Below are positions 1-64,000 of a stretch of 64,000 nt of DNA, one piece after another; positions within the stretch are counted from its first letter, which is position 1, and every line of letters starts with the position of its first letter. Origin of the DNA: Candidatus Eiseniibacteriota bacterium (lineage in GTDB: Bacteria; Eisenbacteria; RBG-16-71-46); contig OY970342.1 of the NCBI GenBank assembly GCA_963717505.1, positions 2,784,001 through 2,848,000 of the forward strand, written 5' to 3'. The notes beneath the pieces were generated by a model. The model searched no databases. It had not been told where the DNA came from and saw only the letters and a list, made by a program, of their open reading frames with translations. The translations under genes and the position numbers were made by a program.

Positions 1-1
1 C

Positions 2-1819
2 ACGATATTCGAAGGCAGTCTGGTCGCATGTGGGCGCTTCCGGCGCGAAGGCGTCACGGAAGTCGGCATCGTGCTGCGTTGGACCGGCGCCGACTGGGAT
101 ACGCTGGCGAGCGGCGACGGCAGCAGCAGCGCAGTCTCGATCGCGGTGGACGGCACGGATCTGGTGGTCGGCGGGTTCTTCACGTTGTCGCCTGGCCATG
201 CGCTGGGCCCGATCGCGCGATGGAATGGAACGACGTGGACGACGGAGCTGTCGGGTTGGGACGGGATTCCCTACGAGCTCAAACCGCTTTCCGACGGGCT
301 CTACATGGCCGGGTTGCTGACCAACGTCGTGAACCGGGTGGCAGTCGCGCGAGTGTCGGCCGGTGTACTGGAGCCGCTTCCCGTGATCATCGGGACCGCC
401 TACGCACTGGCCGAGTACCGGAATGAACTCTACGCGGGCGGGTCGATCGAGTCGGCCGAGTTCGCCACCGGCATCCAAACGATCTTTCATTGCGTGCGAC
501 GCGGAACGACGTACTGGGAAGACATCGGCGGGCCCGGTCGCGACGGCTACGGCCTCATGGGCACGGGGTTCCCTGCGGTGAACGCCATGCTGCCAGTGGG
601 TGACCAGCTCTACGTCGGAGGGTCGTTCTCGGCGGCTCGTAGCGGCTCGCAATGGGTGCCGACCGGCGCTGTGGCGCGCTGGAATGGATCATCATGGACC
701 GAATTCTCGGGATTGACGGGTTCGGTGAGCGCGCTCGCCTGGTTCGGCGGCCGGCTGATCGCCGGTGGTGATTTCACCGGCCCTTTCGGCATCAACAACC
801 TGGCTTACTGGGACGGCACGGACTGGAGCGAGCTCGGCGGGGGAACCGACGGTGAAGTGATGGCGCTGCTCGTTTCGGGTTCGGAGTTGTACGTCGGCGG
901 TCGTTTCGAGACAGCGGGGGGCGTCCTCGCTCCACGAATCGCGCGTTTCGACGGTGCGCAGTGGTCGCCGGTGGGTTCCGTCGGCGGACTCCCTGCGGTT
1001 GTGGTGCGCGCGTTGATGTCGACGCCTGGAGGAGACCTGATTGCTGCTGGCTCGTTCGAGGGCCTCGGTGGAGTTGCCGCGGACAACGTCGCGCGCTGGG
1101 ACGGTATTGCGTGGAGTGCAATGGGCGCGGGCTTTCCCGGTGAAGCGGTTGCGCTCGCCGAGTTCGAGGGCGACGTGATCGCTGGCGGCTATCCGTCCGG
1201 CGGGGCTGCGTCGCCGGTCCTGCGCTGGACGGGCGCGACGTGGGAACCGCTCGGCGTCGTGCCCGGGTTGGGTGTGCGGACGTTGTGCGTCGCCGGCGGT
1301 AGCTTGCACGCGGGCGGACAGACCTTCGGCCCAGACGATGTCCACATCGCTCGCTGGAACGGTGTTTCGTGGGAGTCGCTGGGCTCCGGGATCGGCCAAC
1401 GCGCCTTCGACTATCGAGCGGTCAGTGCGTTGTCACTGTTCGAGGGCTCTCTCTACGTCGGCGGCGCATTCAACCAGGCGGGGGGGCATCCATCCGCCTC
1501 GATCGCCAGGTGGGATGGTCTGGCGATCCCGGAGCCCGTGCCCCAGCCGTTTGCGGTCGAGCTCGGCAGGCCCAATCCGTTCGCAGAACAGACGGCGATC
1601 GAGTACACGCCGGGGATGGACGTCACCATTCAGGTTCACGACCTGAACGGCCGAAAGGTACGCACACTTCCCGCCTGGTCCGGACCGCTCGGGCGCAGCA
1701 TCGCCATCTGGGACGGGAGGGACGACGAAAACCGGCGCGTACCGGCCGGCGTCTACTACGTGAGGTTCGTTCCTCGGACCGGCGACCCGATTGCCCGCAA
1801 GGTAGTCCTGCTGCCGTAG
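2..1819 (+). CDS. Secreted beta-propeller repeat protein with C-terminal FlgD-Ig-like (T9SS-CTD-like) domain; 5' end lies upstream of the window
   Basis: Frame is open from position 2 (TIFEGSLVACGRF...). Many repeats of LYVGGxF...ARWNGxxWxxLG. C-terminus PNPF...VHDLNGRKVRTL...WDGRDDENRRVPAGVYYVR...KVVLLP. Confidence 0.8.
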   Translation, partial: TIFEGSLVACGRFRREGVTEVGIVLRWTGADWDTLASGDGSSSAVSIAVDGTDLVVGGFFTLSPGHALGPIARWNGTTWTTELSGWDGIPYELKPLSDGLYMAGLLTNVVNRVAVARVSAGVLEPLPVIIGTAYALAEYRNELYAGGSIESAEFATGIQTIFHCVRRGTTYWEDIGGPGRDGYGLMGTGFPAVNAMLPVGDQLYVGGSFSAARSGSQWVPTGAVARWNGSSWTEFSGLTGSVSALAWFGGRLIAGGDFTGPFGINNLAYWDGTDWSELGGGTDGEVMALLVSGSELYVGGRFETAGGVLAPRIARFDGAQWSPVGSVGGLPAVVVRALMSTPGGDLIAAGSFEGLGGVAADNVARWDGIAWSAMGAGFPGEAVALAEFEGDVIAGGYPSGGAASPVLRWTGATWEPLGVVPGLGVRTLCVAGGSLHAGGQTFGPDDVHIARWNGVSWESLGSGIGQRAFDYRAVSALSLFEGSLYVGGAFNQAGGHPSASIARWDGLAIPEPVPQPFAVELGRPNPFAEQTAIEYTPGMDVTIQVHDLNGRKVRTLPAWSGPLGRSIAIWDGRDDENRRVPAGVYYVRFVPRTGDPIARKVVLLP

Positions 1820-1869
1820 GGGACCCGAGGGCCCCGATCGGGCCCCGGCTGCGCTACCATGCACCGCCC

Positions 1870-3612
1870 ATGACTGCCCCTGTCGACATCCACCGCTTCC
1901 TCCATGACGTCTCGGCCCAGGTCCGCGACGCCGCGGAGGTCGGCAAGATCCTCAAGCACTTCGTGCGCGCCGCCGCCGAGCGCTTCGGGGCCGAATCCGC
2001 GTGCGTCGCGGTGCTGGAACCCGGCATGGAAACCGCCCGGGCGTTGTTCTCGCACCCCGCCGGGGCCGGGTGCGACCTCGACCTGATCACCGAGCTGCTC
2101 CGCGGCGGGCGCGTGCAGATTCCCGCGGGTACGGTCGTGGCGCGGCTGGTCCGACGGAATCGTTCGTGGGGATTGATCGTGCTCCAACGCGCTCAGGGTG
2201 CGTTTGCCGAGGGGGCGCCGCGCGAGCTGGGTCATGTCGCCGAGGCCGCTTCGGATCTGATCCAGCGGCTCGATGAACGCCGGCTGGTCGAAGTGCGCGC
2301 GCGCATCGACGACAAGCTGATGAGCGAACTGCCGGCCAAGGATCTCTACTACCAGATCCTCGATGGACTGCAGTTGCTCACGCGCTACGACCATTCGGCG
2401 GCGCTCTGGATCTGGAATCCGGCGACCGAAACGTTGGATCTGGTCGCCGAGCAAATCTCATGGCGCAAGTCGAAGAGCGATCGCATCGGGCAGTCGTTCG
2501 CACTGAGCCGCGAGCAGGCGGCAGCACTCGCCAGCGAGGCGGTCTGTGGCTTCGATCGCACGGCGGAGGGTTGGGTCGAATGGACCGAGGGCTATTCGCT
2601 CAGCTTGGCAGCACTGCTCGATCCCGGGGCGCACCCGGCACGTCCCCCGGCCGGCTCGCTGCTCGATGCCGGTTCGGAGCTGATGCGCCCGGTCGCGGGC
2701 TCGCTGCTGCTCGGTCCGCTCGCCAGCCGCCGCGGTCCCCTGGGGGTGCTCGTGGTGGCCGAGCTGCATCGAGGCGCGTTTCGTGAGTACGAGCGCGGCG
2801 TGGTCGAGCGCTTCGCGCTCCTGGCCTCCCTCGCGCTTCAGCGCGCCGAGAGCCTCGAGAATCTCCAGGCGCGCATGCTCAAGGTCGAGCGCCAAGGAGC
2901 GCTGGCCCAGCTCGCGGGCGGCGTTGCGCACGACATCAACAACGCGCTCGGCGAGGTCATCCCACTGGTCCAGCAAGTGCGCGCCGACCTGGGGGCCGGG
3001 CGCCTGGATCCCGCGCTGCTCGCCGAGGACCTCGACCGCGTGGACCAGTCGCTGCAGGTGGTCCGCGACATCTTCGGCCGCATGACGCGCTTTGCTCGCG
3101 GTTCCGTGCGCGCGGCTGCCCCGGGCAGCATCCGGAAGGCGCTCTCCGGCGCCCAGGCGCTCCTGCACGACGGTTTGGCCCGCCGCCGCGTGAGCCTGGT
3201 GCTGCGGATCGCGGACGATTTGCCCGAGCTGCGCTGCGGCACCAGCGACCTCGAGCGGCTGCTCATGAACCTGATGACCAACGCGCGCGACGCCATGCCG
3301 TCGGGCGGCACGCTGACCGTCTCCGCCCATCTCGAAGGCAACGCCGTCCAGGTCCTGGTTGCCGACACCGGGATCGGAATGGATCGCGAGCTGCTGCAGT
3401 CGATCGAGCGACCGTTCCACACGACCAAGGACGACGGCACCGGACTCGGACTCTCGACCTGCCGATCGATCGTTTCCGAAGCAGGCGGCACGCTGGCCAT
3501 CGAAAGCGAGCCGGGGCTGGGCACGCGCGTGCAGCTCCGGCTGCCCGTGGCGGTCGAGAACGCGGCGGTTCCGAGTGGCGTGGTCGGGAACGCCGGCCCG
3601 ACTCCCAGCTAG
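1870..3612 (+). CDS. GAF-domain sensor histidine kinase (cytoplasmic)
   Basis: H-box AHDINNAL, N-box NLMTNARDAM, G1 DTGIGM, F-box PFHTTK, G2 GTGLGL. Start set at ATG 1870, 9 nt after TACCAT; the upstream ORF extension overlaps the previous gene. Confidence 0.9.
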   Translation: MTAPVDIHRFLHDVSAQVRDAAEVGKILKHFVRAAAERFGAESACVAVLEPGMETARALFSHPAGAGCDLDLITELLRGGRVQIPAGTVVARLVRRNRSWGLIVLQRAQGAFAEGAPRELGHVAEAASDLIQRLDERRLVEVRARIDDKLMSELPAKDLYYQILDGLQLLTRYDHSAALWIWNPATETLDLVAEQISWRKSKSDRIGQSFALSREQAAALASEAVCGFDRTAEGWVEWTEGYSLSLAALLDPGAHPARPPAGSLLDAGSELMRPVAGSLLLGPLASRRGPLGVLVVAELHRGAFREYERGVVERFALLASLALQRAESLENLQARMLKVERQGALAQLAGGVAHDINNALGEVIPLVQQVRADLGAGRLDPALLAEDLDRVDQSLQVVRDIFGRMTRFARGSVRAAAPGSIRKALSGAQALLHDGLARRRVSLVLRIADDLPELRCGTSDLERLLMNLMTNARDAMPSGGTLTVSAHLEGNAVQVLVADTGIGMDRELLQSIERPFHTTKDDGTGLGLSTCRSIVSEAGGTLAIESEPGLGTRVQLRLPVAVENAAVPSGVVGNAGPTPS

Positions 3613-3617
3613 CCGCC

Positions 3618-4751
3618 GTGAGCCGCGATCGGATCCTGGTGGTCGACGACGAGCCGGGCATGCTGCGCTCGATCGAACGCATTCTGTCTCCGCACTACGA
3701 CGTCCAGGTCGCCGGCACTCCGAGTCGCGGGCTCGAGCTGGCGGCCGAGAGCGCGCCGGATCTCGCGATCCTCGACGTCCGAATGCCCGAAATGGACGGC
3801 TTCGCCCTGATGGCCCGGTTGCTCGAGCGCGATCCGCACATGGACGCGATCATGATGACCGGCAGCGCCGACGAGCGGGACGCGCGCATGGTGCGCGCGA
3901 TCCGCGAGCGGGCCTTCTTCTTCCTGACCAAGCCCTTCGACCGCGAAGTCCTGTTGACCCTGGTCGAGCGCTGCATGGATCTGCGCCGGCTCGATGCCGA
4001 GAACCGCGCGCACGTGACACGCATCGAGCAGGAGATCGATGCGGCCCGGGTGTTCCAGCAGAGTCTGCTGCCCGAGCTGACGGCCGACGAGGACGGACTC
4101 GAGGTGGCGATCCACTACGAGCCGGGTGGCGAGCTGGGGGGCGATTTCTGCGACTACTCGTTCGGCGACTACGGCTTCGGCCTGGTGGTGGTCGACGTGT
4201 CGGGCCACGGCGCCACCGCGGCGATGCAGACCGGCATGGTCAAGCTCGCGTTCCGCGACGCGTTCGCCGACGCCATGCGCCCCGAGTCGGTCGCTCGGCG
4301 CATCGCCGAAGCCTGCCGTCTGTTCCCGCAGGGCCGGCACATGTCGGCGGTGTGCGTTCGGGTGAAAGGAGAGCGACTCGAAGTGGTGAACGCCGGGCAT
4401 CCGGACGCACTCAAGATCGGCCGCGACGGGAGCATCGAGCGGCTGGAGTCCACAGCGCCCATCGTCCACCCCGGGCTGGATCCGTGGCCCTACGAGAGTC
4501 GTCCCATTCCGTTCCACAAGGGCGACATGCTCCTGGTCTACACCGATGGGCTGATCGAGGCGCGCAACGCGGCGGAGGACGAGTACGGCCTGGATCGGCT
4601 CCGCGCCAGGGTGACCGAGTGGCGAGCCGGGAAACCCTCGGGTTCGTTGTGCGCGAGCCTGCTGGGCGCGGTGCGCGAGGACCTGGCGGCCTTCGCCGCC
4701 GGCCGACCACTCGACGACGACCTGACGCTGGCGATCGTGCGGCGAAAGTAG
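3618..4751 (+). CDS. Response regulator with SpoIIE/PP2C phosphatase output (REC-PP2C)
   Basis: ILVVDDE, LDVRMPEMDG and LTKPF receiver motifs; GGDF, DVSGHG, NAGH, YTDGL and DDLT PP2C motifs; 5 nt after the kinase. Confidence 0.92.
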   Translation: MSRDRILVVDDEPGMLRSIERILSPHYDVQVAGTPSRGLELAAESAPDLAILDVRMPEMDGFALMARLLERDPHMDAIMMTGSADERDARMVRAIRERAFFFLTKPFDREVLLTLVERCMDLRRLDAENRAHVTRIEQEIDAARVFQQSLLPELTADEDGLEVAIHYEPGGELGGDFCDYSFGDYGFGLVVVDVSGHGATAAMQTGMVKLAFRDAFADAMRPESVARRIAEACRLFPQGRHMSAVCVRVKGERLEVVNAGHPDALKIGRDGSIERLESTAPIVHPGLDPWPYESRPIPFHKGDMLLVYTDGLIEARNAAEDEYGLDRLRARVTEWRAGKPSGSLCASLLGAVREDLAAFAAGRPLDDDLTLAIVRRK

Positions 4752-4760
4752 CCCGCGGGC

Positions 4761-6079
4761 TCAGTGCCCGCCGCCACTCCGCTTGGGCCGCGCATTCCAC
4801 AGGAACAGCATCAGCACCGCGCCGATCGCGCTGAAGCCGATCATGCTCGGTCCCCACGCGCTCCAGCCGTAGTTCTCGAGCAGCCAGCCCATGCCCGACG
4901 CCGACGAACGAGCCGCCGATGTACTGCATGCCGTCGAACATGTCCGGCCGCGGTCGCGGCGGCGCGCTTGCCGCCGAAGTCCATCGAGGCGGTGCCGGAG
5001 AGCATCGAGTGCACCATCGAGATGGCGAGCGAGTTGAACGATGAAGGCGATGATGATCGCATTCAGGCTCGGCGCCTGCCACACGACCGCACAGGCAGAC
5101 GATCTGAAGCACATAGCCGATGAACGCGACCGGCGGCCGGCGATGGCCGAACAGCTTGTCCGACGCGAAGCCCGCGACGAAGGCGCCGGCGATGCCGGCG
5201 ATGACGACGGCAAGTGCGCCGCTCTGGAAGATCGGGTGGTCGAAGCTGGCAGGTGCTGCGCCTCCTGCATGTAGCGCGGGAACCACTGCTCGAAGCCCTG
5301 GCGCACGAATCCGGTGCAGAACTCGGCGACCGCGATGGTGATCGCGACCGGGTTCGTGAATACCTTGCGCGCCACGTAGCCGAACGTGATCTTCTCGGTG
5401 TCGCCGCTGGTCGCGTCCTGCGGGTCGAAGTCGTCGAGCCCGGCATCGCGTGGTGTGTCGCGCACCACCATGAAGGTGAGCGATCGCCATGAGCCCGGCG
5501 ATGGCCGCGGGGAGGAAGAACTTCCACTGCCAGGGCAGCGCACACGACCAGCGAGCGTCGCCAGCAGCAGGAACACCAGCGCTCGGCCACTCTGGATCAT
5601 CGAGCCGAAGATCGCCGAGAACACGCCGCGCTCGCTGACGTGGAACCAGCCGGAGTTGACCTTGATCAGGGCCAGCGCGCTGTACGACTGGAAGTACATG
5701 TTGAGCGTCCATACGGTCGCGAGGTAGCCGAGCAGGACGGTGCCGGTGCCGAGGAAGCCGAGGTAGGCGCCGAGGCCGAACGCCAGGTTGAAGACGCGTG
5801 GCGCCGCACGACGCCGATCAGCATCGCGCGACGGCCGCCGAGTCGGTCGGCGATCGGGCCGTTGAACATCGCCGAGATGCCGTAGACCAGGGTCGCGGTC
5901 GAGATGATGGTCCCGACCTGGGTCTTGTCCCAGCCGTAGGTGTCGGACAGCGACTTGTTGGCGAAGCCGAAGTTGTACCGGGCCATGTACATGGCCGCGT
6001 AGGTGAAGCCGAGCACGAGCCAGTTCTGCGTGCGGCGGGACAGGAATGCAGGCGAGTGGACGATGTGCTCGGGCGTCAT
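4761..6079 (-). CDS. MFS transporter, organophosphate:Pi antiporter (GlpT/UhpT-like) family; several frameshifts
   Basis: Fragments in different frames: YAAMYMARYNF, GPIADRLGGRR, WFHVSERGVFSAIF, GFASDKLFGHRR, MDFGGKRAAATA, FDGMQYIG. Confidence 0.75.
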
Positions 6080-6187
6080 GAAGGGTCCCCGGGACGGACA
6101 AGCCGCGTACCCGCGATGCCGGCTATGGGGCCGTCCAGCGGGTGTTGCGAATCAGCGGCTTGTACCGCCGACTGTCGCCAGGGTCAA

Positions 6188-6204
6188 GGGCGGGCGGATT
6201 ACTG
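6188..6204. repeat. Left target-site duplication (17 bp)
   Basis: GGGCGGGCGGATTACTG, identical to 7548-7564. Confidence 0.92.
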
Positions 6205-7547
6205 TGTAGTGAGCAAGACTATCTGTCCGCATTTAGGGCGGACGGGAGTGACCGCTCCCCCTAGTGGGGCGGTTGGGTGGTATCAGGGGTTGCGAGGAGG
6301 GCCTCGCAATGCCGGCTACGCCGACCGTCCAGGAGCGGACGATGCGGGTCAGGGAAGTGCTGATGCGAGCGGTACAGCGGGAGATCAGCTGGATCCAGGC
6401 GGCGGACATTCTCGGGATCAGCGCCCGGAACATGCGGCGCTGGAAGGTGAAGTTCGAGACCGCGGGACTCGAGGGCGTGCTCGACCGGCGGACGCTGGGC
6501 CACCCGAACCCGCGGCGGGTGACTCGGGCCGAACTGGAGCGGCTGCTGGCGCTCTACCAGAAGCGCTACCAGGGGGTGAACGTGCGGCACTTCTGTGCGA
6601 TTGCCCGGCGTGAGCATGGGCTGAAGTGGTCGTACAGCTTCGTGCGACAGGCGCTGCAGGTGGCCGGGTTGATCAAGAAGCGTCGACCGCGTGGACGTCA
6701 CCGCCTGCGCCGTCCGCCGCGTGAGTGCTTTGGCGAGATGCTGCATCTGGATGGCAGCCTGCACGCGTGGCTGGCCCTGCGTCCGCACGACCGCCAGTGT
6801 TTGATCGTGGTCGTGGACGATGCGACGCGGCGGTTGCTCTACGCCCAGCTGTGCGGACACGAAGGCACCGAGCCGGTACTGGCCGCGATCCACGCGGTCG
6901 TCTCGCGCCACGGCGTGCCCCAGGCGCTGTACACCGATCGGGCCCGCTGGGCCGCGTTCACGCCTAAGAGTGGTGGACCGGTCGATCGTGACCACCCCAC
7001 CCAGGTCGGGCGCGTGCTCGCGCGCCTCGGGGTCGAGCACATCCTCGCCTACTCGCCCCAGGCCCGTGGCCGCAGCGAGCGACTCAACCGCACGCTCCAG
7101 GACCGGCTCATCCAGGAGCTGCGCCTGGCACGGATCGTCACTACCGAGCGCGCCAACGCCTTCATCACCGAGACGTTCCTCGCTCGCTACAACGAGGAGT
7201 TCGCGGTCGCGCCGGCCGAAGCGACGTCCGCCTTCGTCACCGCTGGCGGCGCCGACCTCGACCAGATCCTGTGCCACGAGGAGTCGCGCACGGTCGGCAA
7301 AGACAACACCGTACGCCTCGACGGGGTCTGCCTTCAGATCCCGAAGCAGCCCGGCCGGCCCTCCTGCGCGGGCCTCACGGTCACCGTTCGCAGGCACCTC
7401 GACCACACCCACTCCGTGTGGTGGGGCCCCCGCCGCCTCGGGCGGTTCGATGCCCGCGGCCGGGCCCTGAGGGAGGCCGCTGACCTTGCCGCCTGAAAGA
7501 GGACAGATAGTCGTGTCAAAAGCGGTCACTTAGTCTTGCCAACAACA
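6205..7547 (+). mobile_element. Insertion sequence, IS1202 family (formerly ISNCY), 1343 bp, with 17-bp target-site duplication
   Basis: Ends TGTAGTGAGCAAGACTA (6205) and TAGTCTTGCCAACAACA (to 7547) form a 14/17 inverted repeat with TGT...ACA termini. GGGCGGGCGGATTACTG flanks the element at 6188-6204 and 7548-7564. Subterminal inverted matches at 6217-6228/7501-7512 and 6247-6255/7522-7530. Confidence 0.92.
6309..7496 (+). CDS. DDE transposase (IS1202/ISNCY group, rve-type core)
   Basis: N-terminal HTH (QAADILGISARNMRRW); HLDGSLHAW, VVDDAT, LYTDR and SPQARGRSERLNRTLQDRL motifs; GAGGAGG RBS before ATG 6309. Confidence 0.93.
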   Translation: MPATPTVQERTMRVREVLMRAVQREISWIQAADILGISARNMRRWKVKFETAGLEGVLDRRTLGHPNPRRVTRAELERLLALYQKRYQGVNVRHFCAIARREHGLKWSYSFVRQALQVAGLIKKRRPRGRHRLRRPPRECFGEMLHLDGSLHAWLALRPHDRQCLIVVVDDATRRLLYAQLCGHEGTEPVLAAIHAVVSRHGVPQALYTDRARWAAFTPKSGGPVDRDHPTQVGRVLARLGVEHILAYSPQARGRSERLNRTLQDRLIQELRLARIVTTERANAFITETFLARYNEEFAVAPAEATSAFVTAGGADLDQILCHEESRTVGKDNTVRLDGVCLQIPKQPGRPSCAGLTVTVRRHLDHTHSVWWGPRRLGRFDARGRALREAADLAA

Positions 7548-7564
7548 GGGCGGGCGGATTACTG
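7548..7564. repeat. Right target-site duplication (17 bp)
   Basis: Identical to 6188-6204. Confidence 0.92.
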
Positions 7565-7605
7565 CGGGGAGGGGATGCCCGACGCGGCTACGACTGGAAC
7601 AGGGT

Positions 7606-8904
7606 TCAGCTGCCGGTGACAGCGAGCGCGGGTATTTCCGGAGCCGACCCTTCGGACGACGCCAACTCGTCCAGATCTCGGTCCAGATCGCCGCTCTCGT
7701 GCAGCTCGATCAGCGCTTCCACGACTTCCGGGAAGAACTGGGTACCGGCGTTGCGCCGCAGTTCCTGGTAGGCCTCGGAGGCGGGGAGGCCGCGACGGTA
7801 GGGCCGATCGCTGGTCATTGCGTCGAAGGCGGCGACCGCCATGATGATCCGCGCGCCGACCGGAATCCGGTCTCCGCGCAGCCCGCACGGATAGCCGCGT
7901 CCGTCCGGCTGCTCGTGATGCGCCTGGACGATCTCGGCGACGCGTTCCAGACCCGGGAGCCCCTGGACGATCTGGAAGCCGACGGTCGGGTGCGTGTTGA
8001 TCACCGCCCGTTCGCGCAGGTCGAGGGGGCGATGGCTCTGGAGGATGTCGAGGTGGATCGCGGTGCGCCCGATGTCGTGGAGCAACGCGCCGAGTTCGAT
8101 GTCGCGCAGTTCCGCCTCCACCACTCCGAGCCGTCGGGCGATGCGCACCGACCGCCGGGCCGCGCGGTTGGAATGGCCGCGCGTGTAGGGATCGAACGCG
8201 TCGATCGCAGCCATCAGCACGCGGACCGTCTGGATCTGGCCGTCGGCCACCGGCTCGTGACGCCGCGACGCGAGGCTGATGAACAGGGAAGGCAGGAGGC
8301 CGTAGACCGCGACCAGGATCGCCGCTGAGGCATCGACCATGGCGAGCACCAACCCGTAGGGCAGGATCAGCAGGTCGTGCAACAGCTCACGCGGCAGGCG
8401 ACTGTGAATCGTGGCCCACGCGCCTCGGCCCTGAGACAGGAGCGTCGCGCAGGACGCGAGCGCGGCGCGTGCGACCCAGGCGGTGACGAAGGCGCCGGCC
8501 AGAGTGGTCGCGTTCAGCCCGCCTCCGGTGGAGCTGGTTCCGAGCGCAAATCCGGTGGCGCTGACCACCAGGATGCCTTCGCCGGCGCTCGAGAGCGCTT
8601 CGGAGAGCGGACGCCGTTTCATGGCACAGGCGGCAGCTCGGCCGATTGCAGTCGCGCAGGCGGCGGGGGCCGGGCCGAGCAGCAGCAGGGCAGCGAACTC
8701 CATCGCAGGCGTCAAGACCATGCGCACCCCGGTACGGGGAATCGCGACCGCCAGGAACTCGGCCAGCGCCACCAGGCAGATCCAGGGAATGACGATCGTG
8801 GCGCCTCCGCTCCAGGTCGCGGGCGGCGCGTTCATGATTGTCAACGCCAGGGCGACGGCTCCGGCCGCAGCCAGCGTCCACTTGCCGAGGTTAGGTGTGG
8901 GCAT
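7606..8904 (-). CDS. Membrane-anchored HD-GYP domain protein (c-di-NMP phosphodiesterase-like)
   Basis: N-terminal multi-TM region; YTRGHSNR, LLHDIGR, HHEQPDGRGYP and AMTSDRPYR motifs. True start taken as MPTPNLGKW, not the 1117-aa ORF. Confidence 0.88.
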   Translation of the reverse strand: MPTPNLGKWTLAAAGAVALALTIMNAPPATWSGGATIVIPWICLVALAEFLAVAIPRTGVRMVLTPAMEFAALLLLGPAPAACATAIGRAAACAMKRRPLSEALSSAGEGILVVSATGFALGTSSTGGGLNATTLAGAFVTAWVARAALASCATLLSQGRGAWATIHSRLPRELLHDLLILPYGLVLAMVDASAAILVAVYGLLPSLFISLASRRHEPVADGQIQTVRVLMAAIDAFDPYTRGHSNRAARRSVRIARRLGVVEAELRDIELGALLHDIGRTAIHLDILQSHRPLDLRERAVINTHPTVGFQIVQGLPGLERVAEIVQAHHEQPDGRGYPCGLRGDRIPVGARIIMAVAAFDAMTSDRPYRRGLPASEAYQELRRNAGTQFFPEVVEALIELHESGDLDRDLDELASSEGSAPEIPALAVTGS

Positions 8905-8958
8905 GGGTCTCCAGTCGGGTATCCGAGGGTTCGGGGGACCCGAACGGTCTGAGGTGGG

Positions 8959-8985
8959 TTTTCGGCTGGACCCGGGGAAACCTGA
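8959..8985 (-). promoter_or_regulatory. Putative sigma28 (FliA/WhiG)-like promoter for the membrane HD-GYP gene
   Basis: Minus strand reads TCAGGTTT-N11-GCCGAAAA; the sigma28 consensus is TAAAGTTT-N11-GCCGATAA. Confidence 0.55.
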
Positions 8986-9018
8986 GCGAGAATTCCGGCC
9001 CCAACCTGCGGACGGTCC

Positions 9019-9047
9019 TAAAGCTGGGCAGCCCCAGGTGCCGAATA
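9019..9047 (+). promoter_or_regulatory. Putative sigma28-like promoter for the GAF-HD-GYP gene
   Basis: TAAAG-N16-GCCGAATA, ending 7 nt before the GTG start at 9055. Confidence 0.5.
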
Positions 9048-9054
9048 TACCGGG

Positions 9055-10323
9055 GTGGAATTCCTCATTCGCCCATTCCGAAGAGACGCCGATCGTCCGA
9101 TCCTGGTCGACGACACCGGCGGCGAGCCGACGGTGGTTGCGTCCCGCCCGCTGGCCGAAGTGCGTGGCGCCCAGGAAGAGATCGTCCGTTCCGACGCCAA
9201 ACTGGCCGAGCTGATCCTGAATCTGGTCCACGAGACCGCGCGCGCCAGCAGCGACGAGTCGCAGCTCATGGCGGTGATCGCCGAGTTCGCGTTCCGGGCG
9301 TTCCCGGGCGCCACCCACCACGTGCTCGCGGTCAAGGACGCGAACGAACCCGGCGGCTTCCGCACGCTGATCGCCCGCTCGCGGAGCGGCGACGAGCCCG
9401 ACGTGACACTGAGCCGCACCATCGTCTCGCGGGTCATCAGCGAGGGTTTGGCGGTGCTGGTCACCCACACTGAACAGGACATGGCCAAGGTCCACAGCAT
9501 TGCACTCTCGGGGCTGCAGACCGCGATCTGTGCACCCCTGACCCAGGGCGAGACCGCGTTCGGCATCGTCCAGCTCGACATTCGCAATCCCGGCAAGGGC
9601 GTGTTCACCAGCCGCGACGTCGACCTCTTGTCGGTGTTCGCCAGTCAGGTCAGCCTCGCGCTCGACCACCTGCACCTGTTCCAGCAGCAGCGCCGAGCCC
9701 TGCAGTCGACGATCAATGCCCTGGTTCACTCGCTGACCCTCAAGGATCCCGAGACCGCGCATCACTCGGAACGGGTCCAGGCCGTGGCGCTCGAGATCGG
9801 ACGCGAGATGGGTTTGTCGGGCCGCGAGCTCGAGATCATCGGGGTCGCCGCGATCCTCCACGACCTGGGCAAACAGGGCGTGCGCGATGACGTCTTGTTC
9901 AAGCCCGACCGGCTGACCGAGGGCGAGCGGGAAGAGATGGCGCACCACGCGGCCTACACCCAGACCATCCTCGACAAGATCGAGTACCCGGAGCAGCTCC
10001 GGGAGGTCCCCAAGATCGCTGCCTACCACCACGAGAAGATGGACGGCAGCGGGCCATTCGGCATTCCCGGTCCCGAGATCCCGCGCGCCTCGCGCATCAT
10101 CTCGGTTGCCGACGTGTTCGATGCGCTCATGTCGCCGCGCTCGTACAAGGATCCAATGTCGGTCGACCAGGTGGTAGGGATCCTCGAGAAGGGCAAGGGC
10201 GTCGACTGGGATCCGCAAGTGGTCAGCGCTCTGCGGCAGATCATCCCGGATCTCGAAGCATCGCTCTACGCTGCGTCGGCGTCCGCCGCCGAGGCCAGCG
10301 AGCCGCTCGACGAAGCGGCCTGA
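9055..10323 (+). CDS. GAF + HD-GYP domain protein
   Basis: GAF region (LSRTIVSRV...AICAPL...GIVQLD...FTSRDVDLL); HHSERV, LHDLGK, HHEKMDGSGP and VADVFDAL motifs. Confidence 0.9.
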   Translation: MEFLIRPFRRDADRPILVDDTGGEPTVVASRPLAEVRGAQEEIVRSDAKLAELILNLVHETARASSDESQLMAVIAEFAFRAFPGATHHVLAVKDANEPGGFRTLIARSRSGDEPDVTLSRTIVSRVISEGLAVLVTHTEQDMAKVHSIALSGLQTAICAPLTQGETAFGIVQLDIRNPGKGVFTSRDVDLLSVFASQVSLALDHLHLFQQQRRALQSTINALVHSLTLKDPETAHHSERVQAVALEIGREMGLSGRELEIIGVAAILHDLGKQGVRDDVLFKPDRLTEGEREEMAHHAAYTQTILDKIEYPEQLREVPKIAAYHHEKMDGSGPFGIPGPEIPRASRIISVADVFDALMSPRSYKDPMSVDQVVGILEKGKGVDWDPQVVSALRQIIPDLEASLYAASASAAEASEPLDEAA

Positions 10324-10400
10324 CGCTCGTCGCACCCGCAGAACCCCCGCATTCTCGCCCGCATCCCGCCAACGAATCGACTTTGCCTGGCCGCCCCCGA

Positions 10401-11471
10401 TCAGGCGGCGAAGTCCTGGGGCAGATACTTCTCGAAGGCGATGCGGTCGATGGCGTGCTCGTAGGCTTCCTCGCCGCTGATCGTTTCCTTCTTGACCATT
10501 TCGCCGAGCACGGAGTCGAGCGCCTGCATGCCGATCCGGCCGCCGGCCTGGATCGCGTTGGTCAGCTTGTGGCTGTTGCCGCTGCGGATCATCGAGGACA
10601 CCGCGTGGGTGGTGACCATGACCTCGGCGGCGACCACCCGACCCGAGCCGTCGGAGCGCCGCACCAGCTGCTGTGAGACCACCAGCCGCAAGCTGTCGGC
10701 GAGCATGGCGCGGATTTGGTCCTGGCGCCGAGGCGGGAAGACGTTGACGATCCGGTCGATCGAGCGCACGGCGCCGTTGGTGTGCAGCGTGCCGAACACC
10801 TGAATGCCGGTCTCGGCGGCGGTCAGCGCCAGGCTGATGGTCTCCAGGTCGCGCATTTCGCCGAGCAGGATGACGTCCGGATCCTCGCGCACGGCGCTGC
10901 GCAGCGCCTCGGAGAAGCTGGGCACGTGGGCGCCGACCTCGCGCTGGGTGAACAGGCACTTCTTGACCTGGTGGACGAACTCGATCGGGTCTTCGATCGT
11001 GATGATGTGTCCGTGGCGCATGCCGTTGATGTAGTCGAGCATGCTGGCCAGCGTCGTCGACTTGCCCGATCCGGTCGGACCGGTGACCAGAGTCAGCCCC
11101 TTCGGCACCTCGATGATGTTCTTGACCACCGTCGGAATGCCGATCGCGTCGATGTTCGGGATGTCGGTCGGGATCACGCGAAAAGCGGCGGCGAGGCCGG
11201 ACGAATGGCGGTAGACGTTGACCCGGAATCGCCCGAGCGACTCCGAGGAGTAGGCGAGATCGACCGCGTACTGGCTGGCCAGGGTCTCTTTGTGCTCGCG
11301 ACTCAAGATTTCGACCAGTAGGTCTTCGACGTCGGTGGTCGACAGGTCGCGGAACCGAACCGGGGCCAGATTGCCGTTGACCCGGATGCGCGGCACCTGC
11401 CCCGAGACCAGATGCAGGTCGGATCCGCCCTGCTTTACCACCAGCTCGAGGAACGTGTCGATGCGTTTCAT
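10401..11471 (-). CDS. pilT: PilT/PilU-family type IV pilus retraction ATPase
   Basis: GSDLHL, Walker A GPTGSGKST, TIEDPIE, REDPDVILLGEMRD and GTLHT motifs; start MKRIDTFL. Confidence 0.92.
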   Translation of the reverse strand: MKRIDTFLELVVKQGGSDLHLVSGQVPRIRVNGNLAPVRFRDLSTTDVEDLLVEILSREHKETLASQYAVDLAYSSESLGRFRVNVYRHSSGLAAAFRVIPTDIPNIDAIGIPTVVKNIIEVPKGLTLVTGPTGSGKSTTLASMLDYINGMRHGHIITIEDPIEFVHQVKKCLFTQREVGAHVPSFSEALRSAVREDPDVILLGEMRDLETISLALTAAETGIQVFGTLHTNGAVRSIDRIVNVFPPRRQDQIRAMLADSLRLVVSQQLVRRSDGSGRVVAAEVMVTTHAVSSMIRSGNSHKLTNAIQAGGRIGMQALDSVLGEMVKKETISGEEAYEHAIDRIAFEKYLPQDFAA

Positions 11472-11473
11472 GG

Positions 11474-12592
11474 CTACGCCGCCCGTCCTTCGGCGTCGCC
11501 GCTCGGGGCGCCGGCCATCAGGTTCAACAGCTCGGGACGGGTCACGAACGGCGCGAAGCCGAATTTGTCGGTGGCCTTGAGGAATGCCTCGTCCGGGTCG
11601 ATGTCGCCGGCGCGCACCATGGCGAGCAGCGACTGGTCCATCAGCTGCATGCCCATGCGGCGACCGGTGATGATGGCCCCCGGGATCTGGAACGTCTTGC
11701 CTTCGCGGATCAACTGGGCGACCGCCAGGGTGACCACGAGGATCTCGGCGGCCGCTCGGCGTCCGCGCCCGTCGGCGACGCGGACCAGCTCCTGGCTGAT
11801 CACGCACTTGAGGTTGTCCGCCAGCGAGTGACGCACCTGCGCCTGGGCGTCGACCGGCAGGGCGTCGACCATGCGATCGATGGTCGCGGCCGCACCTCGG
11901 GTGTGCAGCGTGCCGAACACCAAGTGGCCGGTTTCGGCGGCCTCGAGCGCCAGCGCGATGGTTTCCGAATCGCGCAGCTCACCGACCAGGATCACGTCCG
12001 GATCCTCACGTAGCGCCGAACGCAGGCCGTCTTTGAACGAGAGGACGTGGGTGCCGACCTCGCGCTGGACGACCAGTGACTTGGCGCTCTCGTACTGGAA
12101 CTCGATCGGCTCCTCGAGCGTGAGCACCATGAGATCCTGCGTCTGGTTGATCTCGTTGATCATGGCCGCGAGCGTCGTGGACTTGCCGGTGCCCGTCGCT
12201 CCGGTGACCAGGACCAGGCCCGAACTGAAGCTGGTGAATCGCGAGAGAATGTTCGGCATCCCGAGGTCGGCCAGCCGCGGCACCGCGCTCGGGACGACGC
12301 GGCAGGAGATGCCGATGCCGCGCAGATGTCGGCAGACGTTGATCCGGAATCGCCCGACCGCTTCCGCGGCGTACGACAGGTCGACGCTGCCGCGCTCGTG
12401 GAACACGCTGCGCTGCGATTCGCTCAGGATCTCGTCGATGATGCCTTCGGCCTCTTCCTGGGTCAGCGAGCGGTACTTGATCGGGACCAGCTGGCCGTCG
12501 AGGCGCACCAGCGGCGGTTGGCCGACGCTGAAGTGGATGTCGGAGCCGCCCTGCTCCCGGCCGATCTGCAGGAACGCATCGATGCGCGGCAT
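11474..12592 (-). CDS. pilT: PilT/PilU-family type IV pilus retraction ATPase (second paralog)
   Basis: GSDIH, GATGTGKST, TLEEPIE, REDPDVILVGELRD, GTLHT and AQLIREGK motifs. Confidence 0.92.
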   Translation of the reverse strand: MPRIDAFLQIGREQGGSDIHFSVGQPPLVRLDGQLVPIKYRSLTQEEAEGIIDEILSESQRSVFHERGSVDLSYAAEAVGRFRINVCRHLRGIGISCRVVPSAVPRLADLGMPNILSRFTSFSSGLVLVTGATGTGKSTTLAAMINEINQTQDLMVLTLEEPIEFQYESAKSLVVQREVGTHVLSFKDGLRSALREDPDVILVGELRDSETIALALEAAETGHLVFGTLHTRGAAATIDRMVDALPVDAQAQVRHSLADNLKCVISQELVRVADGRGRRAAAEILVVTLAVAQLIREGKTFQIPGAIITGRRMGMQLMDQSLLAMVRAGDIDPDEAFLKATDKFGFAPFVTRPELLNLMAGAPSGDAEGRAA

Positions 12593-12609
12593 GGCTTCCT
12601 AGGGCGCGG

Positions 12610-14979
12610 TCAGGCCGCGGCCCGCAACATCCCGAGCAAGTCCAGGGCGGACGCGGGCCGGTCCTTGGGGTCTTTTGCGATCGCGCGCATGACGAAGCGC
12701 TCCACGTGTTCGGGAACGTCCGGAACCAGCTCGCGCAGCGGCGTCACCTGGCCTTCGACGTGGCGGAAGAGCACGTTCACCGCGTTCTCTCCGTAGAACG
12801 CCTGCCTTCCGGAGAGCATCTCGTAGAGCACGACGCCAAACGAGTAGATGTCGGCGCGGCCATCGATGTCGGCGCCGGTGATCTGCTCGGGGGAGATGTA
12901 TTCCGGCGTGCCGACCAGGATGCCGCTCTTGGTCAGTCGTGATCCGGCGCCGGTGCCGGCGGAGGCAAGGCCGAAGTCGACGATCTTGGTCTGGTCGTCC
13001 TTGCCGATCAGGATGTTCGCCGGCTTGATGTCGCGATGGATGACCGAGACTTCGTGGGCCGCGGCCAGCCCTTCACACACCTGACAGGCGATCTTGAGCG
13101 TGCGGTCGACGGGGAGCGTGCCTTGGAGCTTGAGCAGCCGACCGAGATCCTGCGACTCGAAGTACTCCATCGAAATCGCGTGCTGGCCGCCGAGATCGAC
13201 CAGGTCGTAGATGCGGATCACGTTCGGATGGCTGATGCGCCGCGTGTACTTGAGCTCCTGAACGAAGCGCCGAATCATGCTCTCGTCGAGCGCCAGGTGC
13301 GGGCTCAGGACCTTGAGCACCAGTTCCTCGCGCACGATGACGTCCTCGACCAGGTAGACGGTGCCGAAGCCGCCGCCACCGATCTTGCGCACGACTCGGT
13401 AGCGATCGAGCAGCCGAACGCCGGGCGGCAGGTTCTGGTAGTCGCGGACAGGGGCGCTCGGGATCGGGGAAGCGGATGGCACCGGGGACGCGCTCCGGTC
13501 CTGAGGCGTCGGCGAGGGACGACCCTCGATGTCGGAGCGGCCCGGGTCCTGGTCGGGATCGGAGCGGCGCTTGCGCACCTCGAGCGGGCGCAGGCCGTCG
13601 CGGTCGCGCGCGGCCCCGGTGGCGTCGAGCGCCTCCTGGACCAGCCGGCGCTCCATCTCGGGCATCTCGACCTTGGCCAGCGCGGTGAGCGCATGGATCG
13701 CCTCGCGTCGGACCTCGGCGCTCTCGGATTGGGTCATGCGATAGACCGGGTCGACCGCGCGCGGATCGCCGAGTGCCCCCAGTGCGCGCAGGCACAGGGG
13801 AATCGCCCGGGTCTCGCGTTCCATGAGCCGCATGATCGGGACGACCGCGCGCTCGTCGCCGGTTTTCGCCAGGGCATCGATGGCGCGCTCGTGCACCCAC
13901 CAGTCCTGGTCGTCGAGCGCCTTGATCAGAGGTTCGACGGCGCGTTCATCGGGAACCGTGTTGAGAATCTCGACCGCGTAGCGGCGGATGTACTCGTCCT
14001 TGTCGTCGAGCAGCGAAATGACCGCGTCGACGACGCGATCCCCGCCCAGTGAGCCGAGCGCATCGGCGGCGCGTACGCGCACCCACCAGTCGGCGTCGCG
14101 TAGGGCCGACACCAGGTCCTTGATGGCGTCGACCGTGACCACCTGATTGAGCACCTCGACCGCCCCGCGGCGCGCCTGCTCCGATTCGTCCTTGAGGACC
14201 TCGACCAGGTGCGGCACGGCGGAAACGTCGCCGATCGCGATCAGGGCGTCGATCGCCGCCGTGTGGATCTTGATGTCCGGATCGCGCAGGTTCTGGCACA
14301 GGCCGGGGATCGCGGCCACGGCCTTGAGTCGCCCCAGGCACTGCACCGCCTCGAGGCGCACGCCGCGATTCTCGTCCTTGAGCAGGCGAATGACCGTCTC
14401 GATTCCCGCTTCGCTCGGGAAGCGCGCCAGGAGTTTGGCCATGTTCAGGCGCAGCCACCACTCGGCGTGGACCGCGAGACGGATCGCTTCGGCGGCGATG
14501 CTGCTGTCCGCGTGCTTCTCGAGAATGCGGAAGATGACGCCGCGGGCGTCCTTGCTCAGGTCCGGCAGCAGGCTGATCAGCATCCGCGGCTGAATGCCCT
14601 TCATCTGCGCCGAGAGGATGGCCTCCAACCGCGCCTTGGAGACCCGCGAGTCGGTGAACAGCTCGAGCAGGCGCGTCGGGTCGTAGTTCTGGGAGCGAGA
14701 CAGGGCCGTGCTGACGCCGTCGACGGTCTGGGGATCGGTCGAGGTCAGGGCATCGAAGAAGATCGGGAGCGTCTCGTTGTTGACCAGGCGCTCGAGGACC
14801 TCGAGTGCGGCGTCACGGGCTTCCGCCGAATGGAGCGAATCGAGGACCGAGCGGATCGAGGCGGGGCCGAGCGAGACCAGCTGATCCTTGACGTCGCCAA
14901 GCCGGCCGTCCGGTCCGGCCGTGGCCGAACCGAGCTGCTTCGCGATATGACCCGCCTGGATCTTTTTGAACAGGCGCAT
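12610..14979 (-). CDS. HEAT-repeat (PBS lyase-like) + Hanks-type Ser/Thr protein kinase, cytoplasmic
   Basis: Repeats such as LRDADWWVRVRAADALG; kinase motifs IGGGGFGTVY, HRDIKPAN, DFGLA and GTPEYISPEQ; no TM segment evident. Confidence 0.92.
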   Translation of the reverse strand: MRLFKKIQAGHIAKQLGSATAGPDGRLGDVKDQLVSLGPASIRSVLDSLHSAEARDAALEVLERLVNNETLPIFFDALTSTDPQTVDGVSTALSRSQNYDPTRLLELFTDSRVSKARLEAILSAQMKGIQPRMLISLLPDLSKDARGVIFRILEKHADSSIAAEAIRLAVHAEWWLRLNMAKLLARFPSEAGIETVIRLLKDENRGVRLEAVQCLGRLKAVAAIPGLCQNLRDPDIKIHTAAIDALIAIGDVSAVPHLVEVLKDESEQARRGAVEVLNQVVTVDAIKDLVSALRDADWWVRVRAADALGSLGGDRVVDAVISLLDDKDEYIRRYAVEILNTVPDERAVEPLIKALDDQDWWVHERAIDALAKTGDERAVVPIMRLMERETRAIPLCLRALGALGDPRAVDPVYRMTQSESAEVRREAIHALTALAKVEMPEMERRLVQEALDATGAARDRDGLRPLEVRKRRSDPDQDPGRSDIEGRPSPTPQDRSASPVPSASPIPSAPVRDYQNLPPGVRLLDRYRVVRKIGGGGFGTVYLVEDVIVREELVLKVLSPHLALDESMIRRFVQELKYTRRISHPNVIRIYDLVDLGGQHAISMEYFESQDLGRLLKLQGTLPVDRTLKIACQVCEGLAAAHEVSVIHRDIKPANILIGKDDQTKIVDFGLASAGTGAGSRLTKSGILVGTPEYISPEQITGADIDGRADIYSFGVVLYEMLSGRQAFYGENAVNVLFRHVEGQVTPLRELVPDVPEHVERFVMRAIAKDPKDRPASALDLLGMLRAAA

Positions 14980-15014
14980 TCACGCTCCATCGGCCCGGCT
15001 GCCGAGGCCCGAAC

Positions 15015-15596
15015 CTATCGGATGATGAACCAGGCCGCCGCCGCGCCCACCGACGTCGCGACGATCAGCGCGATGCCGATGGCGATCAGCGTCGCGGCTC
15101 GAGACCAGCGTTTCTCCGGGGTCATGGGCGCCCGGCCGCGGGAGGCAGGGTCGGGTCCTGTCGGGGCCACGATGTCCTGCTCGCGCGAGATGTTCATCAG
15201 GTGATTGATCTCGGCGGTCGACAGCATCATCGTCGGCTGAGCGGCGTCGCCAGCGGGCGCTGCCGCCGGTTCCGTGGTCGCGCGACGATCGCGCTCCAGG
15301 CTGATCCACAACGAGAACTTGCCGAGGCGGATCACGTCGTTGTTGTACAAGTAGGCCGTCTTGATCCGCTCCTCGTTCAGGAACGTGCCGTTCGCGCTGT
15401 TGAGGTCGCGTACTGTGTAGTGCCCTTTGGGCGTTCGCTCGAACTGCAGATGAATGCGCGAGATGCTGGAGTTGTCCAGCACGATGTCGCACTCATCGCT
15501 GCGCCCGCAGGTGATGACCGGTTTGTCGAACGTGTAGCTCTTGAGGGGACGCCCCTTGAGCGACAGCCGGATGCGAAGGACATTGTCCTCAGCCAT
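15015..15596 (-). CDS. FHA domain protein with C-terminal transmembrane anchor
   Basis: CGRSDECDIVLDNSSISRIH and DLNSANGTFLN FHA motifs; hydrophobic C-terminus; GGAG upstream of ATG 15596. Confidence 0.88.
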   Translation of the reverse strand: MAEDNVLRIRLSLKGRPLKSYTFDKPVITCGRSDECDIVLDNSSISRIHLQFERTPKGHYTVRDLNSANGTFLNEERIKTAYLYNNDVIRLGKFSLWISLERDRRATTEPAAAPAGDAAQPTMMLSTAEINHLMNISREQDIVAPTGPDPASRGRAPMTPEKRWSRAATLIAIGIALIVATSVGAAAAWFIIR

Positions 15597-15691
15597 TCGA
15601 TCAGCTCCATTGCAGATTGCCCGGGGGAGCCCATTTGGCCCCAACCGGCCGGTTTCACGCGGCGCACGTGCGTGATTTGCCGGCACTTCCC

Positions 15692-15720
15692 CTATCGGCC
15701 GGGGCGGGATCGTGACTTGA
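15692..15720 (-). promoter_or_regulatory. Putative sigma28-like promoter for the FHA-kinase-PilT-PilT operon
   Basis: Minus strand reads TCAAG-N16-GCCGATAG. Confidence 0.55.
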
Positions 15721-15738
15721 GGGCAAAAAGGGGCAGGA

Positions 15739-16530
15739 CTAGGCCCCGAGGCGGTCCCGGAGCTCCCGTGCCCGGGTCCGGCTGACCGGAACCTCGGTTC
15801 GGGCGGAATCGCGCAGCTGGAGCCGGTAGGTGCCGGCAAATGCGGGCCGCAGGGCGGCTGCCCAGTCCAGGTTGACGATTGCCGAGCGATGGACCCGGGC
15901 GAAGCGGGCGGGATCGAGCCGCCGCTCGAGCTGATCGAGCGTGAAGTTGACGTAGTGCCGGTCGCGCTCGGTGGCGACGAACACGAGTTTGTCGTCGGCG
16001 CCAAACCACAGCACTTCCTCGGCCCTGAGGATGACCTGCCGGGCGCCGACCCGAACAGTGAATCGTTCGAGCCAGGGCGCTGACGCGCGCCCGGCGTCGA
16101 GGCCGGTCAGAAGTTCGGTCAATCGCCGCGACAGATCCTCGGGATGCTCGAGTTCCCGGCGCGCCCGCGCCAGGGCCTCGGCGAGCCGCTCGGCGCGAAA
16201 CGGCTTGAGCAGGTAGTCGACCGCGTTCTCCTCGAACGCGCGCACCGCGTAGTGGTCGAAGGCGGTCACGAACACCACCGCCGGGCGTGGGTCGAGCGAG
16301 GCGAGCAGCTGGAAGCCATCCTCTTCGGGCATCTGGATGTCGAGCAGCACGACGTCCGGGTGAAGCTCGGCGATCCGGCGGCGCGCCTCGGCCGCGGACC
16401 CCGCCTCGCCGACCAGGGTGACGCCGGGAAGCTCGCCCAGGATGCGGCGGGCGCGCGCTCGCGCCAGCGGCTCGTCGTCGACCACCAGAACGCGTAAGGC
16501 CCGATCGGAGCCCACCGGCGGGGGAATCAT
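15739..16530 (-). CDS. LytTR-family response regulator
   Basis: VLVVDDEPLAR, LLDIQMP and DYLLKP receiver motifs; LytTR motif FARVHRSAIVN...VPVSR. Confidence 0.95.
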   Translation of the reverse strand: MIPPPVGSDRALRVLVVDDEPLARARARRILGELPGVTLVGEAGSAAEARRRIAELHPDVVLLDIQMPEEDGFQLLASLDPRPAVVFVTAFDHYAVRAFEENAVDYLLKPFRAERLAEALARARRELEHPEDLSRRLTELLTGLDAGRASAPWLERFTVRVGARQVILRAEEVLWFGADDKLVFVATERDRHYVNFTLDQLERRLDPARFARVHRSAIVNLDWAAALRPAFAGTYRLQLRDSARTEVPVSRTRARELRDRLGA

Positions 16531-16541
16531 GGCCTAGGCGT

Positions 16542-18746
16542 TTACCACGTCAGCGCGAAACCCGCCACGACCATCCGGCGACTGAAGTACGACAGCATCT
16601 CGTGACGTTCGGTGTAGTCCTCGTTGTACGTGTATTCCAGGATGTTCGGAGTATCCAGAACGTTCATCGCCTCAAGGTAGAGGACGCTCAGGCCACTCTC
16701 GGGTAGCCCAAGGCCGGCGGGCATGGTGAACAGCCGGGTGAGCCGGACGTCCAGTCGATGGTACTGGGGCATCTCCGCCGAGTACTCCGGTCCCTCGATC
16801 GGGCGCCACAGATCACGGCTCGGGTCGTACGTGGCGCCGACCACCGGCGTGTAGGGACGACCGGTGGTGAAGCCGAACCGACCGCCCATCTGCCAGAAGC
16901 CCGGAAGCTGGACCGATGCGACCAGGGTCAGCGAGTGGCGCACGCCGTAGGGCGAAGGAACTTCGGTGGTGACGTCGCCTTCGAGGCGGCGGCTGTCGAG
17001 ATAGCCGTACGAAATCCATCCGGTGTAGGGGCCGGACCGGGTGCGCGCGAACAGATCGACGCCGTTGGCTTCGCCATGGCCCTCGTTGGCGTAGTAAGTC
17101 TCGGCCGATTGAGTGACCAGATCGTCGTAGCGCTTGCGATAGAACTCGATCCGCACGTTCGACTCCTCGGCCAGCCACTCGTAGCCGGCAATCACATGGT
17201 CGGCGGCGAGGGGTCCCAGGGTGGGATTGCCGTAGACCGGATCGAGGTATTCGGGGCTCGCCAGCTGATGATAGCGGCCCGCCGCGACGCGCACGGTCTG
17301 GCGGTCGGAGATGCGCCAGGCGAGTGCCGCGCGCGGATCGATCGTCCAGGTGTCCACGAGCGAGGCGCGATCGGCGCGCACGCCGAGCGTCGCGTACACC
17401 GGGCCCCACAGGCGGATCTTGTCTTCGATGTAGCCGCCGGGCATCGACTGACGCGGCCGTGTGTCGTGATAGCGCACCGGTGCGCCCGGCTGGAGGTCGG
17501 TGCTGTCGGCCGGGTAGACGCCGACCAGGTCGTCGGCGCGCCGCGCGAAACGGAAGCCGGTCGACAGCTCGTGCTGCGGCGAGGCAGCCCACACCGCGTC
17601 GAGCTGCGCCTGGATTCGCTTTTCTCGCTCGGTCGCCGCCATCGGGCCGAACGTCCAATCCGACAGGTACTGCTGATATCCGACGTGTCCGCGCAGGGCG
17701 ATGCTGCGGCCGATGCCTTCCTGCCACTGCACCGCGGCGATTTGATTGCGCGACTCACCAGTGTAGACACCCGAGAAGTTGAGATAGTCGGAGCTGACGC
17801 TGGCCCTGTCGCCCGATCCCAGATAGAGGAACGACAATCGGCCGGTGGGCGAGTAGCGGTACAGCAATCGTCCGGCAGCGTCGGCCGAGCGCGGCGCCGA
17901 TACGTAGTCGCGCGAAGCACCGTAGAGCTGCTCGAGCAGCTGCACGTTGCTGGCGCGCACCGAGCCGACCAGCGAGACCTTGTCTGGCACCAGCGCCCAG
18001 CTGGTCGACACGCCGCCGCCCACCAGATTCGCGCCGACCGTGACCGTGCGCAGGTTCATCGGGTCCTGGGTCTCGATGTCCATCACTCCGGAAAGGGCCC
18101 CGCCGTAGCGGGCCGAGAACCCGCCGCTCGAGAAGAAGGCACTCTTGAGCATGTAGGCGTCGAGGGTCGAGAACAGCCCGCCCGAAGCGCCTTCATAGTG
18201 GTAGGGGTGGCCGATCTCGCCACCGTCGAGCCGGACCACGGTCTCCGAGGGATCGCCGCCGCGGACGAACAGCGCAGCGCCCTCGTTGGGTGCGTTGATG
18301 CCCGGCATCGCGCGCAGCGATTGAAACACGTCGGCGGCTCCGCCCGGCGTGGTGAATACATCGATCCGGCGCAAGGTCGCACCCTCGCTCTTGCCGGACT
18401 TGCCGAACGACGAGGCGGCGACCACGACTTCACTGACCGGCACCGGGGCTTCGCGCAACACGATCCGGAGCGGTGCGATGCCGGCCGCAATCACCAGATC
18501 GAGTCGCACCGGCTGGTAGCCGATCTGGGTCGCTTCGAGCACCACCGGCCCCTCGGGCAGTTCCAGCGCGAAAGCGCCCTGAGCGTTGGTCACCGCACCG
18601 GCGCGGAGCGCAGACACCCGCACGTTGGCCAGCTCGACGGGACGCCCGGCCGGGTCGACCACGATTCCGGTGACGCGCGCCGCCCACGCCGGGGCAGCGC
18701 ACAGCGCCACCAGGACGACCGCGAGTACGGCGCGCGCCGGGATCAT
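16542..18746 (-). CDS. TonB-dependent receptor with N-terminal carboxypeptidase-regulatory-like domain
   Basis: Signal peptide MIPARAVL...AWA; plug motifs LRAMPGI, LFVRGG and GGFSARYGGALSGV; barrel ending in aromatic W; ATGA overlap with the upstream TPR gene. Confidence 0.9.
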   Translation of the reverse strand: MIPARAVLAVVLVALCAAPAWAARVTGIVVDPAGRPVELANVRVSALRAGAVTNAQGAFALELPEGPVVLEATQIGYQPVRLDLVIAAGIAPLRIVLREAPVPVSEVVVAASSFGKSGKSEGATLRRIDVFTTPGGAADVFQSLRAMPGINAPNEGAALFVRGGDPSETVVRLDGGEIGHPYHYEGASGGLFSTLDAYMLKSAFFSSGGFSARYGGALSGVMDIETQDPMNLRTVTVGANLVGGGVSTSWALVPDKVSLVGSVRASNVQLLEQLYGASRDYVSAPRSADAAGRLLYRYSPTGRLSFLYLGSGDRASVSSDYLNFSGVYTGESRNQIAAVQWQEGIGRSIALRGHVGYQQYLSDWTFGPMAATEREKRIQAQLDAVWAASPQHELSTGFRFARRADDLVGVYPADSTDLQPGAPVRYHDTRPRQSMPGGYIEDKIRLWGPVYATLGVRADRASLVDTWTIDPRAALAWRISDRQTVRVAAGRYHQLASPEYLDPVYGNPTLGPLAADHVIAGYEWLAEESNVRIEFYRKRYDDLVTQSAETYYANEGHGEANGVDLFARTRSGPYTGWISYGYLDSRRLEGDVTTEVPSPYGVRHSLTLVASVQLPGFWQMGGRFGFTTGRPYTPVVGATYDPSRDLWRPIEGPEYSAEMPQYHRLDVRLTRLFTMPAGLGLPESGLSVLYLEAMNVLDTPNILEYTYNEDYTERHEMLSYFSRRMVVAGFALTW

Positions 18747-19528
18747 GACTCGGTTCCTCCTCCCGCCAGCTTGTCCAGCTCGGGCAGCAGGCTGTAGCGC
18801 ACCCAGTTGTTCCTCGGATTGATCTCGAGGGCCTTCTCGTAGTGCGCGCGCGCTGCGTTCCAATCCTTGAGCTTGGCCGCCGAGCGGCCGGCCCAGACGT
18901 GGGCGTCGTCGTAGCCCCAGTCGATCGAGGTGCTGTCGCCGGGTGCCGCCGCCGCGAACAACGTGATCGCGCGTTCGAGTTGAGGCAGTGCCTTCTTGGC
19001 GCCGCCGCCCACGAAACCCGGTTTGTTGTAGGTGCCGATGCCCTCCAGCAGTGCCACCCGCGGATTCTCGGGGGCGATACCCTTGGCCTGGCCCTCGATG
19101 CCCGAGATCTCGCCACCCAGCGACATCGCCTTCATCGGCGACATCGAAATCGAAAGTCCGAGCAGGCCCGCCTTGAGCGACATGCACTCGGCGGACTGTG
19201 GCGAGGCCGCCAGCGCCTGATCGAGATGCGCGACCGCGTCGTCGCAATAGCGCTGCGCCTGTTTCTTGTCCTTCGTCATGACGCGCGGCACCAGCCGGTA
19301 GGAGGCGAGTGCCACCCAGTAGTGCAGCTCGACCGACTTGGGATCGGCCGCCGACATGCTCGCCAGCTGTTCGCGCACGGCCACCAGCTTGTGGACCGAG
19401 TCGAAGGCCGCGGCGTAGGTCAGCGTGCGCGCCGTGGCCAGCTCAGCCGGGTCGGTGGCGCTGGCCGGTTGCGCCGTAGCGATCAGCGCCAGGGTTGCGA
19501 GAACGAGGATGCTGCGTTCGGGTTTCAT
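18743..19528 (-). CDS. Secreted tetratricopeptide-repeat protein
   Basis: Signal peptide; helical repeats (PENPRVALLEG, ARAHYEKALEINPRN); PGFVGGG motif; translationally coupled on both sides. Confidence 0.8.
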   Translation of the reverse strand: MKPERSILVLATLALIATAQPASATDPAELATARTLTYAAAFDSVHKLVAVREQLASMSAADPKSVELHYWVALASYRLVPRVMTKDKKQAQRYCDDAVAHLDQALAASPQSAECMSLKAGLLGLSISMSPMKAMSLGGEISGIEGQAKGIAPENPRVALLEGIGTYNKPGFVGGGAKKALPQLERAITLFAAAAPGDSTSIDWGYDDAHVWAGRSAAKLKDWNAARAHYEKALEINPRNNWVRYSLLPELDKLAGGGTES

Positions 19529-20643
19529 GACCGTTTCTCCTTTGGGAACTGCGGATCCGCGCCCGGCTCGTGCGAGCGGACGGGAAGCGTGATCCGGACG
19601 GTGGTTCCGCCGCCCGGTGTGGCCTCGATGACCAAATCGTGAGGAGGACCTGCGCCGCGCAGGCGCTCGCGCACCGAGTGCAGGCCAAAGCCATTGCCGC
19701 TTGGGGTGGCACCCGGGTCGAAGCCCGGTCCGTCATCGCGCACTTCGAGGATCAGCCGATCGCTGTCACGACGCGCGCTGATCGAGATCGTGCCGCCCTG
19801 GTTCTGCGCCGACACGCCGTGGCGCACCGCGTTCTCGACCACGGGTTGGAGCAACAGGCTCGGGACGTGAAGAGCCTCGAGCCCGGACTCGATCCGCTCC
19901 TGAACTTGGAGCCGAGCGCCGAACCGAACCCGCTCGATCTCGAGGTAGGAACGCAGGAACTCCAGCTCCTCGCCGAGTCGCGCGAACTCGCGGTCCGAAG
20001 CGCGCAGCGTGTAGCGGAACACTTCGGCCAGGCGGGTGATGGTGTCCTCGGCCGCCGCCGGCTGCTCACGGACCAGCGCCGCGATGGTGTTGAGCGCGTT
20101 GAACAGGAAGTGCGGATGGACTTGGGCGCGCAGTGCTCTCAGCTCGGCCTCGGCCAGCTCGGCGCGCAGTCGCTCGATGGCGCCGGCCCGATCGACCGCC
20201 TGCCGGTGATAGCTGATCGCCGAGATGATGCCGCCGATCAACCCGGTGAACAGGAGCGAAAACATGCCGACGATCACCATGCTGCGAGCACTGCCCATAA
20301 GGCCGGGCATGAGGGTGAAGTGGATGATGATGGCGGCGATGTACGAGCCAATCAGGGCCGCGACCGCGTAATAGATCGGGATTTGCCAACCGCGCCCGGT
20401 CTCCTCGCAGCGCTGGCGGGGCAGCACGAAGCTCTCGAGCGCCCATATGCACACATTGATGATGAAACCGAACACCATCGAGAGCTGGTAGGCGAACCAG
20501 TAGCTCGTCCAGCCGCGATCGCCGAACAGCGTCCCGAAGAACAGGGCGGTCGGAATCGACCACAGGGGCGTCCGCCACGCGATGGTCCCTAGCTGCTGGA
20601 GCGCGCTTCGCTTCGGGCGTGTCTTCAAATGCGGTCGTTCCAT
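19525..20643 (-). CDS. LytS/YehU-type membrane histidine kinase
   Basis: LRAQVHPHFLFNALNTI, LQPVVENAVRHG, DDGPG and GFGLHSVRERL motifs; about 4 N-terminal TM helices; GGAGGA RBS before ATG 20643. Confidence 0.93.
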   Translation of the reverse strand: MERPHLKTRPKRSALQQLGTIAWRTPLWSIPTALFFGTLFGDRGWTSYWFAYQLSMVFGFIINVCIWALESFVLPRQRCEETGRGWQIPIYYAVAALIGSYIAAIIIHFTLMPGLMGSARSMVIVGMFSLLFTGLIGGIISAISYHRQAVDRAGAIERLRAELAEAELRALRAQVHPHFLFNALNTIAALVREQPAAAEDTITRLAEVFRYTLRASDREFARLGEELEFLRSYLEIERVRFGARLQVQERIESGLEALHVPSLLLQPVVENAVRHGVSAQNQGGTISISARRDSDRLILEVRDDGPGFDPGATPSGNGFGLHSVRERLRGAGPPHDLVIEATPGGGTTVRITLPVRSHEPGADPQFPKEKRS

Positions 20644-20698
20644 GGCTTCCTCCTCGACGCAATCTACGGAGAAGTCCATGGGGCGGCGACGGTTCGCC

Positions 20699-20732
20699 GG
20701 ATGAACGGTCGGATCAGGGGGATGAACGGTCG
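20699..20732 (-). promoter_or_regulatory. Tandem LytTR-binding direct repeat upstream of the LytS operon
   Basis: GGATGAACGGTCG at 20699-20711 and 20720-20732 (21-bp period). The minus-strand core ACCGTTCATC resembles the AlgR box ACCGTTCGTC. A -10-like TAGATT lies at 20661-20666 (minus). Confidence 0.75.
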
Positions 20733-20806
20733 CGGGCGGGGGCGGACACCTCGGCTCCGCGGGGTCGTGGGCGTTGGGAGGCCCCCGGGCCTGGTCGCCC
20801 GAGGGG

Positions 20807-20834
20807 TGAAGTCCCAGGGCCGAGTCGCCGAAAA
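20807..20834 (+). promoter_or_regulatory. Possible sigma28-like promoter for the beta-barrel gene
   Basis: TGAAG-N15-GCCGAAAA. Confidence 0.4.
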
Positions 20835-20925
20835 CCTTCGATGCCCCCGAGGACGGGCGGCCGCACGCGTTCAGCGCTCGGTGCCGACCCCTCGGCCCAA
20901 TCCTGAATCCACCACGGAGGCAAAC

Positions 20926-21516
20926 ATGAAGCGCACCATTCTGCTGCTCACGCTTGCGTCGACCGTCGCGGCGGCTTCGTCCGCGATGGCGCAGGCCGAC
21001 CTCGGGCTCAAGAACGTCGGGGTCGCTCTCGGCTTCGTCAACGCCGAGGAGCTCGACGGCACGTTCAGCGTCGGCATCCTCGCGAACCACGGCACGATCG
21101 CTCCGAGGATCGGGCTCGAGTCGCACCTCGACTACTGGTCCAAGTCCGAAGACGACTTCGGCACCGAGGTCTCGGTCCGCGACATCACGATCGGCGTGCG
21201 CGCCAAGTATCTATTCGAAGTCGCGAACCCGCGGGTCCAGCCGTTCGCCGGCGTCGGCGTCGGGCTCCACTTCCTGGGCGCCGAAGTGACCACACCGCCG
21301 ATCGGCGGGTTCCCGGGCACGTCCTCAGACGACTCGGAGACCCGTCTCGGAATCGACCTGGGTGGCGGTCTGACCACCCCGATTGGCCCCAAGACCGACT
21401 TCCTGGCTGAGGCCTGGTACGGAATCGTCGAGGACGTGAATCAGTTCTCGCTGCGGGCCGGAATGGTCTGGAAGCTCGGTGGGCTGGCACCCGCCGCTCG
21501 CAAGGGAGGCAAGTAG
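20926..21516 (+). CDS. Small outer-membrane beta-barrel protein (OmpA-TM/OmpW-like)
   Basis: Signal peptide MKRTILL...AMA; alternating strands; QPFAGVGVGLH motif; GGAGG RBS. Confidence 0.82.
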   Translation: MKRTILLLTLASTVAAASSAMAQADLGLKNVGVALGFVNAEELDGTFSVGILANHGTIAPRIGLESHLDYWSKSEDDFGTEVSVRDITIGVRAKYLFEVANPRVQPFAGVGVGLHFLGAEVTTPPIGGFPGTSSDDSETRLGIDLGGGLTTPIGPKTDFLAEAWYGIVEDVNQFSLRAGMVWKLGGLAPAARKGGK

Positions 21517-21532
21517 GGTCGCAGCAGTTCGG

Positions 21533-22738
21533 CTACGGGGTTCGCGACAGGACGCGCAACACCATGACCGTCATGTCGTCGGCGGGCTCGACGCCGTCGA
21601 GGAAGTCGCGAACCCCGTGCAGGACCCGCTCGATTACCTCGCGCGCGGGCAGCTCGCGCGGCAGGGATTCGATCAGCGCGTAGAGGCGTTCTTCCCCGTA
21701 CATCTCCCCGGTGGTGTTCTCGGCCTCGCTGATTCCGTCGGTGTAGAACACCACGCGATCGCCGGGCACGAGCTGAATGACTTCCTCTTCATAGGCAACG
21801 CCCTCGAGGAAGCCGACCACCAGTCCACCTGCCTCGAGCTGCGTCCGGCGTCCATCCGAGTGGAATACCACCGGATAGTTGTGCCCGGCGTTGGTGTAGG
21901 TCATGCGCAACGTCGACTCCTCGACCCGCGCCAGGAAGCAAGTGGCGAACTGTCCCGTGCTCGAGCTGCGCTGGTGCACCAGGCCGTTCAGACTCCTGGC
22001 GACCCCGGCCACGGAAGGCGTCAGGTCGGCCTGGGTGCGCAGCGAGGCCTGAAGCATCGAGGTCAGCAGGGCCGCGGGTACCCCCTTGCCCGAGACGTCG
22101 GCGATCACCAGGTAGAACGCATCATCGCCGGCTGGGACCACGTCGTAGAAGTCGCCGCTGACTTGTTTCGACGAAACGTTGACCGCGTGGACCTCGAGCC
22201 GGGGCATCGCCGGAAACTGGGAGAGTAGGAACGAGCGCTGGATGCGACGAGCCAGATCCAGCTCCTGCTCGGAGAGAGCGCGCGCGACCGCCTCGCGGTA
22301 GAAGATCACGGCGTAGATGATTCCGCTGACCAGCACCACGAACAGCACCGAGAACATCGCGATGGTCAGCACCTGCCTCGGGCTGCCCATGAATCCCGGC
22401 AGGATCGTGAAGTGGATGAGCATGGCCGCGACGAACGAGGCGGCCAGGCTGACCCCGCCGAACAGGAGCCCGTGCTTGATGAATCCCACCGCCCCCGGGG
22501 TGTCCGATTCCGGGAGCAGCCGCGGGCGCACGAAGGACTCGGTGGCCCACACCGAGATCCCGATTACGTAAGCGAAGACCAGAGAGATCAGGTACGCGTC
22601 GAAGTAGCCCCTGAGTCCGGCCCCGAACAGCGTTCCGAAGAACAGGCCGAACGGGATCCCCCACAGCGCCTGCATCCAGAGCAGGTTGAGGAAACTGCGG
22701 AGCTTGGTTTCGGGTTTGGCGGGACGACGCGGGGGCAT
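21533..22738 (-). CDS. Membrane SpoIIE/PP2C phosphatase whose sensor domain is homologous to that of the neighbouring LytS kinase
   Basis: About 4 TM helices, then ELDLARRIQ, SGDFYD, ADVSGKG, NAGH, YTDGISEA and DDMT motifs. Confidence 0.92.
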   Translation of the reverse strand: MPPRRPAKPETKLRSFLNLLWMQALWGIPFGLFFGTLFGAGLRGYFDAYLISLVFAYVIGISVWATESFVRPRLLPESDTPGAVGFIKHGLLFGGVSLAASFVAAMLIHFTILPGFMGSPRQVLTIAMFSVLFVVLVSGIIYAVIFYREAVARALSEQELDLARRIQRSFLLSQFPAMPRLEVHAVNVSSKQVSGDFYDVVPAGDDAFYLVIADVSGKGVPAALLTSMLQASLRTQADLTPSVAGVARSLNGLVHQRSSSTGQFATCFLARVEESTLRMTYTNAGHNYPVVFHSDGRRTQLEAGGLVVGFLEGVAYEEEVIQLVPGDRVVFYTDGISEAENTTGEMYGEERLYALIESLPRELPAREVIERVLHGVRDFLDGVEPADDMTVMVLRVLSRTP

Positions 22739-22825
22739 TCGGTGCGGCCTCCAGGTTCGGACCCGGACGTTAGGGTGTCGGGTGACCGGCCACCATAGCG
22801 GGCCGGCGCGCGGGCGGAAAACCGA

Positions 22826-22835
22826 GACGAACGGT
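22826..22835 (-). promoter_or_regulatory. Putative LytTR box upstream of the PP2C gene
   Basis: Minus strand ACCGTTCGTC (exact AlgR-type box); shares GAACGGTCGGA with the 20.7-kb repeat; only degenerate partners at +/-21 bp. Confidence 0.55.
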
Positions 22836-22840
22836 CGGAA

Positions 22841-23458
22841 CTAGGGGGCGAGCCGTTCGAGGATCCAGCCGGCGGTGTCGCGTCGATAGCGCAACCGGTC
22901 GTGGAGACGATGGCTGCCCGCCTGCCAGAACTCGATCATCTCGGGCGCCACGCGATAGCCGCCCCAATCCCGAGGCCGCGGGATGGAACCGTGCCTGTGC
23001 CTTTCGGCGGCGGCGCGCGCGCGGGCTTCGAGCCACTCGCGACTCTCGACCACCTGGCTCTGCGGCGAGACGCTGGCGCTCAAGCGGCTACCGACCGGCC
23101 GCGTGGCCCAGTAGGCGTCGGACTCGGCGTCGGTGATGCGTGCGATCGGGCCCTCGATGCGGACCTGCCGATCGAGCGTGCGCCAGTGAAAGCAGAGTGC
23201 AGCGCGTGGGTTCGCCGCCAGCTCACGGCCCTTGCGGCTGGTGAAGTGCGTGAAGAACACGAAGCCGCGCTCGTCGGCGCCGCGTAGCAACACCATGCGC
23301 ACCGAAGGCTGGCCGTCCGCGCCGCTGGTCGCGAGCGCCATGGCGTCGGCTTCTTCAGCCGCACCGCCGGCATCCGCGTACCAGGCGTGAAACAGCACGA
23401 GCGGATCGGCGGGGGCGTCGCGCTCGTCGAGCGGCGCTGGCCGAGGGGGACTGGTCAT
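22841..23458 (-). CDS. pdxH: Pyridoxamine 5'-phosphate oxidase
   Basis: PSVRMVLL, SRKGREL, RQVRIEG, WGGYRV, EFWQ, RLHDR and ERLAP motifs. Confidence 0.95.
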   Translation of the reverse strand: MTSPPRPAPLDERDAPADPLVLFHAWYADAGGAAEEADAMALATSGADGQPSVRMVLLRGADERGFVFFTHFTSRKGRELAANPRAALCFHWRTLDRQVRIEGPIARITDAESDAYWATRPVGSRLSASVSPQSQVVESREWLEARARAAAERHRHGSIPRPRDWGGYRVAPEMIEFWQAGSHRLHDRLRYRRDTAGWILERLAP

Positions 23459-23488
23459 CGCGCGTGCGGGCCGTCGGCGGCGCTTGGT

Positions 23489-24685
23489 TCAGCGATACGC
23501 CGGAATGCCGGTGACCGCCTCGCCCAGCACCAGCGTGTGGATGTTGTGCGTGCCCTCGTAGGTCTTGACCGACTCGAGGTTGCACATGTGCCGCATCACC
23601 GGGTACTCGGCGGTGATGCCGTTGGCGCCGAGGATGTCGCGCGCCTGGCGCGCGATGTCGAGCGCGATCTCGCAGTTGTTGCGCTTGGCGAGCGAGATCT
23701 GCTCGGGCTTGACCACGCCGCGTCTCCTTGAGCCGGCCGAGCTGGACGCACAGCAGCTGCGCCTTGGTGATCTCGGTCAGCATATCGGCCAGCTCGCTCC
23801 TGCACGAGCTGGAAGCCGCCGATCGGCCGGTCGAACTGTACGCGGCTCTTCGAGTACTCGGCCGCCGCAGTGGAAGCAGGCCATCGCGGCGCCGACCACG
23901 CCGAATGCGATGCCGAAGCGCGCCTGCGACAGGCAGCCGAGCGGGCCCTTCAAGCCACGCACGTTGGGCAGCAGATGCGCCTCGGGCACGAACACGTCCT
24001 GGAGGACCAGCTCGCTGGTGACCGAGGCGCGCAGCGAGTGCTTGCGCTTCTGCTCGGGTGCCGTAGAAGCCCTTGGTGCCCTTCTCGACCAGGAAGCCGC
24101 GGATCTCGTCCTTGCCGGTGGTCTCGTCCTTCAGCCTGGCCCAGACCACGGCGACGTGTGCGACGGTGCCGTTGGTGATCCACATCTTGGCGCCGTTGAG
24201 GACAAAGCCGCCGTCCTTCTTCACGGCGCGCGTGAGCATGCCGCCCGGGTTCGAGCCGAAGTCGGGCTCGGTCAGGCCGAAGCAGCCGATCACTTCGCCC
24301 TTCGCCATGCTGCGGCAGCCACTGTCTGCCTCTGCTCCTCGCTGCCGTAGGCGAAGATCGGGTACATGACGAGCGAGCCCTGCACCGAGGCGAACGAGCG
24401 CAGCCCGGAGTCGCCGCGCTCGAGCTCCTGCATGGCGAGCCCGTAGGCGGTGGGCGACGACGCCGGCGCAGCCGTACTCTCTCCGGCAGCGACGCCCCGA
24501 GCAGGCCCATCTCGGCGACCTCGGGAATCAGGTCCATCGGGAAGGTCGCCTCCTCGTAGGCGTCTTCGACGCAGCGACAGGAAGCGGTCCTCGACCCAGT
24601 CGCGGACGTGGTCGCGGATCTGGCGCTCGTCCTCGGTCAGGAGCGAGTCGATGTCGTAGAAATCCACGCCGGTGAAGCGGGGCAT
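23489..24685 (-). CDS. gcdH: Acyl-CoA dehydrogenase, glutaryl-CoA dehydrogenase-like; several frameshifts
   Basis: Fragments: [70 protein letters not shown]. Confidence 0.8.
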
Positions 24686-24908
24686 GCGGGCCTCCAGGCT
24701 GCCGCGCGCACGGCGCGGGGACATTCGATGGGTGTGCGGGCCGGGCAGTATAGGAGGTTTGCACAGCGTGCGCACGAGGGCCGCCGGTCTTGTCGGGGCA
24801 ACTCCGCGGTGGCAACCTGATCGCCGATCAGGAACCGGTTGAGGCCGTTGATCAGCGGCGGCCGCAGGTGAGCCGCAATAGAGGGCTCGATACGATAGGA
24901 GCGCAACG

Positions 24909-25313
24909 ATGGCGAAGATTACCGGAGTCGGCGGCGTCTTCTTCAAGAGCAATGGCGACAACGCCGCGCTGGCAGCGTGGTATCGGAAGCACTTGGGCAT
25001 GCAATTGGAGGACTTTGGCGGCGCGATCCTCAGATGGCCGGACGACAAGGCCGAGGATCGAGGCCTTACCGTGTGGCATGTCGCGGAAAAAGACAGCCAG
25101 TGGTTCAGCCCCAGCAACTCCTTGTTCATGATCAACTACCGGGTCGACAACCTCGGCGAGATGCTGGAGCAACTGCGTGCGGGGGGTGTGGAAATCACCC
25201 AAGGCCCCGAATCGCACGAGAACGGCAAGTTCGCGTGGATCATGGACCCCGACGGTAACAAGGTCGAACTCTGGGAACCGAAGGTCTGGAACGACAAGAA
25301 CAAAGGTGCCTGA
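24909..25313 (+). CDS. VOC/glyoxalase family protein
   Basis: [10 protein letters not shown]...WY; MINYRVD; [17 protein letters not shown]. Confidence 0.9.
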
Positions 25314-25344
25314 GAGCGCCGCCATGGCAAAGGAGGCAAACGAC

Positions 25345-25704
25345 ATGGCAGAACAGGGTCACACTCACCACGCCATCGACTACATAGAGTTTGCCGTCAC
25401 CGACATGGCCAAAGCCAAGAGCTTCTACGAAGCAGCGTTTGACTGGAGGTTCAACGACTACGGTCCCGACTATGCCGGTATCCAGAAACAGGGTGGTGAG
25501 GCCGGAGGACTGCGCCTGGAAGCAGAGGTGTCGCCGGGGGGTCCCTTGGTCATTCTGTACTCCCATGATCTCGAGACGACGATCACGAGGGTCCGCCAAG
25601 CGGGTGGGCGGATCACGAATGAGCCGTTCGAGTTTCCTGGTGGCCGCCGATTCCACTTTGCGGACCCGAGCGGTAACGAACTCGCGGTCTGGTCCGACCA
25701 GTGA
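25345..25704 (+). CDS. VOC/glyoxalase family protein
   Basis: IDYIEF...AKSFY; FPGGRRFHFADPSGNELAVW; AGGAGG RBS. Confidence 0.9.
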   Translation: MAEQGHTHHAIDYIEFAVTDMAKAKSFYEAAFDWRFNDYGPDYAGIQKQGGEAGGLRLEAEVSPGGPLVILYSHDLETTITRVRQAGGRITNEPFEFPGGRRFHFADPSGNELAVWSDQ

Positions 25705-26363
25705 GTGTGGCCTCACCGCCTGCCATTACAACGACGCAGCAGGTGTTGATCGTGGGCGGCATCGTTTCGGCTCTGCTCTACACCGCGATGCTCGTCATTG
25801 TCCCGATGTTCTGGGAGGGCTACAGCTCCGCTTCGCAGAGCGTGAGCGAGCTGTCGGCGATCGAAGCTCCGACGCGATCGCTCTGGGTGTCGCTGGCGGC
25901 CGTCTGGACCGTGCTGTATGGCGCGTTCGGCTGGGGTGTCTGGTGGTCGGCGAGGTCCAACCGCGCTCTGCGCATGACGGGGGCCGTGATCATCGTCGCC
26001 GCGATCGCCGGCGTCTTCTGGCCGCCGATGCACCAGCGCGAGGTCCTGGCGACGGGTGGGGGAACCCTGACCGACACGCTCCACATCGTCTGGACAGCGG
26101 TGAACGGCGCCCTCACGCTGCTCGCGATGGGCATCGGCGGCGCAGCAATCGGCGGTCGATTTCGGCTCTATTCGATCGCAAGCATGGTGATCCTCGTTGG
26201 TGCCGGTGCCCTGACGTCGGTCGATGCTCCGAGGATCGATGCCGGCCTGCCCACGCCGTGGATGGGTGTTTGGGAGCGGGTCAACATCGGCGTGTGGCTG
26301 CTCTGGGTCGTCGTGCTGGCGGTCATGCTGTTGCGAGGGCCAATGTCCAGGGAGTCGCCATGA
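25701..26363 (+). CDS. DUF998-like integral membrane protein
   Basis: GYS...QSVSELSA, DTLH and GVWER motifs; multiple TM helices. Confidence 0.75.
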   Translation: MSVASPPAITTTQQVLIVGGIVSALLYTAMLVIVPMFWEGYSSASQSVSELSAIEAPTRSLWVSLAAVWTVLYGAFGWGVWWSARSNRALRMTGAVIIVAAIAGVFWPPMHQREVLATGGGTLTDTLHIVWTAVNGALTLLAMGIGGAAIGGRFRLYSIASMVILVGAGALTSVDAPRIDAGLPTPWMGVWERVNIGVWLLWVVVLAVMLLRGPMSRESP

Positions 26364-26413
26364 CGGCGCTTGTCCCGGAGTGCACTTTCCGTTGCGATCG
26401 AAGGAGGCATTCG

Positions 26414-27325
26414 ATGTCCGAGCACTTGCCAGTGAGATGCGCCGTGCGAACGACCCGACAGGCGTTGGGGAATGGGCTTGCTCCGTGGAGCCTCCTTGTT
26501 GCATGGATTGCCCTGATCAGCCCGCCCTCGGGCGCCTGGGCCCAACAGCTGCCCACGGGCGGAACGACATCGTGGGAGATCCGGGGACCCGAGGAGTTCG
26601 TCACGTTCGTGCTCTTCGATCCGAAAGTGCCGGGAGTGTCCCTGCCCGCGGGGCTTCGATTCATTTCCGCTCGGGACGCACAGATGCCCGAGATCGAGGA
26701 GCACTTGAAGCAACACCCCGACCACGCGGAATGGGCGTTCTCGTTCATCGAGATCACCCGACAGAAGGCATTCCTCCTCGACGGCAGGGCGCCAGCAATG
26801 CCGAAGAACGGAGGCGTTGGATTGTGGTTCGCTCCCGTGGATCCTTCGCAGCTCGCGGAGGAGATCCCGAAAGCCGCGTTCGACAGCATCATCGCCCCAT
26901 CACTGGGGTCCGTGATCGGACTCGGAATCTGGATTCCGGACCGGAAGTACGTCGACTACATGCGTGCGCGCGGGCACCATGCCGAGTATGGGATGGTGAC
27001 GCTCATGGAAGACAGCACGGGTGCGTTTCATGGCGAGATCCGATTGGACAACTTGCGTGTAACAGGCTCAGCAACACCTCAGGGTGACATTCGGGAAGAT
27101 CCGGCTTCCGGGACACAGGTGCTCTTTGCACCAGGAGACAGCGTGGTGCACGCCGTCGTCGTCGCCGGTGCGAACGCGCGTAACCGTGCCTGCGATGCGA
27201 CGTGGACCATGAAGGGCAATCATCCGTTGGCCCGTGGCGTGTTCGTGGGGCCGACGTACATGACGACCTATGAGGCGCCCCTCAAGGGGAGTGCGTATCG
27301 GCTCCGAGAAAGGGCGAAGCAGTAA
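26414..27325 (+). CDS. Hypothetical exported protein
   Basis: AAGGAGG RBS before ATG 26414; signal-like segment ending AWAQQ; globular beta-rich remainder. Confidence 0.65.
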   Translation: MSEHLPVRCAVRTTRQALGNGLAPWSLLVAWIALISPPSGAWAQQLPTGGTTSWEIRGPEEFVTFVLFDPKVPGVSLPAGLRFISARDAQMPEIEEHLKQHPDHAEWAFSFIEITRQKAFLLDGRAPAMPKNGGVGLWFAPVDPSQLAEEIPKAAFDSIIAPSLGSVIGLGIWIPDRKYVDYMRARGHHAEYGMVTLMEDSTGAFHGEIRLDNLRVTGSATPQGDIREDPASGTQVLFAPGDSVVHAVVVAGANARNRACDATWTMKGNHPLARGVFVGPTYMTTYEAPLKGSAYRLRERAKQ

Positions 27326-27353
27326 GACAATGCGGCCGAACAGTCGGTAGAAC

Positions 27354-28799
27354 ATGCGCACCGATTCTGCGGGAAGACGTTTCACATGGTTGAGGGGCGT
27401 CGTGTGTCCGCTCTTCACGGCGTGCGCTTGCCTTCTCGTCAGCTCCGGGCTGCGCGCGGCGCCGCCGCCCGAGCGCCCGAACATCATCTTCATTCTGATG
27501 GACGACTTGCGCTGGGACGAAATGGACTATCCGTTCGTCAACGTGCCGAACATCCGGCGCATCGCGCGCGAGGGCGTGCGCTTCCGGAATGCGTTCGTGA
27601 CCACGCCGCTCTGCTCGCCCGGGCGTGCGAGCATCCTCACCGGTCAATACGCGCACAAGCACGGCATCACCGACAACACCGATCGCAGCCCGCGCAGCCA
27701 CGAATTGGTGACGTTCCCGCGCCTGCTGCACGACGCCGGCTACGAGACGGCGTTCATCGGCAAGTGGCACATGGGTCTCGACGACAATGCTAGACCCGGA
27801 ATCGATCATTGGGTCAGCGTCAAGGGACAGGGGAGCTACCTGGATCCCGAGTTCAACGTGAACGGCAGGCGCGAAAAGATCCCAGGCTACTTTACAGACA
27901 TCCTGAACAAGTTCGCACTCGACTACTTGAAGCAGAAACACACCAAGCCGTACCTGCTCTACCTTTCTCACAAGGCCGTGCATCCCGATCTGGTTCAGAA
28001 CGCTGACGGCAGTCTGTCGGACCCGAACGCGGGCAAGTTCATTCCCGCCGTTCGGCACACGCAGCTCTATGCGGAGGCCTCGATCCCGCATCGCGCCAAC
28101 CACGGTAGGCCCCCTGAGGACAAACCTGCCTTGCTCCGGCCGATCGCCGGCCTGCCCCCGCTCGGCCCGAAGACGGGCACAGACGATGAAACGATTCGCA
28201 ATCGCCTGCGGATGCTCGCATCGGCGGACGAAGGCGTCGGGCAGATGTTCGAGGCGCTCGAAGGGCAAGGGCAGTTGGACAACACGCTCATCGTGTTCAC
28301 GAGCGACGAAGGATACTTCTACGGTGAACACGGCCTGAGTGTGGAGCGGAGGTTGGCCTACGAGGAGTCGGCCCGCATCCCGCTACTGATGCGCTGGCCG
28401 AAACTCATCGAGGCCGGCCGCGTGATCGACGAGTTCGCGTTGAGCATAGACCTGGCTCCCACCCTGCTGGACATCGGGGGAGTACCTGCCGCGAAGGATG
28501 TGCACGGGCGCTCCCTCGCCCCTCTATTGCGCGGCGAGACGGTGCCCTGGCGCAATGCGTTCCTCATCGAGCACTTTTCAGACAAAGTCTTCCCGCGCAT
28601 GTCGAACATGGGCTACCAATGCGTGCGGACGGAGCAATGGAAGTACATCCACTACGTCGACCTTGATGGAATGGATGAGCTGTACGATTTGCGTAACGAT
28701 CCGCTCGAGATGAAGAACGTGATCGGGCAAGCGGACGCCCGAGGTGCGCTAGGAGAGATGAGAGCCGAACTGGACCGCCTTTTGCGGACAACGAAGTAG
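27354..28799 (+). CDS. Cys-type sulfatase (N-acetylglucosamine-6-sulfatase-like), exported
   Basis: PNIIFILMDD, CSPGRASILTG (CxPxR), GKWH, FTSDEG and ELYDL...DP motifs. Confidence 0.92.
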   Translation: MRTDSAGRRFTWLRGVVCPLFTACACLLVSSGLRAAPPPERPNIIFILMDDLRWDEMDYPFVNVPNIRRIAREGVRFRNAFVTTPLCSPGRASILTGQYAHKHGITDNTDRSPRSHELVTFPRLLHDAGYETAFIGKWHMGLDDNARPGIDHWVSVKGQGSYLDPEFNVNGRREKIPGYFTDILNKFALDYLKQKHTKPYLLYLSHKAVHPDLVQNADGSLSDPNAGKFIPAVRHTQLYAEASIPHRANHGRPPEDKPALLRPIAGLPPLGPKTGTDDETIRNRLRMLASADEGVGQMFEALEGQGQLDNTLIVFTSDEGYFYGEHGLSVERRLAYEESARIPLLMRWPKLIEAGRVIDEFALSIDLAPTLLDIGGVPAAKDVHGRSLAPLLRGETVPWRNAFLIEHFSDKVFPRMSNMGYQCVRTEQWKYIHYVDLDGMDELYDLRNDPLEMKNVIGQADARGALGEMRAELDRLLRTTK

Positions 28800-28827
28800 T
28801 GCGGTAGGGCAATACGGGGAGACAGTC

Positions 28828-29274
28828 ATGAAGGAGATCGTCGATGTGCTTGGTACGGCGGGCCGTTCCAAGGTGGAGCGTGCGGCCGCAAGAGTAGCGT
28901 TCCTTCGTAAGCGGTCAGACATTTGGAAGAACATCCAAGAAGAAAGGTTCCCTGCGACTTACGTCTCTTCCGGGATGAAGAAGTTCGTTGGGGCTCCGAG
29001 AAAGACAGCAATTCGATGCGACTTCTTGTTGGCCAACAAGGCCGCACTCGGGGGAAAGTACGCTACAGACCGGATCTCTGATATGGCCCAGCGCGACTTG
29101 CTGTTCCGCGTGCTGCGGGACAGAGAGGTCTTTCCCAACAGAACCGGAAACAAGTTCTATTGCTGTCCAAAGTGCACGGCCAAGCTGTACGAGTGCGTGA
29201 GTGCTAAGGTGTTCCGCTACGTCGACAATGCGAAGTGGAAGGCGGCGATTGAAGGCGGCCGCGATGTCCAGTGA
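28828..29274 (+). CDS. Hypothetical basic protein
   Basis: 148-aa ORF with GGAG RBS; AT-richer codon usage; CCPKC motif. Confidence 0.55.
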   Translation: MKEIVDVLGTAGRSKVERAAARVAFLRKRSDIWKNIQEERFPATYVSSGMKKFVGAPRKTAIRCDFLLANKAALGGKYATDRISDMAQRDLLFRVLRDREVFPNRTGNKFYCCPKCTAKLYECVSAKVFRYVDNAKWKAAIEGGRDVQ

Positions 29275-29723
29275 CGACTAACCCTGCGCGGCGCCAGCAG
29301 TCTCCAGCGCGCAAGCCCACGAAGTCGCGCCTCCTCTCAGGCGGTAACCCTCAAATCGCGAAGGCCGACGGCGACGTCCCCTTACAGGCCTACATCGCGG
29401 CCATGCCGGGCTGGAAACGCGACGTCGGGCACCGCCTCGACGCGCTTATCGTGCGCAACGTGCCCAAGGTGCGCAAGGCCGTGAGGTGGAACTCGCCCTT
29501 CTATGGCATCGAGGGCCAGGGCTGGTTCCTCAGCTTCCATTGCTTCACGAAGTACATCAAGGTGGTGTTCTTCCGCGGCTCGTTGCTGCGTCCACTCCCG
29601 CCCGTCGAGTCCAAGGACCCAAACACGCGCTACTTCCACATCCACGAGGACGACCGGCTGGACCAGAAGCTCGTGGCGAGTTGGATCAGACAGGCATCGG
29701 AGCAGCCTGGCTGGGTCCCGTAG
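29271..29723 (+). CDS. DUF1801 (YdhG-like) protein
   Basis: LLSGGNPQIAKADGD, AVRWNSPFYG, FFRGSLL and WIRQA motifs. Confidence 0.85.
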   Translation: MTTNPARRQQSPARKPTKSRLLSGGNPQIAKADGDVPLQAYIAAMPGWKRDVGHRLDALIVRNVPKVRKAVRWNSPFYGIEGQGWFLSFHCFTKYIKVVFFRGSLLRPLPPVESKDPNTRYFHIHEDDRLDQKLVASWIRQASEQPGWVP

Positions 29724-29845
29724 CGCCGGCGATGCCCAGCCCGATGTCAAGGCTGGTGCTTGAAACGCCGATGGAATGGAGGGTGGACGACAGGCGCACA
29801 CTGCGCCGGTCCGCGCGGCACGGTTGGCGCGTATCGGGAGGATGT

Positions 29846-30349
29846 ATGGCTGCCTGCGGTTACTGCGGAACATCGATCCTGTTCGGCGGGACGCGCGACG
29901 GTGACGTTCGCTTCTGCAACCCGAAATGCCAGAAGAAGGGAGTGGTCGCGTCGGTCGCTGGGCATGTGCCGGAGGCGATCGTCCGGGAACAGGTGATGCA
30001 GGTGTTTCGGGGCTTGTGCCCAAAGTGCGGTGGCAGCGGGCCCGTAGACGTCCACACGAGTCACCGTGTGTGGTCCGCTCTGATCGTCACGACCTCGAGC
30101 AGCCGACCGCACGTCGTGTGCAAGCCGTGCGGTGCGAGGGCGCAGCTCGGCGATGCGGTGTTCTCGTTGATCCTGGGATGGTGGGGATTTCCGTGGGGCG
30201 CGATCATGACGCCCGTGCAGTTGTTCAGGAACATCGCCGGCCTCTTGCGCTCGAACGAGCAGGCTGCACCATCCCTAGAGCTGGCGCGTCTTGTCAGGCT
30301 CCAGCTCGCCGCGGACGCCATCGCGGCTCACCAGGAACGAGCCGCCTGA
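29846..30349 (+). CDS. Zinc-finger membrane protein, hypothetical
   Basis: CGYC, FCNPKC, CPKC and CKPC motifs; TM segment LILGWWGFPWG; GGAGG RBS. Confidence 0.7.
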   Translation: MAACGYCGTSILFGGTRDGDVRFCNPKCQKKGVVASVAGHVPEAIVREQVMQVFRGLCPKCGGSGPVDVHTSHRVWSALIVTTSSSRPHVVCKPCGARAQLGDAVFSLILGWWGFPWGAIMTPVQLFRNIAGLLRSNEQAAPSLELARLVRLQLAADAIAAHQERAA

Positions 30350-30494
30350 CACATCTGGCGGCATACGATCCCAGGTTGCTCGGCTGACAAGCCTCCAGTC
30401 CGCCGCCGCAATCTAGTGGGGATTGCCTCCAACGCCCTTCGGCGGCTAACGTTGCCGCAATGGACGCACCATCCCCAGCCCCGGAGGCGCCGAC

Positions 30495-32213
30495 ATGGGT
30501 AACGCTCGCATCCTCGTTCCGGCCACGGTGTGCCTGGTGGCGACCGTGATGGCAGGCAGTAACCAGTCCTCACACGCCGCGCGCGGCAACGCCACCCGCT
30601 CACCCGTGGTCGCCGAGCACGGCATGGTGTGCGCCGCCCAGCCGCTCGCGGTCCAGGTCGGGGTCGACATCCTCAAGGCCGGCGGCAGCGCAGTCGACGC
30701 CGCGATCGCGGTCAACGCATGCCTGGGACTCATGGAGCCGACCGCCAACGGCATCGGCGGCGATCTGTTCGCGCTGGTGTGGGATCCCAAGTCCAACAAG
30801 CTGGTCGGGCTCAACGCTTCGGGCCGAGCACCCATGGCACTCACCATCGACAAAGTGAAACCCGACTCGGCGGACGGCACCATCCCCGAGTACTCGCCCT
30901 ACGCGTGGAGTGTTCCGGGTTGTGTGGACGGCTGGGTCGAGCTGCACAAGAAGTTTGGCGTCTCGAGTGGAAGGAATGCTCGAGCCCGCCGATCGCGCTA
31001 CGCGGAAGAGGGATTCCCGGTGTCGCCGGTGATCGGCGGCGACTGGGAACGTGCGCTCAAGCGCTTCGCCGACAAGCCCGGCTTCAAGGAAGTGTTCATG
31101 CCCGGCGGCCGTGCACCGCGCGAGGGCGAGCGCTTCAAGAACCCGGCACTCGCGCGCACGCTGCGGCAGATCGCCAAGGGTGGACGCGACGCCTATTACA
31201 AGGGATCGATCGCCGATGCGATCGTCGCGTTCTCCAAGCAGCACGGCGGCTTCTTCGCCAAGGAGGATTTCGCCAAGCATCACTCGACCTGGGACGCGCC
31301 GATCTCCACCACCTATCGCGGCCACACGGTGTGGGAGCTGCCGCCGAACGGCCAGGGACTCGCCGTGCTCCAGATGCTCAACCTGCTCGAGGACTACGAT
31401 CTCAAGTCGATGGGGCGGAACTCGCCCGACTTCTGGCACCTGCTGGTCGAGGCGAAGAAGGTCGCGTTCGCCGATCGCGCGCGCTACTACGCCGATCCCG
31501 AGTTCGTGAAGGTGCCGATCGAGGAACTCATCTCCAAGGACTTACGCCAAGGAACGCGCCAAGCTGATCGACATGGCAGCACGCCGCGCAGACCGACGCC
31601 GCCGGCGAAGTCGCGGCCTCGAACCAGCGCGAGACTACGTTCCTGTGTACCGCCGACGAAGACGGCATGATGGTGTCGCTGATCCAGAGCAACTACACCG
31701 GCTTTGGCTCCGGCTACTGCGTGCCCGAGCTGGGCTTTGGCCTTCAGAATCGTGGCGCCCTGTTCTCGCTCGATCCCGCGCATCCCAACGCACTGAAGCC
31801 GGGCAAGCGTCCGTTCCACACGATCATCCCGGCGTTCGTCACCAAGGATGGCGTGCCGCTGATGGCGTTCGGCCTGATGGGCGGCGACATGCAGCCGCAG
31901 GGGCACGTGCAGGTCCTGGTCAATCTGGTCGACTTCGGAATGAACCTGCAGGAGGCCGGAGACGCGATTCGCTTCCACCACATCGGGTTCGACCGAGCCG
32001 ACCGGAACCGTGATGAAGGCCGGCGGCATTCTGCACATCGAGGATGGTTTGCCGGCGGCGGTGATCGACGAACTGAAGCGACGCGGCCACGTGATCGAGC
32101 CCGAGCCGGTTGGCGTCTACGGCGGCTATCAGGCGATCTGGCGCGATCCGGTGACCGGGTTCTACATCGGCGCGACCGAGAGGCGGAAAGACGGCTGCGC
32201 GCTGGGGTATTGA
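30495..32213 (+). CDS. ggt: Gamma-glutamyltransferase; frameshifted
   Basis: GGSAVDAAIA, GIGGDLF, VWELPPNGQG, nucleophile region ETTFLC, LQNRG, PGKRPFHTIIP and MGGDMQPQGH motifs, spread over several frames. Confidence 0.88.
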
Positions 32214-32342
32214 GGCTGGACCGCGGCGTTTCGGCCGGTTTGCGGTCGATCGCCAAGATGCGAGCGAAAGGGTTTGCCGGGCTGCAGGTGGGTCCGATAA
32301 CCTAGCTGCGTCCCCTCGACCCCAACCAGTGGAGTCCCCCCG

Positions 32343-34490
32343 ATGGCGGCCACCCGGACGACCGCGACCACCCGCAGCTCCCGCTGGCACGGGCTGACCC
32401 CCGAAGACCTGATCGGCCTCTACCGCACCATGTTCACGTCGCGGAAGGCCGACGACGAGGAGATCCGGCTCAAGAAGCTGGACAAGATCTTCTTCCAGAT
32501 CTCGGGCGCCGGGCACGAGGCGGTGCTGGCCGCGGCGGGGAAGGCGCTCAAGCCGGGTTACGACTGGTTCTACCCCTACTACCGCGACCGGGCGCTGTGC
32601 CTCGCAGCTCGGCATGACCCCGCGGAGATGCTGCTGTCGGCGGTGGCGTCGGCCGAGGACCCGAACTCGGGCGGCCGCCAGATGCCGAGCCACTGGGGCC
32701 ACAAGAAGCTCAACATCGTCTCGCAGTCGAGCCCGACCGGGACCCAGTTCCTGCAGGCGGTCGGTGCTGCCGAGGCGCTCGTCAAGTACCGCGACCTCGA
32801 GGCCTCAGTACCCCGAGCTCAACGGCAAGGTGCACGGCGACGAAGTCGTGTACGTCAGCGCCGGCGACGGCACCACCAGCCAGGGCGAGTTCTGGGAGGC
32901 GCTGAACTCGGCCTGCTGCCTCAAGCTCCCGGTGCTGTTCCTGGTCGAGGACAACGGCTACGCGATCTCGGTGCCGGTCGACGTCCAGACGGCGGGCGGC
33001 AACGTCGCGACCCTGGTGCGCAACTTCCCGAATCTCCACTGGGTGGGCGAGATCAACGGCAACGACCCGATCGAGTCCTACGGAATCCTGAAAGAGGCGG
33101 TCGCCTACTGCCGCGCCCGCAAGGGTCCGGCGTTCGTGCGGGCGATGGTCACGCGCCCCTACTCGCACTCGATGTCGGACGACGAGTCCAAGTACCGGAC
33201 GCAAGGCCGAGCGCGACGCCGAGGCGGAGCGCGACTGCCTGCGCACCTTCTCGCGTTACCTGGTCGATGAGGGCGTGCTCGACGCCGCCGGGCTCGAGCG
33301 TCTGCACGAAGAGGTACAGACCGACGCTGCGCGCAGGCGGCCGAGGAGGCGCTCGAGAGTCCGCAGCCGCCAGTCGCGACTGCAACCGACTACGTGTTCT
33401 CGCCCGACCGTCGATCCGACCTCGGATCGTTTCGTGGTCCGAGCCGAAGGTCGAGGACCCCGAAGCAGCCGAGACCATGCTCCAGAGCATCAACTACTGC
33501 CTGCGCGACGAGATGAAGCGCAACCCGCGCATCGTCATGTTCGGCGAGGACATCGCCGACGCCTCGCACGAGGATGTGCTGGACGAGACCAAGGGCAAGG
33601 GCGGCGTGTTCGGCGTCACCTGGGGCCTGCAGAAGCTCTACGGCGGCAAGCGCGTCTACAACTCGCCGCTCGCCGAGGCCAACATCGTCGGCCGCGCGAT
33701 CGGCCTCGCCACGCTGGGCTTGAAGCCGGTGGTCGAGATCCAGTTCTTCGACTACATCTGGCCGGCCATGATGCAGATCCGGAACGAGCTGGGCTACATG
33801 CGCTATCGCTCGAACAACGCGTTCTCGTGCCCGGTGATGATCCGCACCGCCTACGGCGGCTACCTGCGCGGCGGCGCGCCCTACCACAGCCAGTGCGGCG
33901 AGAGCATCTTCGCGCACTGCCCCGGGCATTCGCGTCGTGCTGCCGAGCAACGCCATGGACGCCGTCGGTCTGATGCGCACGGCGCTCCGCAGCGAGGACC
34001 CGGTGCTGTTCCTCGAGCACAAGCACCTGTACCGGCAGCCCTACGCCAAGTCGCCCTACCCGGGTCCCGACTACACGGTGCCGTTCGGCCGCGCGCGCGT
34101 CGTGCGCGCGGGCGACGACGTCACGGTCGTCACCTATGGCGCGCTGGTCCAGCGCACGTTTCTCGCCGCGCAGGAGCTGGCGGAAGAGGGGATCGAGGCC
34201 GAGGTGCTCGACCTGCGCACGATCCAGCCGCTCGACTTCGAGTCGATCGCGCGCTCGGTGGCAGAAGACCGGCCGCGTGATCGTCGCCCACGAGGACACG
34301 CTGTTCTGCGGCTACGGCGCCGAGGTCGCGGCGCGCGTCGCCAGCGAGTGCTTCATGGACCTCGACGCTCCGGTGCGCCGCGTCGGCGCGCTCGACACCC
34401 CGGTGGCGTACGCGCCCACAGCTCGAGGACGTGATCCTGCCGCAGAAGGACACGATGGTGCGCGCGATCCGGGAGCTGGCCGAGTACTAG
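32343..34490 (+). CDS. 2-oxoacid (branched-chain-type) dehydrogenase E1, fused alpha+beta subunits; frameshifted
   Basis: [23 protein letters not shown] motif [10 protein letters not shown]...[23 protein letters not shown] and DPVLFLEHK. Confidence 0.88.
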
Positions 34491-34497
34491 GGTCCGC

Positions 34498-36891
34498 CTA
34501 ACGGTGTTTCGTCAGCACCGCCGAAGACTCCTGGGCGGCCGAAATCCGTGCCCAGTCCATCAATAACGGCACGTACTGGTGGTCGGCCCACTTCTGCAGG
34601 TGGTCCCGTGAGTGAGCACTCGCTGGATCCCCGCTGTTCCCCGGCGGCAGGATCACCAGCGACGATTCGGCGACCGCCAGGTCCACGAGATGGCGCATCA
34701 CGGGAGCATGGGTGAACTCCGTGCTCCACGGCAGCCGCGACGGTCCGACGCTCGGCGTGCCGTTGTCGCCGTCGGCGGGTACCGGACTCGGCTCCATCGA
34801 TCGTGACGTGTCGCGGCTCAGCGAATGGCGGAAGCGCGCCCGGTGGCCGCGCGCCCAACGCCAGGTCGACAGATCGGGACCGAATTCGGCCTCGAGGTAG
34901 GTGAGTGCGGTGTCGAGGGCGGCCACTGCCGCGCTCGTCGGGGTCTCGCCCTTCAATGCCTCCGGCGCTCGGCCGTCGAGTGCCGCGATGGTCAGACCTT
35001 GGCGTCCGTCCAGCTCGAAGCGGCGCGACAGTGCGGCAAACCAAGAGCGGTGGAGCGTGGGACCCACGCGATCGCGCCGGGCCGACAGGTTCCATGCACG
35101 CAGACTGTCGATCGCCTGACGCGCGCGCGGATCGAGCGAGCTCGAAACCGAGTCGACCGCACGCAAGAGCCTCGGGACCATGCGCTCGGCCGGCAGCGAG
35201 TGGATGTCGTTCTGGATGCGCGCCATGTCTTCCAGCGTGTGTCGGCGTTTTGCCGACAGCAGTTGATCCAAACGCAGGGGCCGATCCTGCGGCCAGTCGT
35301 AGCGCGTCCACGTGCGCAGGTCGAGGCCGGCGGCCGGCAGATTGTTGCCGTTGACCACGTGGCCATCGGGTGGTACTCGCCACGACGGCAGCTCTGCCGA
35401 GGTCAGAACGGCGCTCCACTCGTGAGCCCCGTCGCCGGGCAGCGGGCCGAAGCCCGGTTCGAATTCGCGCATCGGCACCTGGCCCACCGGCTGGTAGATC
35501 ACGCTGCCATTGACGTCGGCGGTGACCACGTTGAGCCCAGGGGTGACCAGGGTGCGCCAGCGCTCGGCGACCTCCTCGGCGCTCTGCGATTGCTCGAGCC
35601 CGATCATTCGCGCCAGCGTGACCTTGGACTCGTCGCGCGCCCAGCCGCACGAGTACGCGATGCCTCGTTTGTTGGCGTAGACCAGCACCGGCCCATGGGG
35701 CGTGTAACGCCGCACCTGTCCAAGCGGGGGAATCAGGATGCCGCCCGGTAGCCGGAACTGCATGGTGAACGGTTCTTCGCGAATCGGCACCCACTGGCCC
35801 TTGTACCGCACGCTCTTGCCATCCGCCGACAGCGTGTCGGCCCAGACGTCGACCACGTCGGCGGCGAGCGAGGTCACGCCCCACGCGCAGCGGTCGTTTC
35901 GTCCGCTGACGATCGACGGCAGCCCGGGCACGCACGCGCCGGCGGCGCGGACCACGCCCGGGACTTCGAAGTGGACCAGGTAGAGCTGCGCGGGATTCGT
36001 GGGGCTCAGGTGCAGGTCGTTGGCGAGCATCGGACGACCGCTGGCACTCCGCCGCGGCCCGACGGCGAAGATATCGCTCGCGCGCTGGTCGGGCTCGCGC
36101 TCGAGCAGCCAATCACCGAGGGTTTCGCGCGCCCGGGCCTCGAGGTCGATGTCGGCGAGGTGTTGTCCGGTCGGCTGCCCGCGCGCAGGAGTTGGAGGGG
36201 AGGCCGGCTCACGGCTCGCCGTGGCCGGTACGTTCGCCCCGGCAGCGCCCTCCGGAATCGTGCGGTAGTCGAACTCGAGGTCCCATCGCCGGCGCGCGGC
36301 CATCCACTCGGCACCCTTTTCGTTCACCGTCGTCTCTTCGTTCAGCTCCGGCACCGCGAAGTCGAGAAGCAGGCCCATGCCCAGCAACAGGACGATCGAG
36401 TCCGCTGGTTCCCAGTCCTCCGGCGTGTGCCCGATGCGGCGGAACTCTTCAGGCCACGGACGTGCGCCCGAGCGGCATTCCTCGAGTAGCGCGTTGATGC
36501 CGTCGGTGAACCGCTCCAGCGCGCGGCGGGTCGTTGTGTCGCTCCGCTCGCGCCGCCACACCCGGTCGGCCATCGCCCCGAACTCGAGCAACTGGGCGCC
36601 ACCATCGTCGCGCAGCTTGTCGTTACCGAACCAGCGCCACAGCTCGCCGCGCCCGGCCTGGCGCGCGTAGGCGATCTGCCACAAACGATCGCGGCCCGTG
36701 ACCCAACCCCAGGCGTAGTAGAGGTCGTCGGTCGACTCCGCGCGCAGATGAGGAATCCCCCAGCGATCGGTGATGATCGTGACGTCGTGGACCGGGCCGG
36801 GGATCGGCGTGGTGCGCGGTGGAATCGGCGCCTCGGCGCAGCCGGTCGCCGCTACCACGATGGCCATGAACAGCAGGGAAGCTCGGCGCAT
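34498..36891 (-). CDS. Penicillin acylase / AHL-acylase family Ntn hydrolase, probable lipoprotein
   Basis: DRWGIPH and DRLWQ; beta-chain start ASDIFAV...ANDLHL; [11 protein letters not shown] and HGP; lipobox-like ATGC. Start codon uncertain (36891-36984). Confidence 0.87.
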
Positions 36892-37008
36892 GACCGCGCA
36901 CTGTGCCATCATGGGCTTCGCCCGTCGAGGCACGTTCGCGGCCTGTGCTTGACGTTCGTTCCGGCCGTGTCGCTGTGAGTTCACGCGGATGGATCAATGG
37001 GGAAGGAT

Positions 37009-37929
37009 ATGTCGAGCGCGATCCGAATCGGTCTGGACCTCGGTGGCACCGACCTGAAGGCCATCGCGCTCGGTCCGGAAGATAGGGTCCTGCACTTTAC
37101 GCGCGTGCCGTCGCGGGCGGGCGAGGGGGCCGAGGGGCCGATCGATGCCATGCGCGCGGCATTCGCTGAGGTGTCTGCCGCGACCGATGGCTCGGGGCGA
37201 AGTTCCAATCCACTTCGGGTTGGCCTCGGCTGCCCCGGCGCGATCGACCCCGAGACCGGCGCCCTGCGCGGACCGACGCCACACCTTCCACACTGGAACG
37301 GCTTCCCGTTGGCGTCGCGCGCACAGGCGGCGCTCGGCCATCCGGTGCACGTCGAGAATGACGCCACTTGCGCGGCATGGGCCGAACACCGACTCGGAGC
37401 GGCGCGCGACACGCGGGTTTCGATCACAGTCACGATCGGCACCGGAGTCGGGTGCGGCATCGTCATCGACGGTCGTCCGTTTCGCGGCGCCCATGGCGGC
37501 GCCGGTGAGATCGGCCATTTGCCGCTCGGTCCGGCAGGGTCCGAGTGCGCTTGCGGCGTCGAGGGCTGCGCCGAACCCTGGATGTCGGGCGACGGGCTGG
37601 CCGATGCGGCCCGCGCATCGGGACTCGGCCCCGTGACGGCGAGCGAGATCTTTGCGCTCGCGGCTCGCGGCAATCACGTCGCGCGCTCGATGGTCGAGCG
37701 TCTGGCCGACCGACTGGGAGCGGCGTTGGCGAGCGCCGTCCACATCCTGGATCCCGAGGTGATCGTGCTCGGTGGTGGCGTGTCGTCGGCCGGGCCGCCG
37801 CTGATCGACGCCGTGACCCGCGCCCTCGACCGCTACGTCATGCGTTCGCATCGCGCCGGGTTCCGCCTGGAGCTGGCGGCACTCGGCGAACGGGCGGGCG
37901 CGATCGGCGCGGCGCTGTTGACGGAATAG
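37009..37929 (+). CDS. ROK family sugar kinase (glucokinase-like)
   Basis: GLDLGGT, ENDATCAA, GTGVGCG, AGEIGH and CACGVEGCAE motifs. Confidence 0.92.
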   Translation: MSSAIRIGLDLGGTDLKAIALGPEDRVLHFTRVPSRAGEGAEGPIDAMRAAFAEVSAATDGSGRSSNPLRVGLGCPGAIDPETGALRGPTPHLPHWNGFPLASRAQAALGHPVHVENDATCAAWAEHRLGAARDTRVSITVTIGTGVGCGIVIDGRPFRGAHGGAGEIGHLPLGPAGSECACGVEGCAEPWMSGDGLADAARASGLGPVTASEIFALAARGNHVARSMVERLADRLGAALASAVHILDPEVIVLGGGVSSAGPPLIDAVTRALDRYVMRSHRAGFRLELAALGERAGAIGAALLTE

Positions 37930-37965
37930 CTCGCAAGCTTTCGGCCGCGAAGAGGAAGCGAAGGC

Positions 37966-39312
37966 CTACCCGATCGTGACCAGCGCCGGTGCTGACTGCC
38001 GCGCGGCGACCGGCTCGGCCGATCAACGTCATCGACGTGGAGCCGACGACTCGCACCCGCGCGAGCGAACCCGCCGGCGTGCCGTCGTCGGGGAATACGA
38101 CGGTCTTGAACTGCCGCGATCTTGCCGAGCAGCTGACTCGCATCGCGCCGCGCCGGGCCCTCGACCAGCACTTCGACCTCGCGCCCGAGCCAGCGCGTCG
38201 TTGCGTCTCGGCCGAGATCGACTGCTGGAGGTCGATCAGCGCTTCGAGCCGCCGCGCCCTTCTCCTCCTCGCTCACCGTCTCGGGCCAGCGCCAGGCCTT
38301 GGTGTCGGGGCGCGCCGAGTACTTGAACAGGAACGCGCTGTCGAAGCGGACCTCGCGCATGTAGTCCGACCGTGCGTCTCGAAGTCGCCTCGGTCTCGCC
38401 GGGGAAGCCGACGATGATGTCGGTGCTGAGCGCCAGCTCGGGAATCGCGGCGCGCAGTCGCGCGACGACGCGCCGGTACCCGGCCATGGTGTAGGTGCGG
38501 TTCATCGCCTCGAGCACCGAGTCCGATGCCGACTGCAGCGGCAGGTGGACGTGCGGCATCACCTTCGCGCACTCGGCCATCGCCACGATCACGCGCTCGC
38601 TCATGTCGCTCGGGTGCGGCGAGGTGTAGCGGATGCGCAGGAGGCCGTCGACTGCGTCGGTCGCGCGCAGCAGATCGGCGAAGTCGTGCGTGCCGTCGTG
38701 GTACGAGTTGACCGTCTGCCCGAGGAACACGACCTCGCGGAAGCCCTGTGCGACCGCGCTGCTGCACCTGACGCGATCAGATCGGCGAGCGGCAGGCTGC
38801 GCTCGCGGCCGCGCGTGTAGGGCACGACGCAGTAGGTGCAGAACTTGTCGCAGCCGCGCTGGACGGTGACCCAGGCGCGCACGCCGGGCTCGCGCTTGGG
38901 CTCGAGGTCGCCGTAGGTCTCGTCGCGGTCGAGGCGGACGTGAGCCACCGGCTCGCCCGCCGCGCGGCGCAGCAGGTCGGGGAGGTTGCGGTAGCCGTCG
39001 GGGCCGACCACCAGGTCGAGCACCCGCGCCTGGTCGAGCAGCCGGCCCGCGCAGGTGCTGCGCCATGCAGCCCGCCACGCCGACGACCAGATCCGGGCGT
39101 TCCGCGCTTGAGGCGCGCGAACTCGCCGAGCCGCCCGAGCACGCGCTGCTCGGCGTGCTCGCGGATCGCGCAGGTGTTGAGGATCACGGCGTCCGCCTCT
39201 TCGGGCCGGTCGGTCAGGGTCATGCCCGGCGCGCTCGAGCACGCCGGCCATGACCTCGCTGTCGGCCACGTTCATCTGGCAGCCGTAGGTTTCGAGGAAG
39301 ACGCGTCTTCAT
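37966..39312 (-). CDS. miaB: tRNA methylthiotransferase MiaB; frameshifted
   Basis: ETYGCQMNVADSE, NTCAIRE, GCDKFCTYCVVPYTRGRERS, HLPLQS and TDIIVGFPGET motifs, plus a TRAM-like end. Confidence 0.9.
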
Positions 39313-39483
39313 GAGGCGGCGACGATAGCACGCGCCCACCGCGCCCGGAATCGATCCCGGCGCACCGGGGCCCCGGACTCAGGGTGATCGCAACCCTGGG
39401 CCCTCCGCGCCCGTCCTACTTCCCGACCTTGACCGCCTGCGACACCCTTACGCACCATAAGGGTTCGCCCACGGAGGCCCCGG

Positions 39484-39861
39484 TTGCCCAGCCAGCCCAG
39501 CAAAGAGCTCGTCACCTTCCCGAATCCCACGCCGGGACGGGACTACGTCATCCGTCACGTTGCCCGGAGTACACGGCGATCTGCCCGGTCACCGGCCAGC
39601 CGGACTTCGGCGACGATCGTCGTGATCTACGTTCCCGACCGACTGTGCGTCGAGCTCAAGTCGCTAAAGCTCTACCTGTGGTCGTTCCGCAACGAGGGCC
39701 ACTACTTCGAGCAGGTGACCAACCAGATCCTCGACGACCTGGTGCGCGCGGTAGAGCCGCGGCGGATGACTGTGCTCGGCCGATTCAACGTGCGTGGGGG
39801 CATCGCGACCACCGTGGTCGCGCGCCACCGCCCCGAAGTCGCACCCGCGGCGCGCTCGTGA
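39484..39861 (+). CDS. queF: PreQ0 reductase QueF (type I); internal compensating frameshifts
   Basis: FPNP; PEYTAICPVTGQPDF in an alternate frame; VELKSLKLYLWSFRN; FNVRGGI. Confidence 0.9.
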   Translation: MPSQPSKELVTFPNPTPGRDYVIRHVARSTRRSARSPASRTSATIVVIYVPDRLCVELKSLKLYLWSFRNEGHYFEQVTNQILDDLVRAVEPRRMTVLGRFNVRGGIATTVVARHRPEVAPAARS

Positions 39862-39883
39862 GGTCCGGGCCGCTCGGCCGCCC

Positions 39884-42178
39884 ATGAATCCGATCGTCGT
39901 CCTGAGCACCGCCCTTCTCGGGCTCGGCGGCCTGGTGCTGCTACTCGGCGTGGTGATCCTGCGCGAGAACTCCGCGCAGCGGCTCAACCGCATCGTCGCG
40001 GCGATGCTGTTCTTCGGCGGGTTCGGCGCCGTGCTCGCCGGCATCGGCTACCTTGCGGGCCGCACCGGCGCGAGCCTGACGGCGGCCACCGGGCCCGACC
40101 TGCTGCAGAGTATGGCCTACGTCTGGGAGCTGTTCTTCCCGACGTTGTTCCTGTTCGCCAGCGTGTTCCCCGAGGAACGAGGCTTCACGCGGGTGCCGCG
40201 TTTCCTGGGCGCGCGCTTCTGGAATCCCGGGTTCACCACGCTGGTCTATGCGCCGCACGTGTTCCACTTCGCGCTCATGGTCGCGATCTCGCTGGGCGCG
40301 CCGAACCTGACGCTGCAGAAGGGCCCGCTGGCGCTGCTCGAACCCCTGGTTCAAGTGGTTCGCGTGTTCGGCGGCTTGTTCCTGCTCTTCCATCAGGTCC
40401 TGTTCTCGCTGGTCAATCTGGGATTCGGGATTCTCGCAATCCTGCTCTTGTTCGACAGTCATCGGCGCTCGCGGGTGCCCCAACTGCGGCGCCAGCTGTG
40501 GGTGATCGCGGTCGGCCTCACGGCCTCGCTGGTGTTCTACTCGATGGCCACCTCGATCCCCGGACTGTTCAATCGCGAGCTGCCGCCCCAGTGGCGATCG
40601 GTGTTGACCATTGCCGCACTCACCCTCGGCTCGGGGTCGATCGCCTGGTCGATCGTCCGCTACAAGTTCCTCGACGCGAAACTGCTGGCGCGGCGCGGCA
40701 TTCTGTACGCGCTGGGTTCGGCGGTGCTGGTCGGGGCCTACCTGCTGGTCGTCAGCCAGATGAATCGCTACCTCGCCGGCATCGGCGGGACCGGGGCTCA
40801 GGTTCTGCAGCCGGTGCTGCTGATCATCGCGCTCGCGCTGTTCCAGCCGGCGATCGCCCGGCTCGAGCAACTGGTGGACCAGATGTTCCTGCGCGATCCG
40901 ACTGACTATCGAAACGTGCTACGCCAACTCGGCCGCGAGCTGCAGACCACCATCGACCTCGAGTTGTTGCTCGGGCGCACGATCCAGACCGTCGCCGAAA
41001 CGCTGATCCTCGACCGGGCACACATCATCGGCTTCGCGCGTCAGGGCGCGGTCGCGCACACCGGAGCTGGAACGCCGCTGGCGGCGACCGACCTGGCATG
41101 GCTCCAGCAGATCCTGCCGCGAGTGTCGGCCCATCAGCAGAGCTACCGCCTGACCGAGCGGGTCGAGGGCCTGGCGCTCGAGGAGCAGGAGGTTCTGGTG
41201 AATCGCCTGGGCCTCGGCCTGCTGGTACCCATGCGCTGGCGCGGTGACGTGGTCGGCGCCCTGTTGCTCGGTCAGAAGATGGTCGGCACCGGCTACACGC
41301 CCGAGGACATCACCCTGCTGACCACGCTGGCCCAGCAGGTGTCGGTGTCTCTCCAGAACGCGCTCTTGCTCCGCGACCGTGTCTCGGTCGCGCGCTTCGA
41401 GGAAGAGCTGAACCTGGCTCGGCAGATCCAGCGCAATTCACTGCTGTCGGAGTTCCCGCCCATGCCCGGGGCCGAGGTCCATGCCGTGTACATCCCGTCG
41501 CGCCAGGTCGGTGGTGACTTCTACGATGTGGTGCCGACTGGGGATGGCTCGTTTCTGGTCGCGATCGCCGACGTGTCCGGGAAAGGAGTGCCCGCGGCGC
41601 TCCTGTCGTCGATGCTCCAGGCTTCGTTGCGCACCCAGGCCGATGGCACGCGTCCACTGGCCGAGATCCTGCGCACGATCAACGCGCTCATGTACCGGAG
41701 CACGGCGACCCAGCAGTTCGCGACCTTCTTTCTGGCGCGCATCGACACCACGGCGCGCACCCTGACCTTCTCGAACGCGGGTCACAACTATCCGATCGTG
41801 ATCCGGAAAGGCGGTACCCGGCGGACGCTCGAGCGCGGCGGCACGATCCTCGGCATCATCGAGCACGTCGAGTTCGAGGAGGATCAGGTGATCCTGGCGC
41901 CCGGGGACCTGGTCGTGCTCTACACCGACGGGGTCAGCGAGGCGATGAACGACGAGGGCGAGCAGTTCGGCGAGGAGCGGCTGCACGCCTGCCTGGGCGG
42001 GCTGCCCACCGGGCTGCCGGCACGCGAGGTCACCGATCGGCTGCTGGCGGAGGTGCGCACGTTCCTGGACGGCGCCGAACCCCAGGACGACGTCACGCTC
42101 CTGGTGCTGCGGATGACGGAGTCGGTGCCGGCGGCGGCCAGCGGCGAGCGGACGCGGGAGACCGTCGAGGCGCTGTGA
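39884..42178 (+). CDS. Multi-TM + GAF + SpoIIE/PP2C phosphatase
   Basis: Many TM helices (ending SIVRYKFLD...LVDQMF); GAF-like region; GGDFYD, ADVSGKG, NAGH, YTDGVSEA and DDVT motifs. Confidence 0.92.
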   Translation: MNPIVVLSTALLGLGGLVLLLGVVILRENSAQRLNRIVAAMLFFGGFGAVLAGIGYLAGRTGASLTAATGPDLLQSMAYVWELFFPTLFLFASVFPEERGFTRVPRFLGARFWNPGFTTLVYAPHVFHFALMVAISLGAPNLTLQKGPLALLEPLVQVVRVFGGLFLLFHQVLFSLVNLGFGILAILLLFDSHRRSRVPQLRRQLWVIAVGLTASLVFYSMATSIPGLFNRELPPQWRSVLTIAALTLGSGSIAWSIVRYKFLDAKLLARRGILYALGSAVLVGAYLLVVSQMNRYLAGIGGTGAQVLQPVLLIIALALFQPAIARLEQLVDQMFLRDPTDYRNVLRQLGRELQTTIDLELLLGRTIQTVAETLILDRAHIIGFARQGAVAHTGAGTPLAATDLAWLQQILPRVSAHQQSYRLTERVEGLALEEQEVLVNRLGLGLLVPMRWRGDVVGALLLGQKMVGTGYTPEDITLLTTLAQQVSVSLQNALLLRDRVSVARFEEELNLARQIQRNSLLSEFPPMPGAEVHAVYIPSRQVGGDFYDVVPTGDGSFLVAIADVSGKGVPAALLSSMLQASLRTQADGTRPLAEILRTINALMYRSTATQQFATFFLARIDTTARTLTFSNAGHNYPIVIRKGGTRRTLERGGTILGIIEHVEFEEDQVILAPGDLVVLYTDGVSEAMNDEGEQFGEERLHACLGGLPTGLPAREVTDRLLAEVRTFLDGAEPQDDVTLLVLRMTESVPAAASGERTRETVEAL

Positions 42179-42231
42179 GGTGCTCTATTCTATTGCGTGG
42201 AAGTGCGACCTGGAGTTCAATTGAAGCTCGT

Positions 42232-42816
42232 ATGAGCACGCATCGATGGTTGTGCGCCGCACTGTTCGTCCTGGCGCTCGTGCCCGCCGCGGCCACGGCG
42301 GACGAGGTCGGCGCGCCCGCGCCCGTCGATCTACTGGACGGCGCCGGCGAGATCCTCATCCCATCGGAGTGGGCAGGCGTCTGGCAGGTGTCGGACAGTA
42401 TCTACGACTGCCAGGGCTCACCACTGCGAACCGAGACGTACGAGCAAACGCTCTGCCCCGGGCGCCCGTACTCTCCTGGCTTCTATGGGGTTCCTCCTGA
42501 AATCGGCTACGCGATTCCCTTTGAATGCGACGGCACCATCAGCGACACAGACTTGAATGTGATCTGCGCCGCGCTCATCGCACTCGGTTTGGGCGGCTGC
42601 TATGTGAAATTCGATCTTCAAGTCGATGCCACGCGCAACGGGAACACCATGGAAGCCATCAAGATCTTCAACAGCCAGATCCACGGTCCATGCAACCCGG
42701 ACCCGGTCTGCCGAATCGTGCGCTCGACCGCGACGCGGATAGGGCCCGCGCCGAAGTCGTGCGGAACCCCGGTCGATCGAGCTTCGTGGGGGTCAGTGAA
42801 GGTGCGCTATCGATAG
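42232..42816 (+). CDS. Cys-rich secreted protein with C-terminal TPVxxxSWGxVKxRYR tag
   Basis: Signal peptide; multiple Cys residues; C-terminus GTPVDRASWGSVKVRYR. Confidence 0.75.
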   Translation: MSTHRWLCAALFVLALVPAAATADEVGAPAPVDLLDGAGEILIPSEWAGVWQVSDSIYDCQGSPLRTETYEQTLCPGRPYSPGFYGVPPEIGYAIPFECDGTISDTDLNVICAALIALGLGGCYVKFDLQVDATRNGNTMEAIKIFNSQIHGPCNPDPVCRIVRSTATRIGPAPKSCGTPVDRASWGSVKVRYR

Positions 42817-42828
42817 ACGGCTGTGAGG

Positions 42829-44043
42829 CTAGGAATCGCCCGGCTGATAGCCGATCCGGTAGACCTCGCCGGTGAGTGAAACCACGTAAAGTTCGCCGGC
42901 CGCGTCGACGCCGAACGCGCTCGGTTGCAACCGCTCGGTCAGCCGCCACTGCTTGTGGTCCACCACACGTCCGCGCTCGAAGCTAAAGCTGCGGATCCAG
43001 CCCTTGCAGTGGTCGGCATAGAAGTAGTGCCCCGCCAGTTCGGGATGCCGGCGGCCACGGTAGACGAAGCCGCCGATCACGGTGCAGCCGTCGCGGCTGG
43101 GGTACTCGACCACCGGCAACGTCAGTCCCTGGTGTGAGACCGTGGCGCGGCGAAACGGATGGCGGCCCTCCATCAGATTCCAGCCGTAGTTGAGGCCGCC
43201 GCGCGCTGCGGGCGCCGCATCGACTTCTTCCCACGCGTTCTGGCCGACGTCGCCGATGAACAGTGTTCCCGAGGGCGGATCGAACGAGAACTGCCAGGGG
43301 TTGCGCAGCCCCCAGGCCCAGATCTCCGGCTTGGCGCCGGCGCGGCCGACGAACGGGTTGTCGGGCGGGACGCGATAGGACTTCTCGACGTCGATGTCGA
43401 TCCGCAGCAGCTTGCCGAGCAGCGTGCCCAGATTCTGGCCGTTGCGGTGCGGATCGCCACCCGAGCCGCCGTCGCCGAGTCCGACGTAGAGCATGCCGTC
43501 GGGACCGAACGCGATCAGACCGCCGTTGTGGTTGGCGTACGGCTGCTTCTGCGCCAGCACCAGCTCGGCACTCGTTGGGTCGGCGACGTCGGGGTTGTCG
43601 CCGACGCGCCAGCGCTCGATTCGCGTGTCGCCCTCTTTGTCGGTGTACGACACGAACAGCTGGCGGTTCTCCGCGAAGCGCGGATGGAACGCGATCGACA
43701 AGAGGCCGCGCTCGTAGCCGGTCGAGATCTGGCGGCCGATGTCGAGGAAGGGGCGGGCGAGCAGAGAGCCCTGCTTCCAGATCTTGACCTTGCCGTGCTG
43801 CTCGACGATGAACAGCCGGGAGTCGCCGGCGGGAGACAGGACCTGGACCGGGTTCTCGAGGCGATCGGTGACCAGGTCGAGCGTCAGGCCGGACGCCAAC
43901 TCGATCGGGGCTTCGCTCTCGGAGCGCGCGAGGTCGCGAATCACCACGAAGCCCGCAACCACGAGCGTCACCACCGCCGCGATCAGGAACGCGGGACGCA
44001 CCGGCGGCTGGCGCGGTGCCGGGGTCGTCGTCGTGTCGTCCAT
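42829..44043 (-). CDS. PQQ-dependent sugar dehydrogenase (glucose/sorbosone dehydrogenase family)
   Basis: ERGLLSIAFHP, NHNGG, FGPDGMLY, GKLLRID, GLRNPW and NYGW motifs. Confidence 0.92.
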   Translation of the reverse strand: MDDTTTTPAPRQPPVRPAFLIAAVVTLVVAGFVVIRDLARSESEAPIELASGLTLDLVTDRLENPVQVLSPAGDSRLFIVEQHGKVKIWKQGSLLARPFLDIGRQISTGYERGLLSIAFHPRFAENRQLFVSYTDKEGDTRIERWRVGDNPDVADPTSAELVLAQKQPYANHNGGLIAFGPDGMLYVGLGDGGSGGDPHRNGQNLGTLLGKLLRIDIDVEKSYRVPPDNPFVGRAGAKPEIWAWGLRNPWQFSFDPPSGTLFIGDVGQNAWEEVDAAPAARGGLNYGWNLMEGRHPFRRATVSHQGLTLPVVEYPSRDGCTVIGGFVYRGRRHPELAGHYFYADHCKGWIRSFSFERGRVVDHKQWRLTERLQPSAFGVDAAGELYVVSLTGEVYRIGYQPGDS

Positions 44044-44047
44044 GTTG

Positions 44048-45586
44048 TTAGCTCCCGGGCAATCCGCCGTGCGCGCGGACCAACGAATCCAGGTAGCTCG
44101 GAGTCGCCACCGCGAGCGAGCCGTCGATCCGATAGACGGCGTAGAGCGCTCGGTCGTTAACGTCCAGGGCTCGGACGAACGTCACACTGTCCACGGCTGG
44201 AAACAGAACCCGAACACCCAACCCGTCGAGCAGCGCGGCGCGTACGTTCCGCTCCCAGTACGTCTCACGCATTTGGGCGACGTCCGGATGCTGTTGGGTT
44301 TCGATCTGGATGGCCGTCGGGGACCAGAAGCGCAGCACCGTGCCCGCGGGCAAACCGGCGTCGCGAAGATCACGCCAGACATTCCGAGCGATGATCGCCC
44401 GGTCCACAGACGGGTCGGACCGCAGCACGCCATAGAACGGCATGGTCTCGATCTTGCGGATCACGAAGATGCCGTTGACGAAGAAGGTTGCCGCGAACGC
44501 GAGACCGCCGGCAGCCACCAGGCGACGAGCCCGGATCGGCGCTCGCTCCTTCAGGTGGTCCCAGGTCATCGCCAGCACCAGGCTGACGCCGATCAGTGGA
44601 CCGTAGAGATAGTAGTGGTAGGTGTGGTTGGGCAGCAGCGCCACTGGCGCGATCAGCGCCAGGAACCACACGGCGCCCAGCCACCAGGGGCGCCGTCGCA
44701 AGTCGGCGGAGAGGAAGCCGAGCGCCCACGCGGCGGCCGCGATCGCGCCGGCGACCACCGCACCGGGTTCGACCTGGTCGGCGAACCCGATCATGGTCAC
44801 GTACCAGCTGTTCACGCTCCAGCCAAGGTATGTCGCTAGGTTCGCGAGGGCGTGAGGTCCGAGTGAAATGTGATAGGCCGCATCGGCGCCGCGCTCGGTG
44901 CCGAGACCGATCGCCCTCGAGCCGGCGATGCCGACCGCGAACAGCACCGCGACGCCGCCCATCGCGTACAGCACGGGATCCCGCAGGGTTCGGCGTTGCG
45001 CCACGCGCAGCGCTGCGATCACCAGGGGCAAGCCGATCGAGGTCTCCTTGGACAGCAGCGACAGTCCGAACAGCGGCAGGGCCAGCCAGCGCGCGATCCC
45101 GGGCGTGCGCTCGACCAGGATCGCCCCGAGCGCGAACGCGATCGACAGGATCGAGCTGACCGTGGCGATCCAGTAGAGCGTCGTGTGCAACGCCGGATGC
45201 GCGGCGAAGAAGGTCGCGCCGAGCACCGCCGCCGGCAGTGAAGCGAAAGGGAGGAGCACGAACAGGACCAGAACCGACGTCGTGGCGTGGAGCAGCAGGC
45301 TCGCCATCCGGTAGGGGAATGGATCGAGCCCGGCGACCGCGCCCATCGCGTCGTAGTAGTACTGGTTGCCGATCAGCCGCCAGATGCCGTCGAGCCGGGG
45401 CAAGAGCCCGCGCGCGCGCGCCAGCCCCTCGAAGTCGTCCTGCGCGAAGAAATAGGGCAGCACCCCGCGGAACACGACGATCGCGACCAAGGCGACCCAG
45501 ACCGCGCCGAGCGCGGGCATCCAGGATGCGATCTCGGGGCGCCGCGCGCGAGGTTGTTGGGGTCGGGTCCTCCTCCGATCCGGCAT
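44048..45586 (-). CDS. Polytopic membrane protein, GT-C-type glycosyltransferase-like
   Basis: FFAQDDF acidic loop, DPFPY and LLSKET motifs; many TM helices; real start MPDRRR rather than the 666-aa ORF. Confidence 0.65.
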
Positions 45587-45606
45587 GGGGAGGACCCTAG
45601 CAGACC

Positions 45607-46892
<1,286 letters not shown>

Positions 46893-46950
46893 GTCCTCGT
46901 TCCTCGTGGTCGCGCGGACGCGGGCCGCGCAGCGTTCAGTGGGTTCCGGT

Positions 46951-48524
46951 TCACACCGGATCGAACCAGCCGTTGTCGATCATGGCCTCGCTCAGCCGGC
47001 ACGCCTCGCCGAGGCTTGCCGCGTTGCCGGCGTCCTTGCCGCGCGGGAGCTCGCTCGACCAGGCGCTCCAGCTCCTCGTCGAACAAGCGGGTGATGAACT
47101 CCTGAGTGTGGGGCACGGCGCGTCCGTCGCTCGTCGAGGATCGGCGCCCGTCGCGGTGACGCATGCGCTGGGCGATCATCAGCCGGTAGATGCGGTCGGT
47201 CGCGAGGTCCTCCATGTAGCCGTCGAGCAGGCTCGCGCCCTTGCCGTTGAGCACGCCGTTCCGGTAGCGGATCACGGTGCGCACCGCGGCGCGCGTGCCG
47301 GCGACAGTGCGCTGGCCGACGCCGGTCGGCGCGCGGGCGCAGGTCCGGGTAGCGGTCTCGACGCCCGGCGGCCGCGTCCGGATCTGGTTGGGCGCCGGGA
47401 ACTGTGCCGACCGCGATCGCGTTCTGGTCGGGATGCCCGGTCCAGGCGCCGTCCATGAAGCACGCCGCTTCGTTCCGCTTGTCCTGCTCGAGCACCGCCA
47501 GGGCGCGCGCGTTCAGCTCCGGCGTCCTCGCGGCTCGGGATAGAGCGCGGTCATGCCGCCGATCGCGAGCGCGCCGCGCCGGTGGCAGATGTCGACCAGC
47601 AGGTGGCGCAGGCTCTGGAAGAACGGCACGTCGTGGGGAATCGTGTTGCGGTCGGGCAGCACCCAGTCGGGTTCGGCGAGGTTGAAGTGGATCAGGCTCG
47701 CCATGTAGTCCCAGCGACCCAGGTTCAGGCCGACGATGTGATCGCGCAGGTGGTGGAGGAACTCCTCCATCTGGAACGCCAGCGGGTGCGACTCGACCAG
47801 CGCCATGCAGCGGATCGCGTCGGGCGGCCAGCCGCGCGCGCGCGCCAGGGCCCGGAACACGTCGCGCCACCACAGCGCCTCGTCGGCCGACTCGGACTTG
47901 GGGATGTAGAAGCACAGCGGGTGGCGCAGCGCGCGCGGCAGTCGACCTGGTAGGCGATCAGCGCCAGGTCGAACAGCGAGGCCGACGTCGGTTCGTCGAA
48001 GATCAGCCCGGCCTGGCACAGGTGCAGGCCGCGCACGCGGCTCCAGATCACGGTCGACGACGGCTTGATGTCGACGTGGCGTCCGCGCTTGCGGTCGTCG
48101 TAGCTGAGCTCGCCGCGCAGCGCCGCGAGGATGTTGCGAACCCCGGTCATCAGGTTGGGCCACTGGTTGGCCATCGAGTCTTCGAGGTCGAGCATCACGC
48201 CCGGGAGCGCCCGAGTTGAGCATCTTGACCACCAGCTCGGCGTCGTCGGCGGGCCCGGTCATCTGATTGCGCTGATCGGCGACACCACTCCGGCACGTCG
48301 ATCCGCCACTCGCCGGTCGTAGCGTCCGAGGCCGGCAGGTGCTCCGGACGGTGGCCCTCGTGGGCGGCCGCGAGCGCGTCCCGCCGGGCGAGCATCAAGG
48401 AGCGCTGGCGCGGGGTGAACTCGCGGTGCAGCGGCACATAGAACTCCATGAAGCCATCCGGGAGATCGCGCGCGGCGTTGAACTCCGGCGGCGTATGGTT
48501 CATACGGGCGTCGACGGCGGGCAT
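46951..48524 (-). CDS. aceB: Malate synthase; frameshifted
   Basis: MTGPADD, MLDLEDS, RVRGLH, YIPKSE, GLNLGRWDY, AIGGM, DGAWTGHP and MEDLAT motifs; directly upstream of aceA. Confidence 0.88.
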
Positions 48525-48594
48525 GGAAAAGGCTCCTGCGGCCCCCGGCGCGGGGTTGGGATTGGGGCCGGTTACGGTCGGGCGGGATGTGGGA

Positions 48595-48623
48595 ATGTTA
48601 TCGGCACGCGCTTCCAGGCTCAA
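48595..48623 (-). promoter_or_regulatory. sigma70-like promoter for aceBA
   Basis: Minus strand TTGAGC-N17-TAACAT. Confidence 0.5.
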
Positions 48624-48681
48624 CACCAAAGGCTGAAGGCTGTTCCCCGGGTGGCCGGTCCCTCTAGAATTGCCCCCCGAC

Positions 48682-49722
48682 ATGGACCCCCTCCGCCTAC
48701 CCAGCCACGAGCTCGAGCCGTTCGCCCGCATGGCGCTCGCTTCCGTGACCCGCGAATACCCGAGTCACGTCAGCCACCTGATGCGCGGCGACCACGACGC
48801 CCGCCCGCCACGCGAGCTGACCCCCGCGTTCTTCGGCTCCTTCGACTGGCACTCGTCGGTGCACGGCCATTGGTGCCTGGCGCGCGCGCTGCGCTGCGGT
48901 CTCGGCGGCGAGGTCGCCGATCGGGCCCGCTCCGTGTTGGTGGGCCATCTGACCCAGGAGCGGATGGCAGGCGAAGTCGAATACCTGTCAGCCGCCGAGA
49001 GGGGCGGGTTCGAGCGCCCCTACGGCCTGGCCTGGCTGCTCCAGCTCGCGGCCGAGCTGCGCGAGTGGGGGAGTCCCGCGACCGAGTGGCTCGAGGCCCT
49101 GCGCCCGCTCGAAGACTTGGTGGCCGAACGGATGGCATCATGGCTGCCGCGACTCCGGCAGCCGATTCGCTCCGGCGAACACAGTCAGACCGCGTTCGCC
49201 ATGGGACTGGCGTTGGATTGGGCGCGCGCAAAAAGGGACGAGGCTTTCGAGCGATTGGTCGTCCGGCGCGCCCGGGAGTTCCACGAGTCCGATCGCCGTG
49301 CCCCGATCGGCTACGAGCCCTCCGGGCACGACTTTCTGTCGCCGGTCCTCGGGGAAGCCGACCTCATGCGTCGCGTGCTGTCGCCGGACGGATTCGCCGC
49401 CTGGCTCGCGGAGTTCCTTCCGGACTTGGACGGCCCGCCGGCCCAGGAATGGCTCACGCCAGTCGAAACCACGGACCGGGCCGACGGCAAGCTCGCGCAT
49501 CTGGACGGCCTCAATCTGAGCCGCGCATGGATGCTCGAAGGCATCGTGTCGGCGCTTGCGCCCACGGCTGCATTCCACGCGGTCTTCGACCGCGCCGCCG
49601 CGGCGCACCGTCGTGTCGGGCTCGACGCCGCGCGTCACTCGACCGAGTACGCGGGTGGGCACTGGTTGGGCTCGTTCGCTTTGTACGTCGTCACCCGGCG
49701 CGGACTGGCGATCGATCCGTGA
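48682..49722 (+). CDS. DUF2891 family protein
   Basis: REYP, PAFFGSFDWHSSVHGHW, FERPYGLAW, HLDGLNLSRAW and HWLGSFA motifs. Confidence 0.88.
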   Translation: MDPLRLPSHELEPFARMALASVTREYPSHVSHLMRGDHDARPPRELTPAFFGSFDWHSSVHGHWCLARALRCGLGGEVADRARSVLVGHLTQERMAGEVEYLSAAERGGFERPYGLAWLLQLAAELREWGSPATEWLEALRPLEDLVAERMASWLPRLRQPIRSGEHSQTAFAMGLALDWARAKRDEAFERLVVRRAREFHESDRRAPIGYEPSGHDFLSPVLGEADLMRRVLSPDGFAAWLAEFLPDLDGPPAQEWLTPVETTDRADGKLAHLDGLNLSRAWMLEGIVSALAPTAAFHAVFDRAAAAHRRVGLDAARHSTEYAGGHWLGSFALYVVTRRGLAIDP

Positions 49723-49757
49723 CCGGGACTGGGGCTCTCGGGTACACTCATCGCCAC

Positions 49758-51596
49758 ATGAATCCAGCGTCGGCCCTTGCATCCGTGACCCGACGACGTT
49801 CGATCCGGCTGGCCGCGCTGGGGGGCGTCTTGCTTGTTGGCGTGGCCGCGGCCGCTCCCGGCCCTGCGCTGAACCCGAACCCCAAGCTCGAACCCGCACT
49901 CGCGCGCCTGGTCGAGCGGCAGCCCGAGAGTCCGGTCGTCGCATGGGTCTACTTCAGCGATCGCGCGGGGGCCGAGCAGGATCCCGGCGCCATCGCCAAA
50001 GTGCGCGCGTCGTGGCCCGAGCGGACATTTGCGCGCCGGGCGAACCGCGGCCTGAAGGTCGGCGTCCAGGCGTCGGACCTGCCGGTTCACGCTCCCTACC
50101 TGCGGGCACTCGAAGCCCGCGGCGCGCACCTCCGTGGCGCCAGTCGCTGGCTCAATGCCGCCAGCGTCACGCTTCCGGCGAAGGTCGTTCCTGAAATCGC
50201 GCGGCTGCCGTTCGTTTCGCGGGTCGAGCGCGTGCCGGTCGGAGCGCCAAGGCGCGAGCAGAGCTACCTGGTCGGAGTCCCGGAAGAAGTTTCGCCTTCG
50301 TCGCCCACGCCGGCCGCCGCCGCCGCGGTCCCCGGCGACGCCGCCTACTACGGTGGCGCGTTCCGGCAACTATCCATCATGCAAGCGCCTCAGCTCCATG
50401 CGGACGGAATCAACGGTGCCGGGGTCCTGGTGTGCGTGCTCGACACCGGCTTCAAGCTCGACCACCAGATTTTCGCGGGCATCAACGTGATGGCAACCCG
50501 CGACTTCATCAATGGCGACTCGAATGTCGCGTTCGACCCGCTGCAGGACGCCGCGAGCCAGCCGAACCACGGTACGCTGGTGCTCGGCACGATGGCCGGG
50601 AATCTGCCGGGGACGTTCGTCGGCGGCGCCTACGGCGCCACCTACGCGTTGGGAAAGACCGAGAACGTCGCGAGCGAGACCCCGGTCGAAATGGACTTCT
50701 GGCAGTTCGGCGCCGAGTGGGCCGACAGTCTGGGCGCGGACGTCATCTCCTCGAGTCTCGGGTACTCGGTGTTCGACGATTCGCTCGACAGCTACGCCTA
50801 CGCCGACATGGACGGCCGAACGACCGTCGTCACCCTGGCGGCCGTCGAGGCGGTGAGTCGCGGCATCACGGTGCTGACCGCCGCGGGCAACGAGGGCGGG
50901 ACGCCTTGGGAGCACCTGATCGCGCCTTCTGACGCCGACACGCTGATCGGCATAGGCGCGGTCGACTCGTTCAATGTCGCTCAGGCGTTCTCGTCGCGCG
51001 GACCGACCGCGGATCAGCGGATCAAGCCCGACGTCACCGCCATGGGGCGAAGCGTGCTGACGGGTTCGACCAGCAGTACGACAACCTACGTTCGAGTCAG
51101 CGGCACGTCGCTCTCGACCCCGCTGGCCGGCTCGGTCGCCGCGCTCCTGCTCCAGGCGCATCCGACCTGGGGACCGTATGAGGTTCGAGCCGCCATGCGT
51201 TCGAGCGCGCTCAACAGCGCGAACCCAGACACGGTCATTGGCTGGGGGCTGATCCAGGCGATGGCGGCGAACTCGTGGAACGGTACGACCGATGTTCGTC
51301 CGTCGCCGCGCGCCGGTCGCATCGGACTGTCGATCGGGCCGAACCCGATCCGGTCCGGTGCCGAAGCCCGGATTCGACTGTCCGCTCCCGGTGTCCAACG
51401 CGTCACCGTGGATGTGCTCGACTTGGCGGGTCGCCGCCAGAGCCGATTGTTCGATGACGTCGTCGATGGTGTGCGCGAGATTCGTTGGAGCGGCACGGCG
51501 GCCGACGGTCACCGGCTCCCCGCCGGCATCTATTGGATGCGCGCGGCGACCGCGGGCGTGAATGCTTCGATCGCCCGCATTGTCCTCCTGCCCTGA
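49758..51596 (+). CDS. S8 (subtilisin-like) serine peptidase with FlgD-Ig-like C-terminal domain
   Basis: Triad VLDTG / HGTLV / GTSLSTP and oxyanion AAGNEG; C-terminal PNP...DLAGR...WSG...PAGIYW. Confidence 0.92.
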   Translation: MNPASALASVTRRRSIRLAALGGVLLVGVAAAAPGPALNPNPKLEPALARLVERQPESPVVAWVYFSDRAGAEQDPGAIAKVRASWPERTFARRANRGLKVGVQASDLPVHAPYLRALEARGAHLRGASRWLNAASVTLPAKVVPEIARLPFVSRVERVPVGAPRREQSYLVGVPEEVSPSSPTPAAAAAVPGDAAYYGGAFRQLSIMQAPQLHADGINGAGVLVCVLDTGFKLDHQIFAGINVMATRDFINGDSNVAFDPLQDAASQPNHGTLVLGTMAGNLPGTFVGGAYGATYALGKTENVASETPVEMDFWQFGAEWADSLGADVISSSLGYSVFDDSLDSYAYADMDGRTTVVTLAAVEAVSRGITVLTAAGNEGGTPWEHLIAPSDADTLIGIGAVDSFNVAQAFSSRGPTADQRIKPDVTAMGRSVLTGSTSSTTTYVRVSGTSLSTPLAGSVAALLLQAHPTWGPYEVRAAMRSSALNSANPDTVIGWGLIQAMAANSWNGTTDVRPSPRAGRIGLSIGPNPIRSGAEARIRLSAPGVQRVTVDVLDLAGRRQSRLFDDVVDGVREIRWSGTAADGHRLPAGIYWMRAATAGVNASIARIVLLP

Positions 51597-51616
51597 GGCT
51601 GCTGCGCGCGCCGGCG

Positions 51617-51645
51617 TTGCCCGGCCCGCGGTCCGCGACTAGATT
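51617..51645 (+). promoter_or_regulatory. sigma70-like promoter
   Basis: TTGCCC-N17-TAGATT upstream of ATG 51678. Confidence 0.5.
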
Positions 51646-51677
51646 CCTGGCTGCCCCGTCCTGGCGGAGCCCAACGC

Positions 51678-54458
51678 ATGAACCAGCCCCCGACGTCTCC
51701 TGATTCACGTTCGCCCGCGTTTCGACGCGGGGTGATCGTGCTGGTTTCCATCGTCGTTCTGGTGGGCGCCACGATTCCGTCGTGGATCGGCAGCCGTGCG
51801 CCCGATCGCAACGCCGCGGCCGGCATGCTGATCAACGGCCGGCGGGCTCCGGGGCGTCCGGTCCGGATCGGGCAGGTCACGCCGCACGGTCCCGCGTCAC
51901 GCGCCGGCCTGCGTGCGGGCGACACGCTGATCACGATTCAAGGGATCGACGTCGGAGAGTCGGCGCGGTTGCGCGAGCTCGCCGGCCGGGTCCAGGCAGG
52001 GGATTCGCTCCGCTATGAAATCCGGCGCAAGGGCGAGGTGAAGTTCGTTTCCGTTGGGCTCGAGGCGATGCCCGAGCGCGGCGCCGTGCGCTCGGCCATG
52101 TTCCTGGTGGTCGGAGCCGTGTTCATCGTGATCGCCGGCTTCGTGGCCTGGCGCATGCCGTTCGACCCGCGCGCGCTGCTGTTCTTCGGGATCGGCCTGG
52201 CCACCGCGGCCTCGTTGTGGACGACACCGGGGATCCGCATGGCGGAACTGTCGCGCGGCATCGTCCCCGACGAGTTCCTGAGTTCGTCCTCGCTCGCCGC
52301 CGCCATCGTCAGCGCGATCTCCGGAGTCGCGTTCCTCGCGCTCCTCCTGCACTTCGCACTGATCTTCCCGCGCCGAGCCCCGGTGCTGGCGTCACGGCCG
52401 AATTTGATGAGCTGGGCCTACGCCTTCCCGGTCGCGTGCCTGGCTGTGTTTTGCACGCTCATCCTGGTCGGCATGTTCCGGCTGCCCAAGTGGAGCCTGA
52501 TCCCAGCGATGATCGCCGGTGTCGTCGCCGTCGCGGTCAGCGTATGGCAGATCCGATCGGCGGTCGGTCCCTGGTGGAACAGAATCCTCGCGCGGCCCTG
52601 GTGGGTTGTGGCGGCCGCGGTCGGGCTGACCGCGGCCGTGGGCGTCGCGGTTCAGCTGGTCCCGCGCACGTTGACCTTCAGCCGTCCCTTGCGGCTCGCC
52701 TACGGCCTGACCGCCTCCGGAGGCTCCGCCGTCGGCTTCGGGCTGTTCGCGCTCGCGGTTCCGATCCTGGTCACCTGGCTTCTGCTCCAGAGCTATCGAG
52801 CGGCTGGCTTCGAGGAGCGCCAGCAAATCCGGTGGCCGTTGTGGAGCATCATCATCTCCGCAGTCGGCGGCCTGCTCATTTCTGGGTGCTTCGCACTCCT
52901 GGGCCTGTTCGGCGTTCATGCTCTTCAGTACGTTTGGCTCAGCGACCTGGTGACGCTGCCCCTCACCTTGCTGATCCCGATCGGCTTCGCGGTCGGTATC
53001 CTGCGCTACCGGCTGATGGACCTCGACCTCGTCATCCGGCGCACCGCGATCTACGGCGTGGTCACCGCGGTCATGGTCATCCTCTACCTGGGCGTGGTCG
53101 CCGGGATCGGCGGCTGGTTGGCGCAGACCTTTGCCGTGCGCAGCCAATGGATCACGGTCGTCGGCACGCTCGCGGTCGCTGCCGCGTTCGTTCCGGTCCG
53201 GCGTCGCATGCAGGTCGAGATCGATCGCCGGTTCTATCGCACGCGCTACGAGGCGGCCGAGGCCCTGCGCCGCCTCGGCGAGCGGCTGTCCCAGGGCGGC
53301 GACGCGCCGACCCTGGCGCGGGTCGCATGCGAGGAACTGCACCATACGCTCGCGGTGCGCGGCGCTGCGGTCCTGCTGCGCGAGGGCGAGACCCGAACGC
53401 TCGCGGTCGCCGGCATGCTCGGCATCGCCGAAGAAGCGCGCCCGCGACTCACGATGCGCATCGATGGCGATTTCGAGTCGACTCTCGCACGGTCGCGCGT
53501 GATCCCCGCAACCGATATGCGGGGGGAGCCACAGGCCGCGGTACGGGCCGCCCACGCCCGACTCGTCGTCTCGATCCGGCGACCCAGTGGCATCGTCGGC
53601 GTGATCCTGGTCGGGGCGCGTCTCTCGGACGGCGACTTCGAGGAAGCGGATCGCGACTATCTCGAGTCTCTGGCCAACCAGCTGGCGATGGCGATCACCA
53701 ATCTGGGAAGCCCGGCGCGGCGTCGCGAGTTCGAGGAAGCGCGCCAGATTCAGACGCGGCTGCTTCCGCAGACCCTGCCGCGGGTTCCGGGCCTCGAGAT
53801 CGCCGCGCACTGGCAGCCGGCCCAGGAGGTCGCCGGCGACTACTACGACGTGTTGCTGCTCGGCGAGGACCAGGTCGCCCTGTGCATCGCCGACGTCACC
53901 GGCAAGGGCATGCCCGCGGCCCTACTCATGTCGAACTTGCAGGCAAGCGTCAAGACCTTTGCCGGACCAGGGGTTACGCCGCAGGCCCTCTGCGAGCGGA
54001 TCAATCGGGTCATGTCGGACGCAGTCGGTCCGGGCCGGTTCGTGACCTTGTTCTTCGGCGTGTTCGACCTGGTGAGCCGCGAGCTGTGCTACACGAACGC
54101 CGGCCACAATCCGCCGCTCGTGTTGCGAGCCAGTGGGGTCGTCGAAAGCCTCGACGTCGGCGGCACGCTGATGGGTCCATTCGCCAATGCCACCTTTACC
54201 CAGGCTCAAGTGGTGCTGGCGCCCGGCGATCGGCTGGTGCTCTACACCGATGGCGTCACCGAAGCCATGGATCGCAGCGGCGAGTTGTTCGGCGAGGAAC
54301 GCCTGCGCCGTGTCGGACTCGAGGCGGTTGCCGGCGGCGCGCTTCACGTGCAGCAACGCGTGCTGGAGCGGGTCACCGAGTTCTGCGGCGGGGTGTTTCA
54401 GGACGACGCGACGATCCTGGTGGTGGCGGTGGAGGAGCGGGAAGGACCGGTCTCCTGA
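51678..54458 (+). CDS. PDZ + multi-TM + GAF + SpoIIE/PP2C phosphatase
   Basis: PDZ motif GPASRAGLRAGDTL; TM region with ILRYRLMDLD; AGDYYD, ADVTGKG, NAGHNPP, YTDGVTEA and DDAT motifs. Confidence 0.92.
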   Translation: MNQPPTSPDSRSPAFRRGVIVLVSIVVLVGATIPSWIGSRAPDRNAAAGMLINGRRAPGRPVRIGQVTPHGPASRAGLRAGDTLITIQGIDVGESARLRELAGRVQAGDSLRYEIRRKGEVKFVSVGLEAMPERGAVRSAMFLVVGAVFIVIAGFVAWRMPFDPRALLFFGIGLATAASLWTTPGIRMAELSRGIVPDEFLSSSSLAAAIVSAISGVAFLALLLHFALIFPRRAPVLASRPNLMSWAYAFPVACLAVFCTLILVGMFRLPKWSLIPAMIAGVVAVAVSVWQIRSAVGPWWNRILARPWWVVAAAVGLTAAVGVAVQLVPRTLTFSRPLRLAYGLTASGGSAVGFGLFALAVPILVTWLLLQSYRAAGFEERQQIRWPLWSIIISAVGGLLISGCFALLGLFGVHALQYVWLSDLVTLPLTLLIPIGFAVGILRYRLMDLDLVIRRTAIYGVVTAVMVILYLGVVAGIGGWLAQTFAVRSQWITVVGTLAVAAAFVPVRRRMQVEIDRRFYRTRYEAAEALRRLGERLSQGGDAPTLARVACEELHHTLAVRGAAVLLREGETRTLAVAGMLGIAEEARPRLTMRIDGDFESTLARSRVIPATDMRGEPQAAVRAAHARLVVSIRRPSGIVGVILVGARLSDGDFEEADRDYLESLANQLAMAITNLGSPARRREFEEARQIQTRLLPQTLPRVPGLEIAAHWQPAQEVAGDYYDVLLLGEDQVALCIADVTGKGMPAALLMSNLQASVKTFAGPGVTPQALCERINRVMSDAVGPGRFVTLFFGVFDLVSRELCYTNAGHNPPLVLRASGVVESLDVGGTLMGPFANATFTQAQVVLAPGDRLVLYTDGVTEAMDRSGELFGEERLRRVGLEAVAGGALHVQQRVLERVTEFCGGVFQDDATILVVAVEEREGPVS

Positions 54459-56044
54459 TCGCGAACGGCGATCGACCCGCCGCGGCGGCCGGGTCGTCGC
54501 CGCCGCCGAGGTCCGGCGGATGGCGATTGGGGATCGCGGCCGTGGCGCTCGTGGCGCTCGCCTGGTGGCTGGCCCGCGGCAATGCGCCCCCCGGGCCGGG
54601 GTCGGCCGACGATCGGCATGCGCTCTACGACGAACTGGTGCAGAAGACTCTGGCCTGGCAGGCGTTCGCCCCGATCAAGGATCGCGCGCTGGGTATCGAC
54701 TTCGCCCGCGATGCCGAATCGCTGGAGGAAGAGTTCCTGCTCGCGGACACCAACGAGCGGCTGGTTCGCGCCCTGATCAAACTGAGCAATCTGCGGCGCG
54801 ATCGTCACCTGCGCGTCGAACCCGCGCCGGGGGGCATCCTGATCGGCGACGAGACCATGGAGGCGCCGATCCGGTTCCTGCCGGACTACGGCGACTCGAA
54901 CCAGACGCGGTATTTCGTTTCGACGGTCGGGAGCGAGCTCGAACTGTTCGTGGACGTCGAGGTGGCGCCCGGTGATCTCCTGGTGTCGGTGGCCGGCATG
55001 CCGGTGAGCGAGTACCGGCGGCGGATGGACCCCTACCTTCGCTACTCGACGCGCGCCCAGGGCGACTGGGAGTTCGCGCTCGCGCTCAACACCGACGAGT
55101 CGGTCTTCGGCCCCGAGCTGGAACTGGCAGGTGAAGTCACGTACGGACTCGAACATCCGGGCGGAACGGAATACGAGATCACCGTTCCATTCCTCGAGCC
55201 CGATTCGCTGGCCTGGCCGTCTCCGACGCCGCGCCGCTTCCGTGGCTTTCGCCCGGTGTTCGAAACCACGTGCTACCGGCTCTACGAGCCCGACGACGGC
55301 CGTCCGATCGTGCTGATCGACTGGCGTCAGTTCGACATGGTGATGATCCGCACCGATCTCGATTCATTGACCGCATGGGCCACCCGTCACGGCCGGCTCG
55401 GGCACGACGTCATCGTCGACGCCACGCAAAGCGAGGGCGGCGCCTACGCGGACCTGCTGGTGCGCACGTTGGTCGATCGACCGTTCCGCGGAATGATGTG
55501 CAATCTTCGAATCAGCGATCTGCGCGACGAATTGACCCAGAAGGCGATTCGTCACTATGGCGATCCTTCACCACAGGTCGAGTGGTACCGGAACGACGTC
55601 GCCCGCGCCGCGGCCGAGGGCCTTGCGTACACGCCCCCGGCGCCGCTCCGGCTGCACGGTTCGCGCGATGGAATCGTGCAGCCGGCGCCGGTTCACTTCC
55701 GTGGCCGACTCGTGTGCCTGCTCGCCCCGCCCGGTGGCTCGAGCCTGGATCAGTTCGCGTCCCTGGTGATCGACAACCAGCTCGGACACGCGATCGGCAT
55801 GCCGACCTCGGGCTACAGCAATGCCTGGGAGTGGGACGAAGTCGTCCGGTTCCCGACCAACGGACGTCCGGTCGCGCGCTGCTCGTGGTCGGTCGGCTAC
55901 TCGATCCGCCCGAACGGCGAGATCCTCGAGGGCAATCCCGCGCTGCCCCAGGAACGTGTACCCCTGACTCGAGCCAATTTCGCGACCTATCACGACGACC
56001 TGCTCGAGCGCGCCCTCACGTACTTGGCGCGACCGCCCGGCTAG
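54455..56044 (+). CDS. S41-family (tail-specific/tricorn-like) peptidase, membrane-anchored; start uncertain
   Basis: N-terminal TM; PDZ-like GDLLVSVAG; IVDATQSEGG, VCLLAPPGGSSLDQFA, IGMPTSG and GEILEG resemble S41 motifs; probable CTG start overlapping the upstream TGA. Confidence 0.65.
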   Translation: MIANGDRPAAAAGSSPPPRSGGWRLGIAAVALVALAWWLARGNAPPGPGSADDRHALYDELVQKTLAWQAFAPIKDRALGIDFARDAESLEEEFLLADTNERLVRALIKLSNLRRDRHLRVEPAPGGILIGDETMEAPIRFLPDYGDSNQTRYFVSTVGSELELFVDVEVAPGDLLVSVAGMPVSEYRRRMDPYLRYSTRAQGDWEFALALNTDESVFGPELELAGEVTYGLEHPGGTEYEITVPFLEPDSLAWPSPTPRRFRGFRPVFETTCYRLYEPDDGRPIVLIDWRQFDMVMIRTDLDSLTAWATRHGRLGHDVIVDATQSEGGAYADLLVRTLVDRPFRGMMCNLRISDLRDELTQKAIRHYGDPSPQVEWYRNDVARAAAEGLAYTPPAPLRLHGSRDGIVQPAPVHFRGRLVCLLAPPGGSSLDQFASLVIDNQLGHAIGMPTSGYSNAWEWDEVVRFPTNGRPVARCSWSVGYSIRPNGEILEGNPALPQERVPLTRANFATYHDDLLERALTYLARPPG

Positions 56045-56670
56045 GCCTCCTGCATGCCGAACACGCTGGCGGCGACCAGACCGCCGGCAAGTGGACCGAC
56101 CAGATAGATCCACACGTGCGCCAGGCTGCCGCCACCGGTCACCAGGTGCACCAACGTCGGGCCGAGTCCGACGGCGGGATTGAAGGCGCCGCCTGAGAAC
56201 GGTCCGCCGGCAAAGGCCGCCGTGCACACGGTGAACCCGATCGCCAGGCCATAGAAGGAATTGCCGTGGGTGCGCTGCGACACCGCAACGTTGAGCACCA
56301 CCAGCGCGAGCGCGAAGGTGAACAGGAACTCGACCAGCAGGGCCGCCAGCGGCGAGACACCGGGTCCGGGCGCGGGCGAGAAGCCGGCGCCGGTGACGAA
56401 CGCCGAAACCGCGGCCGCCGCGATCGCGCCCAGGAGCTGCACCGCCACATAGCCGCCGAATTCGCTCGGCGTCAGCTTGCCCCGCATCAGGAGCGCAAGA
56501 GACACCGCCGGGTTGTAGTGGGCGCCCGAGATGTGTCCGCCCATGTAGACCATGATCATGAGCGCCGAGCCAATGGCCAGGGCGGCGAGCGGTGTGCCGT
56601 TCGCGACCACGAGCCCGATCGTCAGGACCAGGAAGAATGTGCCGATGAACTCGGTGAGGTAGCGTTTCAT
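56041..56670 (-). CDS. Aquaporin / MIP family channel
   Basis: EFIGTF, ISGAHYNPAV and SGGAFNPAV motifs; GGAGG RBS. Confidence 0.93.
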   Translation of the reverse strand: MKRYLTEFIGTFFLVLTIGLVVANGTPLAALAIGSALMIMVYMGGHISGAHYNPAVSLALLMRGKLTPSEFGGYVAVQLLGAIAAAAVSAFVTGAGFSPAPGPGVSPLAALLVEFLFTFALALVVLNVAVSQRTHGNSFYGLAIGFTVCTAAFAGGPFSGGAFNPAVGLGPTLVHLVTGGGSLAHVWIYLVGPLAGGLVAASVFGMQEA

Positions 56671-56808
56671 GAGGCCTCCGGGTCGAGCGCGGCGTACCCG
56701 CGCGTCGGAGAAGACCCGGCTCGCACCGGGCCGCGCATGGCCGGGCACGATACTCGACGGGGAATGGTTCGGCGAGCGACCCCGGGCCCCACCGGCGGCA
56801 ATCAGGGA

Positions 56809-56837
56809 TTGACGGTGCAGGGGGCGAGTTCTAGCCT
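56809..56837 (+). promoter_or_regulatory. sigma70-like promoter about 300 nt upstream of the S8-like gene
   Basis: TTGACG-N17-TAGCCT. Confidence 0.55.
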
Positions 56838-57144
56838 CACGCGTGCGCACCGCCACCGCGGGGCGCAGAGCGGACCCCGATACCCCGCGCGCCACCACGG
56901 AATGCGGTCCCGGCGATCCGTTCGCGATTCCATGGGGCCGCCCGTGTATCGCAGGCCGTTTCACCTCGAGTGGTTTCGATGCCGCTCGGTCCGCTGGCCG
57001 GATCCCCCGCCGCCCACGAGGACCTCCGCCTCGGTGTGCCTCGGCGCCATGAGCGCTCTTCCCTTCGCGAATCGTTTTCGTGGCCCGGACGTGAAAGGCG
57101 ACTGGGCCGGCAGCATCGGATCTCCTTTCAATGAGAGTGACACC

Positions 57145-58938
57145 ATGAGCCACTTCAAGCATTGGCACCAGGTTCTAGCCGGAGCGCTCGCCATGGGCAC
57201 GATCCTGAGCGGAGTGCTAGCCCCGGCAGCATTGGCTCAGAGCGGACGCCAGAGACTCCCTGCGGACGAAATCACCTACGTCCTCACCGCGGCCGCGTGG
57301 GGCGAGGCGCAGGAAGCGGCGATCGGCGCGGCCGGTGGTTCGGTCCGCACGCGTCACGCCAGCGGTGTTGCCATCGTCACCAGCGAGTCGACCGACTTTC
57401 TCGCTCGAGTAATGAGCAGCGGCGCATTCACCGGAGGTGGTCATAGCTTTGCGTTCACCGCTCCGTCCGGCGACGTGGTGTCCAGCACCGCCGAGGCGGC
57501 CAGCGGACCGATGCTCGATGCCGTCCTGCCGGGCGACGAGTTCTTGATCAACATGCAGTGGTCCCTGACGGCGATCGGCGCTTCGACCGCGTGGGCCGGC
57601 GGCTGGGACGGAACCGGAGTGCGGGTTGCGGTGATCGACGGCGGCATCTACCCCGCTCACGCGGATCTCGATGCCAATCTCGACCTCGCCGCATCGCGCT
57701 CATTCGTGTCGGGCCGCAACATCGGACAGGACAACGTGGGATTCCGGCGCGCGTGTCATCTGGCCGGGATCATTGCCGCCGAGGACAACGCCCTCGGAAC
57801 CGTGGGCGTTGCGCCCCACGCCACGATCATCGTCTGCAAGGTGCTCGACAATGGTCTCGGGACGTTCGACGCGCTGATCGAGGCGATCCTCTACGCCGCG
57901 GACCCGGTTTCAGAGGGGGGCGGCGGCGCCGACATCATCCTGATCGGTTTCGCCAACCCGGTGGATCCGAACACGCCCGAGGGGGACGACCTCAAGGATG
58001 CGTTCAAGCAGGCCGTGCGCCACGCCGCGGACCGCAACGTGCTCGTGATCGGCGGCGTTGGGGATCATGGGCTCGACCTGGACGATCGGGAGAACCCGAT
58101 CTACTTGCCGGGTGAAACTCCGCGCGTGATCGGGGTCTCGGCGACGGCGCCCTCGGGCTTCGCGGTCGGCTATCCCAACGGCAATGCCGACTTCGCGCGT
58201 CCTGCGATCTACACCAACTTCGGTCGCAAGGCCGTGGATCTCGCGGGTCCGGGCGGAGACGACTCGGCGCCGTTCGAGGGTGTCTGTCAGATCCCGCGCG
58301 TGCCGCTGGGGACTCAGACCCTGCCCTGCCCGGTGTTCGACATGGTGGTCGCTCCGGGATTCGTGTCGGGATCGACGCCGGTGTTCAGCTGGTCGCTGGG
58401 AACCGGGGCGGCCGCCGCCCACGTTGCGGCAGTCGCGGCTTTGGTCCGCCAGAAGTATCCGAGTATCCATGTGAACGAATTGCGCGCGCATCTCCTGCGA
58501 ACGGCGGTGGGAGGGCCCGGAAATCTCGAAACTGTCGGCAACGATCCGTACATCGGTCGTGGCCTGGTCCACGCCGGCAACGCGCTGACGGTGCCATTGG
58601 AGGATGCCGCCCCGATCGCAGCTCCCGGAATCCAATCGGTCGCGGCCGGCCGGGTGGGGCCAGCACTTCTCGAGCTCGCGATCGCGCCGCAGCCGGTTCG
58701 GGGGACGACCACCTTCACATTGGTGCTGCCAGAAGCCGGCAGGGCACGGCTCGAGGTGATCGACCTCGCCGGGCGTAATATCGCGGTGGTGTTCGAGGGC
58801 GAGGTGTCCGCGGGTCGCAGGAACGTGACCTGGAATGGGGCGGGCCGCAGCGGTCGCCTGCCGCCGGGTGCCTATTTCGCAAGTCTGTCAGTCGGCGGCG
58901 CGCGCGCGGTGCGGCGTCTGGTGGTGGTCGGCGAGTAA
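57145..58938 (+). CDS. S8 subtilisin-like protein with degenerate catalytic triad and FlgD-Ig-like C-terminal domain
   Basis: Signal peptide; VAVIDGG (Asp retained); FRRACHLAG and LGTGAAAAHV replace the His and Ser motifs; C-terminal PQP...DLAGR...WNG...PPGAYF. Confidence 0.85.
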   Translation: MSHFKHWHQVLAGALAMGTILSGVLAPAALAQSGRQRLPADEITYVLTAAAWGEAQEAAIGAAGGSVRTRHASGVAIVTSESTDFLARVMSSGAFTGGGHSFAFTAPSGDVVSSTAEAASGPMLDAVLPGDEFLINMQWSLTAIGASTAWAGGWDGTGVRVAVIDGGIYPAHADLDANLDLAASRSFVSGRNIGQDNVGFRRACHLAGIIAAEDNALGTVGVAPHATIIVCKVLDNGLGTFDALIEAILYAADPVSEGGGGADIILIGFANPVDPNTPEGDDLKDAFKQAVRHAADRNVLVIGGVGDHGLDLDDRENPIYLPGETPRVIGVSATAPSGFAVGYPNGNADFARPAIYTNFGRKAVDLAGPGGDDSAPFEGVCQIPRVPLGTQTLPCPVFDMVVAPGFVSGSTPVFSWSLGTGAAAAHVAAVAALVRQKYPSIHVNELRAHLLRTAVGGPGNLETVGNDPYIGRGLVHAGNALTVPLEDAAPIAAPGIQSVAAGRVGPALLELAIAPQPVRGTTTFTLVLPEAGRARLEVIDLAGRNIAVVFEGEVSAGRRNVTWNGAGRSGRLPPGAYFASLSVGGARAVRRLVVVGE

Positions 58939-58955
58939 CTCACGGCGCCGAAAAT

Positions 58956-58983
58956 ACGGGCCGGGCGGGGACGCCCGGCCCGT
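58956..58983. terminator. Hairpin terminator between convergent genes
   Basis: ACGGGCCGGGCG-GGGA-CGCCCGGCCCGT (12-bp perfect stem); the adjacent AAAAT gives a U-tract on the minus strand. Confidence 0.75.
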
Positions 58984-59009
58984 GCTTCATGAGAACGAGG
59001 TTGACGATG

Positions 59010-60212
59010 CTAGCGGTTGGCCGAGGTGCCGGGCACCGAGAGATCGGTGATCGCCGCCGGTGGCGTCGTGTCGGGGGTGGGGCCACCGCCACCACCACCG
59101 ACTGTGCGCGGGTCCCAGGTCGTGTCGATGACCAGGCCCATGGCGTTGGCCACGTGCTGCCAGGGAATGTACTTGTGGTTGGACGCCGAGCCGCCGGAAT
59201 TCGATGAATCGTGCACCACCAGGAGTCCCTGTGGGAATCCGGAACCCATCGGGAAGTTGGTCACGTCGAGGCCGTCGGTGCCGCTCACCGCGTCGATGCT
59301 CCCGTTGGCGACGACGTTGAAGCTCCCGATGTACGCGTTGGCGTTCTGGCGATGGTAGACGTAGAAGCGACTGTTGCCCTGGCTCGAGACCACGAGATAG
59401 CCGTTGCCGTTGCTGGTGTAGTAGAGGCCCAGGCCTTCGACGTCGGCCACCAGGTTGCCGCCCGATCCGGTGCGGTCGACCTGGACACGGGTCGAGCCAT
59501 CGCCCGGCTCGGCGCCGTAGCGGTAGACGCCGACCGCCTCCTCGCCAATGAAGAACTGGGCGTGGACGTCGTCGGCCACTGAACCCTCGGTCTGACCGCC
59601 GACGTCGAACGACCGTACCATGGTTCCGCTGACGTTGCCGCCGCCCGCGTCCTGCAGCTCGTACTGCTGGCAGACGCCGGACTTGGCGTTGGCGAAGTAG
59701 TAGTACTTGCCCGTGGTCGGGCTGACGTACATGCAGCCGCCGTAGGGTTCGAGGCTGGCCGCCGTGGTGATGCTGCCCGCCGGCTCGAGCTGCCGCGTCG
59801 TGGGATTGACCTTGAAGCAGTCGAGCTGTCGGTTGATCTCGTCGTTGACCACTACCAGGGCGACTCGCGTGTGCGCGCCACCGCCACCGCTGAAGTTGCC
59901 GGCCAGCGGGAAGTTGTACCGCAGATCGAGGTTGTTGTAGTTCGTGCCCTCGATGTACTGAAGTTCGACGCCGTCGAGCCCATAGACCATCAAGCCGCCG
60001 CCCTTGTCGTCGCCGATCACCAGACTGAGCGACGGGTCGGTCGGATGGATCCAGATCGAGCTGTCGTCGGCGTTGTCGCCGGAATGGTGCGCGGGTCCGG
60101 TTTCGACCGTCGGCTGAACCGAAGCATCCTGTGCGAAAGCGACGCCGTGTAGGCCGCCCGAGAGGCCGGCGACCACCAGGAAGGCAAGAAGCCAGGTTCG
60201 GTGGCGTCGCAT
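59010..60212 (-). CDS. Beta-propeller phytase, secreted
   Basis: DNADDSSIWIHP, NNLDLRY, EPYG, QTEGSVADD, ADVEGL, SSQGN and TDGLDV motifs; signal peptide; AAGAGGA RBS. Confidence 0.9.
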   Translation of the reverse strand: MRRHRTWLLAFLVVAGLSGGLHGVAFAQDASVQPTVETGPAHHSGDNADDSSIWIHPTDPSLSLVIGDDKGGGLMVYGLDGVELQYIEGTNYNNLDLRYNFPLAGNFSGGGGAHTRVALVVVNDEINRQLDCFKVNPTTRQLEPAGSITTAASLEPYGGCMYVSPTTGKYYYFANAKSGVCQQYELQDAGGGNVSGTMVRSFDVGGQTEGSVADDVHAQFFIGEEAVGVYRYGAEPGDGSTRVQVDRTGSGGNLVADVEGLGLYYTSNGNGYLVVSSQGNSRFYVYHRQNANAYIGSFNVVANGSIDAVSGTDGLDVTNFPMGSGFPQGLLVVHDSSNSGGSASNHKYIPWQHVANAMGLVIDTTWDPRTVGGGGGGPTPDTTPPAAITDLSVPGTSANR

Positions 60213-60238
60213 CGTGTCGTTCCTCTTGGGCCTGATGG

Positions 60239-62329
60239 TCACTTGCGGGGTGAGCTGGAAGTCGGGCTGGGCGCCGGGGCGCTGCGTACCGTGAGATCGG
60301 TGATCGCGGCCGGCGGGGTGACATCGATCGCGCTGCCGCCGCCCTTGATCATGGTGAAATGGTCGCGAACCGCACCGGTGTCGTCGAGGAAGACCGCGTC
60401 CATTCGATTGCCATTGAGGTCGAGGACCATCGAGCCCAGCGCGTTGACGGAATAGAACATGGCGGGATGATTGAGCGATCCGCCGCTGCGCTGGCCCGAA
60501 CTGCCGGCCACCGTGTAGACCGCTCCCTGGTGCGGCCCGGTGCCCAGGCTCGCCTTGGCGTAGGCGCCATCACCGTCCTCGCGGCCGTCCCCGCCATCGA
60601 CCTTCATCGCGGGGGTCAGCGTGCTCGAAACGTCGTAGTGGCCGTCGAGCAGGAACGACCTCTCGTAGGCATGACTGTGGCCGGTGAGCACCAGGTCGAC
60701 GCCGGCGGCTTCGAGGATGGGCACCAGGTACCGGCGCATGTCGCCCATGCGGCCACCGCTATCGCCTGAGTTGTCCGAGTCGTGCGAACCCTTGGTGTAG
60801 GGCGGATGGTGCCAGTAGGCGATCACCCAGTCGCGGGTCGTCGCGGCCAGGTCGTTCTCGAGCCAGGTGGCCATGGCACCGGTGGCGGTGCGCGGCGTGC
60901 CCTCGGAATCGAGACAGATGAAGTGGATGTTGCCGTAGTCGAACGAGTAGTAGGCCTCGGTGCCCGAAGCCAGGCCTCCCGCCTCGCCCGCGGTCGGCAT
61001 GCTGAAGAACTCGTAGTAGTCGTTGGCCGCGCCCGAGCGCACCCCGTCGTGGTTGCCACGCGTCGGCCACAACACCGTGGTCTTGAGCGTCGCCTCGTAG
61101 GGGTCGAAAACGCCACCCTGGTATTCGGAGTCGGTTCCCGAGTCGTAGGCATTGTCGCCGAGCATGAGCCAGACGTCGATGTTGCGCGTGCCGTTGTAGT
61201 CGAGGAACGCATCACGCACACGAGTCTGCTCCGAGGTGCCGGTGCCCGCGTCGCCCAGGATCCACACCCGAGTCGGTTTGGGCGTCCCGGGGGTCGGGGC
61301 GGTCACGAAGCTGTGCTGGGCGTCGTCGCCTTCCAGGTCGAGCGCATCGGTTCCGATCGCGTAGTAGTAGCGCGTGTTGGGCGCGAGGCCCGTGATCTGG
61401 ATCTCGTGCTCGGTGGCGGCGGTCGCGTCGAATGCGTTCGAAGTCAGTGCGCCGATCGAGGTGCCGTAGCGAACACGGGTCGGGGCCGCGACGTCGGTCC
61501 GCCAGCGCACCACCACGCTGGTCGGCGTTCCAATCTGGAGGAACGGGCCCCGCGTGACCACCGGATCGGCCAATAGCTGAGCCGGAACGGTACTCGCCGC
61601 CGGTGCCGCGGGAATCCGCGCAGCCGCCGGAGCCGGAGCAGCGCCGGCCTGTATTCGGGCGGTCATGCGTTCACGCCGCGCGGTAGCGGCTTCGGTCATG
61701 CCGGCCCGTTGCTCGGCGTCGGCGATCGCCAGCTCGAGGGTCACCACCGGGCCCAGGCGCTTGCTCCCGGCCTGGAGTGAGGCGAGCGCCTGATCGGGCG
61801 ATCCGGCTTCGGTCAGGAGTCGGGCGTGCTCGATGTAGAGATCAGGGCCGATGTGTCGGGCGAACTCGATCACGCGAGCCAGGTCCGCCGCGGCGGCTTC
61901 CGGCTTCTTCTGCGCTTCGTGGATCCGGGCCCGCAGCTTCCACGCCGCGACGTCGCGCGGCTCGCGCTCCAAGTGGTGATCGATCGTGGTCAGCGCCGCC
62001 GCATGCTGGCGTTCGCCGAGCAGCAGGGCCGCGCGGCAGAGTTCGAGACCTGGCAGGTCAGGATCGAGCCGAGCTGCCAGCTCGAGGTCGGCGCGTGCGG
62101 CGACCAGGTTGCCGGCGATCAAATGCAGTTCGCCCCGCATGAGCAACTCGTGCGCGGGGCTGTCGGCTTGCGAGATTCGTTGGTCGGCGCGGGCGATGTC
62201 GTCCGCGAGTGGCTGGTGGGCGAGAGCCGGCGCGGCCAGCGCCGAGAGCAATGCGACCACGACGCCTGCGATCCGGCGGGGATCGCGGTGGCTCGGGAAA
62301 CGATCGAGACGCGGGATTCCGGAGGTCAT
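60239..62329 (-). CDS. TPR + purple-acid-phosphatase-type metallophosphoesterase, secreted
   Basis: N-terminal TPRs; TRGPFLQ FN3-like domain; GDAG, GDNAY, GNHD, HHPPY and GHSHAYER metal motifs. Start uncertain. Confidence 0.88.
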   Translation of the reverse strand: MTSGIPRLDRFPSHRDPRRIAGVVVALLSALAAPALAHQPLADDIARADQRISQADSPAHELLMRGELHLIAGNLVAARADLELAARLDPDLPGLELCRAALLLGERQHAAALTTIDHHLEREPRDVAAWKLRARIHEAQKKPEAAAADLARVIEFARHIGPDLYIEHARLLTEAGSPDQALASLQAGSKRLGPVVTLELAIADAEQRAGMTEAATARRERMTARIQAGAAPAPAAARIPAAPAASTVPAQLLADPVVTRGPFLQIGTPTSVVVRWRTDVAAPTRVRYGTSIGALTSNAFDATAATEHEIQITGLAPNTRYYYAIGTDALDLEGDDAQHSFVTAPTPGTPKPTRVWILGDAGTGTSEQTRVRDAFLDYNGTRNIDVWLMLGDNAYDSGTDSEYQGGVFDPYEATLKTTVLWPTRGNHDGVRSGAANDYYEFFSMPTAGEAGGLASGTEAYYSFDYGNIHFICLDSEGTPRTATGAMATWLENDLAATTRDWVIAYWHHPPYTKGSHDSDNSGDSGGRMGDMRRYLVPILEAAGVDLVLTGHSHAYERSFLLDGHYDVSSTLTPAMKVDGGDGREDGDGAYAKASLGTGPHQGAVYTVAGSSGQRSGGSLNHPAMFYSVNALGSMVLDLNGNRMDAVFLDDTGAVRDHFTMIKGGGSAIDVTPPAAITDLTVRSAPAPSPTSSSPRK

Positions 62330-62388
62330 GGAGTACCTCGGCGAAGGTGGCGCTTCCGGGATGATCCCTCTGAAAGCGGTGGTGGATC

Positions 62389-62405
62389 GGCAAAATGCGT
62401 GCCCA
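62389..62405 (-). promoter_or_regulatory. Possible sigma54 (-24/-12) promoter for the phosphatase-phytase operon
   Basis: Minus strand TGGGCACGCATTTTGCC: GG-N10-GC with GGCACG and TTGC. Confidence 0.45.
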
Positions 62406-62587
62406 GCGGTTCGCGCCAGGCTCAACTCGCGATCCGCATGCCCGCGTGCCCGTTATCGTCCAGCGGCCGGGTCTTCCTGAACTTGAAAAAGATCCTTCTG
62501 CACGATGTCAGATTGCAGAACGAGTGGCTCGGACCTGGGGGTGTTCGGGACCCGAAGCCCGCCGGGAGGGTATCATCACCAACGAAC

Positions 62588-63979
62588 ATGTCACCCCCCA
62601 GGTCGCAGATTTCACCCGAGCTTCACTTGAGTCAGGCTGTGGGTTCACGGGTCCTGGCTCTCGCGACACTCGTCGCGCTCGCCGCAGGGCCGGCACGGGC
62701 TGCCGAAGTCCTGGTTCCCTTCGATACGCGCGGCAAGGTCCTGGTGATCGACGCCCAGCTCGCCGATCGCATTGGGCTTTTTACCGCCGAGCATCCGGGC
62801 TTCTCCGAGGCAAGGCTCTTCCAACTCGCAGATTCGACGTTCGTGCTCGAGATCTCGCGCCGTGTCGGCGGCTCGCAGGTGCGCGACCGAATTCCACTCG
62901 ACTCGGCGGGCGCCGACTCCGTGAGAACGCTGGTGAACAGCCGAATCGTCGACCGTGCACCCTCCGCGCACTACGACCAGGAGGCGCGTCCGTTGCTCCT
63001 GGCAACCTCCGCGGTCATGGGATTCGGTTTCTATGGATGGGCGGCCACCGACCTGTTCGGCACCACCGACGAAGCAGCATTCGCGACCTACATGCTGACC
63101 ACCGCCGGTGCGATCCTGATCCCGAGCATTCTGACTCAACGGAGCAATGTGTCGTATCCGCAGGTCACGCTCAGTTTCTACGGCGCGACGCGCGGCATCG
63201 TTCACGGCGCGCTGATCGCCAATGCGGTGGATCCTGAAGGCGAGTCCGACTCCGACGACGACCTCGCGATCGCGCTCGGAGTGAGCGTGGGCGAGGCGCT
63301 ATTGGGCTATGCCGCCGGAACCGGGCTGACTCCTGGGCAATCCGCGGCGATCGGCCTCGGCGGGGACCTGGGATTGGGCTATGGCTTCGGAGGCGCCGAA
63401 CTGGCTGGGCGGGAGGACGAGGAACGAGACCTGATCGTTCTGGGCTCGGCTGCCGTCGGGCTGGCGGGCGGCTACGCGCTCGGTCAGTGGCGCGACTACA
63501 GCTACGGCGACGTGGGCATCATGCGCACCGGTGGATTCCTCGGCGCTTTCACCGGCTGGGCGCTCACCAACCACGACGGCGAGACCGATGACGAAGCGGT
63601 CATCGCGGCCAGCATGGCGGGCGCGGCGGTCGGGCTCGTGGTCGGCGACCGGATCGTCGACGGCGCCGGCTATTCGTTCGGCCAGAGCGTCAGCGTGGAT
63701 TTCGTGACGCTCTCGGGCGGGCTGATCGGCCTGAGCATCGCCGCACTCGTCGAATCGTCCAACGACGACTTCGACGAGCAGATGACCTCAACGATTACCG
63801 CGCTGGGCGCGATCGGCGGCTACGCCGGCGGCATCGCCACACAGGCGCGCGGCGGCCGCCCCGCCCGACAGTCTTCACTCCGGCTCGGCGTCGAGCCGCG
63901 CTGGGTATCGGCCCATGGCGGAAACGAAATGGTTCCGCACGTGGTCGCGCGACTCGCTTTGGGTGGCGCCGCCAGGTAG
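62588..63979 (+). CDS. Hypothetical exported Gly-rich protein with repeated hydrophobic helices
   Basis: Signal-like segment (LALATLVALAAGPARA); repeated GxxxG helices separated by acidic loops; C-terminal beta-hairpin-like tail. Confidence 0.7.
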   Translation: MSPPRSQISPELHLSQAVGSRVLALATLVALAAGPARAAEVLVPFDTRGKVLVIDAQLADRIGLFTAEHPGFSEARLFQLADSTFVLEISRRVGGSQVRDRIPLDSAGADSVRTLVNSRIVDRAPSAHYDQEARPLLLATSAVMGFGFYGWAATDLFGTTDEAAFATYMLTTAGAILIPSILTQRSNVSYPQVTLSFYGATRGIVHGALIANAVDPEGESDSDDDLAIALGVSVGEALLGYAAGTGLTPGQSAAIGLGGDLGLGYGFGGAELAGREDEERDLIVLGSAAVGLAGGYALGQWRDYSYGDVGIMRTGGFLGAFTGWALTNHDGETDDEAVIAASMAGAAVGLVVGDRIVDGAGYSFGQSVSVDFVTLSGGLIGLSIAALVESSNDDFDEQMTSTITALGAIGGYAGGIATQARGGRPARQSSLRLGVEPRWVSAHGGNEMVPHVVARLALGGAAR

Positions 63980-64000
63980 CGTTCGACGGCGAGCAGGCGG

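Follow-up and report, generated by a model that had tools for sequence, protein, structure and literature searches.

We found that a contiguous set of genes in a Candidatus Eisenbacteria MAG, joining Ser/Thr kinase signalling to a pair of PilT-type ATPases, forms a cassette that is real and strongly conserved. At its invariant core are a Hanks kinase with HEAT repeats but no sensor, a tail-anchored FHA protein and two hexameric ATPases of the PilT type, here called T1 and T2; in most lineages this core is accompanied by one or two HD-GYP enzymes, which are c-di-GMP phosphodiesterases, and often by a PP2C phosphatase too. With about even confidence, we read these genes as one conserved functional cassette in which a switch based on Thr phosphorylation and c-di-GMP acts on an accessory motor of two PilT-type ATPases, which probably serves pili encoded elsewhere. 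The architecture is apparently undescribed so far, as no paper on it was found among open-licence PMC articles and bioRxiv preprints; a description in a subscription journal is possible.

The cassette lies in a window of 64 kb (genome positions 2784001-2848000), which is the whole stretch of DNA that was analysed. Pfam and NCBIfam searches, together with the translations, showed that all six genes with their expected domains are present at the locus. The features are as follows.

7606..8904, minus strand: membrane HD-GYP protein of 432 aa, about 6-7 hydrophobic segments followed by an HD-GYP domain (Pfam HD_5, 6.7e-32; hydropathy).
8905..9054, no strand: divergent intergenic region of 150 bp between the two HD-GYP genes, from the coordinates; presumed promoters.
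9055..10323, plus strand: GAF-HD-GYP protein of 422 aa, convergent with T2 (Pfam GAF_2 and HD_5).
10401..11471, minus strand: T2, the second PilT-family ATPase, 356 aa (TIGR01420, 436 bits).
11474..12592, minus strand: T1, a PilT-family ATPase of 372 aa with a conserved C-terminal extension (TIGR01420, 413 bits).
12610..14979, minus strand: HEAT-repeat Hanks-type Ser/Thr kinase of 789 aa (Pfam HEAT_2, 2e-56; Pkinase, 6.8e-50).
15015..15596, minus strand: tail-anchored FHA protein of 193 aa (Pfam FHA, 3.2e-20).
15730..15748, minus strand: terminator-like hairpin and T-run directly past the LytTR stop, a likely upstream operon boundary.

An earlier note on this DNA had described a tightly spaced minus-strand operon of an FHA gene, a HEAT kinase gene and two intact PilT-family ATPase genes, and the domain searches confirmed it, with 35 nt between the FHA and kinase genes, 17 nt between the kinase gene and T1, and 2 nt between T1 and T2. 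The gene coordinates also bear out its description of this operon as converging on the GAF-HD-GYP gene, which is itself divergent from the multi-TM HD-GYP gene. The region that it marked ends at about 15720, but the FHA gene starts at 15596 on the minus strand; a longer ORF for this gene, reaching 16004, would run into the LytTR gene upstream. The ORF at 7606-10959 is a high-G+C artefact, and the true start of the HD-GYP gene it covers is at 8904. The hairpin at the upstream boundary is suggestive by position only, since 3 such sites occur in the region against 3.4 expected, and a sigma-70-like consensus was not found in a promoter scan of the region, including 8905..9054. The upstream LytTR, TonB-receptor-like and LytS genes had no match in any related locus examined. 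The window also contains four PP2C/SpoIIE genes (Pfam), none of the PP2C genes in the window lying beside the cassette, and mobile genes nearby are limited to one IS481-like transposase, present in single copy. In a search of public sequencing runs, no RNA run matched, and the best DNA runs share 0.24 and 0.21 of words.

The gene-neighbourhood search proposed in the earlier note was run, and the order kinase-T1-T2 was conserved across genomes. This order was found in 12/12 relatives' loci with a contig extending beyond the kinase, in 14/14 loci from more remote members of the same class, and in 64/64 public loci from Eisenbacteria and Gammaproteobacteria MAGs; the public loci counted are those with at least 2.4 kb past the kinase, and they partly overlap the 12- and 14-locus sets. 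A strict script recovered 63 of these 64, and the remaining locus (L138) was missed only because the T2 start overlaps T1. Protein identity across the loci of the two phyla is 40-55%, and the genes are packed closely, with a median spacing of 5 nt between kinase and T1 and 0 nt between T1 and T2, and 4-nt overlaps in 12/26 loci. The FHA gene is adjacent in every gammaproteobacterial (gamma) locus of sufficient length and in 32 of the 34 Eisenbacteria-type loci with readable upstream contig, with no FHA match at L067 and L071. Kinase orthologues were present in 70/206 Eisenbacteria species genomes (E<=1e-90; 40 of the 121 high-quality ones) and in 56/75 genomes of one gammaproteobacterial order (E<=1e-120), and they had T1 and T2 alongside in every locus examined. 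The arrangement goes beyond chance: all related loci open to examination share its gene order. A PelG gene was seen beside the gamma module at one locus only.

T1 and T2 both belong to TIGR01420, the NCBIfam model for the PilT/PilU family of type IVa pilus ATPases, since their 413 and 436 bits exceed its curated whole-protein cut-off of 319.1 bits, and the best PDB match of T1, and likewise of T2, is P. aeruginosa PilT (3jvu). Across 68 T1 and 68 T2 sequences, the Walker A, Asp box, Walker B and His box motifs were conserved at levels of at least 95% or at least 70%, with one exception in T2, where the first His of the His box is replaced by Ile (ETGI.V..TLHT in the 68-sequence consensus). The AIRNLIRE motif reads AVAQLIREGK in T1 and AVSSMIRSGN in T2, so that it has diverged in both. 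The AIRNLIRE and His-box motifs carry functional weight in PilT, and classical retraction activity of T1 and T2 is not assured because T2 is missing the first His-box His and AIRNLIRE has diverged in both proteins. In a PilT-family tree (IQ-TREE, LG+G4, 49 rows), a placement that the earlier note had called for, T1 and T2 formed two well-supported clades of their own, neither PilT nor PilU; support was 100/100 for T1, 100/97 for T2, 100/100 for gamma PilT and 100/99 for gamma PilU, and the T1 and T2 clades each contain Eisenbacteria and Gammaproteobacteria copies. Both proteins fall apart from the gamma PilT clade, with AIRNLIRE altered and 46-48% identity to a canonical gamma PilT, and apart from gamma PilU, to which T1 is 32% and T2 36% identical. 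T1 and T2 are ancient paralogues, always co-inherited and separate from canonical PilT and PilU, and they define two new PilT subfamilies.

The absence of pilus structural genes from the 64 kb, as claimed earlier, holds. Whole-genome profile searches were made for T2SSE, T2SSF, secretin, PilM_2 and the prepilin N_methyl motif, and every other match falls outside the window. The genome carries two pilus/T2SS clusters, both elsewhere, as well as three further intact TIGR01420 members, one of which adjoins pilB-pilC, and one frameshifted copy. Given the three further intact PilT-family genes and the clusters elsewhere, T1 and T2 are not the sole canonical pilT/pilU pair of the genome, a possibility that the earlier note had raised against its own proposal. 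Neither this possibility nor a loss of gene order in other genomes, the other condition that it had named, was borne out, which supports the note's interpretation. Four Gammaproteobacteria MAGs likewise retain an adjacent pilT-pilU pair besides the module T1 and T2. PilM was found in 66/70 Eisenbacteria genomes with the module, the four without a match (G030, G031, G037 and G143) having a completeness of 53-90%; this co-occurrence is uninformative because PilM is almost universal in the phylum (196/206 genomes).

The position of T1 and T2 in the tree bears on a second reading, which we consider unlikely, namely that they move something other than a type IV pilus, either a stand-alone FHA-organised membrane machine or another type-IV-filament-like or secretion apparatus, with the kinase, FHA and HD-GYP proteins as its control layer. 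Their clades are separate from canonical PilT and PilU, AIRNLIRE has diverged and the T2 His box is altered; in addition, the cassette loci examined never contain a pilus gene, and the genome already has other PilT-family genes, including the one beside pilB-pilC. However, both proteins score far over the type IVa cut-off, retain nearly half of their residues in common with canonical gamma PilT, and have only pilus retraction ATPases as their best solved relatives, and the cassette offers no conserved candidate for an alternative platform protein. We hold it to be similarly doubtful that T1 and T2 represent a new class of double PilT-type motor which would not serve a classical pilus but would be built at the membrane on a pThr scaffold, formed by the tail-anchored FHA protein once the HEAT-repeat kinase of the same operon has phosphorylated its TxxL motif, with HD-GYP and PP2C proteins docked there too. 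Such a machine would be complete in itself, gated jointly by c-di-GMP and Ser/Thr phosphorylation, and common to Eisenbacteria and sediment Gammaproteobacteria.

In support of the preferred reading, a phosphorylation and c-di-GMP switch on an accessory dual motor, motif alignments show that the kinase, the FHA domain, T1, T2 and the membrane HD-GYP protein retain their catalytic or ligand-binding residues. The kinase consists of a HEAT/alphaRep-like solenoid (about residues 1-450), which resembled alphaRep and PBS-lyase HEAT proteins in a PDB search, a Pro/Ser-rich linker, and a kinase domain at residues 527-776. No TM segment was apparent on reading the translation, and the protein was thus taken as soluble. 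It is a Hanks-type Ser/Thr kinase by its G-loop, VAIK Lys, alphaC Glu, HRD, DFG and APE, which are all kept; the G-loop, K556, E575, HRD648-650, N655, DFG668-670 and APE were invariant in 16 and in 20 orthologues. A complex prediction for T1, T2 and the HEAT core (kinase residues 185-452) with custom alignments gave no call, its scores of 0.05 and 0.17 lying under the mark of 0.32, and so speaks neither for nor against binding. The FHA protein comprises an FHA domain (residues 1-102), a disordered linker with T122-x-x-L125, a short helix, and a C-terminal TM helix (residues 166-192) by which it is predicted to be anchored at the inner membrane. Its AF2 model (pLDDT 82) shows a confident beta-sandwich for residues 1-102 and a disordered linker. 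The fold and the GR, SxxH and NG signature motifs in its translation identify it as an FHA protein, for which pThr binding is predicted, and G31, R32, S46, H49, N69 and G70 were invariant in the orthologue alignment. The C-terminal TM helix was present in 35/36 orthologues and a TxxL/I-type motif in 36/36 Eisenbacteria and 16/17 gamma sequences, with T122 and L125 invariant across 18 sequences. When phosphorylated, TxxL/I is a ligand preferred by FHA domains, and the linker motif is a likely phospho-site.

The membrane HD-GYP protein belongs to the HD-GYP phosphodiesterases by its metal ligands and its complete motif, HHEQPDGRGYP, with activity predicted; GYP was intact in 12/12 orthologues. 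The GAF-HD-GYP protein keeps the metal-binding H/HD/H/HH/D residues and departs from the HHExxDGxGYP motif of the family by having GPF in place of GYP (motif HHEKMDGSGPFG). Among its 22 orthologues, 13 have GPF or GPL, 2 have GTY or GPY, and 7 gave no match to the search pattern. According to one preprint, the tyrosine of GYP contacts c-di-GMP, and the MASE10 6TM sensor occurs with HD-GYP and PP2C outputs (bioRxiv 10.1101/2021.11.05.467447). The GAF-HD-GYP protein may be weak, act on another substrate, or be regulatory. For the TM part of the membrane HD-GYP protein, which matched no Pfam family even at E<=5, a relation to MASE10 is only a lead. An HD-GYP gene is adjacent in 32/39 non-gamma loci, and the same convergent and divergent layout was seen in 18 of these 39. 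No HD-GYP gene was found downstream of T2 in 7/39 non-gamma loci or in any of the 16 gamma loci that extend far enough, which makes the c-di-GMP arm an accessory and not a core element. In one variant, a 415-aa protein with no Pfam family follows T2 and replaces HD-GYP.

Fusions were also observed. An FHA-GAF-HD-GYP fusion is found at L138 and in about 10/19 gamma loci, and TM-HD-GYP-PP2C and HD-GYP-PP2C fusions occur in Eisenbacteria. PP2C matches were obtained at 32 of the 107 module loci searched; in 27 non-gamma loci the PP2C is fused to or beside HD-GYP, and in 5 gamma loci the matches are weaker and upstream. The FHA-GAF-HD-GYP and HD-GYP-PP2C fusions thus link Thr-phosphorylation parts to HD-GYP. 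No PilZ or MshEN receptor for c-di-GMP was observed among the cassette genes. The gamma protein orf157 was considered as a PilZ receptor and found no support; its confident model (pLDDT 88) consists of two small beta-barrels, and the local matches that these gave in the PDB were all Sm/Hfq-like (probability 0.97-0.99, E of about 0.45).

These rearrangements also bear on whether the genes are mere neighbours, with T1 and T2 as retraction ATPases of the usual kind while the kinase, the FHA protein and the HD-GYP proteins regulate unrelated targets. Hanks kinases number in the dozens per Eisenbacteria genome (up to at least 25 among the matches listed for each), and this window alone has its four PP2C/SpoIIE genes. 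This reading is nevertheless strongly disfavoured and very improbable, since the order is kept in all 64 loci across two phyla at 40-55% protein identity, starts and stops overlap between genes, the same parts reappear rearranged and fused, and the kinase orthologue group is found only with T1 and T2 beside it in every locus examined. Also very improbable is an anti-phage defence system based on the Ser/Thr kinase, whose kinase domain, and that domain only, matches PADLOC PD-T4-6 (3e-83), mad6 and the NCBIfam MADS6/PglW kinase models, but in PADLOC 2.0 the FHA protein and both HD-GYP proteins have no match and T1 and T2 only a trivial P-loop fragment match, a nuclease, methylase or other effector is absent, the distribution is lineage-wide (56/75 genomes of one order) and not patchy or island-like as defence genes typically are, and the IS481-like transposase is the sole mobile gene nearby.

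The conserved parts suggest how a Thr-phosphorylation and c-di-GMP switch on the T1/T2 motor could operate. The kinase would phosphorylate T122 of the FHA protein or its own activation loop, and the resulting pThr-FHA contacts would build a membrane-bound scaffold to which the T1/T2 motor is recruited or from which it is released; PP2C would reset this phospho-switch. Because FHA and PP2C fusions are seen elsewhere, we propose that the HD-GYP enzymes dock on the same phospho-scaffold, where they would lower local c-di-GMP and so couple pilus dynamics to the state of the kinase. T1 and T2 may cooperate as PilT does with PilU, and may form a heteromer, with T2 possibly the PilT-like ring that binds the machine and T1, with its conserved C-terminal extension, possibly the helper. 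The machines on which they would act are the type IVa pili whose genes lie elsewhere in the genome. The motor would thereby be gated by both phosphorylation and c-di-GMP.

In the Thr-phosphorylation pathway of the P. aeruginosa H1-T6SS, the components are the PpkA kinase, the PP2C phosphatase PppA and Fha1. There and, on our reading, in the cassette, a membrane-associated nanomachine with a hexameric ATPase has a Hanks kinase, a PP2C and an FHA protein encoded alongside it as its post-translational switch. In contrast, the cassette has no T6SS genes (T6SS families were absent from a Pfam scan of window ORFs of at least 200 aa), its ATPases are of the PilT type and not ClpV, its kinase is soluble with HEAT repeats whereas the T6SS kinase has a periplasmic sensor, and it includes HD-GYP enzymes. 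It also has no adjacent PP2C in this window, although relatives do carry one. By analogy, the cassette appears to work like this pathway without being a member of it.

Like T1 and T2, the PilT-PilU pairs of type IVa pili (P. aeruginosa, V. cholerae, A. baylyi, M. xanthus) are two adjacent, co-inherited TIGR01420 ATPases with intact Walker and Asp-box motifs and a conserved C-terminal extension on one partner (PilU there, T1 here). However, the tree places T1 and T2 with neither PilT nor PilU, their carriers also keep a canonical pair or other pilT genes, and they are always preceded by the HEAT-repeat kinase, mostly with the FHA protein alongside; we know of no HEAT-repeat kinase or FHA neighbour for PilT/PilU. 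A recent preprint describes the C-terminus of PilU as docking on PilT (bioRxiv 10.1101/2025.10.30.685630). M. xanthus MXAN_6705 and MXAN_6706 are adjacent PilT paralogues, and deletion of 6706 is reported to cause a partial S-motility defect (PMC13584747); their neighbour MXAN_6704 is given as a GNAT and not a kinase (PMC4048283).

Three further known systems come close. Bdellovibrio DgcB, an FHA-GGDEF protein, is switched by a pThr in its own tail (pT-S-I-V), so that, as would be the case here, FHA reads pT-x-x-[I/V/L] of the same protein and a Ser/Thr kinase is coupled to c-di-GMP turnover in a pilus-dependent behaviour (PMC6733907). It differs in that DgcB is a cyclase whereas the cassette enzyme is an HD-GYP phosphodiesterase, a separate protein in Eisenbacteria and FHA-fused only in Gammaproteobacteria, with the kinase in the same operon. 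In Xanthomonas, the HD-GYP protein RpfG is functionally tied to the pilus retraction ATPases, reaching PilT/PilU via GGDEF and PilZ proteins (PMC3749722). That link uses a two-component phosphorelay as well as GGDEF/PilZ proteins, from unlinked genes, whereas the cassette has no GGDEF or PilZ gene, a Ser/Thr-phosphorylation input and contiguous genes. In Sulfolobus, ArnA (FHA), ArnB and the ArnC kinase likewise place a Hanks-type kinase and FHA in control of a type-IV-filament machine, the archaellum (PMC6509490, PMC12852372). The system is archaeal, targets archaellum expression, and is not known to have a PilT pair or c-di-GMP enzymes.

The cassette is common, being found in about one third of Eisenbacteria species genomes and about three quarters of one gammaproteobacterial order. 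Pilus retraction motors rank among the strongest known molecular motors, and their known control is through c-di-GMP receptors and two-component systems. If our reading is true, a dedicated, operon-encoded Ser/Thr-kinase/FHA/PP2C switch would be tied to its own pair of PilT paralogues as well as to c-di-GMP phosphodiesterases, which would represent a control logic new to type IV filament machines and a concrete instance of cross-talk between Hanks-kinase and c-di-GMP signalling.

The gene models, which were set by Pfam and NCBIfam matches, reading of the translations and comparison with orthologues, bore out the six-gene set of the earlier note: an FHA gene, a HEAT-repeat kinase gene, two PilT-family ATPase genes (T1 and T2, 3′ of the kinase) and two HD-GYP genes. 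Long spurious ORFs are plentiful in the window because its G+C content is 63-72%. The features are:

15015-15596 (-), FHA protein, 193 aa; N-terminal FHA domain and a single C-terminal TM helix
12610-14979 (-), HEAT-repeat kinase, 789 aa; HEAT/alphaRep-like repeats at about 1-450, a Pro/Ser-rich linker and a Hanks kinase domain at 527-776
11474-12592 (-), T1, 372 aa; PilT-family ATPase
10401-11471 (-), T2, 356 aa; PilT-family ATPase
9055-10323 (+), GAF-HD-GYP gene, convergent with T2
7606-8904 (-), membrane HD-GYP gene; about 6-7 hydrophobic segments, then an HD-GYP domain
15730-15748, terminator-like hairpin directly after the upstream LytTR gene

All six genes are full length relative to their orthologues. 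The gaps FHA-kinase, kinase-T1 and T1-T2 on the minus strand are 35, 17 and 2 nt, and the membrane HD-GYP gene is divergent from the GAF-HD-GYP gene, with 150 bp between them. The position of the hairpin just after the LytTR gene, where such sites are no commoner than chance, suggests that the operon starts at the FHA gene. Upstream, on the minus strand, lie a LytTR response regulator (15739-16530) and a LytS-type histidine kinase (19525-21126), with a TonB-dependent-receptor-like outer-membrane protein (16542-19247) and a TPR protein (18743-19528) between them; this set (15739-21126) adjoins the cassette in no related locus. The data consist of MAGs only, and single-base errors are possible in this assembly since several of its genes are split. 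Split or fragment genes occur in the window at 23355-25135 (-), 30495-32305 (+) and 47513-48262 (-), and in L003 at 10980-12885; their kinds are acyl-CoA dehydrogenase, gamma-glutamyltranspeptidase and a malate synthase fragment, with biotin carboxylase elsewhere in the genome. These splits, together with a completeness score of 86.7% for a single 4.16-Mb contig, suggest indel errors of long-read assembly rather than true pseudogenes.

The earlier note had reported no pilus structural genes in the 64 kb, and whole-genome family searches agree, placing every other pilus part outside 2784001-2848000; none of the further prepilin motifs in the genome lies within the window. The pilus loci are:

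95-106 kb, pilus cluster A; PilT-like gene at 95246, PilB at 96877, PilC at 98329, pilins at 99.6-100.5 kb, PilM at 102339 and secretin at 105820
2988563-3002741, pilus/T2SS-like cluster B, about 141 kb downstream of the window; PilB/GspE, PilC, PilM and secretin
2989797-2990817, PilT-like gene of cluster B, frameshifted and broken into several frames

Five genes score above the cut-off of TIGR01420, the PilT/PilU family model: T1, T2, the one in cluster A, and two orphans (321 kb and 2391 kb) that are surrounded by housekeeping genes and have no kinase or FHA gene nearby. T1 and T2 are therefore extra PilT paralogues and not the sole pilT/pilU pair of the genome, a possibility that the earlier note had raised against its own proposal. 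Likewise, the four gammaproteobacterial (gamma) carriers examined keep a canonical adjacent pilT-pilU pair beside the module pair. Family membership is the sole tie of T1 and T2 to pili, and PilM is nearly universal in the phylum (196/206 genomes); a low but real probability is therefore left for action on a non-pilus substrate.

We found full-length orthologues of the kinase in relatives and examined the surroundings of 13 of them; the unpublished genome G026 was left out here and is counted in the orthologue, phylum and PilM tallies, with no conclusion depending on it. The order kinase-T1-T2 was found in 12/12 loci whose contig continues past the kinase (the contig of L037 stops within it and is hence outside this count), and the FHA gene lies 5′ of the kinase in 11/11 loci with upstream contig. 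Fourteen further loci of this class, more distantly related, all carry T1 and T2 after the kinase and an HD-GYP gene within 6 kb; 12 of them also have an FHA match. A pattern scan of GTDB species genomes gave at least 560 stretches encoding a query relative, and the best 80 were analysed, several of which are the same contigs as the relatives' loci counted separately. Among these best 80, every one of the 64 loci that extend 2.4 kb or more beyond the kinase keeps the order; a strict script passes 63 and rejects the gamma locus L138 solely because the start of T2 overlaps T1. The cross-genome gene-order check proposed in the earlier note thus came out in its favor. Gamma MAGs, labeled Chromatiales, Thiohalomonadales or Thiohalophilus, make up 19 of the best 80 of at least 560 stretches; their kinases are about 40% identical to the window protein, their T1 and T2 proteins 52-59%. 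A kinase match at E ≤ 1e-90 is found in 70/206 Eisenbacteria species genomes (40/121 high-quality ones), patchily by family (f1, 42/88; f15, 7/8; f18, 0/41), and one at E ≤ 1e-120 in 56/75 genomes of the order of one gamma carrier. In the protein database, at least 603 kinase-like clusters at E ≤ 1e-80 (8000 candidates scored) carry generic names throughout. A strongly diverged cassette copy is found in L075 (G136, 6882-10954), whose shorter kinase, of 635 aa, has fewer HEAT repeats, and whose T1 and T2 have 47% and 38% identity to the window copies, with very long branches and odd composition.

The nearest solved structure for both ATPases is P. aeruginosa PilT 3jvu (4.9e-92 for T1, 9.3e-100 for T2), and the PilU structure 9n32 is more distant. 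An IQ-TREE tree was built from 49 PilT-family proteins, comprising the five of this genome, all copies of the four gamma carriers and of one 'Latescibacterota'-labeled carrier, and the module copies of 11 other loci; left out were one copy containing masked residues and the two L075 proteins, which have long branches. T1 and T2 form clades of 17 rows each (support 100/100 and 100/97), both containing Eisenbacteria and gamma copies, and both separate from the gamma PilT (100/100) and PilU (100/99) clades; a quick tree gave the same outcome. T1 and T2 share 46.6% identity with each other, 45.8% and 47.8% with a canonical gamma PilT, and 32.0% and 36.1% with PilU. Conservation of Walker A, the Asp box and Walker B extends across 68 T1 and 68 T2 sequences. 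Two motifs with functional meaning in the PilT family are altered: T2 has Ile for the first His-box histidine, and AIRNLIRE, partly retained in T1, is gone from T2. A C-terminal extension, DK..F..FVT.P.LL, is conserved among T1 sequences. Since the median T1-T2 gap is 0 nt and 4-nt overlaps occur in 12/26 loci, the two are predicted to be translationally coupled in many loci.

Twenty kinase orthologues show no variation in the catalytic residues, and the kinase appears to lack a sensor domain. The C-terminal TM helix of the FHA protein is present in 35/36 orthologues, and a T-x-[VIM]-[LIM] motif C-terminal to the FHA domain in 36/36 Eisenbacteria orthologues; the corresponding site reads EPTMF[ILV] in 16/17 gamma FHA proteins. 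In the window protein, T122 and L125 of this motif are invariant in an 18-sequence alignment, and the AF2 model (pLDDT 82) places T122 in a disordered linker that joins the FHA domain to a short helix. The classical FHA ligand is pT-x-x-L/I. The FHA domain of Bdellovibrio DgcB recognizes a motif of this kind in the tail of its own protein (PMC6733907), and the window FHA protein likewise bears TxxL on itself, beyond the FHA domain.

Gene-layout counts show that kinase-T1-T2 is the invariant core, that in Eisenbacteria the FHA gene is nearly always 5′ of it, and that the HD-GYP and PP2C arm is frequent and exchangeable. The layout of the window (convergent GAF-HD-GYP and divergent HD-GYP) recurs in 18 of the 39 non-gamma loci whose sequence runs 3 kb or more past T2; in 14 others the HD-GYP is co-directional, and the remaining 7 lack one after T2. 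One of these seven, L100, instead encodes a 415-aa protein without a Pfam family at that site (13041-14288, +). Many Eisenbacteria loci encode the HD-GYP after T2 as a fusion with a PP2C phosphatase (TM-HD-GYP-PP2C, 741-751 aa; HD-GYP-PP2C, 527 aa), or have a PP2C gene directly behind it, as in the close relatives L027 and L073. PP2C matches were found in 32/107 module loci searched (27 non-gamma; 5 gamma, weaker and upstream). The gamma order is a divergent fused FHA-GAF-HD-GYP, a small conserved protein, kinase-T1-T2 and an FHA protein. The small protein (150-157 aa; L138 7461-7934, +, and 17 further gamma loci), directly 5′ of the kinase and absent from the Eisenbacteria form, has no significant Pfam family; it is modeled as two small beta-barrels (AF2, pLDDT 88) with Sm/Hfq-like proteins as sole local PDB matches. 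The membrane HD-GYP keeps HHEQPDGxGYP in 12/12 orthologues. The GAF-HD-GYP keeps the metal ligands with GPF in place of GYP, a conserved variant lacking the Tyr that contacts c-di-GMP according to an HD-GYP census (bioRxiv 10.1101/2021.11.05.467447).

No PP2C gene adjoins the cassette in this window. An IS481-like transposase gene (6264-7496, +; HTH_28/HTH_32/LZ_Tnp_IS481 matches, weak rve; single-copy in the genome), directly downstream of the membrane HD-GYP gene, occupies the site where L027 and L073 carry PP2C; no remnant of PP2C turned up in the window's first 12 kb, and the nearest homologues lie at 470 kb, 1061 kb and 2491 kb. Four PP2C/SpoIIE-type genes are present elsewhere in the window, at 3618-4751 (+), 21533-22738 (-), 39794-42178 (+) and 51678-54458 (+), with REC, no, GAF and PDZ-GAF sensor domains, respectively. 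Four such genes with different sensors in one 64-kb window point to very dense Ser/Thr phospho-signalling in this organism.

The analysis shows the set of parts with intact motifs, their co-inheritance, PilT subfamilies dedicated to the cassette, and FHA-HD-GYP and HD-GYP-PP2C fusions. The genes very probably form one functional system. That they are mere neighbors is highly improbable because synteny spans two phyla and the fusions contradict it. An anti-phage defence role is hardly credible, as the PADLOC matches that suggest it are generic kinase-domain matches only. Among the closest known systems, the PilT-PilU pairs, the T6SS threonine-phosphorylation pathway and the archaeal ArnA/B/C network differ from the cassette in composition. 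So do DgcB (PMC6733907) and the RpfG-GGDEF-PilZ-PilT/PilU complex (PMC3749722). A full-text literature search, with most subscription journals outside its coverage, found no published description of this architecture.

We propose that the HEAT-repeat kinase would phosphorylate T122 of the membrane-anchored FHA protein, or itself, and that FHA-pThr contacts would build a membrane scaffold recruiting or releasing the T1/T2 motor and the HD-GYP enzymes. The candidate sensors are the multi-TM domain of the HD-GYP protein and the GAF domain, with no others. Local c-di-GMP would drop, PP2C would reset the phospho-switch, and T1 may dock on T2 via its C-terminal extension, as PilU docks on PilT (bioRxiv 10.1101/2025.10.30.685630). 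T1/T2 would then be an accessory, conditionally engaged retraction (or anti-extension) motor on pilus machines encoded elsewhere; the whole chain from kinase through FHA scaffold and c-di-GMP drop to this motor is evenly balanced between right and wrong. The bolder reading, a new kind of phospho-gated motor, has a low probability. The cassette is classed as a PilT-type motor pair under putative post-translational control, kin to known PilT-type pairs.

Follow-up and report, generated by a model that had tools for sequence, protein, structure and literature searches.

A histidine kinase and a PP2C phosphatase, neighbouring membrane proteins of an uncultured soil-type bacterium, carry homologous four-helix membrane modules at their N-termini. 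We propose, with a roughly even chance of being right, that this one module is the only input of both an AlgZ/FimS-like kinase and a SpoIIE/RsbU-type phosphatase, and that the two enzymes constitute a two-branch response. Positions given below refer to the window, the whole 64,000-nucleotide stretch of DNA that was analysed.

A membrane module common to two enzymes

In the kinase (372 residues; 19525..20643, minus strand), a LytS-type DHp and an ATPase domain follow directly on the four-helix module, and the start, the ATG at 20643, is that of the public gene call P0136. The catalytic core combines a His_kinase domain (PF06580; 19909-20148, minus strand; 95.2 bits against a cut-off of 25.2) with a HATPase_c domain (19576-19854, minus strand; 54.1 bits), the composition expected of a LytS-type kinase, and retains the H-box and the ATPase domain. 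Together with a LytTR regulator encoded in the same cassette, these domains confirm the LytS-type output of the original prediction. In the phosphatase (401 residues; 21533..22738, minus strand), the module leads straight into a SpoIIE-family catalytic domain (PF07228; 172 bits, residues 205-396), in keeping with the SpoIIE/RsbU-type PP2C output that had also been predicted. Asp196, 214, 334, 387 and 388, which we take to be its metal-binding residues, are invariant in 28 full-length relatives. In an AlphaFold2 model of the phosphatase (pLDDT 90.1), the fourth helix of the module extends without a break into the phosphatase domain (residues 120-170). Rv1364c, RssB and SiaA, presumably members of partner-switching-type systems, are the nearest relatives with a solved structure. 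A domain scan revealed no input domain other than the module in either protein; module and catalytic part account for the whole of each.

The N-terminal ~155 residues of the two proteins are 42% identical, and a BLASTP comparison of the full proteins gave 120 bits (E 5e-35, 78/218 identical), so that a resemblance first noticed by eye holds up. The Smith-Waterman score of the 155-residue N-termini (302) was compared with those of 1000 full shuffles (mean 32.6, maximum 61) and of 1000 shuffles in 20-residue blocks (mean 39.0, maximum 79), the latter a control that retains the membrane-segment pattern. Since 302 far exceeds the block-shuffle maximum, the likeness goes beyond generic membrane composition, and the objection that composition might account for the alignment fails. 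The module of the phosphatase (residues 1-155; 22274..22738, minus strand; supported by alignment, shuffles and a model) and that of the kinase (20173..20643, minus strand; supported by alignment, shuffles and a profile search) are homologous, and a whole-genome profile search of the 4.16 Mb genome returned exactly these two copies.

The phosphatase module (model pLDDT 88.0, pTM 0.79) is confidently predicted to form a four-helix membrane bundle, with helices at residues 12-38, 42-74, 83-111 and 120-154 connected by very short loops, the outward-facing ones being just a few residues long. Positions conserved at a level of at least 80% in both the kinase and the phosphatase form are P29, F30, A31, F33, F34, G39, F55, A105, G115, R121, F133, L136, G139, A143 and R153; the residues conserved family-wide are, with few exceptions, Phe, Gly, Ala or Pro, and include two Arg. 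Both forms also keep a loop motif, PGFLGSxR, and a juxtamembrane motif, FYRxAxxRA. The module may be a sensor, but its membrane helices contain no conserved polar residue, which suits a packing or transducing role equally.

The original prediction assigned the module to no recognised family, and the profile searches agree. Residues 1-155 have no match in Pfam-A at E<=0.01, nothing relevant in NCBIfam at E<=0.1 and no profile match to the curated membrane input domains 7TMR-DISM, 5TMR-LYT, MASE and MHYT, and a Pfam search with the modules of 119 relatives was equally negative (0/119). Comparison with solved structures gave a best Foldseek E value of 0.77 and a best VIA Z score of 7.6.

Conservation of the pair, its cassette and an upstream repeat

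The module is rare: an exhaustive profile search among 1.84 billion proteins yielded just 119 representative relatives. Those that are named belong to Candidatus Eisenbacteria, to which the module is apparently confined; within the window's phylum, 109 of 206 genomes contain it, and it is recognisable class-wide at 30-45% identity. The survey of attached outputs suggested at the outset gave two types, SpoIIE-type PP2C (26 relatives) and LytS-type His_kinase (8); every domain-bearing relative has one of these architectures, with no third type, and the remaining 85, mostly fragments, have no domain. Co-occurrence, also suggested as a check, was assessed in 99 genomes: both forms are present in 47 of them (adjacent in 37, apart in 10), 19 have only the kinase, 30 only the PP2C form, and 3 could not be resolved. 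The adjacent genes stand in the order PP2C then kinase in 37/47 genomes, and all 36 same-contig pairs fetched show this order on one strand. Next in the conserved cassette come a TPR protein with a probable secretion signal, a TonB-receptor-like outer-membrane protein and the LytTR regulator; the whole five-gene array, regulator last, was found at 31 of the 36 loci, the other 5 being cut by contig ends.

In genus g15 the kinase and regulator occur with neither the TPR nor the receptor gene, so that neither of these two is an obligatory input, and in family f18 the PP2C form stands by itself, without the kinase cassette. As the two forms also lie apart in 10 genomes, the kinase-PP2C pair is dispensable as a pair. 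Module identity is 33.3% within genomes (n=51) versus 33.7% between genomes (n=3757), and the partner module of the same locus ranked anywhere from 6 to 56 out of 56; with same-genome copies no closer than cross-genome ones, there is no sign of joint evolution of the two modules.

In the window, the kinase and phosphatase genes lie about 0.9 kb apart (20643 to 21533) on the minus strand, as originally described. The gap is occupied on the opposite strand by a gene for an outer-membrane β-barrel protein (OMP_b-brl, PF13505, 52.5 bits; 20926..21516, plus strand), which excludes co-transcription of PP2C and kinase here. A tblastn search recovered relatives of this gene in 0 of 111 fetched loci; it is an insertion particular to this genome. 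The module starts of 35 other adjacent pairs are 1162-1423 nt apart. The TPR protein (261 residues; 18743..19528, minus strand; TPR_11, TPR_2), whose gene comes after the kinase gene in the conserved cassette and whose start overlaps the kinase stop (ATGA), has a hydrophobic N-terminal leader and no Cys, which reads by eye as a secretion signal. Its stop is in turn overlapped by the start of the TonB-dependent-receptor-like gene (16542..18746, minus strand; CarboxypepD_reg, Plug and barrel). The response regulator (15739..16530, minus strand) combines REC (Response_reg, 83.9 bits) and LytTR (77.3 bits) domains, as is typical of the cognate regulator of a LytS/LytTR system, and lies within the same operon; in NCBIfam it comes closest to BtsR, with a score of 165 bits that falls below the 246-bit cut-off. 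A hairpin with a T-run, resembling a terminator, lies where the regulator gene ends (15730..15747, minus strand) and is suggestive by position alone, the number of terminator-like sites in the region being not above chance. Immediately downstream, the window also encodes an FHA protein and a Ser/Thr kinase.

The kinase gene is preceded by a direct repeat, CGACCGTTC(A/G)TC, with 21 nt spacing. Its two exact boxes, GACCGTTCATC (20700..20731, minus strand; 21 nt start to start), form the sole perfect pair in the genome, and the one nearer the kinase start ends 57 nt before it. A single exact box, GACCGTTCGTC, is located in the pdxH-PP2C spacer (22826..22836, minus strand), 88 nt before the PP2C start. 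The genome contains ten exact GACCGTTCRTC sites, three of them in the kinase and PP2C upstream regions; the reversed control pattern gave one site. Because the pattern was chosen from this window, its recurrence in relatives is the sole independent test. The shorter ACCGTTYRT lies upstream of the kinase gene in 51 of 61 cases (families f1, f3 and f11), mostly at a distance of 52-131 nt, and 46 of the 49 boxed kinase promoters of f1 have a second half-site 20-22 nt from the first; the background is 13 matches in 1.33 Mb on both strands. Among PP2C genes, the box precedes 5/7 in f2, the family in which the PP2C gene leads the operon, 12/46 in f1, f3 and f11 and 0/22 in f18, which has no kinase form. 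Its core equals the AlgR consensus CCGTTCGTC as given in the AlgZ passages of PMC4064291, a consensus from Pseudomonas aeruginosa, and binding of LytTR regulators to direct repeats in pairs is documented (PMC4227749). The gene order in 37/47 genomes and an AlgR-like box upstream of both genes in the window strengthen the functional link between PP2C and kinase.

Relation to known systems

The closest known system is AlgZ/FimS-AlgR of P. aeruginosa, AlgZ having been compared by description only. According to the passages of PMC4064291 that describe it, AlgZ is a kinase of ~360 residues in which a LytS-family core directly follows four membrane helices predicted in the first 150 residues; it is partnered by a LytTR regulator that has the site CCGTTCGTC, and its signal is unknown. 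The present kinase is similar in length (372 residues), in having four helices within residues 1-155, in its LytTR-type regulator and in the upstream CGACCGTTC(A/G)TC; hydropathy, the model of the paralogous module and the domain map place the four helices in the first ~150 residues with a direct junction to the kinase core. However, AlgZ is described in the same passages as being without the motifs normally needed for ATP-driven autophosphorylation, whereas the kinase here has a full HATPase_c domain, and they mention no paralogous PP2C partner. No AlgZ-named protein was found among the best 120 full-length kinase matches listed.

LytS, BtsS and YehU likewise pair a PF06580 kinase core with a LytTR-type regulator, but their membrane parts have five to seven helices, compared with four here, and the present kinase has no GAF domain and no conserved cluster of Arg, Cys or Ser inside its helices. 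In the relevant passages of PMC10653868, BtsS is stated to bind pyruvate within its membrane helices and the 5TMR-LYT input domain is called characteristic of all LytS-type kinases. This domain (5TM-5TMR_LYT, PF07694) is absent at E<=0.01 from the kinase and from the whole genome, the completeness of which is estimated at 86.7%.

The 7TMR-DISM-like modules and the 'exchangeable toolkit' of signalling helices, as outlined in parts of PMC1592074 and PMC12143880, resemble the present arrangement in placing an N-terminal input on histidine kinases and PP2C phosphatases through a helical linker. The module described here is different and much smaller, with two outputs seen, and is restricted to the phylum within the reach of the searches; moreover, its two architectures stand side by side as a conserved pair with a shared putative regulator box. 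Limited literature searches found no published description of such a side-by-side pair. Like RsbU, RsbP and SpoIIE, the phosphatase has a PF07228 catalytic domain that retains the conserved Asp residues and is entered by a long N-terminal helix, but it is embedded in the membrane, has no RsbT-binding, PAS or receiver input and is not adjoined by genes for STAS proteins or anti-sigma kinases.

The reuse of one input module with different outputs is already a well-known principle in bacteria. In the sections of PMC12143880 and PMC1592074 on this subject, it is an established proposal that shared N-terminal modules drive kinases and PPM phosphatases via helical linkers, and the former treats the way in which one module drives both as an open mechanistic question. 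The cassette provides a minimal natural test case, with two proteins of module plus catalytic part side by side, and more than 100 natural variants and a recognisable putative regulator site should aid comparison. New are the uncurated domain family and the repeat box, the first regulatory motif that we could find for Candidatus Eisenbacteria, a phylum known only from metagenomes. The general principle is not new and the host is uncultured, which limits the reach of the system.

Shared input, anchor or complex

If the module is indeed the common input, it would act as a dimeric intramembrane or envelope-facing transducer, passing one membrane-level signal via helix 4 to kinase or phosphatase. 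Once phosphorylated, the LytTR regulator would bind the repeats, making the cassette autoregulatory, and the phosphatase would join the same regulon wherever the PP2C gene has a box; one branch would then act on transcription, by way of the LytTR regulator, and the other by Ser/Thr dephosphorylation. That both enzymes read one signal in parallel is a plausible inference. The phosphatase may feed a partner-switching pathway, as originally envisaged, but STAS and anti-sigma genes are absent from the window genes scanned, the conserved cassette and an f18 neighbourhood, and the 6 STAS genes of the genome all lie outside the window. The substrate of the phosphatase is consequently a guess, the most likely target being one of these STAS-type partner-switching proteins.

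Alternatively, the module could be just a membrane anchor and dimerisation scaffold derived from a tandem duplication, with signals arriving by other routes, such as partner proteins (TPR, outer-membrane protein) or cytoplasmic cues, so that the likeness would say nothing of a shared input. We regard this as rather unlikely. In its favour, the predominance of Phe, Gly, Ala and Pro among the conserved residues is typical of helix packing, and the minimal outward-facing loops and the lack of joint evolution between same-genome copies point the same way. Against it, neither enzyme has any other input domain, the module is maintained class-wide with both of its motifs in both forms, and g15 dispenses with the TPR and receptor genes.

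A more elaborate version of the shared-input proposal, which seems to us improbable, would make the cassette a feed-forward circuit and the module a genuine sensor, acting within the membrane or the envelope and sharing a distant ancestry with the membrane part of AlgZ/FimS. The membrane signal would activate the kinase, the LytTR regulator would induce the cassette and the PP2C gene, and the same signal would also gate the newly made PP2C, so that a sigma-factor partner switch would fire under sustained signal only. Were this so, the side-by-side pair would offer a direct experimental handle on one module driving both a kinase and a PPM phosphatase.

It has also been suggested that the two proteins heterodimerise. 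A hetero-oligomeric membrane complex formed via the module, in which one enzyme modulates the other, would be in line with the homology of the modules, the 37/47 adjacency and the probable joint production of both membrane proteins, but we consider it quite improbable. The heterodimer gains no support from the within- and between-genome identities, which show no co-variation, and the forms occur apart in 10 genomes and as PP2C alone in f18. The DHp domains of kinases work as homodimers. RsbU-type phosphatases are reported, in the part of PMC12143880 devoted to them, to do the same, so that a one-to-one heterodimer would break both outputs.

There is a slim chance that the phosphatase acts inside its own pathway, removing Ser/Thr phosphate from the kinase, the regulator or another cassette protein instead of operating a sigma-factor partner switch, as the lack of STAS or anti-sigma genes in the cassette, the excess of SpoIIE-type phosphatases (15) over STAS proteins (6) in the genome and the nearby FHA and Ser/Thr kinase genes might hint, but the last two had no tblastn match in 111 loci and so are not conserved neighbours, the nearest solved relatives are presumably of partner-switching type, and f18 genomes retain the PP2C form without the kinase cassette.

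The shared membrane module

Two genes on the reverse strand encode a 372-residue LytS-type kinase with His_kinase and HATPase_c domains (19525-20643, the start ATG at 20643 being that of the public gene call) and a 401-residue phosphatase whose residues 205-396 form a PP2C domain of the SpoIIE family (21533-22738). BLASTP aligned the two proteins with an E value of 5e-35 (78/218 identities), and over their first 155 residues the identity is 42%. As judged from sequence, these N-terminal modules are true homologues, since their Smith-Waterman score of 302 far exceeds the maxima from full shuffles (61; n=1000) and from block shuffles (79; n=1000), the latter confined to 20-residue blocks so that the hydrophobic pattern was retained. 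The likeness claimed in the original prediction thus goes beyond generic membrane composition. Its second claim, that the module lies outside recognised families, agrees with the failure of both Pfam-A and NCBIfam to place the N-terminal part of either protein. The module is the sole non-catalytic part of each, and a domain scan found no PAS, GAF, HAMP or other input domain in kinase or phosphatase. The catalytic parts look intact: the kinase retains its H-box and ATPase domain and the phosphatase retains D196, D214, D334, D387 and D388, which are invariant among 28 relatives.

Hydropathy analysis predicted four membrane segments, and an AlphaFold2 model of the module based on 148 natural sequences (pLDDT 88.0, pTM 0.79) has helices at residues 12-38, 42-74, 83-111 and 120-154. 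Both ends and the loop joining helices 2 and 3 are predicted to be cytoplasmic by the positive-inside rule, because the Arg/Lys-rich parts are the N-terminus and this loop; only two very short loops would face outwards. In a model of the full-length phosphatase (pLDDT 90.1) helix 4 runs unbroken from residue 120 to 170 into the catalytic domain, and the kinase sequence places the H-box ∼30 residues past the last membrane segment. Among 150 copies, the positions that reach at least 80% conservation in the kinase and PP2C forms alike are P29, F30, A31, F33, F34, G39, F55, A105, G115, R121, F133, L136, G139, A143 and R153. The motifs PFAxFF (helix 1), PGFLGSxR (the outward loop that links helix 3 to helix 4) and FYRxAxxRA (past helix 4) are conserved; E67, S68 and H109 are common to the kinase and phosphatase of the window without family-wide conservation. 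No conserved polar pocket was found within the membrane helices of the 150 copies, so that a role as pure anchor and transducer is possible.

No solved relative of the module was found by Foldseek against the PDB (best E value 0.77) or by VIA-align over 48,161 chains, where the best Z score of 7.6 (TIM22 and complex I subunits) is at chance level for helical bundles; the absence of a solved relative does not show a new fold. The nearest clusters in the ESM Atlas, which we treat only as a lead, are unnamed hypothetical proteins of 143-160 residues from Bacteroidota or Pseudomonadota (score 0.94), and the nearest named cluster (score 0.82) carries PF06580 in 40% of its members. A complex prediction for the kinase and phosphatase modules (score 0.14, mark 0.32) speaks neither for nor against binding.

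Distribution and gene neighbourhood

Exactly two copies of the module occur in the 4.16 Mb single-contig genome, a count given both by a single-sequence search and by a 148-row profile (E ≤ 1). An exhaustive search of 1.84 billion representative proteins with a two-row query profile gave 119 relatives at E ≤ 0.001, 74 of them at E ≤ 1e-10. The two outputs noticed originally were the only ones attached to these 119 proteins: 26 carry SpoIIE, eight carry His_kinase and 85, most of them short fragments, have no domain, with no third signalling output. A second profile search, over longer proteins, gave at least 14 matches (13 SpoIIE and one kinase), and no third output among the matches listed. 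Relatives that bear names all belong to Candidatus Eisenbacteria and the rest are unnamed metagenome proteins; their labels at source, namely 'serine phosphatase RsbU', 'signal transduction histidine kinase' and 'hypothetical protein', are generic. Within the phylum of the window, 109/206 genomes have the module (by family, f1 66/88, f2 9/10, f3 2/3, f11 3/3 and f18 28/41), and it was found in none of 13 other families. It is an uncurated and apparently phylum-restricted input module.

Conservation was assessed on 150 module matches from 99 genomes, for which 111 regions were fetched and the proteins of the window mapped by tblastn. In 35 of 38 same-contig module pairs the two starts lie on the same strand at a distance of 1162-1423 nt. 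The gene for the PP2C form precedes that for the kinase form in 36/36 fetched pair loci (34 genomes); in 31/36 the genes for the TPR protein, the TonB-receptor-like protein and the LytTR regulator come next, and the remaining 5/36 stop at a contig edge. The pdxH gene lies directly upstream in most f1 loci and after the regulator in four f2 genomes. The two forms co-occur in 37 + 10 of the 99 genomes, adjacent in the 37 and apart in the ten; the kinase form only was seen in 19 and the PP2C form only in 30, 'only' meaning 'only seen' in these mostly incomplete metagenome genomes, and the arrangement in three is unresolved. The pair is often split up or lacks one of its members. This tally includes two manual corrections, for G131, where a PP2C fragment lies beside the kinase at a contig edge, and for G074, where a PP2C copy on another contig fell below the script threshold. 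Genome G073, flagged as unpublished, accounts for a single locus among the 36 pairs, one of the genomes with an adjacent pair and two rows of the module tree, and is included in the f2 counts of the upstream repeat.

In the 24 f18 genomes examined only the PP2C form is present, and its neighbourhoods are unrelated. In genus g15, pdxH, kinase and regulator occur with neither the TPR nor the receptor gene, and the PP2C form lies elsewhere; the TPR and receptor-like proteins are therefore not required by the kinase and regulator and may be regulated cargo or accessory input. In G121, a third module copy directly downstream of the PP2C form (L101:5802-6698, reverse strand; a 298-residue ORF with no Pfam match over its other ∼150 residues) may be either a duplicate in decay or a third output. 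In the representative library, the 624-residue P0074 reads through from pdxH (pyridoxamine-phosphate oxidase) into module and SpoIIE and is most likely a gene-call run-on that mirrors the pdxH-PP2C adjacency of most f1 loci.

In the window, ATGA overlaps link the end of the kinase gene to the beginning of the TPR gene and the end of the latter to the beginning of the receptor gene, the regulator starts 11 nt past the receptor stop and a terminator-like hairpin lies 3' of the regulator. The distance of about 0.9 kb between the phosphatase and kinase genes in the original prediction is correct, but it is filled by an outer-membrane β-barrel gene on the forward strand (20926-21516). Because this gene intervenes on the opposite strand, co-transcription of the phosphatase and kinase genes is ruled out in this genome, though each retains at least one copy of the sequence described below. 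In G159, too, an opposite-strand ORF (L069:8724-10505, reverse strand; up to 593 residues, with weak TPR/YfiO-like matches) stands between PP2C and kinase, and the spacer bearing the kinase repeat seems to tolerate insertions. Downstream of the cassette (7606-15635, reverse strand) lie genes for an FHA protein that bears a membrane segment at its C-terminus, a 789-residue HEAT-repeat Ser/Thr kinase, two PilT/PilB-like T2SSE ATPases and a 1117-residue HD_5 (HD-GYP-like) protein; by tblastn, relatives do not conserve these genes next to the cassette. The β-barrel gene, the FHA protein and the HEAT-repeat kinase were considered as parts of the system and rejected, since tblastn found nothing related to them next to the module in any of the 111 loci; they belong only to the surroundings of this locus.

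The upstream repeat

Two exact copies of GACCGTTCATC lie upstream of the kinase gene on its strand (20721-20731 and 20700-20710, reverse strand), 21 nt apart, and GACCGTTCGTC lies upstream of the phosphatase gene (22826-22836, reverse strand). Genome-wide, GACCGTTCRTC has ten sites (one for the reversed control), of which 3/10 are those upstream of kinase and PP2C; paired sites number only three, and the only perfect pair is in the kinase promoter. Because the pattern was derived from the window, its recurrence in relatives is the independent test, for which ACCGTTYRT (background 13 matches in 1.33 Mb, both strands) was sought within 200 nt upstream. In f1, f3 and f11 it precedes 51/61 kinase genes and 12/46 PP2C genes, the 12 including two unlinked from a kinase (G098 and G121). 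In f2, where the kinase directly follows the PP2C gene, it precedes 0/6 kinase and 5/7 PP2C genes; in f18 it precedes 0/22 PP2C genes. The consensus is CGACCGTTC(A/G)TC, starting 52-131 nt (median 79) ahead of the inferred start codon. This conserved repeat ahead of the kinase operon and some PP2C genes is new here.

In 46/49 boxed f1 kinase promoters a second half-site is present at a distance of 20-22 nt. The direct repeats of LytTR regulators usually have a spacer of 12-13 bp. The core of the repeat is identical to the AlgR site CCGTTCGTC (PMC4064291), and LytTR regulators, AgrA among them, bind direct repeats that lie in pairs ahead of promoters (PMC4227749). We infer that the LytTR regulator of the window binds the repeat. 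A regulon prediction from the repeat was dropped, a crude inspection of the reading frames that follow the remaining single sites being unreliable in this GC-rich genome. Two more exact copies of GACCGTTCATC, 216 nt apart and in frame with a long ORF, lie outside the window (2732589-2732815 of the same contig, reverse strand); they perhaps belong to a repeated coding segment and not to a regulator site.

Proposed mechanism and signalling context

The module would relay one membrane-level or envelope signal to either the kinase or the phosphatase output. The regulator would autoregulate the cassette through the repeats and also drive the boxed PP2C genes, and the phosphatase would act on a STAS-type partner-switching protein encoded elsewhere in the genome, which has six STAS genes, none of them in the window. 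The observation behind the original prediction is confirmed and extended; its interpretation is supported in part, in that the shared module stands and the reading of one signal is what we infer.

Multi-output membrane receptors, 7TMR-DISM and 5TMR-LYT, were reportedly the subject of an older paper. By architecture and repeat, the closest known system is AlgZ/FimS-AlgR: the first 150 residues of AlgZ contain four helices, its signal is unknown, and it works with a LytTR partner whose site is CCGTTCGTC (PMC4064291). Lacking the 5TMR-LYT domain, the kinase of the window does not count as a canonical LytS/BtsS kinase (PMC10653868). That one input module can serve both kinases and PP2C phosphatases by way of a helical linker is an established principle (PMC1592074; PMC12143880). 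A limited literature search found no published account of this module or of a conserved kinase/PP2C gene pair with the same module. What emerges is a conserved two-output arrangement with one uncurated input module and a recognisable regulator site.

Module copies from the same genome are no more alike (33.3% identity, n=51) than those from different genomes (33.7%, n=3757), and the own-locus partner ranks from 6 to 56 of 56 by module likeness. Concerted evolution or gene conversion between the copies is therefore rejected, and no co-evolution is visible. The module tree requires 9-14 changes of output label, and well-supported branches force at least three for the kinase form; the deep nodes are weak, so we draw no order of origin for the two architectures.

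The genome has 15 SpoIIE-type phosphatases, four of them in the window. The three others are a GAF-SpoIIE protein (39794-42178, forward strand), a PDZ-GAF-SpoIIE protein (51678-54458, forward strand) and one known from its SpoIIE part (about 4173-4745, forward strand). An acyl-CoA dehydrogenase-like gene at 23355-25135 (reverse strand) appears to be split over at least three reading frames into N-terminal, middle and C-terminal pieces; this break, together with a completeness estimate of 86.7% for a closed 4.16 Mb contig, suggests assembly indel errors or a pseudogene.
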